From: Lama guanicoe | Lineage: Eukaryota | Reading direction: 5' to 3' | Length of the DNA stretch: 64,000 nt | Assembly: GCA_013239625.1 (NCBI GenBank) | Contig: MU053216.1 | Coordinates: 1,888,943 to 1,952,942 of the forward strand | Shown: positions 1-64,000 of the stretch, in pieces | How the letters are laid out: every line of letters begins with the position of its first letter | How positions within the stretch are numbered: position 1 is the first letter of the stretch | Notes under the pieces: generated by a model | Seen by the model: only the letters and a program-made list of their open reading frames with translations | Told to the model about the DNA's origin: nothing | The model's database searches: none | Translations under genes and position numbers: made by a program

Positions 1-649
1 TGACCTCTAACATTTATTAGGACTATTGATTACTGTCAGCTTCTCTGTGCTACGGTGTTAAACTCCGTGAGGGCTGGAATCTTTTTCTGTTCTGGTCACT
101 AATAAGCGGCCAAAGCTCCGGAATCGTGACTGGCACCTCGCACGACGTTCCAGAAATATTTGCTGACCCAACAGATACCGTTCAGAAAGGAGAGGGGCCG
201 AACAGTAATTTCCTCTGCCTACTTCCTTTCGAATAATGACCTGCGCTCGACAGCAAACACCCCTGTTCCTGCTCGCTCGGCTTACGCCAGATATTTAGGC
301 TGTATGTGATACTGCATCAGTCTCTTCCATCAGTGTAATTCCAGAAGAGCAAGGATTTCACAGTTTATAAGGTTTTAAAAAATAGCTGACAAACAAGTGT
401 GGTAGATTAAAAGCAGAAGCTTGAGGGAAAAAACCCCAAGACCCTAATCCTTAATTTTGATTTGGCAATTGTTGTGACCCCTCCAAGGCCACCTTTCAGC
501 CCAGCAGCCTGGCAGCGGCGGACGGCTCGCGACAGCGGTAGATGGCTCGCGATGACGCCGGCTTTTACAAGTTTAACCTAATCATCAGAGTGGGAACAGA
601 GCACACCAGGTCCGCTTTTCTAAATTGTCGGCAGCCAATCTCCCTTTCA

Positions 650-1069
<420 letters not shown>

Positions 1070-2231
1070 CTAAGTGCGCACAATCAGCGGCCTGCTAGGA
1101 AAGGGGGACCCCGTTAGATGTGTCTGCCCCACAGTGGGCGATCCAGCAGGGTTTGCTTGTGGAAGCTACGGGAGCCTCGGACCATCCTCAGTGGAACCCA
1201 AACAGTCCGGCTTGTGTAGCCGGGATGTGCACTGAGCCAGGGCTGGAAGGGCACACGGGTTACCAGCAGGCTGCCAACTCGCCAGCGTTCATCTAAAAGG
1301 CCAGGTGACTTTTGGAGACAGAGGCTCACTGCCATTGTCTGTCGTCAGTGCTGACTTGATGTTCACCTACGCTGGCTTTATGATTTGGACAATTTCCCCA
1401 GCAACGCCCTACATTTTAGTTTCCTAATCTGAAAAATGGGTCAACATTACCTCCCCCACGGGATTGCTGTGCCCGCTGTGTCACAGTGGGGGGCTCTGAT
1501 CTGCCTTTGATCACGCCCCCCCAGGGAACTACATTCTTCAGTGACAGTAACACACCTATTTCAGGTTAGGGCCACCTATCCACGGTCAAGCATCAACCCA
1601 TTTCCATGGCGACCTGCAACTGTTTCTCTTCCTTTTGTAACGTGTACCAGCCAAAGATCCCTGTGCACCCAACTGCAGTGGCCCCGTTTGGACATACACC
1701 ATGTGTTTGTAAAAAATAACACTCTGAGTTAAATCTCAAACGCTGTGCAAAAGCTCTTAAATGTCATATAACAGTTTTAAAGAGTTTTTGCACATTGTTT
1801 TAGATTTAATTCCGAGAACCTGCCTTTGGAGTTAGCAGAACTGGTATCATCTTACGCAGTTTACAGACAAGAGAAGAGGCTCTCAAGACCTACTGACTGC
1901 TGTACTAGAACGGAGTCTTCTTCTCCCTCAAGCCCAGGGTGTCGCCAGATCACACCAAGAAATGCTAGAATTTTCTAAACCAAATTAATCAGCTGACTTG
2001 TAACAAGTTTGTTTCTGAGCAGGCATAAACTGAACTTCTGGGCAGTGGGGTGCTCCTCGGGACGCTTCCATTCACACACCAGCAGTGAGATGAGCTTTGA
2101 GTGGACTGTGTCCGCGAGCCCAGGACAGACAGCAGGGCACTCAGAGCCCAAGTGAGGACCCCGGGCACCGCCGTGCACACCCGGCCACGGGTGCTCGGCC
2201 GTGCCGCCGGGTTCCGAGTCTTGTTTTCTCA

Positions 2232-2510
2232 CCTAAACATACAGGAGACTCACAGACATAGGAAACCAACTTACGGTGACCCGAGGGGGGAGCGGAGGGG
2301 GAAGGGATAAACGAGGAGTCTGGGATAGCAGACACACACCACTATGTATGAACCAGGTAAACAACAGGGTCCTACTGCAGAGCACAGGGAACGCTAGTCA
2401 GTGTTTTGTAATATCTTAAAACAGAAAAGAATCTGAAAAAAAAATGTATAACCGAGTCACTTTGCTGCGCACCTGAAACTAACACAACACCAATGACAGT
2501 TGATTTACAC
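2232..2510 (+). mobile_element. L1 3' UTR fragment
   Basis: agactcacagacatag...taaacaacagggtcctactg...gcacagggaac, shared with the other L1 copies in the window. Confidence 0.85.
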
Positions 2511-3571
2511 TGTGTTTGTGTAAGCATCTCGCTTTACCTCATACATACACCAAGTAGAACAAAAACACGAGGCAGTTCTTGTTCTGAGGACGGCATGAGC
2601 TCCCGGGTGGGAAATCCCTCTGTAAAGGGAGCAAAACACAAATGAAGACACAACGCCACACAGGAGGCTCCCAGGTGGAAGACCCTATTCATTCTGTTTC
2701 GAAGCAAAACACCAACTGCAGAGGCTGAAGCTGCACTCAGGCTCTGCGGTCAGCAGGCCATCCCCAAACATGGCCATCCGAAATCCTCCGAACCAGCAAG
2801 TCTGCTCTGACCGAGAGAATTTCACTCGTGAGGGGAGCAGACGTGAAGAGCCATTTATTGGCTGAGCGTAAGCCGGGGTCTGGGGTGGAGCAGTGAACCA
2901 GGCAGACACAGTTCCCACCTTGGGGAAGTTACTCTCATCAGGGAGAAAACTCGCCAGCATCAGTCAGCGGGCTGGTGAGAACCGGGGCTCCCGTTTTCCT
3001 TCAGAGGGAGGGCTCCACTGTCGTGCGGCTCTTCGAGTCAGGCTGTGGGCACCAGACGGCGGAGACCCACGTCCCGCTCCGCACAACGCCGCGGCCAGAC
3101 GTCCCAGCAACTGGCCTGTCCTTGCACGTAGCACGTTCCAGGGACCGCGCCTCCCAGGTGCCTGGGGGGTGCCGCTGGGCGCACTACACCGCGTTCCGGC
3201 CCATATGCTATCGGCATCCGATTTCAAATGCACCCTCCGCCACGGCAATTCAGTTCCCCTGCTGCTCTTCTGTGATGTGAAGCTTTGGTTATTTATTTAG
3301 GACTCTTTTCAGGGAAGCCTAAAAACTACCCTCTGAGACGGTCTCCCAGTAACAGGTGCCATACACATAAACATTACAAATAATTTCAAGATGGATGGGG
3401 GAATACAGACTCCTGGAAGAGCGGTTAAAGACATTTGGAGGGGATTCTAGCTTAAGAACCTATTTACACAGCAAGAAAATGGATTATTCCCATTTTCCAG
3501 GCAGACAAATGAAAGAGCTAAGATATAATCAGGCCACGTAGAAACGGGGGAAAGGTGAGTGGACACTGACC

Positions 3572-3657
3572 ATTTTTTTTTAGTGGAGGTACTGGGGATT
3601 GAACCCAGGACCTCGTGCACGCTAAGCACATGCTCTGCCGCTGAGCTACACCCACCC
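3572..3657 (-). mobile_element. tRNA-Ala-derived SINE (Vic-1-like)
   Basis: Reverse complement has A box TAGCTCAGCGG, B box GGTTCAATCC and an A-rich tail. Confidence 0.85.
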
Positions 3658-5202
3658 TGCAACCTGGAACATTAAAAGCAGCGTGTTTTCTGGAACCATC
3701 ACAGGAAGGGGCTCTTCCTGTCCGTTTGCGCTCAGCGGCCCCGTCTCCTTTGTATACATCATGACGGAAACTCCTATGGTAGCAGAGTTTGCCAGCATCA
3801 AAGTGTCTGCAGATCGTAAGATGGGAATCTGACTTCTTCCGGCCTTCTTCTGTGATGCTGAGGACACACTTTCAAATAAGGGTCTGTTTTTGTGTCCTGC
3901 TCAGAAAGAGTGCGGGGTACCATTTTTAGACCTTACTCCTAACTCCGTGCGTGTGTCTGTGTGGAGAGGGTGCCACCAGCTGCCAGGAAGGGAGGAAAGG
4001 CGCTGGCTTTTCTTTGCCTCCACTTCTGCCCGCTGCCGCTCTCATCCCGAGGCGATAACGAGGTGGACAGGCTCGAAAATCTGCCCGGTTCCTCTGCTCC
4101 TTTAGCAATTACCGGACGGGTGCGAGTGAGCACGTCTGCTTCCCACAACCAGCGCTTCTTCTCTGGTTGTTCGTTTGGGCCGTCATGTCCTCATTCCTTC
4201 TGTCATAATCACCCCGTCCCCGCCAAGCGCCATCTGTCTGCCCTCCCTGGGCTCCCGCGGTCCCAGCACAGCCTGGGCAGAAGCGCGTGTGTGATGACGG
4301 TGACACCTTCACCCCTGCAGGGGCAGCTTTCCCCGGTGTCCCTGGCACCTGGCCCAGAGCCAGGACTCCTCTGTGCTGCGGGGGGCAGGGTGGTCCCCAC
4401 CTGGCGAGGAACACGGGGACGCCTTGCACCTGACCCCCCCCCGGCACGCGCTGGCAGGTCTGGACCCACTACCTAGGTAAAGTCTGGTAATTTTCACACC
4501 CCTCTCGGGCAACTGATTCCTTGTTTTAACGCCCTCTGAGGAGGCCTTCCAGGCCGATGTTCCATTTCCATTTTTCCATAATTGATTATGTGATATTTCA
4601 CGTTATCTTGAAACTGGCGAGTGCAGGTACGGTGCGTGGGGTGACAGGTTTTATGCAGCTCTGTGAATATAAGGACAGGGCACATCTGATGCCCGCCTTG
4701 TTCCTCGTCTCCGGATAAGAGATGCTGGCGATTCTGAAGATAACTTTTCTTTAGGAAACAGAGGCGGTGGGGGTGGGGAGAAGAGGAGAACAACAAGCAA
4801 CTACCTGTGGGTCGATTCCTCGGGCGTGAGTGCTGTCCGCAAACAGCGCAGGGTGGCAGTGGGGGCCCCGAGGGGGCGTCATGCCCTGTCTATGTCGGAA
4901 CCTCTCGCTAGTCAGCAATACCGCCTCACATGGTCCTGTGTTGCCAGCTGCAGCAAGAGGAAGGCCTGGTCTCAGAAACCTGCTTCCTCATCAGGGAAAC
5001 GACGGGGACGATATTACCGCCGAGCGTGTGAAAGAGCACAGGACACGTCACAAAGGACGCCTTCCCGCAAGCCAGCAGGTTTCTCATGAGATCGGTGAAT
5101 GGCAAACAGTCCGAGGAAGAAAAGGCCTGGATCCCTCTCCAGCCCACACCGAACTTCTCAAACCCCCCTTGTTGCCCCTCCACTTCCCTCTTAACAGTCC
5201 CG

Positions 5203-5320
5203 CGGGGAGGGGACAGCTCGGTGGTAGAGCGCGTGCTTCGCATGCACAAGGTCCCGGGTTCCATCCCCAGTACCTCCATTAAATAAATAAAGCCTAACTG
5301 CCCCCCATCCAAAACAACCA
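5203..5320 (+). mobile_element. tRNA-Ala-derived SINE (Vic-1-like)
   Basis: GGGGAGGG head, tRNA-like body, TAAA tail and cctaactgcccccc terminal motif. Confidence 0.88.
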
Positions 5321-5388
5321 AAACAGTCCAGCAATGGGACTGCGAGTCCACGTTCCCTCTTACAGGGCTGTTTTAAAGTCCACACCGC

Positions 5389-5776
5389 GTCATCATACTA
5401 AGTGAAGGAAGCCAGAAAGAAAGAAAAACACCACATGATCTCACTTATATGTGGAATCTAAAAAAAGAAAAAACCAAAAAGACACAACTGAACGTATTCA
5501 CAAAACAAAAGCAGACTCACAGACATAGAAAACAAACTGTTACCGGGGGGAAAGGCAGGGGGAGGGATAAATTAGGAGTCTGGGATTTGCAGATACAAAC
5601 TACTAGATATAAAACAGGTAAACAACAAGGTCCTACTGTACAGCACAGGGAGCTATATTCGATATCTTGTAATAGCCTACAATGAAAAGGAATATATATG
5701 TACACATATAACTGAATCATTATGTTGTACCCCAGAAATTAATACAACACTGTAAACTGACTTCAATAAATAAAAG
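5389..5776 (+). mobile_element. 5'-truncated L1 (ORF2 end and 3' UTR)
   Basis: catactaagtgaa...ccagaaaga, 3' UTR and AATAAA tail. Confidence 0.9.
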
Positions 5777-7342
5777 ATCGACATCATGAATCATTGTGGG
5801 TAAGCTTTAAGAAAGATATTTTTAGTAAAATACTCTGCTGACATGGGTTGGTAGTTTTACGTGGACATGAACCCAACTCTAACGTCGGATCGTTGAATCT
5901 GGTGTGTGCCAGGCCTTGTGCTAGAAACGGGGGGGTCCAGCAGTGACCGGCACACAATCTCTGCCTTTAAGAAAGTCACACTTTGAGGAGTGGGGACGGA
6001 AGGGTCAGTCTGCTAGCGTGATCCCCCGCGCACAGGAAGCGGGGGGCACTTCGCCCTGCTCCGTTTCTTGGGGGAGACCCCAGGGGCTCTCGGAAGCTTC
6101 TGAGAAGCATGCTTATTAAGCAGGTCTTAACCTTGCAGAATCACCAAATAAACTCTCTTTTTCTTTCCCTCTGGAGCTCCTGTTAGAACAACTCTTGGAA
6201 CGAAGTATTTAAAAAATAATGCAAAGATTCTTCAGAATCATTACAAATAAAGTTCAGCTTTATTCCCTGTGTTTTCTTCTTTCTGGCCAAAAGAAAAAAA
6301 AATCCCTGGAGATGGACCTCTTTTTATTTATATTTCCTTTTGTGATAATGACGACATTTATAAAGGTATATTCAGAAGCGGGGAGAGAAAAATCAAAATC
6401 AGCAAATCAAAATCAGCTTAGCAACTCTTAATGAGAACCTGCTTCGGGCAGGACGGACACACAACTGCGTTAATCCTTGACTGTTTTTATAAAGAACCCT
6501 GATGATTATCTGCAGCCTCTCTAATAAACGGCTACAAAGTCCAAGAGAAAAATGATTTCACATTAACAGTGATTAAACAAGCACTAAAAACAACACCGTA
6601 CAAGAGAAATAACAGCCAGGAAACTCCCCTGTCAATGGCTGCGACGCCCGACAGATTCACGACCAGAAGCCCGGCCCGGCTCGGAGGTAACTGACGGGCT
6701 CCAGGGCACGCTCTCCAGGCGCGCCGCTGCTGTCACGGCACAAAGATCTGTCATCGTGGAGCCAAGGACCTCAGCCACCCTGGCTTCCTTCTATGTCTCT
6801 CCAGTGGAGTAACAAAGGATTTTTTCTCCACGTAGCATCTCAACTCTTTCAGGTGGGGGAAGTGCGAGGCAGGGGGGCGGTTAACCACACGGTCGGTCCC
6901 CACGCCCCTCCCGTTTCCCTTCCCACCAATTTCTTCCCATCCACGTCACCACCACGAGTCCGAGGAAGCTAGGACCCCGGTGAGTCCACGTGCTTCTCCG
7001 TGTCGTTCTGCTTCATCACATACACAGTCACGAGGGTGATCTATTTCGGTCATGCTTTATTCCCTTGGACACAACTCTTTTCTACAGCCCCTTGATTTCC
7101 CTTCCAGGAGCTCTACCTACCAGACCTCTTAGCCAGCGTGTGCGGGGCCCGGGTGCCACTGGGCGTGGCCACTGGTGCTCCATCCAGGTGCGAGGAAATC
7201 AGGCAAGCAGTGGCTGAGCTACAGCTGCTCTCCTGAACCCCCAGGGAGACGGGGCCAGCGCCGCACAACCAGGGGTAATCTGCAGACATCCACAACCAGG
7301 GCGACCAGGGCAACCAGGGCAAGGCGTCAGAACTGCCTCCGC

Positions 7343-7567
7343 ATTTGCAGATAGTAACTAATACACATCAGATAGATAAACAAGTTCCTACCCTACAGCA
7401 CAGGGAACTGTATTCAATATCTTGCAGTCACCTATGGTGAAAAAGAACATGAAAACGAATATATGCATGTTCACGTACGACTGAAGCACTGGGCTGGACA
7501 CCAGAAATTGACACAACATTATAAACTGACTGTACTTCGATAAAAACATATTAAAAAAAAAAAAAAG
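7343..7567 (+). mobile_element. L1 3' UTR fragment with poly(A)
   Basis: Similar to the 13800-14010, 44390-44600 and 48230-48435 copies. Confidence 0.88.
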
Positions 7568-8705
7568 AACAGCTTCCACAAACTCTGTTTAGAAGGGAGG
7601 GAATCACGTGATTTACCCAGAACGTTCATACGCCCAGGTTACCTTAATTCCCAGGGATGCTGAATTCAATGCTCCTTTATCTAAAGATGTGCAAATGCCA
7701 GACGTTCCACGTCAATTGTTTTCACTTCAGTAAATGTGTGATAATTACACAAGCGAGAGACAGCTTTGAGGTTTGGAGAGAGAAGACCGCATGGTGCGCG
7801 CAGGGGTTAAATCCCACTGCTGAGATGCACGTCATCACCAGTCAGTGTAATTCAGCCAATTTCTCTCCGATAGAACTGTAGCTACATTCTCAGAATTTGT
7901 CAAAGGACAAATTCTGCCCAGATTTTACTCTCTCTCAGTCACATTTCAAAAAACTTCTTGCTGAAGTATCAATTAATTAAAAGCTAACAGTATGTTCACC
8001 CTATTTGTGGGGTCAAGTGAGCGTCTGCACACAGCCGTGCTGGCAGTGTTTTCCGCTCAGGTTTCTACGTGGAGCCACAGAGAAGCCACGAGACCTGATG
8101 ACAGCAAGTGCTCCAAGGTAACGAGGCCATTGTTTCTTGTGCTCGTGGAATCAGTCCCATCCCACTGCTTCAAAGTCAAGGCACGCTCACACGTAAAGAG
8201 ACTTGAAGGAAGGGGGTTTCCGCCACTCAGGAAAGGTAAGCTGTGTCCACCCCTCCCATAAGCGTGGCTCTGACACGACAACTCAGTTGGCACCACAGTC
8301 TTCTACAAAGTCGACAAGACAGGAATGGGTACCGTGGTGAACGTCATGGCCAACCCAGCCCGACTTGACCGCACTGGCGTTGAGAAGGATGGTTTGGATG
8401 AGGGCACAGGTGAGCCAGGAGTCACTCATCTTTTCACATTATGGACAAATCCCGATCCACAATCCACAGTAAGTCAAACAACAGAGATCGGCGCTGGGCG
8501 CTAACGAGACCTGAGTGAAACAAGACCTAGTTCTTGTGCTCAAGGAACGACGGAAGGACCCAGCAGACAAGACACATCCATGCAAAGCAACTGGCTCGTA
8601 GGGCAGCACAGACGGCGTCACACTCCGGAACCAGTGACTGGAAAACAAGTAAGTGCGTATGTGCGTGAAAAACACACACATACGGCAGCAACCGTAACAA
8701 AAGCT

Positions 8706-8845
8706 TGGGGGGAGGGTGTAGCAGTGGTGGAGCGTGTGCTCAGCACGCACGGGGTCCCGGCTTCAACCCCCAGCACCTCTATTAAAATAAATACATAGAT
8801 AAAAATACCTAATTACCTCCCCCCACCAAAACCAATTTTTAAAAA
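8706..8845 (+). mobile_element. tRNA-Ala-derived SINE (Vic-1-like)
   Basis: Same head and body, plus cctaattacctcccccc tail. Confidence 0.88.
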
Positions 8846-11476
8846 AATTTTTTAAAAAATTTTGAAGCAGTCTATAAGTACGTATAATAAGAGACAAATA
8901 ATGAAAGAGCTGAGAAAATGGAGATAAAGGGGAAATGAAGGTCGGAAAACCAGTCACAGCCAAGAACAGCCCCAGTCCCCAAGGCAAGCGCCACACGACG
9001 GCTTCAGCGGCAGCTGAAGGGCCGCAGGTTGGGTCCTGGTCGTGCGAGCATCGCCGCTGACGCGGTTTGTGGCACACGTGTCTTTCCAGACAGCTTCTCC
9101 CAGGACTGGACTCCAGGGAGAAGGTTCTCTGTGTTCTCAGAGGAGGACTGTAGATGGCACAATGGACCAGGCTCGGACAGCGTCCCCTCGGAGACACAAG
9201 ACCGAGCGATCCTTCGACGTTTAGAGGGGCCGGGGCAAACTGGTCCTAGAACACAACTTTCCGACAGTCTGCTTTCCAGAGGTGCCCTGAGGCCGTCCGG
9301 GAGCGGAGAGAACGTACACACTTTAGGCCCCTTCGCTTCTCACGGCTCAGGGCCGCTAGACGCGGGGGCTCCAAAGCCTAGACTGCTGCCGCGGGCAAAG
9401 AATTCAAACTCCTTAGACCTCAGCTGCTCACGGCCTTCTGCTAAATGAGGGAAACAGAGACATGCCCAGTTTGGCGGCTGACACACAGCCGACTCCCTGT
9501 AAATGGTAGCTAGACTTACATCTAAATAAAAAAGGCAGGAAAACTAAGAGGTATTAAATGAAGCACAAAGGGAAAAATTTCAGGTGATGACAGTGTCAAG
9601 GCAGATAAATGTGAAATTTCTTCCAGCGCGTTCTCCTGCGGGGCCTGGTTCACTGCTGACCGCCGCCTGGCCCCTGCTCTCAGGTCTGGAAATCTCCTGT
9701 GTGGACTGAAGACTCTCTGGCCAGGCCGACCGTCAAGCCATGAGGACAAAGCCCCTGCAGCTCTGTATGTGTCCTCTCGGCCTGGGTGGAATGGCGAGAA
9801 GGCATTTGTGAATATGACCGTCCTTTTTGGAATAAGGTCACGAGGTGAAGTTTGTAATCTTCGTTCTCTAGACACTGCCTTAGAGACAATAATGACACAA
9901 GCCACAGAGTCCCAGGTGGGCAACAGCCGATTGTCAGGACAACAGAAGTGATTCAGGCATAAATTAGGGCAGGTTTCGGCAGCCCTGCGCCTTGTGAATG
10001 AAATGGGCCCGCACAGGAGACCCTGGGGTGCCAGGTGGACGAGAAAGGGAGACGGATGCTCTGTGACTTCTTTAAGGTCTTAACGCAGTGTCCACCTTTG
10101 TAGACTTTTGGGCATTTCAAAGCCCAAAAAGCGGTTCCTAGAGGCTAAAATGTCCTTGGGTCCATTTTGTCAGCTGCTCACTCAGGCTGTTGGCCAAAGA
10201 AAGGACGAAAGAGCCCAAGTGGCCTAAATCTCACTCACCAAAAACACAACCGAAATCGGGGCAGAGGCAAAGGAGAGGTCCCTCAGGATGGGTCAGCGAT
10301 GGGAGCCCGCTGGGCCCAGAGGCTCCTGGGAGCACTCTCCACGCAGCTCCCCAGTGACACAGGGGGGCCGCGCCCTTCGCAGCGTTAACTCCTCCCTCAA
10401 GGTCGCAGGGCTGAGGGGCCGTGACCCTGCGTCTTTAGAGGTGCCCAGAAATGAGTTCACAGAAGTCAAAGTAACTGGAGGATGGAGCTCCCGCGGTCCA
10501 AGGCTCAGCCTCCAAGGGCAGGATGGTTATTTCTGGGTCAATCCACCCTTTGCCTCTGCTTAACTAATCCTTGCTTGATCAGTGCTGGAAAGGACCCAGA
10601 ACCACCTCAGTCCAGCTGCTTCACTGTATGGCCGGGTGGGCTGCAATCTATAGGTTAGCAGGTGCCAGAACCCAGGCCTTCTGAATCCTAGCCCAGTGCT
10701 CTGCCAGCCAAGCCCATTTCACCCGGGAATAGAGAATAACCTTTTTGTTTTCTGGCTAGGTTTATTTTTATTTTTTTTTTAACACAACATGGCCTCAGTG
10801 TATTTCCTGCCAGGAGATACCCTAATGGGGCTTTAATGTCTCTCTTTCAAATGTAAAGAAGGTTAGCTTGAGAAATAAGGTCCTTTGGAAATAGACAAAA
10901 ACATAGTTACTGAGTGATAGGACCCAGGATTTTTCAATCTGGAGGTAACATCTAGAGAGATGCTCCTTCCTGTTTGCAGGGGAGACAGTGAGGGAAGGTG
11001 AGCGACAGCTGAGCATGTACTTCACCCCAAGGGGGTCTGCTTTGTGCCCAAGCTGAAGTGGGAACGCAGTTGTCCTTCCGGGAAAACTAGAATCATGATG
11101 GAGCAGGTGCCTGCAGGTCAGTCCCAAGCCTGTCCCTTTACGCCCTCTCTGTCTCTAGGTCGTGTTTCCTTTATCCACTCCTCGTGACCTGCACACTGTG
11201 GGGTCTGTACTGGGATATAAGGATGAAACGTCATTATATGTTACATATTACATACATTAGAGCAAATCAAGGTCTAATAATTTGCTCACAGCAAAGCTAT
11301 CATGATACCTGAAGTTCCTGCAGAGATGGCTGAGGAGCGAAAGGCAGATGCTGGGTTCCGTGTTCCCAACTATTTCCGTTGTAAAATGGGAGAACAGCTC
11401 TTGGGGTTGAAAGAATGCTTCTCGAAGGGAGGTGGGTGGTGGGGGAGAAGCATCCTTGAAAAGAAGAGGGAGCAGG

Positions 11477-11530
11477 TGGGGGATATAGCACCTGCTTGCT
11501 GTGCACGGGGTCCTGGGTTTGCTCCCTCCC
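11477..11530 (+). mobile_element. Degenerate, internally deleted SINE head
   Basis: gggggatatagc...tgcttgctgtgcacggggtcctgggtttgctccc resembles the SINE body. Confidence 0.5.
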
Positions 11531-11789
11531 AGGGGGGAGCAGAGATGGAAGGGGGTTAGGAGGAAAGAAAAAAAGAGAGAGAGAGAAAGAAGAGGGAATG
11601 AGGGAGCTCTGGTCCTCTCCACTGCCTCTGGGTTTCACATGATAATTTTACGTCAATTTAAGTGATTAATTTTGTTTGTATTTTATTCCAAGTATGGATC
11701 ATACACAAGATGGGCATACAGTTTACAGGAGACGTTGTTCACACTTTCTGCATGTAGTGCTGTTCTTTTTTTCCTTTATATTAAAAAAA

Positions 11790-12405
11790 ATTTAATTTTT
11801 TTATTAGCTTCCGGTGTACAGCATAGTGATTCAGTTATACATATATATATATACACACGTTCTTTTTCATATTCTTTTTCATTACAGGTTACTACAAGCC
11901 ATGGAACACAGTTCCCTGTGCTCTACAGTAGGGCCTTGTTGTTTATCTGTTTTATATGCAGTAGTTTGTAACTGTTAATCCCAAACTCCTAACTTAACCC
12001 CTGCCACTCCCTTTCCCCCTGGTAACTGGAAGTTTGTTTTCTATGTCTGTGAGTCTCTTTCTGTTTTGTAAATAAATTCATTTGTGTCCTTTTTTAAGAT
12101 TCCACATATAAGTGATATTATATGACATTTGTCTTTCTCTGTCTGACTTACTTCACTTAGTATGATCATCTCTAGGTCCATTCATGTTGCTGCAAATGGC
12201 ATTACTTCGTTCTTTTTTAGGGCTGAGTAGTATTCCATTGTATAAATATACCACAGCTTCTTTATCCAGCCATCTGTTGATGGACATTTAGGTTGCTTCC
12301 AGGTCTTGGCTACTGTAAATAGTACTACTATGAGCACTGGGGCACATGTATCTTTTCGGATTAAAGTTTTCTCCAGATACATGCCCAGGAGTGGGATTGG
12401 GGGAT
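11790..12405 (-). mobile_element. 5'-truncated L1 (ORF2 C-terminus and 3' UTR), same orientation as the gene
   Basis: ORF 12182-12382 reads [30 protein letters not shown], the L1 ORF2 C-terminal signature. Confidence 0.93.
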
Positions 12406-12787
12406 CAGCAGCGCTGTGCTTTGAGGGAAAGCATTTTTCAGAGAAAGAAGAGCCGTGCAGTTCTGCTTTTAGTGTCCCCTTGGTGGCTTTCCTGCACAGC
12501 TGTGCGCATACCTCCTACAGTCTGGACTGATGGATGATGCGCTGTCTCTGGGCTGAGCTGGTGGGCTGTGTGGCTGAACAGGCTGGAGTCACATTCAGCT
12601 GGAGAGCAATTCAGCCCACTCAGGAAGCCGATGAACTTTTTAACCGGACTGACCAACAGTTTTCAGATTTGTGGACAGATACAGGCCTGGAGATGGGTTA
12701 TTCCAACCCACCAATCATACAACGACTCTGCTTCCACACGGCGGGTCGCACACCCAGTGGTACTTGACTAAGAAAGCAGCACGACGT

Positions 12788-13190
12788 GCCATTTGGATGG
12801 AGCTAGAGATGATCACACTATGTGAAGTCAGTCAGGAAGGCAACTGCCCTATGATGTTGCTTACATTTGGAAGCTAAAATGTGACACAAATGAGCTTTTT
12901 CACAAACAGAAACAGACACAGACCTGCAAGCAAACCACAGCTACCCGGGGGGCAGGGGGAGGGGTAAATTAGGAGTTTGGGATTAGCAGATACAACTACT
13001 ATATATAAACCAGATAAACAGCAAGGACCCATGTACAGCACAGGGAACTGTATTCAGTATCTTGTAGTAACATTTAATGAAAAAGAATATGAAACCAATA
13101 TATGTATGTATCTGCATGACTGGGGCGCTGTGCAGCACACCAGAAATGGACACCATGTAACTGACTATACTTCAATTTAAAAAAAAAAGA
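12788..13190 (+). mobile_element. 5'-truncated L1 with poly(A)
   Basis: WMELEMITLCEVSQ (ORF2 end) followed by 3' UTR. Confidence 0.88.
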
Positions 13191-13284
13191 GGGAATTACT
13201 CACATGAAAAAAAAGTTATACCTTGACTTTCAAAGTGGAATTTCACAGGTGTCAGATTTAGAAATACCCACTCACAGAATGAGG

Positions 13285-14012
13285 TATTCTATTATTCTTT
13301 CCCACCAATTTCTCCCTTTATGTCTGCATTTGTTTTATATATTCAGGGGCTCCCATATAGGGTGCATATATGTTAATGAGTGTAATCCTCTTCTTGTATT
13401 GCTCCTTTGATCATTATTTACTGTCCTTCCTTATTTTTCTTTATGGCTTTTGTTTTAAAGTCTATTTTGTCTGATAGGATTATTGCTACCCCCTCATTGG
13501 CAATGACTGGATAAAGAAGCTGTGGTATATTTATACAATGGAATACTACTCAGCCATAGAAAAGAATAAAATAATGCCATTTGCAGCAACATGGATGGAC
13601 CTGAGACTGTCATTCTAAGTGAAGTAAGCCAGAAAGAGAAAGAAAAATACCATATGAGATCACTTAAATATGGAATCTTAAGAAAAAAAGCATAAATGAA
13701 CTTATTTATGAAACAGAAACAGACTCACAGACATAGAACACAAGCTTATGGTTACCAGAGGGAAAGAGGGTGGGAAGGGATAAATCGGGAGTTTGGGGTT
13801 TGCAGACACTAACTACTACACATATAATAGATAAACAACAAGTTTCTGCTGTACAGCACAGGGAACCACATTCAATACCTTGTTGTCACCTATAATGAAA
13901 AAGAATATGAAAAGGAATACACATCTGTATATGCATGACTGAGACATTACCTTGTGCACCAGAAACCAATGCAACATTGTAAACTGACTATATGCCCAAT
14001 AAAAAAAGAAAA
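13285..14012 (+). mobile_element. L1 with an inverted 5' segment (13285-13493 is the ORF2 endonuclease region on the minus strand; 13495-14012 is the ORF2 end and 3' UTR on the plus strand)
   Basis: Minus-strand part reads GVAIILSDKIDFKTKAIKK...NIYAP-like; plus-strand part reads [17 protein letters not shown]. Confidence 0.88.
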
Positions 14013-15299
14013 GAGGTGTAATTCCACTTTGCAGAAATCTGGCCTCAGTCTACCTGCCTCAGACTTAAGCTTCACGCTCTTTCTCAAAGTAAAGTTAGAA
14101 TGGAGTCTAGGCAGCGTCTTCAGAGGCTGTGCTGGCACCAGGCTGCGAGGGCCTGGGGAAACAGGGAGCGCTCTAGGAGCTGGTCCCCATGCGCAGTGGG
14201 ACGAAGGAGGCTGGGAGGCCGCCGTCAGCCCGAAGCTCCCTTTAGAAACTGTGTCTGAGGGTCAGAAGCGCTGAGTGTGCTGCTGTGCGGTTTGGATCTG
14301 GAATTGACACATTTCTTGTTGTTTTAACGGGAAATGTTGGCTTGTTTCTACCTCACTTCCAGAATTCCCACGGCCCATCACTTCCAGGAAGAAGTACTTG
14401 GCATTCACGTTAAGTGTTTTACCAGATGGATTCACCAAGCCATTGCTTCGTCAGTGCTTCTGCCACAAAAGTATACAGACGAGGAGGAACACGGGGTGAC
14501 TCCTGGGTCCTGAGGACCACCCTGAGCAGGTATCTTAATAAAGCATGAGCTGTGTTTTGGTAACAGCCACATTGCACTGTCAAGCAAGCCTCCATTCCAA
14601 GACATTTAATGCCTCCATGGGGCTCAGGTGATTTATAGAAATGACAGGAGAAAAACAACACTCTTCACAGGAGAAGAGCAACCTATTTCTTTGAAAGTCT
14701 TTTTTCCTGAGTAACTGATAAACAGGTCACTAGGAACCAAAGGAATATCTAAACGAGGGCGTTAAACCATCGACCTCTGGCCCCGGGGGCACCCCTGCTA
14801 GAATCCTCAGGCTGCGAGGGCTGGTCCTCTCCATCCCCTCCATCCGCCCGTGAGCTCATCCGCTCCGGGAGCGGTGGATCAATATGGTGAGGGCTGGAGA
14901 TGGGTCTGTCCCGGAGGGAATGCATTAACGAGCTCCTCTCCGTGACCTTTGCCCAGCGGCACAAATTAGACTCCACCACAAACCACCGTCTTGCATGGGG
15001 ACCTTCCGTCTTCACTTGCTTTTAATCAAGCACACTGCAGGCAGACCTCAAAGATCCCTGTGAAAAATTACAGTGTGTCTCTTGTACAGACTAGGTCTTG
15101 AGGAGTTAGTTTATTTTGTTGGCAATTGGGGACCAGATGACATAAATGCATGCTTTTAAATGCATTTTTTCCTTCTTCTTCTGTTTTTTTTTTTTTTTAA
15201 CTAAAGGCGCTGGATGTCTCTCTAAGCAGGAAGTCCCACTAACGGCTTTGCTTCCTTCTTCCTGTCAGAGTTCAGGGAGATGCAGCCGCACTTGTGATC

Positions 15300-15452
15300 T
15301 CTGCTTCTCAAACATCAAGGTACCTACAGTTTCCCTGGGAATCTTGTTACAACGTAGGTTCTGATTCAGCGGGTCTGGGACTGAATTCTGCACACCTACC
15401 AAGCTGAATAGTGAGGCAGCGCCGACAGAAGACACCACCCTTTGAACCAAAA
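15300..15452. mobile_element. MER5-like hAT DNA transposon relic
   Basis: cttctcaaac...gggaatcttgtta...ttctgattcag...ggtctggg...ttctgca...ctttgaa pattern. Confidence 0.6.
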
Positions 15453-17049
15453 GTTCTAGAAAATTCCAGCACGTAGATATCCCCGTTTTAGGTGGGCATG
15501 ACCGTGCACACACAGTCTCCTGCACACACTTAAACACCAGCTTGTTGGGCACAGGAATACAGCATGGGCAAATACACCGCGATGGCAGAGAGTGAGCTGT
15601 GGCATCGGGCGGGCCTGAGGCAAAGCCGGGCTCCGTCCGTGGCCGACAGATGAGGGTGGACTTGGGTAAAGGACTTAACTCCTTGAGCCTGACTTTGGTC
15701 CAGCTTCCATCAAATTCCAACTAACACTGCCCCCCGCACCCACCTTGCGGTGGGAGCCCGCGGAGCTAACGCACGCCTAGGACTCCAGACAAGGCTTGGG
15801 CTCAGGAAGACCAGCTGTCATCACAGGCCACCGCCAGAGCCCTCCACCCTCAGCTCAGCCAACATCACAAGGCAAGAGTTCAACCCAAAATGAAACCGAA
15901 GCAACAGCTCCAGGCTTTTTCTGGATACGGTCTCTCCCCTCTCTTCCCTGTCCTGGGGGGCCGACCAGACAGAAACTGTGGCTGCTGCCCAGACTCGGCA
16001 GACTCTGACCCCGAAGGGTGAGCGCAGTGGCACCCAGCTCTCCCTAACGGCAGCGCACAGGGGTCGAGGCCCTGGTGGCCTTGGTGTGAGTGAGGGTGTG
16101 CCAAGGTTTGGGGGGATGTGGTGGTGGTTCAGGGGACACAGGGCCGGCTTGTCGTGGCTCCCGCACCCGTCTGTCTGCCCAGGGGAGCGACTTCACAGCC
16201 CCGGGTCGTGGAGGGTTTTGTGCCCCTGGGTGTCTCCGCTGACTTGCTGACGTGAAAGTTCTGGTTTGGGAACTGCGTTCCGTCGGCACCGAGCTTGAGT
16301 AAACACCCACGAGAGTGATATTTAAGCCCCTGGTTTTACAAGTGTGGTCAGAGGGTCCAAGAGGTTAAAGCTGCCCTCCCACGACACTCAGATGCTGTGT
16401 GCCCTCTGCCCCCTCCCCACCTCTCAGCACTCTGCAGGGACCGCAGGACAAAATGACATCATCACTCTTGCGGCACATGGGACGTGCGCGTGGGGACTCC
16501 GTGCTTTGGCCACTTCTCAGTTTCAACCCCCCACACGTTAACGTTGAGAGTGAGAACTCACTCTCCTCGGTCATTTTCAAGAGCGCAAAGGGTCCTGTGA
16601 TCAAAAAGTCTGAGACCTCTGCTCTGCATCAGCCGCCGTCACCTTCACGTCAGCATAAGCCGGTTTCTGAAAAGGGAAGGGCTCCACGCAGCGACCGCTG
16701 AGCCCAAAGCTCTGTGCTGGCGCCTGTGGGAGGACACAGCGGCGGGGGAGGGCGGGGACGGGCCGGGGAGAGGCCTGGAAGGCAGCGCCGCTGGCTCGGG
16801 GAAAGCGGGGGCTCTGGCCGCCGCGTGGCCCCGGCGTCGTCAGACAGACGCGGTTTCAGACAGTTCCGGGACTACGCTCACAGGGGCCAGGTCAACAGCT
16901 TGCGGTTTGGTGGTGGAATGCGCACACTTAAACGTTAGCCAAAGCAGAACACGCGAACCGCTGCGGTCATAGCGGGAGGGAAGGGACAAACTGGGAGCTC
17001 GGAGCCCGCGGTCCTGGCTACCGTGCAGAAAACAGACAGACAAGTGCAG

Positions 17050-17210
17050 CGCGGCGAGGTGCTCTACTCAGACCTTGCAGCAACTTACAACACAAAGGAA
17101 CATGAAAAGGAATGTGCGTCTGTACACGTGTGGCTGAAACAGGACGCTGTGCACCAGAAATGGACACACGTTGTAAACTGACTCGACTTCAATAAAAAAA
17201 GAACGGAAAA
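17050..17210 (+). mobile_element. GC-shifted L1 3' end fragment
   Basis: gctgtgcaccagaaatggacac...gtaaactgactcgacttcaataaaaaaa. Confidence 0.8.
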
Positions 17211-18276
17211 ATACTATGGTCATACAGGAAGGGGGAGAATTAATTTAGCTCCAGCCCCTGAGGAAGGATCCCGGTGCTGGGGCTTAAGCTCAGTCACGCC
17301 TCATGCTGTCGTGAAGGGTGCTGGTGTGAGCAGAGCACGGACAGGAGGGGTAAAGAAGTGGGCAAAGGTGGGCAGTTGAGGGTGCCCGGATTCGGGGAGT
17401 GAGCCGTAGTGGGGGCGTGAGAAGATGGTGGTGACTGGGACGAGTTTTAACTTGTGCACACCCGATGGATGGCCGAGAGAGACGTGATCAAACCAGAAAC
17501 CCAGGGTAACCGCAGGAAGCAAGGAGAGTCAGGGAAGGAAAAACCGGGGGCACTGAAGGAGGGCCTCTGGGAGGCAGTGTCAGTGATGAGTACTCATGCG
17601 TCTAGCAAGCAATGCAGACTCCACACAGATGCCCTGGCAAGTTTGAGAGGGGTCTGGCGTAACTGTCTTCATGGGGGCAATCGCCAGGAAGGCCAAGTGT
17701 GAGAGCAAAGGGCCCGACCAGAGGATGTAGAGAGAAGTCTCGCGCAAGGGCTGGGGACAGAAGCCAGCACAGGGACCACCGGGCCTCGGTGCCCGGAACC
17801 TCAGGGCTGCAGAACCAAGAGGGCAGGCGCGGCCCGGAAAGCCGTGGCCGAGGTCACCACTGATGCCTGAGGTCCCTGAGCCGCTTCCACGGGGAAGTGG
17901 GGGCCCCGCTCACACCTCCCTGTACCTCGTCAGCGGAGGAGACACCAGGAGGAGGTGGAGCTGTGGGCGCAGGGACCACGGCCATGACGGTGGCCGTGAT
18001 GGTTAAAGGCAGGACAGGACGGTGGCAGACGGGAGGCCTGGGTGGGTTTTGTGTTTTTAGGATCGGAGCCTCCACACACGTTTGGATGAGGGGACCCCGT
18101 GGATGGGACGGTGGAGATGCTGACATGGTGGGAACGACCCAAAAGAAGTGAGAGAAGGTGGGACGAGAGGAGAGAGGGACAGTTAGAAGAGAAGGGGCCT
18201 CAGACTCCCAGTGAGGGAGCAGGGCAGGGGGCTGAGGGCGCCCTGGGTCGTCCTGGAGGACAGGGTTTGAGAGGAA

Positions 18277-18430
18277 GTGTGTGTGTGTATGTGTGTGTGT
18301 GTGTGTGCGCTGGTGCAGGAGGAGGGGTGTGTGGGTGTGTGCTGGTGCAGGAGGGGTGTGAGCTGATGGAGGAGGGGTGTGTGTGTGTGCGCGCTGGTGC
18401 AGGAGGCGCGTGTGCTGATGGGCAGGTGTG
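18277..18430. repeat. (GT)n microsatellite merging into a degenerate minisatellite (gtgtgcgctggtgcaggagg units)
   Basis: Read directly; 4-5 imperfect units. Confidence 0.85.
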
Positions 18431-19791
18431 TCTCGGCAGAGGAAGAGAACACCTGCGGCCCCAACAGGGCAGGTAAGTCAGAGCCGAAAGACATCACCCG
18501 AATACGCCTTCAGCTGCTGCAGAGAACACAGCCTGCCCGCCCTCTGCTCCCCCTGGCCCCGTGTCAACCCAGGGCAGGGGTAGAGTGACAGGGGCCCCTG
18601 GGCGCAGAGCCTGTCCTCCCCTGGGGGCTGTTACCGACTCGCCGCATTGTGTGCAATGACCTGCAGTTTTGAACATTTCTAAAAACAGTTTCCGGAACTC
18701 ATTCTCCCCCCACCCTCGTGCCTTCCCATTAATAACAGGCGTAACTGTGCGGCGTAAGTGAGCCTGCCTGGCACACGGGTGAAAGGAAGCAGAGTCACTC
18801 AGCAGCAGCGACGGACCCACCCTGACTTCTGGAGTCCTTTCCCTTCCCTGCGCCTGGGGTCCACCCAGCACCCAGGCTCCTCACCCCAGAGCTGGACGCA
18901 CGGATGCTCACAACCACTCTCCCCGCTCCATCCTTCGGTGGGGACTAGGGACCAAGAGGCTTTCCATCAGACCCAAGAGAAGCGGGAGACGGTTACACAG
19001 GCTTAAGAAAACCGTCTTGTAAAATTCTGCTTAACTACAGAGCAGATACCAAATGCACGTGAATAAACACATCTATTGGTTTGAACAATAAATTGTGTTG
19101 GTCTTTACCAGGCACCTCTCTAGAGCAGAATTTCAGAAATGACATTTTCGGTGAGATGCAAGTCTGGAACCACTGTTCTAGCCTTTCTCCCCACCCCCAC
19201 GTGTCACTGGTCCTTGTAATTTCACACACGTGTGCCCTCCTCCTTCGGGGACCATTTCTCAACCACCTTGTGCATTCAGGTTCTAGCACAGTGCACTCTG
19301 CAAATTTATTTTATTTAATTTTAAAATACCATGTAAGTAGTACACTATCCCTACTGCATAGACAAGGACTTAATTAAGGTTGGGTTAAGTCACTTTCCTA
19401 AGAGCACAGGACCAGAAAGCGGCAGAGCGAGGATTTGAGGCCAAGCCTGATTCTGGTTTCCACATTAGAAGGGCTCCGTTGTGATAAGAGGGAAGTAACT
19501 GTTCGCCCAGTGCTTGCACCAAGCAGGGTGTTTGTATCAAATACAGCACCAGACTTCCAAGCATCAATGAAGGGAAGAAGACACTGACATTTCCTGAGCG
19601 TATGCTTCCGGGAGCTGGATCTGTGTGAAGTCCTTTCATCCGCCATCCCACCTCCGGCAGAAGTAAGCCTGTGTTTTACAGAGGGAGAGCCTGAGCCCTA
19701 CGCAGCCTACGTGGGAACCTACCACCAGGAGAGGGAAGACGTCGGCTCCGACCCGCCCCTCCCCGCCCCCATGACAGAATTCTGAATATAT

Positions 19792-20250
19792 TGTTACCAA
19801 ACTGAACTTGAGCCTGCTCACCCACCATCCTCAAAGCCAAGCTGACAGCAGGTCGTGGTGAAGGAAGGTACAGCGCCTACTGCAGGGCTCCAAGCAAGGA
19901 GAACGGGCAGCTCGTCCTCAAAAGACCCAAGTCCCCAGTGGCAATGTTTGTGGTGAGGGCTGCAGGGTGCGTGACCCTCTCTCCTGACGGGCTGGCGGTG
20001 AGGTAACGAGGTGGTGTTTCGAGAATTCGGGAATCTTAATCATGTCACTGCGGAACTACTCTGTTTCTTGACTGCTTTCCCTTTGTTTCTGCATTTCTTG
20101 ACTTGCCTAATTAGTGACTGTTTGAGTCTGCTCTTTGGCAAGCAGGGAAGACCTAGGAGACAAAAGTCTCTCTACAAACATGAAACGGAGGACAAGGAAA
20201 AGGGCTCGTACCCGGGAGGGCCCTGCAGGGCCCCGCTGGGGTGGTTTCAG
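19792..20250 (-). mobile_element. Probable solo ERV LTR (ERV1-like)
   Basis: Begins tgttacc (reverse complement of a ggtaaca LTR end); internal motifs resemble eutherian ERV1-type LTRs; family not assigned. Confidence 0.55.
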
Positions 20251-23200
20251 CGTCACGTGTTAGCAGTGTGCGACCCCAGCACTGCTGTTAGCCAGACCTG
20301 GTTCTCTTTCGGGGAGTGGAGTGGGTCTGTTTTCCTCTCACACTTTGTCTTACGGGTACAGGACACTTTGCTGCTGCGTTTCATTATGCCAAACATGTTT
20401 ATTGTGCTTGTATTACCAAATCAATGAATTAGAGGAGTTCCCCCAAGAGGATTAATGCATTTTTAATGAAACTGCATGATATACCTCATTATTCTCTCAG
20501 AATAATGGCAGCTCTGTGGAGTTTACATAGATAAGAGCTGAGAGTCTACCAATGGGCATCATTCGCTGTCACGTGGAAAAATATTTCTCAGATTCCATCA
20601 GGCTCTAAAATCACTGTTTATTTGCACGGCTTCCACCCTTCTCTGTGATTAGTCCACCTACACAAAGTTACTATTAATTTATGAGAAAACTATTATTCCC
20701 CTTAATCATTATTGTTTCTCTGTTTACCTTGACTCTGCACTTCAGAAGGGAACACTAACTATTAAAACAACCTTGGAACTTATCCAGGGGAAGTCCTTGA
20801 ACTCACGCTGTATACTGGACAGCAGACCTGGGGAGGCGTAAACCCAGGGGCAGCAGCAACGTTCCACGACTGTCACAGGTCTAATCCGCGGTTAGGCTAC
20901 TGCGCTGAATTACAGTCGCTTCCATTCAGTTAGTGGAATTATTCTAAAAAGATCCATAACCACAAAAACATACACAAAATAGAGTATATTCCTCGAGAGA
21001 GAGGATCCCGTCTGTACACCTCATGTGGAGTCTCTAAGTCCTGAAATGTCACTGGCACACCAATGACCCTTGCTAAGTGTTCACTGAATGAAAGAAGGAA
21101 CCTTAAAGACACCTGACCAGCCAGACGGCAATTAAACGGCCCGCTGATGACTTCAGCTGTGTAAAGGCCAGGACACCGGGAACCACGCTGCTTCAGCAGT
21201 CACTCATGGCCACACACAGGCCGCTGTCTTTCATCATCCAGGGACTATTACTAACCTGTACAGGGACCCACGGAGTGCACAAAAATTCTTACCTCCTCAC
21301 CGTTTGGATTGGTTTTAAAACCACATATGCTCACACATTTAAATTTTAAATTACTTCAAGTTGATAAGGAGGTAACTTACAGGAAACATCAAATGAAAAT
21401 TGTGTTGAAAACTGGATAACAAATGAGAGTATTTGTTACTGGAGAAGAGGCAGCTGGAATTAATGCTTTAGGATGAAATGGACTGATTTGAATTTCAGAA
21501 ATATAGTAAGTTAAACAGTGAAAATAAATGTTATGCTAAAAATCAGAATTTCTAGACTGAAACACTTGGAGACACACTGTCTGAGCTTGCCTCCTTGGGG
21601 CCCAGGCTAGGAGCGCCACTCTAATTCCAGAGAAAAGTATACATTTTTTTCAGGTAGCTTGCATACATTTTTAGATTAAAAACTGATTAATACGAGTAAA
21701 AGCTCTGTAGATTCACAGCCAGTGTTTTGGGGGCTTATGTTGAAAAGCTGACCACTAATTATAAAAGCCTGACTGCACTAATCAATCGCTCAGATCCACG
21801 TTAGGCGCCCATTACAGACATAAACACGGGAATATCTCTCCCTTAAGTAATGCGCTAAAATCATGCGTCTAAAACATTCTCATATGAAACGCATAAACAG
21901 TCTTATCATTAAAGTTCCTTTCAAAATAATGAATTGACTTTTGTGTGTACATTACACACATAAAAGACGTTTTTAAATTTCACTTGTTTCCTAATTTTTT
22001 AAACTTGTTTTATATGTTTACAATGGCAAATGTCAATCAAATAATTAACGAATACCAAGCAGCCTGGTGCAAAACATCTCATGTGATGGTCTCATAACAA
22101 CAACGAAAAGTCATTTTTTGTTCTTTAAGGAACTTTTAGAATTGAACACGTGAATGTGATCACGATGGTGTCTAGAACGGAGACACACTGATCTTGGAAG
22201 AAGTGCGTCTGTTGTATCCAAGTCTGTTTTCAGCTTCTCTCCCCCAATCCAGAGATGTTTCTAGACTGCAGATGACAAAAACATCCTCTTACAAGCAAGC
22301 TTCCGGAGAGCAGTCGCCTGTCACACACATGCCGTCCCTCCCTGCCCTCCAGTGAGAACTGCCTCTCTCCCTCTGGCATTTAGGAAAAAAGCAAGCTCTT
22401 AAATAGATACAACCCAGAGGAAAAACCAGAAATAGAAGAAGCCAGACACCTGCTGACAAACAGTGACAAATCCCACTGATACCCAGTGACCCCCCAGTTA
22501 GTCGAGATTTAATTAAGGGCATAATTAAGTCAGTGGAACAGAACACTAATGAGTGTTTTTTTTAAATATGGGTAATTATACGTGAAAATACCAAGTGTGG
22601 TGGAGACCTAAATATATCATTAAAACGAACTGTATAGAGTAACAAACAGCCGGCGAAGGGTGCCTCTTCTATGGCTGTTAAAAAAAAAGTGGAACATGTC
22701 TCAGGTTGAATAACACTCTGGCAAGTTTACGTTGGCTTCATGCTGGGAACGTTTGTTATTCTAATTTTGCAACAATAAGCGACTATGGGTATTGAGATCC
22801 TGTTTCCAATGCAGATTCCATTGGCTTTGAAGTCCTTCTGCGTGGAGCATTTTGTCCAACTGCAAATGAGCAATTAAGAGACTGTTTGCAAGTATTTGGC
22901 CTCCTGCGGGTCGGCTTCTGGAAGTGCCCATCTGAGCGGGAGACTCTGACAGATGCGGGACTGGCGGGCTTCACTCACTCCCATTATGTGGGCTCCTTTG
23001 ATTTGATCACAGGACGGTGGTCTGCGGACTGGGAAACACCACGCAGGAAGGGTAGATGGGGCTGACATAAAGCTGGTAGCTTTTCACATGTGAAAACGCG
23101 GTCACGAGCAACACAAGTCTAAAACCACCGTGTTACATGCTGCGCTGAGAAGACGCGGGTGTCTCGGGACCTGCCCTTCTGCCGGGATGATTTTCTCCAC

Positions 23201-25769
23201 GGTGCTTCCACCGGGGGTGGGGGGCCTGAGGTCCTCATCTACCCAAGCGACAAGTGGAAAAGCAGCCGCTCAGCTGCGAGCACGCGCCATCCAACTGTCC
23301 ACGTGATCACGACTCTGACGGTTTCCTTTAAAAACACCGGGTTCCTCTGCTGTGACCAAAAATTGACAACACTGTAAACGGACTGTGCTCCAATGAAAAA
23401 AGTGAGTCCATCTCCCACCTGCAGATACGACACACGTCTCTCCAGTCTCCCCGCGTCTGTCTGGTCCAGCCTGCGCTCTTACAATATTCCAGAGGGAAAG
23501 GACACCTTCATAAGCCCCTTATCAGCAGGGCCAATGGCCAGGCACCGCATCTTTCTAATGGGAGCCAGGCTGGATTTTGTCTGAATAAGGATGGAGGTGA
23601 GGTGCCTTACACAGCGCATGTGAAATTATTTATCATTTGTTGCACAACTGCCTCTCACTCAAAAAGTAAATTCCTATCGGTAGTTAAATATCATCAGATT
23701 GGCTGCCTGATATTAACTGCTTATAAATCCCAATGTACCTGTGGTGACAATGGCAGGTTTCCCCGTGTGAAGAATTTGCTCTTGACAAAGGCATTCTGTG
23801 CACAAATGTCCACGGATAGAATTCTGACACTCCATACAGTGGTGTGAGTATTCTCCAAACACAAGGGCCGTGGAACACAAAAGAACTGGGAAGAAAAGTC
23901 ACCTTTCGTTTAAACAGTGAGTTTATAGAGCTTACTGCTCCATCATGCTTACCATAAAAATAAGCATTCTCTCTCTGCCCAGGCTAGTGTAACAGTTCCC
24001 AGGAATTATAGCCAAGATTTCTGATGTACACACACCCCAAACCTGAGCTAATAATTAATTTCAGTTGCTTATAAACCAAGGCACATTAGAATTCCAGACA
24101 TCTGAGTGAGTGGTAAGCCTGCAGACCCCGGGAGGCAGAGACGAGTGGCTCCTGGGGCTTCAGAATCAGTTGTACAACTTTTGGAGGCCGCACGGGTTAA
24201 AGCACGATCCTGGGCCCGTTAATCTCGGGACCAGCTCAGTTCACCTGTAACAGCTGAGCCATGGGACGCATTTTTAGGTGCCCATGCCCGGCGGTTCCTG
24301 GTTAGGCAAATTGATCATTAGTCTCTGTGTGAAGCATCTTTCCCCAACGATCTGTTCTCTTCCTTCCCCAAACCACAGCAAACCTTCTGAACACAGTAAT
24401 AAAACTGACTGAGCCATTATTACAGGCTTCGGGGAACGCCAAACAGAAAGTCCAAAGCGGCTGGGTGGGATCTCGTTTCACCCCAGCCAACGCCCGAGAC
24501 CCCGATGGCCGGGCGTCATCCTGAGCCCGCCTTGGCCGCCTCTCACACAAGGACGCGGTGCCTTCCCCACATCCCTCCACCCTCTCTCTCTTTTTCTTCT
24601 TTTCTTTTTTTTTTGGGCCAGGCCGCCCTTACCAAGTTCTGGATGAATGAACAGAAGTGCCTTTCCTCCCCCATTTGCCTCCCGGTTCAAAAGGAACCAG
24701 TAAAACAGCAGCCCCAGAAATCCCACGCAGCCTGGGGGCCGCCCTGCACACGTCTCCGTTTCTAAGGCGTGAGAGCGGCTGGAGAGCTCAGCAAAATTTT
24801 TATGGACGGGAGCAGGCCCAAGGAAAACTCGCCCGCCATAACCAATTGTGGACAGAGGATCATCCATCAGCAGACAAATGCAGGAACTCCAGAATGTCTC
24901 TCCTCAAATGAAATAATATATCTTTGAAAGCCAATGCCCGTTTTAGGCCCGAGGCCCATATATCAAGCCCGCGCGGCTGGTGGAATCGCTCCAGGGCCAT
25001 TAACCTTCCACCTGTTCCCCCTTGTCCTTCAGGATGAGACCCTGCCCTTGATTTTCCTCCCTTCCCCTGTTCATCTCCCGACAGAGTGTAAATGTAAAGC
25101 ATGGGCCTGGGAAATAACTCAAAGGCAATGGACCAGGGGCCTGGTGACAAATCTCTGCCACTGGCACTGTGACTTATGCAGGCAGTTTGTCACACACGAG
25201 CCAGGTGACCTCTGTGACATAACAGAGAAAAATATCGCCAGAGGTCTGAGATGGGAGTCGGCGCTCTGAGCAGCTCTGCTCCACAGAGTGAGCGGGGGAG
25301 CTGGTACCCGAGATGCTCCTCCGACCAACGACGGCGGTGCCGGGGAAACCGGAGCGGCAGGCGGGACCCCCTCACTGAAGCCATCTCTGTCCAGGGAACT
25401 GGGGGCTTCCCTGTAAGATCAGGGTGAGAATTTTCGTGTTCCTGATAATGCCTTGTACTCGCTGCGAGAGCCGGAGACAGGCAACGTACATCCACCCAAT
25501 TGGACCTTAATGCAGAGATGTTAACAGAATTCGAAGAATGTAAAGGTGAGCCCATGAGGAATGTGTCCGTCTGAGGACTTAAAAGCTATAGTGATGAAGG
25601 AAACAAAGTTTTCCTAAAGCTTATAAATTTGCTAGATGAAAGAAGCGGGCGAGCACAGCTGTTGAGACATAACACTGCTCATTAACACGGATCACACGTT
25701 CAGTTCTGTACGGCTCACGTGCGAAGGCACTAAAGGAGCAAATGAGATCACGAGCAAGAAAGTCCAAAC

Positions 25770-26025
25770 CTCTCACAGTCACAGGAAACAAACTTACGTT
25801 ACCGAAGGGGAAAGGGAGGCACAGGGATAAACTGGGAATTTAGGATTAATAGATGCACACTGCAATATATAAAACAGATAAACAACCAGGACCTAGTAGG
25901 AACTATATTCAATATCTTGTAATAACCTATAATGGAAAAGAATGTATATGTGTGTGTGTAGCTGAACCACTTGGCCGTACACTTGAAACACTGTAAATCA
26001 ACTACGCTTCAATTAAAAAAAAATA
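25770..26025 (+). mobile_element. L1 3' UTR fragment
   Basis: aaacttacgttaccgaaggggaaaggg...gaactatattcaatatcttgtaataacc, ending in poly(A). Confidence 0.85.
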
Positions 26026-26699
26026 AGACATAAATGGTCATTTTAAAAAAAGTCCAAACATGACAATTAGAAATTTAGGAAAATGTAGAATGGCTTTAAA
26101 AAAAAAACAAAAAAACAAACAAAAAAATCCAGAGCTATATACTGGAAGGAAATCAGCAGTTTAAATATTCTTAAATCTGAATTAGAATTAATTCCTACTT
26201 TGTATGTGTTACTTGAATTGTGACTGTCCAGCCATTTCGTGCACCCCAGCGCTCTGTGCCGGCTACAGAAAGTGAACAAGGCTGGAAACAGCCCTCCCCA
26301 GCCCCCTGTCTCCTGGGTGGGAGCATCTAATGTTGAATTTTTCATACAGTAAAAACCAAAACTGCTTGACTCACTGATTGGGAGATGCAAGCAGACCACA
26401 GCTCACTGACTTCCTGTCCAAAGCAAGGCCTCCCGCTGGGACACGTGCTGGGACGCGTGGCACCGCCGTCACCTCTAGCTCTACACACAGGACCCCTTCC
26501 AAGCGCTGCACACACCAGGCTGCAGCTGGCCAAGGAGTGTACACGCCCTCCTTCCAGCAGGGCGGGCTGCACCAACGTCAAACTCCCCACATGTGCAAAT
26601 GTTACAAAGTAAAAACAGTCAACTTTCAAAAAAATAAGGAGAAAGTTCTAATGCTAAAGTTTTAAGCAGTTTTTAAGTGCCGGTTTAAATCTTCACAGA

Positions 26700-26860
26700 A
26701 ACACGAAGCTACCTCGCCACCACCCCTGGGCTCTGAGGGGCCTGTGAAGCCCTAGGATTGCACACAAAAGCTTATTTACGCATTTTTTTCTGGGAAGAGT
26801 CATAATGACTTTTCTTAGGTACTCAAAGGTGTTTGTGACCCAAAGAAGGTTAACAGTGAT
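26700..26860. mobile_element. Probable hAT-Charlie-type DNA transposon relic
   Basis: ttttctgggaagag...ctcaaagg...tgacccaaagaaggttaa end motif. Confidence 0.4.
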
Positions 26861-29308
26861 CGCCAGAAAGTAGAATTGGAAGCCCCAACGTTTTCATTAC
26901 CAAACTGGAACCAAGGACGGTGAGAACTTGCAAGGACCCAAAGGTCTCCTGGCCTGACCTGCTTTTGTATTTTTGCAGATGAGACAAAGGCTAAGAAAGA
27001 GGCAGCCCCACAGCTACAATGTATTAAAATGATAGTTTGTGGAATGAGATTCCAGATTCCTGTGTCTCATCTAGACCCCTCCCACTACATGTGACACCAA
27101 TCTTTCCTTTGGCTGTTGTGTAAAAGTCAGATTTTGTTTCATGTCCCTTAAAATAATTTCTCTGTGATGCAGAAACCTAATTACAAAAGATACCTATGTA
27201 TTTAAAAAAAAAACCCACAGAACATTTTATAATTATGGCCTTAGGCGTCTGCTGTTATGAATAAACATTAAAAGACTTCCCTTTGTGGATTAGAATTTGT
27301 TTTGATAAAAACGGCAGGAGGATGATGGATATGATGCCTTGAATTCTTGCTAAGTCTCCTTCCTGAAAAGGACGGTTTGTATGAGTGTCGTGTGACAGGG
27401 CGGCCTAATTTTTAAGCAGCTTTGCTGTACCTATTTCATTGCAAACACATTCTAAGCTTCTCTAGAAATTAATATTTAATTTGCTCAGATGAATCCATTG
27501 TCTCTTACGGTAACCGTGCGTTCATGGATGCGCCTCTGTAATATTCATGAAAATTTCCAACCAAGACCACGTCATGGCGCCTATGACCAGTAAGTATGCT
27601 TCTACTTAGTGCTGGATTATTTTGAATTCTCTATGCTTCCAAATTATTAAAAACAAAAACAAAGTAAAGCATATCAACCACTTCTCTGAATTCCCAGATA
27701 AAAGTCAGGCATGTAATATTTCCAGTAAATCACCTAAAATAGTCATTCCTTTCAGGAGGAAATGCTGGAACAAAAAAAAAAAAAAGGAAAAGATACTCTA
27801 ATAGTAAGTTACCCTACATTTTTTTTAATCCAGTAATGGTCTGTGACTTAAAACAAATAAAAGATGGTTAGCCTGCAGCCAAAAAGAAAAAAAAGAAAAG
27901 AAAAAAAGAAAAAAAATTCCTGGGCATGAATCACCGTTTACATTCTTTTCCATACACAAACAATTTCGTTTGGGAACCTTGCCAGGTAGTATCGACAGTG
28001 ACAACAAATGGCCTTGTCCCGTGAACATCTGTTTCCGACTCCCACACTGATACTGCGGGCTGAGCGCTGAGCGCTTGGTCGGTCTTCACAAGTCGCTGAG
28101 CCACAAAGGAACTGGAAATCACTGGTACGCTGAGGTTTTATTATTGGAACACAGGAAAACTTTATCATCATGCTGGGAAGTTCTGTATCTTTTGAAATAT
28201 TGGGACCGGGGTTATGTGAGCACATTAAGCCACGCAGAAGACTACTTCTGAAGAAAAGGGAGGAAAAAAATGGTTGCTGTGTGTTCCGTCCTTGGGTTGA
28301 AGTTCCCGCTCAATCTGCATGTAACTTCCTCACCCCGCCTCAACCGAAAACTGTTTTGTTTTCTAAAGATGTTATTGAGTTTGGTCTCTTGGTAAAATTG
28401 AGAGAAACGAATACCAAAGAAATTCTAAGTCAAACATGATAAATAAACACTATTGTTTCTTAACCAAAAAAAAAAAATCAAATGAAACCAGAACACTTTC
28501 ATATACAGTTTGAATTTTTTCTGAATTCAAACTAGTACTCGTGCATTTTCTGAAAACCTGACAAAGGGGCTATTGAAGACTCTTGATCAGAGTGTCCTCA
28601 CCTCGGTCCAAGCTGTTAAAAGGAGGAAGGCAAAGAGCTTCTGGGAGAAAAGTCAGTGTGGACGGGACACACGGAGGGGTGGACACAGGACACAGATGCA
28701 GGCTTGTGCCCTTGAAGCTGAACCCGGGCTGTGAGGGCGACGGCTTATGCTAAGCTGTCCGCAACCCTGCAAAGGCACGGGACAGGTTTCTACTCTTTTA
28801 CCCCTTTCTGTTTCGCATTTACTTATAACAAATGCAATCCTGGGAGTACAATGTATGCACAATGCTAATTCGAAATCAGTGTCTGCTCAAATTATCTGCA
28901 TACTCCAAACTAATTTGCATACTGCTGAGGCAGAGACGGCCCTCTTTCTGTGGTTAAACGTCAGCTCACTTTTATGAATGGAAGTGCTGGGAGGGGTATG
29001 CAATCAATGCCTGATTTGAATGTGTTTTTAAATGTTGCATTCTAAAAAGACCTGGCGGAACGTATTCTATAACACACTGTGCATCTTGTTTGACACGGCA
29101 CATAATAGGCACTCAAAAAACAACTGTTGAATAGATCACCTAGTGAAACAGTCACAGAGCCAGCTGTCCAACTGAAGATAGTGGAATAATAAATGTCTAC
29201 TGGAGAGAGAGAAATCTCATCCTTATTTTGCCTAAGAAAGATGATCTCTTTCACCAGAAAACCCATAGTTTGTGCATAAGTAACTTATGTTTTAAAAAAT
29301 AATCTGCT

Positions 29309-29443
29309 GGGGGGAGGGTGTAGCTCGGTGTAGAGCATGTGCTTAGCATGCACGAGGTCCTGGGTTCATCCCCAGTGCCTCAATTTTAAAAAATTACTAA
29401 ATAAAGGCCTAATTATATCCCCCCAAAATTAAAAAAAATCTGT
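29309..29443 (+). mobile_element. tRNA-Ala-derived SINE (Vic-1-like) with target-site duplication
   Basis: TSD aaaaaataatct(g/a)ct at 29294-29308 and 29444-29458. Confidence 0.92.
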
Positions 29444-31747
29444 AAAAAATAATCTACTAATACTAAATACTGCATCTTCATAAAGTTATATCCTGAAAAT
29501 CACCACAAATAAGACTCTTTAAAAAATAATTACTATCATTACTACTTATGGGAAAATATGTCTGTATCTGGGGGAGTTTTTTTTTCTTCATTTGATTCTG
29601 GTCCCTACTAATTAAAAACAGAAACAAAAACAAACTACTGGTGATTTGTGCTCCTGTCACTTACCTACAGTTCCGTAATCAGTTCTCATCACTGTAATTG
29701 CACTCATCATTAGTTATTAAAAAAAACTTTAACAGGCAATGGGAAATTAGCAAATAGACCAGTGCTATTCCTGCAGGTAATCCTTTGCTCTGGAAAACAA
29801 GATAAAATAGAAACCTGTCATACGTGTTCTGCAGGAATAGCAGCCTGTGTTCACACTGCCTTTTATGCTTTGCAGCTCACTTCGATCGTGCCATTGGCTC
29901 CTCACCAGACCCTTTCCTCCCTTTTCACAGACCGGGCATCCTTCAAGATTGTGTTGATTCGCATGACCCCGTCTCTGCAAGGCTTTCCTCGGCGCCCTCC
30001 CCTAGACGGAGCAGCTCTGCCCTGCGCCCCTGCCAGGGGTCTTCTCTACGGTACCTTCTCTGTAAACTCCAGGTCTGTTCCCCAAGCCGCGCGTGGCCTT
30101 GAGTGGGAACCTGGTGTTTCTACTCACCTGTATCCCTACGTCTCACTGTTGGGCCCACAGTACTGGGTGCTCAGCCAGGAAACCGCGGCCCGCGGATGCA
30201 TAAATGCTTTGGCCCAAGTCATAGCGCTCAGGTGACCCTGAGACCCGACTCCTGGTCCAGGGCTGTCCACTGGGCCCCCCGCCCCCTTCCAACTTCAGCT
30301 GCATTAACTGACCCTCTAGAGATGCAATCTGATAATAACCAAATAAGTTAACAAAAAAGCAAGCCACCAGTGCTGCTTTTAGTAAGGAAGTAAAGATAAA
30401 ATTCTTCATCACACCTCGTGTCACCCAGAGGAAACGTCAGCCTGCCAATTTTACAAACATGCCAGTAAAAGAATTTCCTTGGCAAACGGACAGCATGGAA
30501 ATGCCCTATTTAAAAAATCAATTAACCCCCTAAACTCATGAGCTTGCTAGCAATATTTCCTATGCCATGGAATACAAGGCTCTGAGATGCCTTTCCCCGT
30601 TTCTATTTCTGGAATCTTCTTTTGTTCATACAAGCTAATAATAGCGACAGGGTAGGGGTATTATTTATAGTCCGGAGAGCAGTGGGACTCTGTGAACACT
30701 TTATTCATTTATATTTCCTGTGTTTATTATTATCCTACCTTTTTGGTAATTAAAAGTGTCCCTCCAAGACTTTATTTAGTAACAAATCACCTGTAAATAG
30801 ATTTTCTTTTAATATATGAAAGCCTATATTTAGATTCAATAAAATATTTTACTCCCATTTCTGATTAACTAAAAACAGATTTCAATGGGCGGGGTGGGGG
30901 AGGGGTGTGCAATTGTGTTTTCTTTCCGAATTTTATATGAAATATTATTATTTGACCTTTGGTGTTTTGATTAAAAGAATCTCACTTTATGTGGCAGCTC
31001 ATGTGTTCTCAAACAGTTCAAAGTTTGCCTTTTGATGCTGAAGCAAAGTTGCCATTATAACTAACCCACAAGGAATGTATTAATCAGACTGTAATTTTAA
31101 AACATACCTGATTGCTATATAATATGGTTAAAAAATATAATATTAAAAAAATGCCTCCTCTTCTCCCCACCCCCAACCCCCAAACTGCTTGCTGGAAAAC
31201 GGTGTCTCTATGAATGGTTCCACCTTAGGAATTCCCTTTAGAGCCAATGGGTTTTCTGCTATAAGAAGCATCTAAAACCAGAAAGATCAATTTTCTCAGA
31301 TTTACTTCTGCTATTTCTTTACCTTGATTTTTGATGAGTTACAGCCTATTGCTTCATAAGGATTTCCTTGCAAAGACAGTCATGAGGATGAATCAATTTC
31401 TCCCCAGAACCCAAGACGACAGAAACGCACATTCTGCCAACCTGAGCCGGTATCCCGTGTCCACGGAGCCCTTTAAACCCAACACAGACCGCTTTCACCA
31501 CAAAGTCAAAGTCAGTGCAGTCCACGTGCATCTGCTTCTAAACTGATCAACTTTTAAGACCTTCAGAAAAGAATACCTGCTAAATACTATGATTGGCTCT
31601 GCCTCAGGGTAGCGGGATGCCGAGCAGCCCTGGCGCACCAGCTCCTGCGGCCTCCCCAGGTATCAGCTCTGCTTTCCAGCACAGCCTGGAAGTCCACTGG
31701 GACGGAGACAGCTACATTTGGTTTCTTTTTTTTTAATCAAAAATGGT

Positions 31748-31958
31748 CTGTTTCTCAAAAAACTATAAATAGAACTACCATATGACCCAGCAATTTCACT
31801 CCTGGGTATATATCCAAAAAAACCCAGAAGCACTAATTCAAAGATACACGTACCCAGTGTTCACAAAAGCACGATTTACCACAGCCAAGACATGGAAGCA
31901 ACCTCAGTGTCTATCCACAGATGACTGGATAAAGAAGATGTGGTGTGTACGCACGCGT

Positions 31959-31999
<41 letters not shown>

Positions 32000-32343
32000 A
32001 ATACTACTCAGCCATAAAAACAGAACAAAATTTTGCCATTTGTGGCAACATGGATGGACTCAGAGGATATCATGCTAAGTGAAATAAGTCAGGCAGAGAA
32101 AGACAAGTACTGTGTGATATCACTTATATGCAGAATCTAAAAAATAACAACTAGTGAATAAAACAAAAAAGCAGCAGACTCACAGATACAGAGAACAAAC
32201 TAGTGGTGACCAGTGGGGAGGGGGAAGGGGGAGGGGCAACATGGGGTGGGGGGAGTGTTATTATGGGATTATGTGAAATCAGGTGTGTGAAACTTTGCAA
32301 AGCACTATAGAATTTAAAGAGTCTTTCATTCAATTAAAAAAAA
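31748..32343 (+). mobile_element. 5'-truncated L1 of a different 3' UTR subfamily, with an internal (CA)n
   Basis: ELPYDPAISLLGIY and AKTWKQPQCLSTDDWIKKMW motifs; 3' UTR differs from the other copies. Confidence 0.9.
31962..31997. repeat. (CA)n microsatellite, about 18 units
   Basis: Read directly from the sequence. Confidence 0.95.
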
Positions 32344-33404
32344 GTGAATATCAAATGAAAACAAAATAGTCCATTTAGAGACACAATCAGCAGTTAATTA
32401 GAGCATTCAATCTCGAAAGCTCTCTTTTAATAATTTTTTTTAACTTCTCTGCTGTGAAACTGATCGAACCAAGAGTCAGGAAAAGTGGGAGCAATTATGT
32501 AAACATTTATTCATCAAGTCTCAGTATGGGCTAGCTTAACAACTGGACTGGCCTAACACCCAACTGTAATGGAACAATCGATCCTGGGCACCACTGTTGT
32601 TTCAAGTGCCCCCCTTCAATGCGTTTTTGCCTCGTGTTTTGTTTTGATAGAGTTAAGCTAAATAAAACCTCCTGCAAAAACACATGAAGTAGTATCTTGC
32701 GGGTGTAAGCTCCTCTCTCTGAAAGCACTCTGTCTGGTACACTTGACTCAGAAATCTGAGGACGTCAGGCCGCGTGGCTCTATAAACGATGTGACTGAGC
32801 TCTGGTTTCTTACCGGGCAGCCATCTGGGTAAATAAGTCCTCCCCAAAGAAAGAAACGGCTCAAAAAGACCATCTCATCAAAGGACAGGAGTCTGGGAAA
32901 GTAGGCAGTTTTGTTCTCATTTCAAGAAACAAATTCATTTTCTCTCTCTTATTGCAAAGGATGCCATCGCACTTCTCCTGTTCCCTACGAATTCTTTCCA
33001 GTAAATGGCAGGTCTGCAGACACAGGCTGACCGTCGCCACTGCTCATATTCGCAGGTAGCCAGGTGGGGCAACTCCCCACGGAGCTGGATCCAGCAACTT
33101 AAACCAGCTCTCATCCAGACTTATCTACGCATTCAAATTTAGGAAAGATTTTCTATTAAATATCATTATGTAGGGGCAGTCCATGAAATCTCCTGATCAT
33201 TTTATTTGAAGGATATTCTTGACTTTTTTTTTGGATTATTAAGAAATAAAAGCCATAAGACACACTATGCCTTGGCTAGTACAATTTGCTAGACTGCCTT
33301 CTCTCTCGACCTTAGTTACTCCTCAATACAGAATTCCACAGCAAATGCACATACTCACCTACACATACTCCTTTGGTCCCTTGTACAAGTAATAAGTTAG
33401 TTTA

Positions 33405-33580
33405 TCTCAGCTCTATTGACACATATAATTGACATATGAAATTGTGAGAAATTTAAAGTGTGCATTGTGGCGATCTGATATGTTTACATATTGAAAGGAC
33501 TTCCCGTATCTGGTTAATGAACATAACCATCCATTCATTGACTTATTTTTTGTTTTGGCAAGAACGTTTAAGTTCTTCCG
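33405..33580 (-). mobile_element. Older L1 3' end fragment
   Basis: cagctctattgacacatataattgacatat...tttaaagtg pattern typical of reverse-oriented L1M 3' ends. Confidence 0.6.
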
Positions 33581-34479
33581 CACATTTTATGTGGTCATAC
33601 TACCTCACAAATGAAAAACACTTGAGAAATTGAGTTCACTTTTTTTTTGTAATATTAGGAGTAAAATTCTCTTTTTAAAAACTTCTCAAAACCTTCTAAA
33701 ATTATTTCTAACTCTGAGCTCTTGAGAGTAAACTCCTCATGGAGACGTTCCCCCACATCCCATGTTAAAGCCAACAAGAGTCCCACGGAGAGGTAACCAC
33801 CTATGGACAAGTGCATGGTACTGAGACCTAATTAGAGATTATATTTTCCAATATTCCTCCTAATTAACCACTTAAGAATTCGAGTCTTTTCACTCAGCTG
33901 TGTAAGTCAAGACTAGGTAAACAAAATCAAGCAGGAAGTGTGTGATTCTTTAAGACTTTATTATGTGATTCATCCTAAGAACAGACAAACTGAATTTCTG
34001 TAGTCTGAGGACCCCCACACCTTTGTTTCACGTTCCATCATCTCACAACAGGAAACCCCGCATCTCTGACATCACTGTGACACCAGCATGCACAGAAAGT
34101 AATACTGCCATTGGAGAGTACGAATTCCTTATAAACCCTTTGTCAAAACTGAACTAGAACTTACAACACTTCCTATTTAAATTGGCTGGATACACGTATG
34201 AGACATTTCTTAGGGCAAGGAGAGTGGAAGAGAAGGAACAGAAACATGTGTGGGTTCAGCCAGGCAGGTGAGTCCAGGTGAGGAGGAGGTGGAACAGGTG
34301 AGGCAGAACGGCCAGAGAGCATCTAACGATGCTGTGGTCACGTCTTCAGTCCGCAGGCAGGGCTGCCTTGACTGTCCCATTGTAGTCGGGACGAGAGCGC
34401 TGACCCCATGTGAGACCTGCTCTGGCTCTCACCCTGGGCTCTGCTTTCCGGGCTGCGTCCCGCTGGTTCCGCACCTTTT

Positions 34480-34899
34480 GTAAAAGAAAGTTGCCTGGAG
34501 CCTGAAAGCTACAGGAGAGCCCCTTCTCAAGGCGCTGACCTTTAGGGCAGGACACGTTCCCACTCATGTAGGGATAGTAAGTTGCAGAACAGAGGATAAC
34601 ATTTGTCTTGTTGGAGACTTACAGGAACATCGTGACCTGACCCACGCGGACAGCTGCAAGAACAAAGGACTCTGACTCCAAGAAGTTTGCAACAACCAGC
34701 CACACCCTCCCCCCTCCCTTTTAGTGTAAAAGGAGCCTGAATTCTGACTTGGAGAACATGGTTCTCCAGGACATGAGCCCTGGGTCTTTTCAGTCTACTG
34801 GCTTTCCGAATAACAGTGGTTGTTCCTTGTGCCAACACCTCGCCTCCCAATTTACTGGCCTGTCACATGGCAAGCAGAACGAGTCTGGACTCGGTTACA
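34480..34899 (+). mobile_element. Probable solo ERV LTR (ERV1-like)
   Basis: TATA-like tgtaaaag, poly(A)-signal-like aataac and terminal ggactcggttaca. Confidence 0.6.
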
Positions 34900-36599
34900 T
34901 GGTGACCTATGAGGAATTATTTTTAGAAAGAAAAAAGCCCCGTAAAGCTGTCTGGGCTTCGTTCGCGCTTTATCCAGTTGGGCAGTCCACACTTACACCT
35001 TTCAGACCACCGTGCAGATTGTCAGCTCTTTCCCCACTCCCCTCTGCTCTTCCCCTACACAGGAAGTACCTTGGCTGAACCTCAGATCAGAGGCACTGTG
35101 ACCTGAAACCAACCCACAAGCTTAAGCTTCTAGCACCTTCCCACGTGTGAGCCCTTTCCCAGGCTCTTGAGGGACCCAAGCAACTGTGAGTGCAAGGGCT
35201 AACGTTTTTATAAAATGTGCAAAGGGGAAGATATTTTGGCTTTTTTTTTTCCACTGAGAGCTTCCTAACGCTCACTGGCTCCAGGGTCACAAAGCTGAGG
35301 CCAGTCTGTGCTGTTGGTGACCGCGGGCTGGCGCCGTCAGGGCCGGCAAGAAGTTTGTTCACTTGCAGAGATACAGACAAAACAGTATCAGGGTGTTTTT
35401 TTTTACCCCAATGCCTAGAAATAAACTCTGTAAGGTCTGAAGTGGTGGGAAACCAAGTGCTTTCAGTAGATGGAACACTCACCGCTCTTGGCGGGGATAC
35501 TGATTCTGCTATGACCACCATACTCATGGCCGTCTATGATTTTCTAGATGAATCTCAATTTGTTTTATAATCCAGACTCCGCCCACTGCTTTGCGCTGGC
35601 GGGGAGAGAAGTGTTGGTAACTGAGTTACCACAGAAAAGAAAGTTAAAGTTCTTAGAAGGGCAACAAAGGTAGTTAAAGGATTGGAGATAAGGCTTAGAA
35701 AGAATATTTAAAATAACTAGCAATTTCCTCCTTCTGAAAAAGGAGTTCTTCAACATCTAGGCAGTGACTCAAACTTCGGGTCAAATGTTTCTAGAGAACC
35801 CGTACTGAAGTGAGAGGTGCTTTTAGAGGGCTGACGGTCTACACTTTTGAACCAAGGGTCCGAGGCGCCTCTCTCTCTTCAGTTCAGAGCTGATCTCGGT
35901 CTGGGGAGGTCGCGTGGGGCCGAGCACTGGCCGACCTCAGACCCTCAGTTCCAGGGGTGCCCCTCCGGCCAATTCGCATCCTGGTCAGCTTGTGTTGGCA
36001 GAGGGTCCAGTTTTCACTAGGCTCCTCCATCTCAATGACCGAAATGAGTTTGGGTCCCTTAATGACAGAAGATTTTTAGGTTTTCATGTAGCTGCAACTC
36101 AGTAAAGGGTTAGAATCAAGCTGAGGGCATCCTCCTGTTTGGACTTCCCTGACCGCACGTGACGCATCTGCACAAAAAAGGACCTACGCTGCATAACAAA
36201 GAAGACTCTGACTGCTGCTAAGCAGATTGCAGGGGCGTCCAGAACCCCGGCCTTTTAGAAGAGCTGGATTCTCACCTGCCTGCGGTGCCTTAGCTGTGTG
36301 CACGGAATAAAAACAGGGCCCAGAATCATCAGTGGTTCCCAAAGCGGGCATCTGAGGACCAGTGCTGGCATCTGTGTCTATGTGTTCCAGGAGCTTTAAG
36401 GACATTTGCAAGCCCTGCTCCCAGAGATTCCGGTCCCTCTTCCTTCTCAAAACATGGCTCTCAGGGGCTCAGCCCAAAAACCCACGCTATGCCTGACTCC
36501 TCCCTTTCTCCCTTTCTGGCAAGTTCTGTCTGCTCTACCTCAGCACGTGTCCTGGGCCACCCACATCTCCCGGCCCCTGCCGTCAAGGGAGTCCTGGGT

Positions 36600-37165
36600 C
36601 TCCTACTTTCTTGCTTCCCCCCAACCCATCTCCCACCTACAGCCAGGGCAACAGTTCTTACAAGGAGAATGTGATGAAGACACTCCCCTGCTTAAAATCC
36701 TCCAGGGGTTCCATCCCCAACAGGAGAAGATCCGAGCCCTGCAAGGGCCGGACCTTGCCAAACCCTTGTCTCCACGCACACCGGAACTAGCAAGCTAGTT
36801 TCCACCTCGGGGCCTTTGCAGGCTTGCTGCTCCTGTGCCTGGACTGCTGTGTCTCCAGACTTGGCAAGCCTGGTCCTTCCCACTATTTAGATTTCAGTTT
36901 CAGTGTCAACTCTTCATGTCTGCCTTCTCTGAAGCCTCTCACTGTTCCCTCCCTCCCTCCACACACCCTACTCACTCCCGGGCTCTATGTCTTCACATTT
37001 TCTGTCTTGGCTTGTTCACCATCTGCTTCCCCCTCACTACAATGTGGGCATCCACAAAAACAGTGTCCTTGTCGGTCCTGTTCACTACAGCATCCCCTGG
37101 TCTACACAGGGCGTGGCACCTGGTGGGTATTTAATTAACATGTGTTGAGTGAGTGAGTGAGTGAA
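36600..37165 (+). mobile_element. L2 relic (3' region); further L2-like pieces near 30-170, 5880-5980, 17300-17760, 21000-21095 and 38220-38400
   Basis: cactcccctgcttaaaatcctcca...ggcctttgca...ttgttcact...tggcac and a terminal (GAGT/GAAT)n tail. Confidence 0.65.
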
Positions 37166-37837
37166 TCATCAGGTTGAAGGTGGGACCTTGGAACCAGTAA
37201 TGTTAAAAGGTGGTATGTGATGACTTCAGGCACCCTGGCCTGTAGAGCCCCCTCCCTGACAGCAATGTGGGTATAACTAGAAGGCTGCTGTGGCCCCATG
37301 AAACCAACGACTATGAAATGAACAGCAACAGATCCATGTACGGTTGAAAAGGAAAAACTTTCTGGTCAGAAAGTAGGTGATACGGAAACAATTTTAAAAT
37401 GGCACCTTTGTTTAAATGAAACATGAAACAAGGCCCAAGACCTCGAATACACCTGCGTCCCCGGTAACTGGCACTTCCCGAGAAGGAGAAAGCCATCCGC
37501 AGGCCCCCTTCACGGCGCCGCTGACAGAGCTCCCGCGGGCGCGAGAAGGAAACGTGGCAGTGCGCGCCAGCTAAGTGCTGGGAGGCCAGAGACGATGCCA
37601 CCAAAGTGAAATCGCGAAATGAGACAGCAGGCGCAAGTCCAACAGCCACTGTGCTGTGTTTCCAGCCCCCCGGGTCACCTCGCCCCTTCTCAGCTTCCTC
37701 TGGTGGCTTCTCTTTGCTTCGTATACGATCCACATGTGAGAGGAGCCTTAGGTGAGCAATCCCGCTCAGCAGCCCAGCCTTCCCCCCTGCGGGCTCCCTC
37801 CGCGCTCCTTCCTCGCCACGGGAGTTAGGCACAGATC

Positions 37838-37894
37838 CCCAGGCCTCGTGTTTCTGCACAAGGATGGTGCCCAGGCCTTGTGTTTCTGCACAAG
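37838..37894. repeat. Short tandem duplication (25 bp match, 32 bp period)
   Basis: cccaggcct(c/t)gtgtttctgcacaag occurs twice. Confidence 0.85.
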
Positions 37895-39544
37895 CTGTTC
37901 CCTGCTGCTGACACCTCCCTGACCCCACCTCCACTTCTTTCTGCTTGTTCATCTGGTTCCCAACTCCTACTCATCCCCCAGGATGCCCCCCTCCCCTGAC
38001 CAGCCTCACTCCTAGTCCATGCCAGGCGCCCCCCAAGAGCTTACATGACATTCCGGACTGATGCCATGTTTCTCAGGGCGTGCCCTGTTGTCAATGAGAC
38101 TACAACTGTATTTTCCAGTTCCAGTCTCATCTCCAGCATCAGTGGAAGCCCGGTCAGAACCGCCTGCGCGCCCGTCGCAAAGAGCTGCACCAGCTTTCAG
38201 CATCGGAGCCTGCTGGGGTGCCTGGCCTACTGTGATGGAGAAGAGTGCCCCCCACAGGGGATGTAACGTGCGTCGGTGAGGCCCGCTTTTGTCTCATCTG
38301 CAGCAACGTCGCACGGGGGTGGGGGGGCTTGATTCACAGCGGGAGCTCAGTACATGTTTGACACCTGAGCGAGCAAACGAGTGAATTCGTAAACGAATAC
38401 AAACTGAATGTGTCCTAATCCTGGGTCACAACCAATCGTTTAGGCCAGAACTGCTTTACGGATATCTTGGGAGTGGGAGTCAACCCGGAAGAAAACTGCC
38501 ACATCCTGATGAATGAAATGCAGGCCTGATGTGACTCGATTCTATGCAAAAGCTAACCCTCCGTTGGAATCATCCACACACATGACTGCAGTGAAGTGAC
38601 GTTTTCAAGATCATGAGATGTCATTGATAAAACCGTAAAAGGCATTCTCGGTGGTCAAATAAAGGTCCTTCGGAAGCATTCACACCACAAATCCCAAACC
38701 GAGGGCAAACTATCCACGCTTGTAAGGCATGAGAGCGAGGCTGTTGTTCCCACTGCAAAGCCCCCTATAAACACAAACATGACTGTGCCCCAGCCTCCGC
38801 CCTCCTGAATTTACTTGCCAAACAGATCCAGAATTTCTTTTCTCCAAAACCGGGGCAGGAATCAATTAAAATGTCTAATGCTGTGTTAACTAGCTAATAC
38901 AGCAATTAGCACGAAGGGGCATTTCAAGCCTCGGAGTTTTCAGCAGCAGAGCCGTTTCATTCACTCTGTAAGATCTGTGATTGAAAGAATACTGTGAGAG
39001 ACGCCTTTCATCAGCTCCATGAGTGACACTTCCTGCTTTGATAACCGGACAAGGAAAATCTAAGGCCCTGCAAGCTACCCAATTACATTTGATTAGTGAG
39101 TCAAAATAATCTAACAGCTTTTCATCACCCAGAGAAAAACTTTTGAAGAACGCTGTTGCCCACGCTTCTGCACAAACACTAATCTCTATCATTATTTTAC
39201 AAGGGGGAATGTAATATTTAGTAAGTTATTTTTTTAATTAGACAATAGGCAGAGCCTCTTATCCATCATAACTTTAGATCAAAGCACAACGGGGGTGTGA
39301 GGATGAGTGTGGTGAAGGAGCACGCACGACTTCAGAGCGGACGGGGTACAGGGGTCCAAGTTAAACAGGTCTGAGAACGAGCCCACGTTTCAGGGAACAC
39401 ATCTGAAAACAGACTATGCACTCAAAGCCCTGTGACGTGTACAGACAAGCTCTGCCCGGGAGAACCACATGGGACCCAAAACCCACGTGTGCACGGACTT
39501 CATCTCTACCAAATGATTCCCCATTCCTTCCAGGAATTCACATC

Positions 39545-39835
39545 GCCTTCTCCATCCATCCTCCCCCTTACAGGGTTCGGGTACCCTCCCTGGCCCTCCA
39601 CATTCCACCTGCAGGGAGAGGGCAGATGCCCGGAGGATGGGGTGAGCCACCACGCGGTCCCAGGGGCCACACTGCTGTGCACAGCGATGCCTGCAGCTGC
39701 CTCTGAAGAGCCTGAGGTGTCACAAGGAAGAGAAGCCACGTGAGTGAGGAAAGAGAAGGGGAGACTAGGCAGAGAGGAAAGGAGAGATGGAGGTGGAGGG
39801 AAGTCGAGAAGATAAAGAAAACGATGCAGGAGGTC
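39545..39835 (+). repeat. Direct duplication, copy 1 (partner at 41226-41506)
   Basis: Manual alignment; the ORF track also shows the same peptide SPSILPLTGFGYPPWPSTFHLQGEGRC in both copies. Confidence 0.97.
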
Positions 39836-40152
39836 CGGCCCCTGTATCACATCGGGAACACTGCTCGAGAAGTCGCTGGAAACATCACTGTGAGAGTTTT
39901 CAGACGACCAATTAGCAATTTCCTGTTGCTTCAAAGTAAAGACGTATCTGTGCTGCCTTTACCCCAAGAAGACCCCTCCTCCACGTCTTGAGCATGTTTC
40001 TTCCACAGGGAACTAGAACCTTTCATGCCCATAAAATATGTTTTTAATTCCAATGAAATAATTATACTGCCCTCCAAGGTAAAGTACTCTGTAAACAGGG
40101 TATTTAGAAGTGTGATGGTCAACTCACAAGAGGTGGTTCTCCTGTAGACTTT

Positions 40153-40312
40153 ATTTTTTAAATTAATTTATTGTTTTCATTCTTTTTTCAGGGGGTAGGT
40201 AATTAGGTTTATTTGTTTGTTTATTTTTTTTTTGTGGAGGCACTGGGGATTGAACCCCGGACCTTGTGAGCATGCTAAGCACCCGCTCTACCACTGAGCT
40301 CTACCCTCCCCC
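40153..40312 (-). mobile_element. tRNA-Ala-derived SINE (Vic-1-like)
   Basis: Reverse-complement body and tail; flanking ctgtagac repeats near 40142 and 40318. Confidence 0.9.
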
Positions 40313-40804
40313 TCCTGCTGTAGACGTTAAAAACCAACAGCATGAGCCACTCAGGAAAGGCCAGTGACCTCCCCGCTCCCCAGTGAAAGACAGAGGCCAG
40401 GGTCTGAGGGTCTGCTCCGCCTTTGCAATGCTTTTATTGTGCAATGAAGGGCAGACTTTAGACCTATTGGCCAATGATCCCACCGGCCAGGTAAAGAAAA
40501 AGCATTCAGACAGAATTAGAAGTCAGATCCAGTTGGCTGTAAAGTTAATCCTGAATGTTGCTCAATCCTAGCGACATTTCTAAATATTCCAGATAATGTG
40601 TTTTCTTCTGGTTTCCTGAGGCATGGACGGCGGCAGGCCCAAGATCCCTGTGTGCCCAGGTTTCCAAAATCTCTCCCCAGGTGTCACGCGATCCCCGTGG
40701 GGCACGCCACTACGTGAAGAATTTAGAGAACTGGCCCTGATAGGTCTGAAATGCGGCATTTGAAAACGATTTCCAGGGAGGAAGTTAAAAATGAGGGCAA
40801 CGTT

Positions 40805-40905
40805 GGGGGAGGGTGTGGCTCAGTGGCAGAGTGCGTGCTTAGCAAGCGCGAGGTCCTGGGTTCCATCCCCAGCACCTCCATTAAATAAATAAATCTTTAA
40901 AAAAA
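40805..40905 (+). mobile_element. tRNA-Ala-derived SINE (Vic-1-like, short tail)
   Basis: A and B boxes; degenerate TSD aaaaatgagggcaacgtt / aaaaatggagggaaatgtt. Confidence 0.9.
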
Positions 40906-41225
40906 AATGGAGGGAAATGTTGGTAACCCTTTGTCAGGATTTAGGGCTGAACAACTCAGGCGGTGAGGCCTTGCGGCCCACGGCTGTTTGGAAACAAGGT
41001 AAGTTGCGAAGCCGTCTTTGGGTTGGAGCCACAGGAGCTAATCGTTTTCCCTGCTCAGCTACAGCCTTGTCTCCCGTGCCCTCTGAAGCTGACCTCTTCC
41101 CCATCAGAGAACCCCACTGTGGGGGGGGTCCCCTCACCCAGGGGCAGGACCACACGGAAGTCCTACCTCCTGTCCTCGAATGCAGCTCACTCACTCCTAC
41201 AGTTCATCTGCCCGTTGTTTCCTAG

Positions 41226-41506
41226 GCCTTCTCCATCCATCCTCCCCCTTACAGGGTTCGGGTACCCTCCCTGGCCCTCCACATTCCACCTGCAGGGAGA
41301 GGGCAGATGCCGCGGAGGACGGGGTGAGCCACCGTGCGGTCCCTGGGGCCACACTGCTGTGCGCAGTGATGCCTGCAGGTGCCTCTGGAGAGCCTGAGGT
41401 GTCACAAGAGAAGCCACATGAGTGAGAAGAGAAGGGGAGACTGGGCAGATAGGAGAGATGGAGGCGGAGGGGAGTGGAGAAGATAAAGGAAACGATGCAG
41501 GAGGTC
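41226..41506 (+). repeat. Direct duplication, copy 2 (partner at 39545-39835)
   Basis: First 86 bp are identical to copy 1; the remainder differs by substitutions and small indels. Confidence 0.97.
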
Positions 41507-42589
41507 AGAGAGTCCCCAGAGAAGCCGGCTGGGGCCCAACGCACGGCGGCCTGCGCTTCGCCTGGTGGACGGGAAGGCAGGAATGCAGCGGGAGGTGGGT
41601 GTTAAGCACCAGACGGTTAAGAAGGAGCCGGCTGCTGGAAGAGGTGATGCGGTGTTTATCACTGCTCTGGAGTGTGGGTGGTATTCTTGGGTTAGAGATT
41701 AATGTCTTTAACGTGAAGAATAGCGTAAATGCCCAATTTCTATGCAGCCATTCTGCAAATGGATGTTGAGCCCTCAAAGATTTGTATGATCTACTTTCCA
41801 AGCTGTGGAAGAATAAGTCAGAGCAAAGCCATCCTTCACTTATCCTGGAGAACAGAGAGACCTATTTTGCCTCGCAGGTTCAGAGGGCAAAGTCCTTCAA
41901 AAGAGCGTTAAGGAGTGCCACACAGGAGTCATGTTTTCAGTTTTGTCACCCATTACTTGACTTTGTATGACAGAGGACATGGTGTGCAGACAGGGTCTCC
42001 CAGACCCTGGGGCCCTGGGGCCCTGACAGCACAGACTTTCTGTGAGATCGGTGGGCAATTTCCGTGCCCCACTGGGTAGACGCAGGCACTGGAGTGAGCG
42101 GGACCCTGAGTATTCTCAGCAAACAGGCATGTAACTGCTTCTAGGCAGGCAGACAGACTATTGCGTAGGAACTGATGCTGGCCCGGGAGCGGGGAGGGGG
42201 CCTGCCCTAGTGTCCCGAGGGCCACACTGCACCCCACAGCCTCCTTCGGTGGCCCTCTGGTTGCAGCTGGTTTTACCACTTAAGGTTTACAAGCTCCAGA
42301 GGCTGCAACCAAGCTCCTGGATCTTCTTCAGCTGCAAATTTATAGAACAGGGCGCATTCCAGCTCCTGCAAGGTCTTCCTCCAATTAAAACAGAAAGAAA
42401 GAATTTGCATATTCTTGGGCCAATCTAAGAAAGTGCTCCCTGCAGTTTCAGAGTAAGCGAGGTCCTTTAAGACCTCCTGTAAAGCGGTACTGGTCCGAGC
42501 AGAGGGAAAAGGCCATTCTAAAGTCCTCTACGGTTTACTGAAGGCTGCCAGATCGGTTCTTCTGCTTTAAGGACACCGTCACCTCGTAC

Positions 42590-42780
42590 GAGCCACGTGA
42601 CTTGGGGAGGTCAGTCTCTGGGTGTCAGCGCCCTTATCGGCACATTGAAACAAACACGCCCACTGCAAGGGGACTAATCAGTGTTAAATGAGATACACGC
42701 AGCAACACAGGTGAAGCACTTCACAATGGTCTGACTCAGTAAAAACTCAATAAATGGCAGCTTTATTACCATTTATTATC
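42590..42780 (+). mobile_element. MIR relic; further MIR-like relics near 1370-1470, 1800-1930, 10570-10700, 19340-19500, 26920-27090 and 48520-48770
   Basis: gtgacttgggga...tctctgggtgtcag...ttaaatgagata...aaagcactt...ctcaataaatggcagc core. Confidence 0.6.
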
Positions 42781-43258
42781 CGAACTCTGTAGTCAAGGAA
42801 ATATGGAAGTGTTTTCTGTTGACCTTGAGTCTTCCCTAAACCCTCACCTACTGAGGTAACTCCACGCCTGGGGGGTAGGTTACCTGCTGGCTTCTTTTTT
42901 CTCCCCCACATCTTTCTCGTTCCTGATCCCTACTCACCCCAAACTGATTTAGGTGCCTGGGTTAATTCTGCTGGGACTAACGAATTATTTGACTAAAACA
43001 AATGGTTGTTTAAAAACCTAGCTGGCAAACTTTTATTCGTCAGTGAACTCCGCACCCCCAAGGGACCACGGGAAGGGATGGAGGAATGGCGTGGTCTGGA
43101 AAGACCAGGTTCTACGACGGCAGAGTCCAGGTCTTTCACTCTCTCCCTCTGGGAAAAAGGAGGCCTTGGCCTAGCCTCACTTCCCAGGGCGGCCCTGAGG
43201 GAGCAGACAGGAAAGGCACTGAGGCACCCCGTCCTATAGCAGGAAGAGTGAGCACCCA

Positions 43259-43364
43259 CAGTCAATAACCTATAATGAGAAAGAATGTAAAAAGGAAAAA
43301 CAAATGTGTGTGCGGCCGAATCACGATGCTGCACACCGAAAACTAACACAACAGTCAATTAGAA
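43259..43364 (+). mobile_element. Very short L1 3' end insertion with a perfect 15 bp TSD
   Basis: aagagtgagcaccca at 43244-43258 and 43365-43379; the interior matches the L1 3' UTR. Confidence 0.85.
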
Positions 43365-44115
43365 AAGAGTGAGCACCCAGAAGGGCAACCTCCCCTCTCT
43401 GACCCTGAGCAGAACGAGGAACATGCCCACTTCCCTCCTCCCCTCCTGGTCGTTTCAGACGCCTGACAGTGGCCCAGCCCTTTAACCTGGGCTTCTTGGG
43501 TGTGGCCGGCTACCCCCGAGGGCCCCAGAGTCCACCGGATAGCAAAGACATGACTAGGAGCAGGAAGCATACCGGGTGTGTGAAGCAGCAGGCCTCCTGC
43601 GAAGCTGTGATCATCGCTCTGACCCAACATCCTGGCGCCCCGGGGCGGGGGGGGGGCTCTGTTTGCATGGAAACTGCCAGCATCTGGCTGCCATGACCCA
43701 AGCTTGGGGAAGTGAGCGTCTAGACTGAGTCTGCCATTTGCAGATGCACACACACTGAATAAAGCAAACGTCACACTCCATCAAGGAACACAGGAGGGGG
43801 GCAAGCCAGGGGCCCGTCTTCAGCCGCCCACCCAAGAGCAAGCCAGAGCACAGACAGGTACTGGGGGAGAAGAGCCGATCCACCCAGAGGACAGTGACCA
43901 AGAAGGCTTTAGAAGGCGGAAAAAGGGATTCCTTACTCAATCACAGACAAGAGGGCAGCAACACCCACACCCCTACGAGCGGGGAAGGAGAGACTGCGAC
44001 TCGTTCTCAACACGTCAGCCAGACCTGGCTTCTGCTTCAGGTCTGCCTGGAAGGCATCACAGCAGATGTGTGACGCCCGAACAGCCCTGAGCCACACAGC
44101 CCAACGCACAGAGCC

Positions 44116-44320
44116 CGGGGGCGGGGAGCGGCCCAGCGACAGAGCGCTGCGCTCAGCACGCCCAAGGTCCTGGGTTCAGCCCCCAGTCCCTCCACCACCA
44201 TAAATAAATAAATAAATAAAAACAAAGAAACCTAACTGCCTCCCTCCCAATAATTGTACCCAAAATAAATGTTTTTTTTAAATAAATAAATAAATACATA
44301 CATACGTACATACATACATA
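44116..44320 (+). mobile_element. GC-shifted tRNA-Ala-derived SINE with a (TAAA)n/(TACA)n tail
   Basis: Recognisable body (ggtcctgggttcagcccccag) and cctaactgcctccc motif. Confidence 0.85.
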
Positions 44321-44602
44321 ACAGATACAGAAAACAAACTTACGGTTACCAGGGGGGAAAGGGGCTGGGAAGGGGTAAACCGGGAGCTCGAGATTTGCGG
44401 ATACTAACGACTATGTACAAAACAGATAAACAAGCTCATACTGCAGAGCACAGGGAACCAATGTTCAGTATCTTGTAGTGACTTATGGTGAAAAAGAACA
44501 TGAAAATGAACATAAGTACGTTCATGTATGACTGAAGCACTGTGCTGTACACCAGAAACGGACACAGCACTGTACACTGACTATACTTCAATTAAAAAAA
44601 AT
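44321..44602 (+). mobile_element. L1 3' UTR fragment directly after the SINE tail
   Basis: Matches the 7343 and 48170 copies; ends in poly(A). Confidence 0.88.
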
Positions 44603-47489
44603 TAGGAGAAAGGAGGAAAAGACATAAAACCTCTGCTCAAAAAGCTTCCGTAGCAGAGCTGAGAAAAGCGCGCGGTCCTCCCACCTCCAGCCCCCTCACT
44701 TGGGAGAAAACTGGCTTCAGTACAACTGAATTCCTTTGGCACCAGCTCCCCGAGCCTCTGAGCCCCGTTTTCCACAGAAATGCTGGTTATGTGCTTCAGT
44801 CAGGATTAATTTAGAGATGTTCCCCCTTCCTCCTGCGTGTGTCAGAATCCTGCATCGCGGGGAAGCTCTCCCACGTCCATTCCCAGAATCCTCTTAAGAC
44901 ACCTGGTCTCATCAGGAGGTCAGATGGCCCCTCCAGGTTCATCAGCCCCTGAACAAAGCGGGGACAATGTTCTCACTGCGCTCGAGTCTGCGAGATCCTC
45001 AGCACCCGGACGAGAGAGAAACAGTGGAAAGGCAGGGTGCTCTCTGCGGCCTGGGACTCGCTCTCATTTCCCCAGACACAAGGGAGAGTCCAGAGTGCAG
45101 AGGCCGCCGCGGGCCAGGCTGGGCTTAAAGATTTGAAGGCAGAGCGGATGTCCGACCCACCTCAGAAAACACGGTCAGGTCTGGAAAATGAGTGGCCCAT
45201 CTGTTGCCCCGTTACAATCGTAAATTCTGCCTATTTTCACAAACGTATATAAAAAAGTAACCCATGCTGACATGCCCGGGACCCAGGACCCAGGACCCAG
45301 GACGGAACTTTGTTCAGTGCTTTTAACTGCTCAGCAGAACCCGCGTGGAGACCGACCCAGATCCTCCCCGAGAGGACTGTGCCCAGAGGGAGCGGCACCG
45401 GAGAGCTCTGGACCCTCTCCAGGCTCCGAAGTGCTGGCAGGGAGCGGCTGGGCCCTTGGCGACGCCCCAGGGGCCTGCGAGAATTACTGTAGCTTCCTCA
45501 AGTGACTCCCTCACTCCCGGGGGCTGGTCTGGGCTCGGAGAAAATCTGCCTCCCTGACGACTTGTGATCTAGTAACGGGGCAATGATGGACTCCTGCTAA
45601 CTGGAAGGTGTGCTTCCCCTCTCTGGCAGAGACCTGTGTCTTTGGGGGCAAAGGTTACTCGGTGTATTTGTGTGTGTGCCTTGGTGGGTGGGGGGGGGTA
45701 CCGCTGCTTTGAACCTGAATCAACCCATCCCCTCTGCCACTCAGTGGCTGTAAAATCTCCCACGAGCCTCAGGCCCCGTCTCAGTTTCCGGTCTCTTCTA
45801 GATCTGAAAAATCTGTGGTTTCTAGGCAAGGATTATCATTTGATGCAAACGTGCTGTTTGGAAAGCTACCAGCTTCACAGGATTAATTTCATCTTCCCCA
45901 GGTCACTATTTTGGATGGAGGTCAGAGTGGTCCCTTAAGGCACACAGGAGAACAAAACCACTGGCTTATACCCGTCCCCTCTCCTTTTCCCCGGTCATCG
46001 CCCAGTCTGAAACAGCACGGTTTCTAGGAGTATATTTGCTGTTGTTTTTATTTTTTTATTTTTTGCTGTTTATGTGCTGTTTTTCAAGATGTGAATCTGG
46101 GGGCAGTAATTTCCTCCTGCCCATTCCAGTATTTGAGTGGGAAGCAAACTCTTTTTTGCACCTTGTAAATATGTAGAAAAACAAAACAACCCACCAAATT
46201 TCCTCTGGCCCTTCTGAGCCCTTAAATAGTAAACATGTGAAATCTGTGTTCCTTCTTTTATCCGCGGGGAGAGTGTAGCTTGTCCTGGGAGAGGGAGCGA
46301 GGGGTCACTTGCAAAACTGCCTTATCCTGTTACCCTCCGGGAGCAGATACGGGACTTTTCATCTTGGGGTTGAAGAGGTGCAGGCAACCTGCCCTCCAAG
46401 TCTCTCTCTTCGTGGCTCATTGGTGGTGACGTTAACAAGACAAAGACACACGTTTAAAAGGGCACATTCGTCTCCACAAATGATATTTTAAAACCACAAC
46501 TTTTTCAAGAAGAGGGTGCGAGGCCTGGGCTACAGGCTTTGGGGGTGACTCGGAGGCCAGGCCAGGAGGGAGAGGCCTTTGCCAGATGTTCCCAGCGGCG
46601 GCAGGTAGACAGCGCCCAGTGGACGGCCCGCAAAACCCTCCCCAGAGCAATGAGTCTTGGACTGCTGGTCACAGACCTCATTAGTGGGTCGTGAAATCAA
46701 TTTAGTGGGTCATGACTGGAAATTTTTTAAAAACTTGAAATAAATTAAACTAAAGCAGAATAGAATAGGAACTATCGGAGTGCACGGCGTGAACAAGGTC
46801 AGGTACCGTCTGGCGGAGCTGTGGTTCAGGGGGTGTGTGTGCGTGCGTGTGTGTGGTGTTCGGGTAGAATTTATTTCTTACTGCAGGTCTTGGTGGAAAA
46901 GTTTGAAAGCCTGTGCCCTGGAGAAACACACGCCAACACACAAGTCTCGGTGCTGCCTTCGAATGCCTTGGCCTGGTTTTCGCAGGGTAAACTTATCAAC
47001 AAAGGAAAAGGAATTCTTCCAAAGCAAATGGTCACCTCACAACTCTACATTTAAACGGTCCCTAGGTTATTCTGAATTCCACTTTTCCTTCTCTGAAAAA
47101 TACTTACACGGAATCACTCTCTCCGCCGAAGCCCAAACTGTGAAGTGGTCCAGTCTGTCCTTCTTTCCCCTGGGGCACCTCCCGCCCCTCATCGGGGCCC
47201 CCAGGGTATCCTCGTTCCTTCTCCAAAGCAGATGCTCATGCAAGACCGACAAATGCATTAACCAACCGCATAAACGCTGACGATGCGCTGATAGGTCCCG
47301 TTCCCAAAGGCAGTTATATTTTAGCCAAATATGAAATCACATGCCCTATAAAAGAATCTCATACAATTTAACTACAGGGAAAGGAAAAGAGACACTTGGA
47401 GAGAATGCTTTCCTAGCACCCTCAGAGTCTTACCTGTGGCTCTGTACTGATTTCATAACCTTTTCTGTTTTTACATTTCCTATGCATTT

Positions 47490-47622
47490 GTCTTTTTTTG
47501 GAGGGAGAGGGTTGTGATTAGATTTATCTTTTCTTTTTTTTTTTTAATGGAGGTACTGGGGATTGAACCCAAGACCCTGTGAATGCTAAGCCCTGCTCTA
47601 TGCCTGAGCTACACCCTCCCCC
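47490..47622 (-). mobile_element. tRNA-Ala-derived SINE (Vic-1-like)
   Basis: Reverse-complement body tggaggtactggggattgaaccc...tgagctacaccctcccc. Confidence 0.88.
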
Positions 47623-47872
47623 ACCCCGTCATTTGTGGAACAACTTCAGCGGTCTTTTTTTTTTTCCAATAGACATTAATGACGTTGTTTTATCATAAAA
47701 TCTCTGAGAGAACATATTTTGCCTTACTCAACTTTGTATCTATCTTACAGCCAACTGACTGCCTGGCAAATTTTAAGTCCTCAACTGGCAGCAGTTAACG
47801 ACTATTAGACAATTTTACTACTCTGTATAACACACATGGTGAGGTTGTAACACATGGCGAACTATTAAGAGG

Positions 47873-48436
47873 TGCCAGCCCCAGTGTTCACAGCAGCACT
47901 ATTTATAACAGCCAAGACATGGAAACAGCCTAAGCGTCCACTGACAGACGACTGGATAGAGAGGTCATGGTGTATTTATACAATGGAATACTACTCAGCT
48001 ATAAAAAATGATAAAATAATGCCATTTGCAGCAACACAGATGGCTCTGGAGAATGTCATTCCAAGTGAAGTAAGCCAGAAGGAGAAAGAAAAACACCATA
48101 TGATATCACTCATATGTGGAATCTAAAAACAAAAGACAAATGAACTTATATGTAAAACAGAAACAGACTCACAGACATAGAATACAGACTTGTGGCTGCC
48201 GGAGGGATGGAAGGTCTAAACTAGGAGTTCAAGATTTGCAGATACTGACTGGTATACATAGAATAGAAAAACAAGTTTATACTGTAGAGCACAGGGAACT
48301 ATATTTAATATCTTGTAATAGCTCAGAGTGAAAAAGAATTTGAAAACGAATATATCTATATTCATGTATGACTGAAGAATTGTGCTGCACACCAGAAATT
48401 GACACAACTGACTATACCTCAATTAAAAAAAAAAAG
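47873..48436 (+). mobile_element. 5'-truncated L1 (ORF2 end and 3' UTR)
   Basis: ORF 47872-48126 reads [24 protein letters not shown]...TMEYYSAIK. Confidence 0.93.
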
Positions 48437-50123
48437 AGTACAGGTGCCTGTTTTTTTCCTGAATGTAAGAGTATTGCAGAAAGCTTCCACACACTTATCC
48501 TGAAACATTAACAACAATGTTAAAATAGCACTGACCTGCCCAGCATATTACACATGCCAGGCTCCCGGATGAGATGCTTTGCCCCCATAGTTTCCTTTAT
48601 TCCTCAAAAAATGTCCTCAATAGAAGTATTTATCCCCCATATGCCCCCAGCTCCCCACAAACACCCCACGAAGCTGAGAAAACTGAGGCTCAGAGACTGC
48701 CCGCCTGCGCAGTTATTAAACAGCAAAGATCGGATCCGAATCAGCCCCTCTGACTCTGAGGTCGTGCTTTCCCACCCTTGGGTCCCCTGTCGGTTGGGTC
48801 TAAAATGATCACCTTCATCTTCAAATCCCGCACCTGTTCTCTCCAGGACAAAGCTGTGAGCCTAACAGCAGCAGCACAGCTTTGTCGGCTTTGTTTTCAG
48901 TGACCGGCGCCCGACTGTCCCGGAGGCCGCCCACACTCAGGCCTGGCCTGACGGCTAAGGCAGTAGACTCTGCTGGCCTCCCATCATCTCCACGGTGGGC
49001 CGTCCTTCCACGCAGGACAAAGGCCCAGAGAGCAGGGCTGCACCGCCTGCAGGCCTCACAGCGGGCTGGTGGGGGCCTAGTGACTGATCAGGATCCATTC
49101 AGGTAACTTCTGCTTCCGTGACAAATCACGGTGCAGAGTGAAGTCGGCCATGGAAAGCACTGGTTCCATTTGCACCTGGCTTCCAGTCCCCAGCCAGTCC
49201 ACACACACTGCTTTAAACAGAGACCTTTACATCAGAAGTCTGCTGTGCACTGTCCTCTGGGGTTCTTACATCTCCCCCAACAGTAAAAGGAAGAAGCTGA
49301 TTTGGGAACAGGTAAGACTTCGACATCAAATCCAGGATTCATTTTTGTTTTTTAAAATCGAGAACGAAACCACTGACCACCGAGTGCGGCCTGCTGGTGA
49401 TTCTCAGATCCCGAACTTCTCTATAACTTCCCCATATTAATTCAGTCTTAAGTTTCAGGAAATAAAATAATTACGGAGTTAAACACAGATCTTGTACAAA
49501 CAAGTACTGTGTTTACAATGTACCAATCCATTAAAATCAGCGACAGGCATAGATTATGAGCACTAAAACGCAGCCAGGCAGACCAGCTCTCACCGGCGGC
49601 CCCCCACCCCATCCGATGACGGTAAACATCCTATTGGAATCTGCTCCCAAAACAAAGGCTTTCCAGAACTAACTAACTAACGTCAAGATAAACAGGTAGT
49701 AAATACCGACTGCATGCTACTAACCACTGGTATCATTTGCATTCTTTAGCGTCTAAACACAAGGAAAGGTTGGCATTCTTTTCTCCTAAACTGGCACCAC
49801 TCTAATCTAGCTCTTAATTTGGTATTTTTTTAAAGTTTACTAGGTGCTGTTTCACTCTGGCTTAAATTTTTTCGATAAGCCACCAAGGTGAGGGGAGTCA
49901 GTAAAGACATTCGGCTATTCAGAAAAAAACAGCCTACTCAGTTTCCTCCATTTTACACTTAACGCCACACCCCCACATGGAGAACTCTGTAGATAAAAGC
50001 CCCAGAAAGTGAGGCTGCCGCGGTCCTGAGGTCAAGGGCGCAAGACATCACACGAAGGAAAGGAAGGAAAGTGGGTTTTCAGGTCCACGGCCGAACCCCG
50101 CGGCGCAGGCGCGGCGCCCTCCA

Positions 50124-50770
50124 CTTGAGCTCCCGGAAGAAGACGCTGCTGCGGGCCCACTCCACGATGGTGAAGAGCGTCTGGTCGGCCATCTTGCACA
50201 TGAGCCCGAACGTGCTGAGCCGCTCGTGCCTGCCGCGGCCCGCCTGCTCCTGCTGCAGGTAGGCTGCGATCTTGGCCTGGACCTGGGGCTCCTCGGGCTC
50301 GCACTTGAGCAGCTCCAGGATGAGGTGCGGGACGCTGGCCGGGGAGCTGGTCTGGTAGCCGTCCACGTAGGAGTAGCCCAGCACGGACTCGGGCGAGCTG
50401 CCGTAGGGGTCGGGGTACTCGGACTTGATGGCCCGGCTGGGGAAGTGGCCGTACGGCGGGTAGCCCTGCAGGCTGCCGTGCGGCGGCATGGTCATGCTGA
50501 TGGGCGACGTGACGAAGGGGCTTCTGTCGAAGTCTGTGGGAGGCAAGGCAGCGTGGCTCAGAGGCAGGCCTTTGGAGGCCGAGTGGATGTTCTGGATCGC
50601 AGACGAGATGCCCAGCTCCGAGGGCATAGCTTGGATCACCTGGGACATGGCTTCCAGCTTGAGTCCGTTGGCTCGGATGAGGGCCTTTTTCTGCTGCTTC
50701 AGGGCTCTGTCCCTCTTGTACATGGGCCCAAACTTATTCCTGCCGCCGCGCATTCGGTCGGCCCTGACCG
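50124..50770 (-). CDS. NR5A2: NR5A2 exon (exon 5 equivalent): T/A box, Ftz-F1 box, hinge (IKSE SUMO motif, SP sites) and LBD start to ...[12 protein letters not shown]
   Basis: ORF 50079-50825; acceptor ccgacag| at 50771-50772; 647 nt keeps the frame to the next exon; the 3' boundary is set by protein similarity because the donor is non-canonical in this sequence. Confidence 0.95.
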
Positions 50771-50844
50771 CTGTCGGGGCAGAAACAGGAATTGAGGGGG
50801 TAAGTAAGAGGTTGATCATTAGCATTCTCCAGATCTTTATTCTG

Positions 50845-51088
50845 TTTAATTTTTTTAAACTTCTTTTATTTGGGTGGAAGTTTGCTTTTTTTTGTTTTAG
50901 GGGAAGGTAATTAGGTTCATTTATTATTAATTAGGTAATTAGTTGTATTTATTTATTTTAAATTTTATTTATTTATTTGAGGGGAGGTCATTAGGTCTGT
51001 TTATTTTTAAATGGAGATACGGGGACTGAACCCAGGACCTCGTGCATGCGAAGCACACCCTCTACCACTGAGCTATACACCCTCCCCA
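50845..51088 (-). mobile_element. tRNA-Ala-derived SINE with a reiterated 3' motif, just upstream of the exon 5 acceptor
   Basis: Body at 51012-51087; ggtaattagg-like motif repeated at ~50907, ~50934 and ~50986. Confidence 0.85.
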
Positions 51089-53134
51089 TCCCGAGATATT
51101 TAGAAAGGCTGAAAATTGATCAGAAGTGGTTGGTGGGTGGTTGTTTTCATTACAATAACCCACAAAGATTCCCCAAAAAAGCCATGTCCTCTTTATTTAT
51201 GAATTCTTTCCTCCAAGTGTGTTTGTCATTAAAAAAATATTTTGGATACAAAGGGACATTAACCCTTTGGTGAACTGACGAGATTTCTTAACTATTGATA
51301 CACACAGGGGGGGTTTTGTACTGATAAAGTATCAAGTATTATGCCAGCTGTGTTGTGATTCTCTGTATGGAAACTCACACTGCTAAAAGGGAGAACAGAG
51401 CAGAGTCAAATAACCTGTTTCTGGGTTCTGTTGTGCCTGTGAACATCTCCCTCACTCACTGCAGAAGGGCTGGGCACACGCTCTTAGAAAATCACCCTCA
51501 ACTGGACTCTGTGAGCACACATCTGAGACCTACCAGTTACTGTTTTTAATTCTAGTGGAACTGGACAGAATTTAAAGCAGATTCATTTCAGAAGCTGTCA
51601 AAACGGCCCACCATCTCAACACGGTCTGGCATGTGGGGCCATGTCTCGTAATTTAGTTAGCATAGTGGCCAATGGCAATGAGACAGGAGCCGGAGACCCC
51701 TGAGAGCCTGTGATATGTTGAAATTACTGGAGGTGAAGTTTTTGAACTTTTTATCTTAGGATTAGTATCACATTAAAAATTTATTGTGAAGGGTATCCAG
51801 AATACTGCACAAGACAATAGAGTTTTTCATCTGGATGATAATTTATTGAATGAGCAATTGTTTCATATCCCTGTCAAGGAGGTCTAAGTATGCACCACCA
51901 CAAGTGACTTATAGTTAAGAAAGTGTACTGTTGGAAAAAAAAAAGACTCAAATGACATCATATGCTTATCTTCTGAGTCTCCTACTAGAGTAAGCATGTA
52001 CCACACTGCTTTGCAGTTTAGAAAATAATACAGGGATTGGTAATAAATTAATAAGCATCAATTAATTCCTTTCTCAGTCTTGTCTTAAAAGCAACACTGA
52101 CTTAACAGTCTTCTTGATAACCAAAGTGGCTACTTCTCTGGGAAGCAGTCTATCAGCAATGCAGCAGGTTTATTTGAAACTTTTTGAGTGTTCCTTTCAA
52201 GGCTGAGTGCCACACAAACAGAAAAGCCCCAGACAACTAGCTTGTGCCTCATTCATCGAATAGCATGCACTGTGCATCTGGTGCACGTTGGTGATACGTA
52301 CCCCTTCCTACTACTTTCTTTGCAGTATATATTTAATCTTTGGAAAGTCAGTAGGTCAGAGGCTGAAAAACAGCAACACACCATGATAGTCCACGAACGA
52401 CAAATTATTTACAGTGGTCACCTGTTAACTTTCTGTACGTCGTAAATGCAGGGTCTACTTTTTCAACATAAAGTTTAATGTGACTTTTGGGGAACCATTC
52501 TTGTCAAACCAACACTACCGATTTAATAGTTCATTATTTTTCACGTTTCCGGCTTCTCACATTTTTTTTATTTTGCAGACTCAGTCATCATCTTAAAGAA
52601 ATGTGCTTTTCCACACTATCAAAATTGATACTCTACATGAGAAACTCCTTTTTTATAATTAAAAGCTTTAATTCTTGCTCTGGAGTCATGAATCTAGTAG
52701 TTACAATTATGACAGGCGCACTCTTGTAAAAGGATTAAAAACACACTGTTACCAGGGCGTCCTGCTCTGGAGACTTAAAGGATTTTTAAAAATATTTTCA
52801 CAAATTATTTGTATTTGTTCTCAGTTGAATCACTTTGGTCCTGCTTTCATTTAACCTGTCCTTTCATCTAACCTAAGAAATATATCTGCCCCTCAAACCA
52901 AAACAGAGGTGGGGGAGGGGAAAGCCTGGTATTAACAATTTTTTCCTAGTAGATTTCACCAGTGTTTAAATGAAACTCAGGCTATTCTGCTGACAAAACA
53001 TAAAATGATCTTACATTCCTGTCAATAGTGTTAAAAGACTAGAAAAATACTGTTACCATGTTATAAGTACAGTGTTGTTTTAAATCCTGTGTCCTTGGAG
53101 ACTTAACAGGCAGTAGTCTTTAGAAGAAACTTAC

Positions 53135-53276
53135 CTTCTAGCTTCATTCCAACACTTAGACATTTTTGAAATCGACAGTAAGGACAACGTTTTCTCTGTG
53201 TTTTGTCAATTTGGCAGTTCTGGTTTTCTATACACGTGTACCTTTTATTGTTTTGGACGGTTCGCTTAAAAAAGCC
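53135..53276 (-). CDS. NR5A2: NR5A2 exon (exon 4 equivalent): [47 protein letters not shown], second zinc finger
   Basis: Not in the ORF track, translated by hand; acceptor cttatag| at 53277-53278; donor GAAG|GTAAGT at 53134; 142 nt. Confidence 0.97.
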
Positions 53277-54765
53277 CTATAAGAGAAAAACAGCGAGACA
53301 TGTTACAAACCTAGCACCCGTCTCTTCTATTGTTTCATTTTAAGGAAATCACCAGTAAATCTTTTCATTGCGCCATTTGAGACCTTCTGTGGTTCTGTGG
53401 TGTGTTTCACTTCTAACAAGATCAGCCCTCTCGAGCAGCGCCAGGCCGTGCTGGAGGTTTTCCTGGCATCAGAGTTCTGTCTCTCAAGAATCACATCAAA
53501 TCTTGGGGAGATTTGGCTACACAGCATTTCATATCAACATTCAGAGAAAAACACTTTCTATGTTGACCAGTAATTTTTTTGGAAAAAAAAAAGTTTTCCT
53601 ATTAACCTTCCTATTCCAGGTGAAGCACTCTTAGAGAGCTGCATTGTTTTTAAGCAGCCCGATACGAGTTCAGTGGCAAACTACTGTAAAATACCAGTGG
53701 AAAAATGGAATAGCAAAAACCTCAGATTTTTTAAAATAAATGTCAACATTAGATAGTGAAAAGCAAAAGGATTTAAAGAATAAAACGGGAAAATATTTGT
53801 AATTCCACTGGAATACATTCAAGTTGGGGAACTGTGTAAAAAAAAAAAGGTGCAACTAATTGGGAAAGAAAAAATAATGTATAGCAGAGAGTTGAAATTT
53901 AGCAGAGTGTATGCCTTCCTTATATTTCATGCAAAAGAATTAATCAAATATAAAATCTGTAGCTTTATAACATAGTAACAAGTTGGATGGTGTTTTCTTT
54001 ACATTTGTCCTACTGGCCACAAAGTGAAACCATCTTACTTTGTTATAGAGAAAAAGGGGATTTTCCTGGCAGTGGTTTAAGTAATTGTACTGAGTTTTCT
54101 ACTTTTAAAAATGTTAAACAATAGGGAGTATCAAGTTTACCAGGAATATACAAAAAAGGCCTGAGATAAATCCTTAATGTATAGTTGACATTGTTAGTGG
54201 CAATATAGTACATGTGACACATTACAATTTCTTGCATTTAAACAGGTCATGTAATATACTTATGAAACCTATTTTTATAAACTTAAGGTCTGGTTTCTTA
54301 TTCTTTGTGATATAAATTTCAAAACATCTTAAAATTATTTTTGGAATAAATCAGGATGAAATCCCGCAGTTGAGAATTTAGACTTTTATGTCCGTGGATA
54401 AAAAATGTTTAGACGTGCAGCACAGAAGACTCTGAAGTTAAAATGTATTTGGGAAATACTTTGTCATCCTCCCCCTTGAGAACAACGATGCTTTAAATAT
54501 ATATAAGTCAAGCAAAATCAATATTTTGGACTGTTAGCAATAGAAGTCTTTCTACAGCTACATCACTTTACCACAATAAACTATTTTAAAGCCATGAGAC
54601 TGGCAAAGTTTTCTAAACAGCATAAATTTCTTTGCCTTGGGAATTAAATCAGACACATATTTCTAAGAATCATCTCCCTGAGACTAACTCTCTCCCTCTC
54701 TCATTTTTAATTGAGTCCAAAAAAGACAGCCTACATTTAGCTGTAAGAAGTAACCCAACAGTTTA

Positions 54766-54981
<216 letters not shown>

Positions 54982-55769
54982 TTAATCCTGCAATCAGAAG
55001 TATTGTGGTCATTGGGGGGCAAACATCACCAGGTAAAATATAAAATAAAAATGTTTGACCCAAGTGTACGGAAGAGAGCTATTCTTACACAGTGAAAGTA
55101 AAACATCTTTGGGCATCAATGAACATGCACTTTCTATTATTTTAATTTTAAAATAATTCCAGTTTCTATTGTTAAAAATCTTTTAAGCTGACCCATCTAA
55201 CACAAGCCTCCTAACTCTATAGAGCAACAAATCAGAATAGAAACATGAATTGCATAAAGAACCCAACTTAGAATTCCCTTTAAAGCTCCTCCATGCTCAA
55301 GTTCCAAAACATCACCTTTGCCTAAGGGAGAGAAAGGAACACAGGCGTTCTCCTCCCACTCTTGAGGTGAGCTGGCTCCAGCTCTAAGGATGCCCTGGGG
55401 ATAGCAACACAGATTTGCAAACACTTGATGGAGGAATGGAAGCCCCAAAACCTGCTTCTCTGCGGCCCCCTGCAACCCCAGCCTGCAGCTCCCAACGTTC
55501 AGATTAGATTAATCGAAACATTCAGTTCCGTATTGATAGGGCTCCTGAGTACTTTCATCTCCACACTTTTGAAAATCTGTAAAAATAAAAAGGAAAAGGG
55601 GAGGATGCCCGGCCGGAAAACAAACAAACAAAAACAAAAGGAAAAGAAAAAAAAAGATACACATGAGGGTTTGGTTTCCTCGCAAAGTATTGAAGTTCCT
55701 TAATGAACTTCACATGTTTCTGATCATCATTGCAAAATATAAACACCTTGAGTTCGCCCTGTTCGAGTT

Positions 55770-57950
55770 AAACAGAAATCAGGCCGCGGCTGCGCGCGGC
55801 TCCCTGCAGGGATCGGGTAACCGCCTTCCTCCGGACACAGCCCCTCGAAGGCGTCTTCGCAGCTCAAGTTCGGATGAACTGCCCAGGAGGAGCCGTGGCC
55901 AGGAGACCCCAGATAATACCTGGTCTGGTGCCTCCCAGAGACTCGGTCCACGCGGGTCAGGGCTCGGAGCGCGCGCGGCGGGGTCGGACGGCACAGATCC
56001 GCGCAGCCCGGCCGCCGCCCGAACCCTCCGGGCACCTCCGTGAAACTCCGGGGCGCAGTCGCCTCTCGCCCCTTGCTCAACTTTCGGCTACACACAGGCG
56101 CACAAACGCCAAGTCAAGTTTGTTTTATTTTAATCAGTGGCGTTTGCGGGGGGCGGGGCGGGGGGATGGGGGAAGCCCAGGGCCGGGCAGAAGTTTCCTC
56201 TGATTTGTTTACCGAAAAGGAAAGGGAGAAAGAGCCCCCACTCCATCCCCAAAGTACCCGGCCACTCTGTCACCACATTGGCTGCCTTGCCGACGATTTC
56301 CTTGCTAAAGGTTTTCTTTACGGATTATGGGGGCCTCTGGACACGGCCTTCGGGGTGGGGGTCACTTGCAGCGCTCCTCGGCTGAGGGCCCAGCCCTGGC
56401 CCGCAGAGTGGGGCCAGCTCTCCCGGAGACACGGAGCCCTGGGCTGGGGCAGAAATCGGAGTGAGTGAGCCAGAGTTGTGGGATTCGAGGGTCGGGGGGT
56501 GGAGGTGGAGAGCTCCTGGGAAAAGATGTTCCAGCAGAGGCAGGCCCCTGGGCTCCGTGAAATAGAAATAAAGAGATGCCTGCCCGAGTCCCAGCCCTGA
56601 GGGGTCCGAGATGGGGTTCGGGGAACCTGGGGGCTTGGGAGAGGCTGAGGGTTCCAGAAGTTTGTAACCCCATCCCTCCTAAAGCTGTGACTGTTGTCTT
56701 GAGGCACATTTTAGGGACAGGAAAAAAGTGTGCTTGACTAAGTGTTCTTTCCTACCTCCCCCTTTCCCCAACGAAGTCAGCTCTAACTCCGCACCCGAGG
56801 GGTCCACAGGGGCGACCGTTCACAGGGAAGCCGTGCGTGCCTCGGGGATCCAACACTGAAGAGACCGAGGCTGGGGACCCTCTTGGAAAATTCAAAGACA
56901 GACGCCGACACCGACGCCACTGTGCGAGACTGGGGCGTCCTGCTGTCTCCCAGGGGCTATAACCCAAGTCAGCGTTTGGGGAACCGAATCCGTAGGGGAT
57001 TGAGACAGTAGAGGAGACCATGCGGCCTTGGAAAGCTAAGGCCGCAGCAGCACGCGGAGAAGTTCCCCCGACTGTCCTGGAACCCAGAAGCTTGGGAGTG
57101 GGGTCCCCGTCCCCAGGGGCTCCTCTCGAGCCACAAGCTGCGTGGCCTGGAGGAAGCAGCGCCTGGGCGCTTCCCACGCCGCTTCCCACCCTCGCCTGAG
57201 CAAGCGGCCGGCGGCTTCTCCGAGCCCTGGGCACCAGTGAAAGCCACCGTTCTGCTTTGGGGCGGTAGGTGGTGTCAACAATACTCCTCTCGGATTTTAC
57301 GAAAAAAATACTGCACTGGCATTTCCCTCCCACCTTCCCCCAGACCCTTACTCTGGCCTCTCCCACCTCCTGCTCCAGCTTCTCCCGCACGTTTTTTCCC
57401 CGAGTCGCTCAGAAACGCGCGCGCTGTAAGGAGAAACTTTCCTTTGGAACCAAGGATCTCGCCGGCCTCAAGGGAGCCCAAAGGAGAGGCTTTCTCGGCA
57501 CTTGTCCAAAGAGGGTCCCGTTGCAGCTCCGCGTCCCCTAGGCTCCCTTTCGCGCAGTCCCAGGTGAGAGCGGAAAAGCCTCTTTGGGTCAACCGGGTTC
57601 CCCCGGAAGCCAACCCACGAGTTAGACTCGGGCCTCGGCCCCAGAGGACTTGCACGGCCCTCCCTAGAGGCTTGGAGAGACTCCGGGTCCCAAGAGGAGT
57701 CCCACCCGCAGGACGCACGCCTTCCCGCCGCCCCCTCTGCCCTGTGCAGCCGGGCGACCTCAGGCCCCGGCCCAGCGCCGCGGGCGCACCGCCTCTCCCG
57801 CACTGCCGCCGCGTGCACCAGACCTGAACTCTGCTCTCCACGCCTCCCCGGCCCTTTCAAGTTCGCTCAAGGGGATGGCAGGAAGCGTTCCGGGATCAGA
57901 GGCCCGCCTGCCCGCACATCCTGCGCGCTGGAAGGGGTGAGGAGGGAAGA
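55770..57950. promoter_or_regulatory. CpG-rich region(s) in the intron between the exon 2 and exon 3 equivalents; possible alternative promoter
   Basis: Dense CpG at 55780-56170 and 56800-57950, contrasting with the AT-rich sequence below 55750. Confidence 0.55.
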
Positions 57951-58772
57951 GCGCCGGTGACTTTTCCTAGCATTGTTCCCACCCCGGCCCAGAGCAACTG
58001 CGATAAACTTCTGAAAGGCTTAAGAGGCCTAGATCTAGAGTCTCTTATTTTGTTATGCGGGCGAAAATCTAGCCTGAGGGATTTGCTTTTGTTGTTGTTC
58101 CCGTTAGCAATCGAGAGCTGGGAAAAACAAATCGGACTTCAGATCCCCAGCTCTCAGACAGGAGAGGAATGGAGCAAAACGGCGCCCCCGCCCTGCACTC
58201 ACCGCGCAGGGCCCAGCCGCAGGATGGGCTGGGGGTAACTCTGGTTCTCTCCAGTCCTTCCTGAGGGTATCAAGTGGTGCCAACTGGAGCCGGTTCCCAG
58301 TGCGCGCCTGGGCTTTGGGATGCCCACCAGTTCTAACACGGCTTAGCCAGCTTTCCCCGAGGTAGAGGGTCCCTCCTCCACTCAAGAGCACTGGTTCCAG
58401 CTCCCACCGGTTCCAACGATGGGGAACCTGCTCGGGTTTCCAGGGAGACAGTCCATTTCTCCGAATGCTCTTACTATTATAAAGCATCTCTAGCCTGAAA
58501 CTACCCCGCTCTGGTATCTAAAAAGCTCAAAGTTTCTCTTAATTAGAAGCGGCCAATTAGGCATTGCTTGGAAAATCTCCACCCAGCATTGTTCAAGAGC
58601 CATAAACTTTTATGCCTATCTCTGGGGAGGGGGGCTGCCGCCCGCGCGCGCACTGCCTCGCAGTCCCGCAGCGGCAAGCGTCCAGCCCCGCGCGGAACGG
58701 GCGGCTGCAGCCCGCAGGGTAAGCCCGGGGCGGGAGAGCCGCGGGACGCGAGCGCCGCGAGCGCCTCCTTAC

Positions 58773-58854
58773 CTTGCATGTTTTCCGGCATCTGCCCCTG
58801 TTCCCCATGCGACCGAGCCAGTCCCAGGGCTTCCGTCTCCACTTTGGGCAGCAT
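58773..58854 (-). CDS. NR5A2: NR5A2 coding segment from the internal ATG (MLPKVETEALGLARSHGEQGQMPENMQ); similarity to human exon 2 extends upstream to 58910 (GAGLPDRHGPPTPARGRLV)
   Basis: ATG at 58854-58852; donor CAAG|GTAAGG at 58772; phase 1 matches the next exon (G|TG = Val). Confidence 0.9.
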
Positions 58855-59214
58855 GACAAGGCGGCCGCGGGCCGGGGTAGGGGGTCCGTGTCGGTCCGGA
58901 AGCCCAGCACCCGGACACGGGCGGCACAGATTCAACTCCGGAGGGAAGAAGGAGGGGGCGGCCGGCTGGCTGCTCCCTCGCCCGCTCTCTGGAGCGCGCC
59001 TCCGCCGCCTCCGGGGCTGCGCTCAAGACCCCGAGTCCCGTCCAGTCTCGCAGCGCCCGAGCCGCGGCGAGGAGGAGGAGGAAGCGGGCTGAGAGCGAAG
59101 ACCGCGTCCGGGCGCCAAGGTCGGGCTCGGCGAGGCCGCAGCTGCCCGGGGCGCGGATGCGCGGACGGCCGGGCTCCCGGCGCGCAGAGGAGGCGGCGGT
59201 CGAGCTGCTGTCCT

Positions 59215-59235
59215 GCCGCCGCCGCCGCCGCCGCC
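59215..59235. repeat. (GCC)7 trinucleotide repeat, (GGC)7 on the gene strand
   Basis: Read directly from the sequence. Confidence 0.95.
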
Positions 59236-61549
59236 GCGGCGGTGCCGGTGCCGCTGCTCCCGGACGGCTCGGCGCGGGCGACCCCCGCCCTCCCTCCGCC
59301 GCGCTCCGCTCGGAAGCGGCAGGGTCTCAGTCTCGCGCGCTCTCTGGCCTCACTCTCCTCTCCGCCCCTTCCCCGTCTCCGCTTCCCTCCGCTCGCTGCA
59401 AGCGCTGAGTTAAGAAGTTCCAGCCTCCCTCTGCTGCTTCGTCTGCCGGCGCCTGACGGAGAGCAGTCCTCTCCAGCTCCGAGGGCGCCCGGGGAGGAAG
59501 GGGGAGGAAGAGGAGGAGAAGGGAGGTAAGTAGGGCCGGGGTAAGGGGAAGGCTGGGAAGAGGGGTGATGACAGTGAATGGGGACGCGGGTTCCGGGCTT
59601 GGGTCGGACACCAGACGCCAGCCAATGAGGACGAGGCGCAGGCTCCGGTCCCCTCGCCTGCCCCAACCTCTTCACCCCGCCTCGCCCCCTCCCACCCCTC
59701 TCTGGCCCGGGGCGGGGGATGCGAGCGCGGCGGGGCTTACAGCGGGCGAGAGGCGACCTCTGTCTGAACGCGGCGGCCAAGGAGGGGAAGCTGGTGCGGA
59801 GACTGCGGCTCGCGCAGGGGAAGCCAGCGGGACGGGGGTGGGAGTGGGGATGGGCGCGCCCCCGGTGTGCGTCGGTGAGGGGCAGCACGAAGAGTTAAAC
59901 ACACATTAAAACAACCTAGAAAAGAGGAGCTAACCTGCTCTCAAGGGTGTCTCCACCTCACTCCTCTCGGCACTCAGCCCCCGCGACCCCGGGAGCGGCC
60001 GAGCTCGAAGCGCGGCTCACCTGCTCCCCCGGGGGGTACGGGGGCAGCCGTGTGGCCGCAAGTTCCCTCACTTGTTGGGAATTGGAACAGCTAACCCCGT
60101 TTCCCCACCCTTCCCCAGTGCCTGGGCTCACTTATATGCACCATCCCCTTCCTCGAGCCCAAGATTATCTTGGCGGCGGACTTCCTAAGTTTGCGTGAAC
60201 TGCGTTTTCATTTAGAATGCGGAGATGCGTCTGGGCTTTCCTTTTTTCATTCTGGTCTCTTGGGTGGGACCAGCCACATGAGGCCCAGAGGGCCGGCACT
60301 TTAAAAAGTTTTAAAGAACCATCTGTTATGCAAGCTTTTCAGCCACCAGCGCAGCCCCACCTTCTAAGTTTTCAGATCTCATCCCAGCAAGATGAAAACA
60401 TCTCCCCAGCCTCCCGACTGCACGCGAAATGCCTTATATTCAGTGTCTGCTGTGCGGCCTGGCGATTATCAGAGTCCACCCACAAGGGGCTGAATTTGAA
60501 TCTCAAAAGCTCTGAATTTATTCTATTTGAATGGCGTAGAGATCACACATTCAAACTGCCGGGTCCAGTATTTGATGAACTGAAAAATACTCCGATCATT
60601 GTCATGCCTAACCTATGGTTTTATCCGGAAGGAGTTCCTCCTCTACCCGTGCCTGGCCACACTGCTGCCTCTCTAAACTGGTTGTTACTTTGCTCTTCAG
60701 TATCTAGTATTCAGAATCCAAGTTCAAATTTAAACTTTAAAAATCTGTTTTAGTAGCATCTGCAGGTTTCATGAAAACATCTCAACTTGGTGGGTTGGCT
60801 GCCCATTAGTTTGTGAAGAGGAGGGGGCTGAGTTTGCCCAGATTAGTGGCCCTTAAGATGCTCAGATGTTGGTGACAGTATCAAGCAACATTCATTTATT
60901 CTCAGTGTTCCTAGTTTTCAGTATCTTCGTGAATTAAGTTCAGAAAGGGAGTAAGTCTCGGAGCTCAAATCAGTGCTCACAGGGCTTGACTTGTGGGTTC
61001 AGATGAACTTTGGGAATAAGTTGATTACAAAGCCTTCATGTAAGAACCACCCCCTCCCACGGTAATCAAGGAGCCTATGGGCGCCTTCCCAGCCCCAGGC
61101 AGACAGCTCAGGGGCCCGGTGCTGCCCTCGGTTGGGGAGAGAAGGCCCTCTGGCTGGTAGAGCAGGAGGAAGAGGTTAAGGAGAGTCAGAAGTAGACACA
61201 GGGACTGCCAGGACCCCCTAATTGCAGTGTGGCACACATTTTACCGGCTCTCGAGGCTGAGCCTGACTTGGCTGGTGGCAAACTTCGTGATCACGTTCAT
61301 AACCCGGCCTCAACCCCAGAAGGGACCTGTTTAAGCCACACTGGTGTCTTCATTCTAGGCCAGTCTGCCTTCCCATCAGACCCCCAAAGACCTGGAGGGA
61401 TGGTGATAAAGGACTAGCTGGCATCCATGTGGCTTCCTCACAAAAGACAGCGGCAACGGGGGAGAAAGGGGGTTGGGGTCAATGTTTTAAAAACCCGCCC
61501 TTTTTAAAAGAGCCCACAGTTGACTCAGAGGAAAGGTCCGAAGCTTTCT

Positions 61550-63030
61550 GCCTGCTTTGAAGCGCCAGTGCAGGCAGGCGGCCCTGCTTAGTAAGATGCG
61601 AGCCCTGTTCCAGGCGCCGAGATTGCGGAGGTCTCACGCCGAGAGAAAGCTTCCTCTGCTTAGAAATGGAGCCCTCGGTGCTGCAGGCCTCCAGTTCCAG
61701 GAACGGAAGGGCTCCCGAGGGCCACAGCCATCCGGATCCCCTCGGGGTATCTCGAAACCCCGCCTCGTCCACCGAAATCTCCCACAGGAGAGACCCGAGG
61801 GTCCAGTCCACTTTCCCCGGGCGCTCCGCGTGGGGTTTAGGGGAGCAGCGGAGTCCGCAACCCTGGGGCAGAGGCCGAGGAAGGGGCGGCGGTACCTGGC
61901 TTCGGACGCGCGCTCGTTACCGCCCTCGGCCAAGCGCACCCTTTCCGCACTGGAGCCCTGTGACCCGGGGTGGGCTGGGCTCCCAAGAACACCCTCGGGG
62001 AAGGGTGGCGGCGGCGGAGGTGCCCGAGCCCGCCGCGGGGCCGGGTCGGTCGCCTGGGGATGGTTGTAGGTGGCAGAGGCCGCAGCACGAGGTAGGGGGG
62101 CCAAGCGGACCCCAGGAGGGGAAGCAGATGAGATGGGGGTGGGGGAGCAGGGTCTGTGTGGCTGAAACGTCGATGCTGGCGGTGGTCTGCACTCCCAGAA
62201 AGATACACCCACCGCCTTGGAATGATAAAGCCCCCGCAGGCGGGCCGACGCCTCCCATCCTCGGCGGGGCCGTCTCACCCACCGCCTCTTAGGGGAGGCA
62301 CACTGAAGAATCCACCCCAGCTGCGGGAAGTGTAACAGGTGGGGGCCGGAGACGGGAACCCGGGGGGCCCGGAGAGGCAGCTCCGGCTTCGGCTGCCGTG
62401 CGCCTCCTCAGTTTCCTCCCTGTTCTCCTGCCAAGCCCTGGCAAACTTCGCTCCCTTTCCCCGCCACGTCCCCCACGCCCCCACCTTCTTTCCTACGAGG
62501 CTGGTCTCCAGGCTCGTCCTTCCCGGCTCTGACTTTGTCTTAAAGCGTTGATTGACGGTTGCAATTACAAAGGATGATGGCTTGGGGAGGCTCCCGCAGC
62601 CTTGATGAGCCCAAGAAGACAGTTCTGGCATATTTTATCCGGGCTCAGCGTCACGGGCCGTGCGCCCCATCCACCCGCGGGCAGGGGCTGAGGAGATCTG
62701 GGCCTCCCCGCCCGCGAGGAGGTCACTGCCTTGCTCTCCCGCCTCCGCCTTCCCGCGCCTCCGCGCCGCGCTCCCGAGCGCGCGCCTGGAACAGCCTGCC
62801 CTTGACCTGACCTGGGGGGAGGGGTGTCGGTCGGCCCCGCGCACTTCCCGCGTGCAGTCTGCAAAGGCACAAAGTGTCAAGACTTTGAGGACAGGTTCGA
62901 GTTTCCTGGGCTCAGCAAACACAGGTCCCCGGAAGCACAGCGTGGAAGACCCTCGCCTCCCGCGCGCCCGGGTGGGAAGCCTCGCACCACCCAGCCAGCC
63001 TCGCACGACGCTTGCCCGTCCACATCCTTG
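61550..63030. promoter_or_regulatory. Upstream CpG island
   Basis: High GC and CpG density; the overlapping ORFs are low-complexity Pro/Arg/Gly/Ala strings. Confidence 0.6.
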
Positions 63031-64000
63031 CAAACAATTTCGAAGGCCTCCTCCATGACTACTTGGTGCTTTCGAGAGACCAGAACACATTTCTCGTAGC
63101 ACGTGTGTACTTTTCGGCCCCAGAGGAAGCTTAGACACTTTTATCCCCTCCAGAAAGTCTCCACCACCAGGCCGAGAGAGCCCGAGGGCAAAGAGAAGCT
63201 GGTTTACTGGTCTCCTGAAACTTGGACTCTGCCTAATTTTTCGCCCCCCCCCGAAAAGCCCACCGTAAGCCATTTTTGTATTTCTCTGAAAATTAAGTTT
63301 AGTAAGAACAGAGTTTCGCTCCTGAGCTCGGGGGGGGGGTGGGCTCTCCGCCCCTGCCTCTAGGCGAATATTTCACTGCAGACATAAATTACCAAAGAGC
63401 ATCAAATTGGCCGAACCTTTCAAAAAATAAACTTGAATAGGTGAGAAGTCGTGTCATGTTAAAAAAAAATCCCTTCGCCAATTACTACTTCAGACCTCCT
63501 CAGCAACAGTGTCGAGGGCGGTAGGGAGAACTGCCGCCAGTTTAGACACTGCGCCCTGGACGAGGTGGCCCGGGGACGGCGAGGGAACCACATTCACGCC
63601 GGAAGTATCTTAGTTTACCACGCCCCGTCTTCACCCACCAGAAGATGCAAGGTGATGCAGTTATCTGGGTAATCCAGACTCCTCCCCGCCTCCCCCAAAA
63701 CAAACTCCCATCCTAGCCCTGAAGGAAAGTTTGGCCTCAATGATTGGAATCTGCAGCTCTCGCTAATAAGGCTTCGCTGTGGAACTTCTGGACTTCATTT
63801 TCTTTGGGGCAAATTGCCCCAGCCCAGGGGTCCAGGCACGTCCCACCTTGGGAGGGCCGGTGCCCTTTGAAGTGAACAGGGAGATCCGGTCTTAGAAAGG
63901 AGCTGGCGGGGAAATAATCTTGGGTAGGTGGTCCAATCTAATCTATCTCTTCCTCTCTGTAATTGAAATGGAGATGGAAGTCAGCTCCAACTCAGAACTG

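Follow-up and report, generated by a model that had tools for sequence, protein, structure and literature searches.

GC3 saturation of the 3' part of NR5A2 exon 5 in Lama guanicoe probably reflects GC-biased gene conversion

We analyzed a 64,000 nucleotide stretch of Lama guanicoe DNA (contig MU053216.1), referred to here as the window and numbered from its first letter. A tblastn search with the pig NR5A2 protein (P0038) placed NR5A2 on the minus strand of the window, and all features described below lie on that strand. The receptor encoded by NR5A2 (LRH-1) is essential and evolves very slowly. Exons 2-6 were found inside the window and exons 7 and 8 farther along the same contig of the 2.05 Gb assembly, and the reading frame was open throughout the exons. 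The search identified exon 2 (58773..58911) and exon 3 with the first zinc finger (54814..54932), both with their boundaries read from the sequence, as well as exon 4 with the second zinc finger (53135..53276; Pfam zf-C4, E = 1.3e-18), which served as the low GC3 exon for comparison. Exon 5 (50124..50770), located with the same pig protein, has 216 codons and is treated here in two parts. The 5' part (50523..50770, 83 codons) follows the acceptor cag/CGGTC, encodes the Ftz-F1 box and hinge and is moderately GC-enriched. The 3' part (50124..50522, 133 codons), referred to as the block, encodes the end of the hinge and LBD helices 1-3 and is saturated for G and C at third codon positions. Exon 6 (742..862), also found by tblastn, encodes LBD helices 4-5 behind the phase 0 acceptor cag/GTGGAT.

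The domain order expected of NR5A2 was present, with a C4 zinc finger followed by the Ftz-F1 box, the hinge and a nuclear-receptor LBD. The Pfam Hormone_recep profile was matched by the end of exon 5 at profile positions 7-40 and by exon 6 at positions 42-74, the exon 5 match scoring 16.4 bits, below the Pfam cut-off of 23.5 bits. The block aligned over its full length to residues 49-181 of the human LRH-1 chain 3tx7_B (E = 1.9e-78). PDB chains of NR5A2 scored E = 1e-78 to 1e-35 and those of SF-1 (NR5A1) 1e-15. The best 120 protein matches to exon 5 were all NR5A2 (77-92% identity), placental NR5A2 proteins being 91-92% identical, and protein searches returned nothing above 92% identity for the whole exon and nothing above 85% for the block. 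The variable exon 2 peptide was nearest to that of pig, with one difference. A separate NR5A1 locus was located on another contig (49% identity), NR5A2 exon 5 occurred as a single genomic copy, and no NR5A2 retrocopy or processed pseudogene was found in the genome. By similarity, which is greater to NR5A2 than to its paralogue NR5A1 (SF-1), the gene is assigned as the NR5A2 orthologue.

Third codon positions were scored in each exon. Reading from AGC at 50522 to AAG at 50124, 132/133 codons of the block ended in G or C and the sole exception was a GCA at 50267, just as the original prediction had it for the last ~133 codons of the exon. Leaving out ATG and TGG (five codons) gave 127/128, and the third positions of the block comprised 79 C and 53 G. 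GC3 was 66/83 in the first 83 codons, so that the first half of exon 5 is itself GC-enriched. Among the other scored exons GC3 was 31/46 in exon 2, 23/40 in exon 3, 27/40 in exon 6, 32/50 in exon 7 and 70/88 in exon 8, and exon 4, for which about 17/47 had been predicted, scored exactly 17/47. These six exons pooled gave 200/311, which differed strongly from the block (binomial p = 2e-24, Fisher p = 3e-19). The block differed as well from the 83 codons that precede it in exon 5 (Fisher p = 4e-7). The GC3 saturation of the block is far beyond chance.

Base composition followed the same outline. The block had a GC content of 0.684 and a CpG o/e of 0.81. Measured in 50 bp steps, GC was 0.62-0.74 in the block and 0.56-0.74 over ~120 bp of intron 5, and then fell to about 0.40-0.44. 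The GC-rich start of intron 5, including the anomalous splice donor discussed below, spans 50000..50123 (GC 0.653, CpG o/e 0.91). The original prediction had put this GC-rich flank at ~35 bp, an underestimate given the measured length of about 120 bp. It had also described both flanking introns as AT-rich, which is correct for intron 4 (GC 0.375, CpG o/e 0.27) and less so for intron 5, where GC beyond the flank, below 50000, was about 0.40-0.44. The 700 bp from 49951 to 50650 had a GC content of 0.647 and a CpG o/e of 0.78, and with CpG islands defined by a length of >=200-500 bp, GC >=0.50-0.55 and CpG o/e >=0.60-0.65 this stretch qualifies as one, in agreement with the intragenic CpG-rich patch that had been proposed. 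Exon 4, 2.4 kb away, was unaffected by the enrichment.

On the intron 4 side the drop in GC was abrupt. GC was only 0.22-0.32 across 50800-50999, directly upstream of the exon 5 acceptor, and this AT-rich DNA is the A/T-rich tail of a tRNA-Ala-derived simple SINE (50830..51082). The head of the element (51082-51012) was recognized by Rfam as a tRNA (38.7 bits) and by ARAGORN as tRNA-Ala, and its long tail marks a lineage-specific boundary of the GC-rich DNA. Four copies of this simple tRNA-Ala-derived SINE were aligned from the window. The SINEBase text available to us (PMC3531059) lists vic-1 of camels among the simple SINEs that are built like the rodent ID element. The SINE is not GC-enriched, so either the GC-rich tract stops short of it or the SINE was inserted after the main episode. 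An Rfam search of 48000-53500 detected no structured RNA in the block, the only match being the tRNA head of the SINE.

The presence of this DNA in independent data was assessed by k-mer matching. Fourteen DNA runs from 8 studies, carrying four organism labels, contained 0.95-0.96 of the 31-mers sampled from 49900-50900. In six runs labelled as RNA, one of these labels being a guess, the share of the same words was 0.57-0.62. By calculation, words lying wholly within the exon make up 0.635 of 49900-50900, and the share in the RNA runs is thus close to that of the exon, indicating that it is transcribed as an exon. The assembled exon 5 sequence is thus found in independent data sets, and the DNA of this stretch is both genuine and transcribed.

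The direction of DNA change was evaluated against the only close DNA orthologue found, a sauropsid NR5A2 exon 5 on a metagenome genomic contig (L001). The protein encoded by L001 exon 5 matches NR5A2 of birds and turtles exactly and the human protein P0012 at 98% identity. GC3 of L001 was 108/216 over the whole exon and 69/133 (52%) in the codons of the block. As a pairwise and unpolarized comparison spanning the amniote tree, the block differed from L001 by 86 weak-to-strong, 1 strong-to-weak, 14 strong-to-strong and 1 weak-to-weak changes. Third positions of the block, compared in the same pairwise and unpolarized way, accounted for 64 weak-to-strong changes and 1 strong-to-weak change, and the synonymous changes were 61 weak-to-strong and 0 strong-to-weak. 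All of the third positions that are weak in L001 are now strong in the block (64/64), as compared to 29/44 in the first 83 codons (p = 3e-7), demonstrating how sharply the asymmetry is localized within one exon. The comparison gives the direction of change, not the branch on which it took place. A scan of metagenomes for further DNA orthologues returned one fish-like transcript (L002) and otherwise distant relatives only, and scans of genome contigs and viral contigs for close DNA orthologues returned none.

Amino acid replacements were counted against the majority residue of 81 mammalian NR5A2 proteins, obtained from the best 120 matches after setting aside 39 non-mammals by name. The window departed from this mammalian, and likewise placental, majority at 20/216 exon 5 residues, 16 in the block and 4 before it; human LRH-1 is represented by the structures 3tx7, 1yuc, 4dos and others. 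At first and second codon positions, relative to the majority residue, these replacements required 19 weak-to-strong, 0 strong-to-weak, 2 strong-to-strong and 2 weak-to-weak changes, and the GC score of the encoded amino acids went up in 16 of the 20 and down in 0. The weak-to-strong asymmetry thus extends to all site classes and the replacements run in the GC-ward direction. The human LRH-1 peptides given in the original prediction were all confirmed by the alignment with 3tx7_B, and those quoted from this genome, RSSVFF among them, read as stated. The zinc-finger exons had been described as unchanged and the IKSE (SUMO-type) and SP motifs as kept, and both statements hold. Exons 3, 4 and 6 agreed with the mammalian majority at every residue, and in 132 codons of exons 7 and 8 only 2 residues differed, I>V and M>L, both weak-to-strong.

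The proposed burst of GC-ward replacements was borne out in direction and less clearly in position. Replacements were denser in the block (16/133) than in the remaining scored codons (6/342, p = 1e-5), but the difference between the block and the first 83 codons of the exon was not significant (16/133 vs 4/83, p = 0.09). Rodent replacements also cluster in the block, and they do so without GC bias, suggesting that part of the clustering reflects low constraint. Each of the 20 changed sites is variable among the 81 other mammalian proteins, and 18/20 of the residues found in the window recur in one or more of them. As judged from these alignments, conservative replacements at sites that vary in other mammals would represent fixation at weakly constrained sites.

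Comparison with other mammals indicated that some of the changes are shared. Not every change on the original list belongs to this branch. Of the 20 residues, 13 are absent from the five further cetartiodactyl taxa compared, but three are common to all of the cetartiodactyls (pig, ruminants, dolphin), namely E52, the K>R in HERLS (R184) and the I>V in RSSVFF (V210), so that part of the shift predates this lineage. R184 occurred almost nowhere beyond the cetartiodactyls sampled. V136 was common to ruminants, and G178 and G180 were common to muntjac. Pig, sheep, buffalo and dolphin had only 9-10 exon 5 differences from the placental majority. Muntiacus had 12 differences, of which 9 were GC-ward and 1 GC-losing, as compared to 20, 16 and 0 in the window.

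Several bats exceeded the window. Pipistrellus kuhlii had 43 exon 5 differences (40 GC-ward, 1 GC-losing), Phyllostomus 28 (25 GC-ward, 0 GC-losing), three Myotis proteins 21-24 (16-21 GC-ward, 0 GC-losing) and Rousettus 16 (11 GC-ward, 1 GC-losing). GC-ward and GC-losing changes were about equal in hamsters, Peromyscus and Acomys. The replacement burst is thus one instance of a recurrent pattern that is often stronger in several bats. At the 20 changed sites of the window, Pipistrellus carried the identical residue at 16 and Phyllostomus at 11, an overlap above chance among the 102 sites variable in mammals (p = 2e-5 and p = 1e-5, respectively). P51 and A94, changes common to Myotis, Pipistrellus and Phyllostomus, are missing from the window, as are the exon 6 changes of these bats and the exon 4 N>S change of Myotis and Pipistrellus. 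As the window lacks these other shared changes of the bats, the sharing of residues is best read as parallel change at a few tolerated weak-to-strong sites. A bat origin of the window, raised by the 16 residues in common with Pipistrellus, is rejected for the group of Myotis, Pipistrellus and Phyllostomus on these grounds, and the window in addition carries R184 and the simple tRNA-Ala SINEs. The shared residues, the pig-like exon 2 peptide and the SINEs point to a laurasiatherian and cetartiodactyl lineage, probably that of a camelid. Cytochrome b occurred in the assembly only as old nuclear copies, and the best of these (L082) was at most 90% identical to any sequence, its top matches being divided among cetartiodactyls, skunks, rodents and shrews and therefore uninformative about the taxon.

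Together these data are best explained by a strong, long-lasting or repeated episode of GC-biased gene conversion (gBGC) affecting the 3' two-thirds of exon 5 together with the adjoining ~120 bp of intron 5, and we assign this reading a probability of roughly 0.7. A meiotic recombination hotspot would have been located in or beside a stretch of ~0.5-0.8 kb, where mismatch repair in heteroduplex DNA would favor G/C alleles, so that weak-to-strong mutations would be transmitted in excess and become fixed regardless of effect. Saturation of silent third positions would follow, and at tolerant sites of the hinge and LBD surface mildly deleterious or neutral replacements would be carried along (I/M>V/L/A, S/N/T>G, K>R, Q/T>P). 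CpG content would rise as a by-product until the stretch scored as a CpG island, and recombination directed to CpG islands might possibly make the process self-reinforcing. The hotspot, as well as the branch and timing of the episode, is inferred. The GC enrichment continues past the coding boundary and decays within intron 5, as read from the composition of this intron rather than from an orthologous one, and enrichment that runs into an intron argues against selection on codons or protein. Among the points that count against gBGC, the boundary at codon 83/84 is sharper than the smooth decay around a hotspot would suggest. The original prediction of local gBGC rather than adaptation is thus partly upheld by the weak-to-strong asymmetry, the sharp localization, the conservative changes and the CpG patch, but the pattern is not unique to this DNA and some of the changes are older.

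Exon-scale gBGC has been described before, and the sections of two papers available to us provide the closest parallels. Berglund et al. 2009 (PMC2631073) reports clusters of weak-to-strong changes confined to single exons and their flanks, and Riffis et al. 2025 (PMC12290510) reports thousands of exon-specific gBGC episodes with a murine equilibrium GC3 of about 94%. As far as these sections describe them, the published episodes resemble NR5A2 exon 5 in that weak-to-strong changes are concentrated in one exon and the DNA directly beside it, at synonymous as well as nonsynonymous sites, GC3 moves toward about 94% or more, and conserved proteins gain GC-ward replacements that are probably mildly deleterious. 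They differ from it in that GC3 here is 99%, above the reported equilibrium. A GC3 above ~94% points to a bias of unusual strength or duration, to a repeated bias or to an already GC-rich ancestor, and by a rough estimate saturation would need either a very strong, long-lived bias or such an ancestor.

The 3' exons of mouse Fxy (Mid1) are similar in that, in the portions of PMC2631073 and PMC12290510 that treat them, part of a conserved gene gained GC massively while the rest stayed ordinary. According to the former, 28/28 replacement substitutions in Fxy were weak-to-strong, as compared to 19/23 of the first and second position changes in NR5A2 exon 5, with 0 strong-to-weak. The two cases differ in that the cause is known for Fxy, a translocation into the pseudoautosomal region with its obligatory crossover as given in the same portions of both papers, and in that the NR5A2 tract is <1 kb. 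The accelerated exon of human KIF26B, in the account given in PMC2631073, is likewise a run of weak-to-strong changes in a single exon of a slowly evolving gene, mostly nonsynonymous there. Unlike the NR5A2 block, with 61 synonymous weak-to-strong changes vs 16 replaced residues, almost all of the KIF26B changes in that account were nonsynonymous, with dN/dS >1. No paper joining NR5A2 with "biased gene conversion" or "gBGC" was found in the literature that we searched. NR5A2 exon 5 would be a striking new example of a well-known phenomenon, for which gBGC is the best supported explanation, though unproven at branch level.

The parallel changes allow a broader version of this reading, which we put forward only tentatively and rate as unlikely. 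NR5A2 exon 5 could be a recurrent or very long-lived target of gBGC across Laurasiatheria, including this lineage, muntjac and at least three bat families, with the same tolerated sites driven to the same GC-rich residues, which would be convergence without adaptation. The tract would then be saturated here and extend across the splice donor, the GT of which may truly be lost. A short-lived "punctual" episode of the PRDM9 type would not predict parallel GC-ward changes of exon 5 in several orders. This recurrence of a parallel pattern across orders is the most interesting aspect of the exon 5 case, and the presence of the same GC-ward residues in bats and in muntjac suggests that convergent amino acid change at predictable sites can arise by gBGC.

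A related explanation, also by gBGC, is that the enrichment is old and shared. The ancestor of cetartiodactyls or of laurasiatherians would already have had an exon 5 with very high GC3, possibly as a long-standing or recurrent target, and only a modest top-up would have come from this lineage. The residues held in common with pig, ruminants and dolphin (E52, R184, V210), with ruminants (V136) and with muntjac (G178, G180) are consistent with this, as are the GC-ward and hardly GC-losing replacements of Pipistrellus, Phyllostomus, Myotis, Rousettus and Muntiacus and the 57-80% GC3 of the other NR5A2 exons except exon 4. However, 13/20 residues were seen in none of the five other cetartiodactyl taxa, only 9-10 positions of the exon depart from the placental majority in the proteins of pig, sheep, buffalo and dolphin, and GC3 of the sauropsid exon is 52% in the block. 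We consider a mostly ancestral origin unlikely.

A local change in mutation or methylation would explain the composition without conversion. If the stretch had become an unmethylated CpG island in the germline, as an alternative promoter or enhancer, CpG decay would have halted and the equilibrium GC would have risen. High GC and high CpG o/e do occur together at 49951-50650, which qualifies as a CpG island. However, the inferred changes consist mostly of A>G or A>C at codon positions 1 and 2, and the third position changes are weak-to-strong regardless of CpG context, so halted CpG decay alone would be insufficient. In addition, the share of the stretch covered by the RNA runs is about that of the exon and not larger. 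We judge this explanation improbable.

Selection, either as adaptive remodeling of the LRH-1 hinge and LBD surface or for a GC-rich mRNA (expression, splicing or structure), could be considered as the changes sit in the regulatory hinge and N-terminal LBD and as identical replacements recur in bats, in principle a sign of convergent adaptation. We find it very improbable, however: every directional change is weak-to-strong, including the 61 synonymous changes in the block, the enrichment runs on into intron 5, and the replacements are conservative, lie at sites variable in mammals and leave the IKSE and SP motifs untouched. In the sections of PMC2631073 available to us, gBGC patterns of this kind are described as mimicking positive selection. 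With 20 replacements in one exon of NR5A2, standard tests would flag the exon as "accelerated" or "positively selected", and it is better read as the result of a recombination-driven fixation bias. The exon provides a clean warning example for positive-selection scans. Ectopic conversion from the GC-rich paralogue NR5A1 was tried as a separate candidate and rejected, as the block is 85-88% identical to NR5A2 proteins and about 46-49% identical to the NR5A1 exon of this genome.

The splice donor of exon 5 is anomalous in the assembly. Exon 6 starts in phase 0, and exon 5 must therefore end with the full AAG at 50124. The assembly continues after this AAG with TGGAGG and offers no GT in a frame-preserving position. 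Splicing at the GT that starts one base upstream would put the frame out and lead to a premature stop, and the sole in-frame GT, located 27 nt downstream, would if used add nine residues between helices 3 and 4 of the LBD. The Pfam profile passes the exon 5/6 joint without such an insertion, from position 40 to position 42. The other junctions read were canonical (donors of exons 2, 3, 4, 6 and 7, acceptors of exons 3-6), and the exon 5 donor of L001 is canonical as well (AAG/gtaggt). The simplest reading is that the missing GT is a one-base assembly error, with AAGGTG read as AAGTG. The 31-mer share never reached 1.00 in any of the DNA runs, which would fit a single base discrepancy between assembly and reads in the 1 kb stretch. 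That the block is an assembly error, or that this copy is decaying and no longer splices correctly, would account for the missing donor GT and for DNA runs that all stay at 0.95-0.96, but is hardly credible for a block present in 14 DNA runs of 8 studies and in RNA runs, belonging to a single genomic copy with no retrocopy, with a frame open throughout, exons 3, 4 and 6 identical to the mammalian majority and only 2 changes in the 132 codons of exons 7 and 8. Should the anomalous donor prove real, gBGC would here have damaged a splice signal of an essential gene.

Protein models from other species were also irregular at this junction. The Muntiacus protein P0009 reads through the exon 5 junction into sequence homologous to intron 5 of the window. 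More generally, some mis-annotated proteins of muntjac, sheep and dolphin extend into intron 5, with pieces that match the intron of the window, and the protein models of several other species also err at the exon 5 donor.

The GC-ward replacement in the exon 5 region of NR5A2 was stronger in bats than in the window, as seen in six bat NR5A2 proteins (P0111, P0060, P0069, P0084, P0085 and P0072). Exon 5 of Pipistrellus kuhlii differed from the placental majority at 43 residues, with 40 of these 43 differences GC-increasing, and many of the bat exon 5 replacements were identical to the residues found in the window. Exons 7 and 8 were located further along the contig that holds the window, exon 7 at G000:C371:1884537-1884692 (locus L093) and exon 8 at G000:C371:1850706-1850972 (locus L088). 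GC3 was also high in exon 8 (70/88), and the only two residue changes across exons 7 and 8, I>V and M>L, were both weak-to-strong, suggesting a weaker gene-wide GC-ward drift in addition to the exon 5 peak.

The only DNA outgroup used for exon 5 was L001, a metagenome contig carrying a complete sauropsid NR5A2 exon 5 at 3001-3648 with introns included. This sequence presumably comes from host or environmental animal DNA within the metagenome assembly.

At the junction of exon 5 and intron 5 (50115-50130, minus strand) the last codon, AAG, is directly followed by TGGAGG, and the frame-preserving donor position has no GT in the assembly sequence. Using the GT one base earlier would shift the frame, and the next in-frame GT lies 27 nt downstream. 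A 1-bp error in the assembly is the probable cause of the missing GT. Among deposited NR5A2 gene models, several overrun this donor after RELK or are mis-spliced there, namely P0009 (Muntiacus), P0047 (Tursiops), P0070 (Smutsia), P0033 (Galemys), P0051 (Chelonia), P0076 (Phodopus) and P0120 (Coregonus). The Muntiacus model continues into the homologue of the window's intron 5 (GVRPW).

Opposite exon 5 an antisense open frame of 260 residues was detected on the plus strand (50013-50795), and further long open frames were observed on both strands of the region. Such long frames are expected around this exon as a by-product of its few A/T-rich stop codons, and no evidence of a gene was seen. The 5' end of NR5A2, with exon 2, lies within a large CpG-island complex (55701-63150), and intron 5 contains many short CpG-rich patches (GC 0.57-0.61, o/e 0.64-0.86) in the regions 2051-9500, 16551-17150, 23051-23350 and 37401-37750. 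These intronic patches may be recently inserted SINEs or additional sites of GC conversion.

Four copies of a simple tRNA-Ala-derived SINE, each with a head of about 75-85 nt and an A-rich tail, were found in the window, two on the plus strand (5206-5278 and 40809-40880) and two on the minus strand (3583-3655 and 51012-51082), which is consistent with the camel simple SINE of vic-1 type. The roughly 200 bp immediately upstream of the exon 5 acceptor are a long A/T-rich tail or microsatellite of the copy at 51012-51082.

Searches also recovered a nuclear copy of mitochondrial DNA in the same assembly (L082, G000:C12519:14446141-14449644) spanning ND5, ND6 and cytochrome b. The cytochrome b reading frame of this copy is interrupted after 216 residues, and its identity to the mammals among the matches listed does not exceed 90%; the insertion is therefore old.
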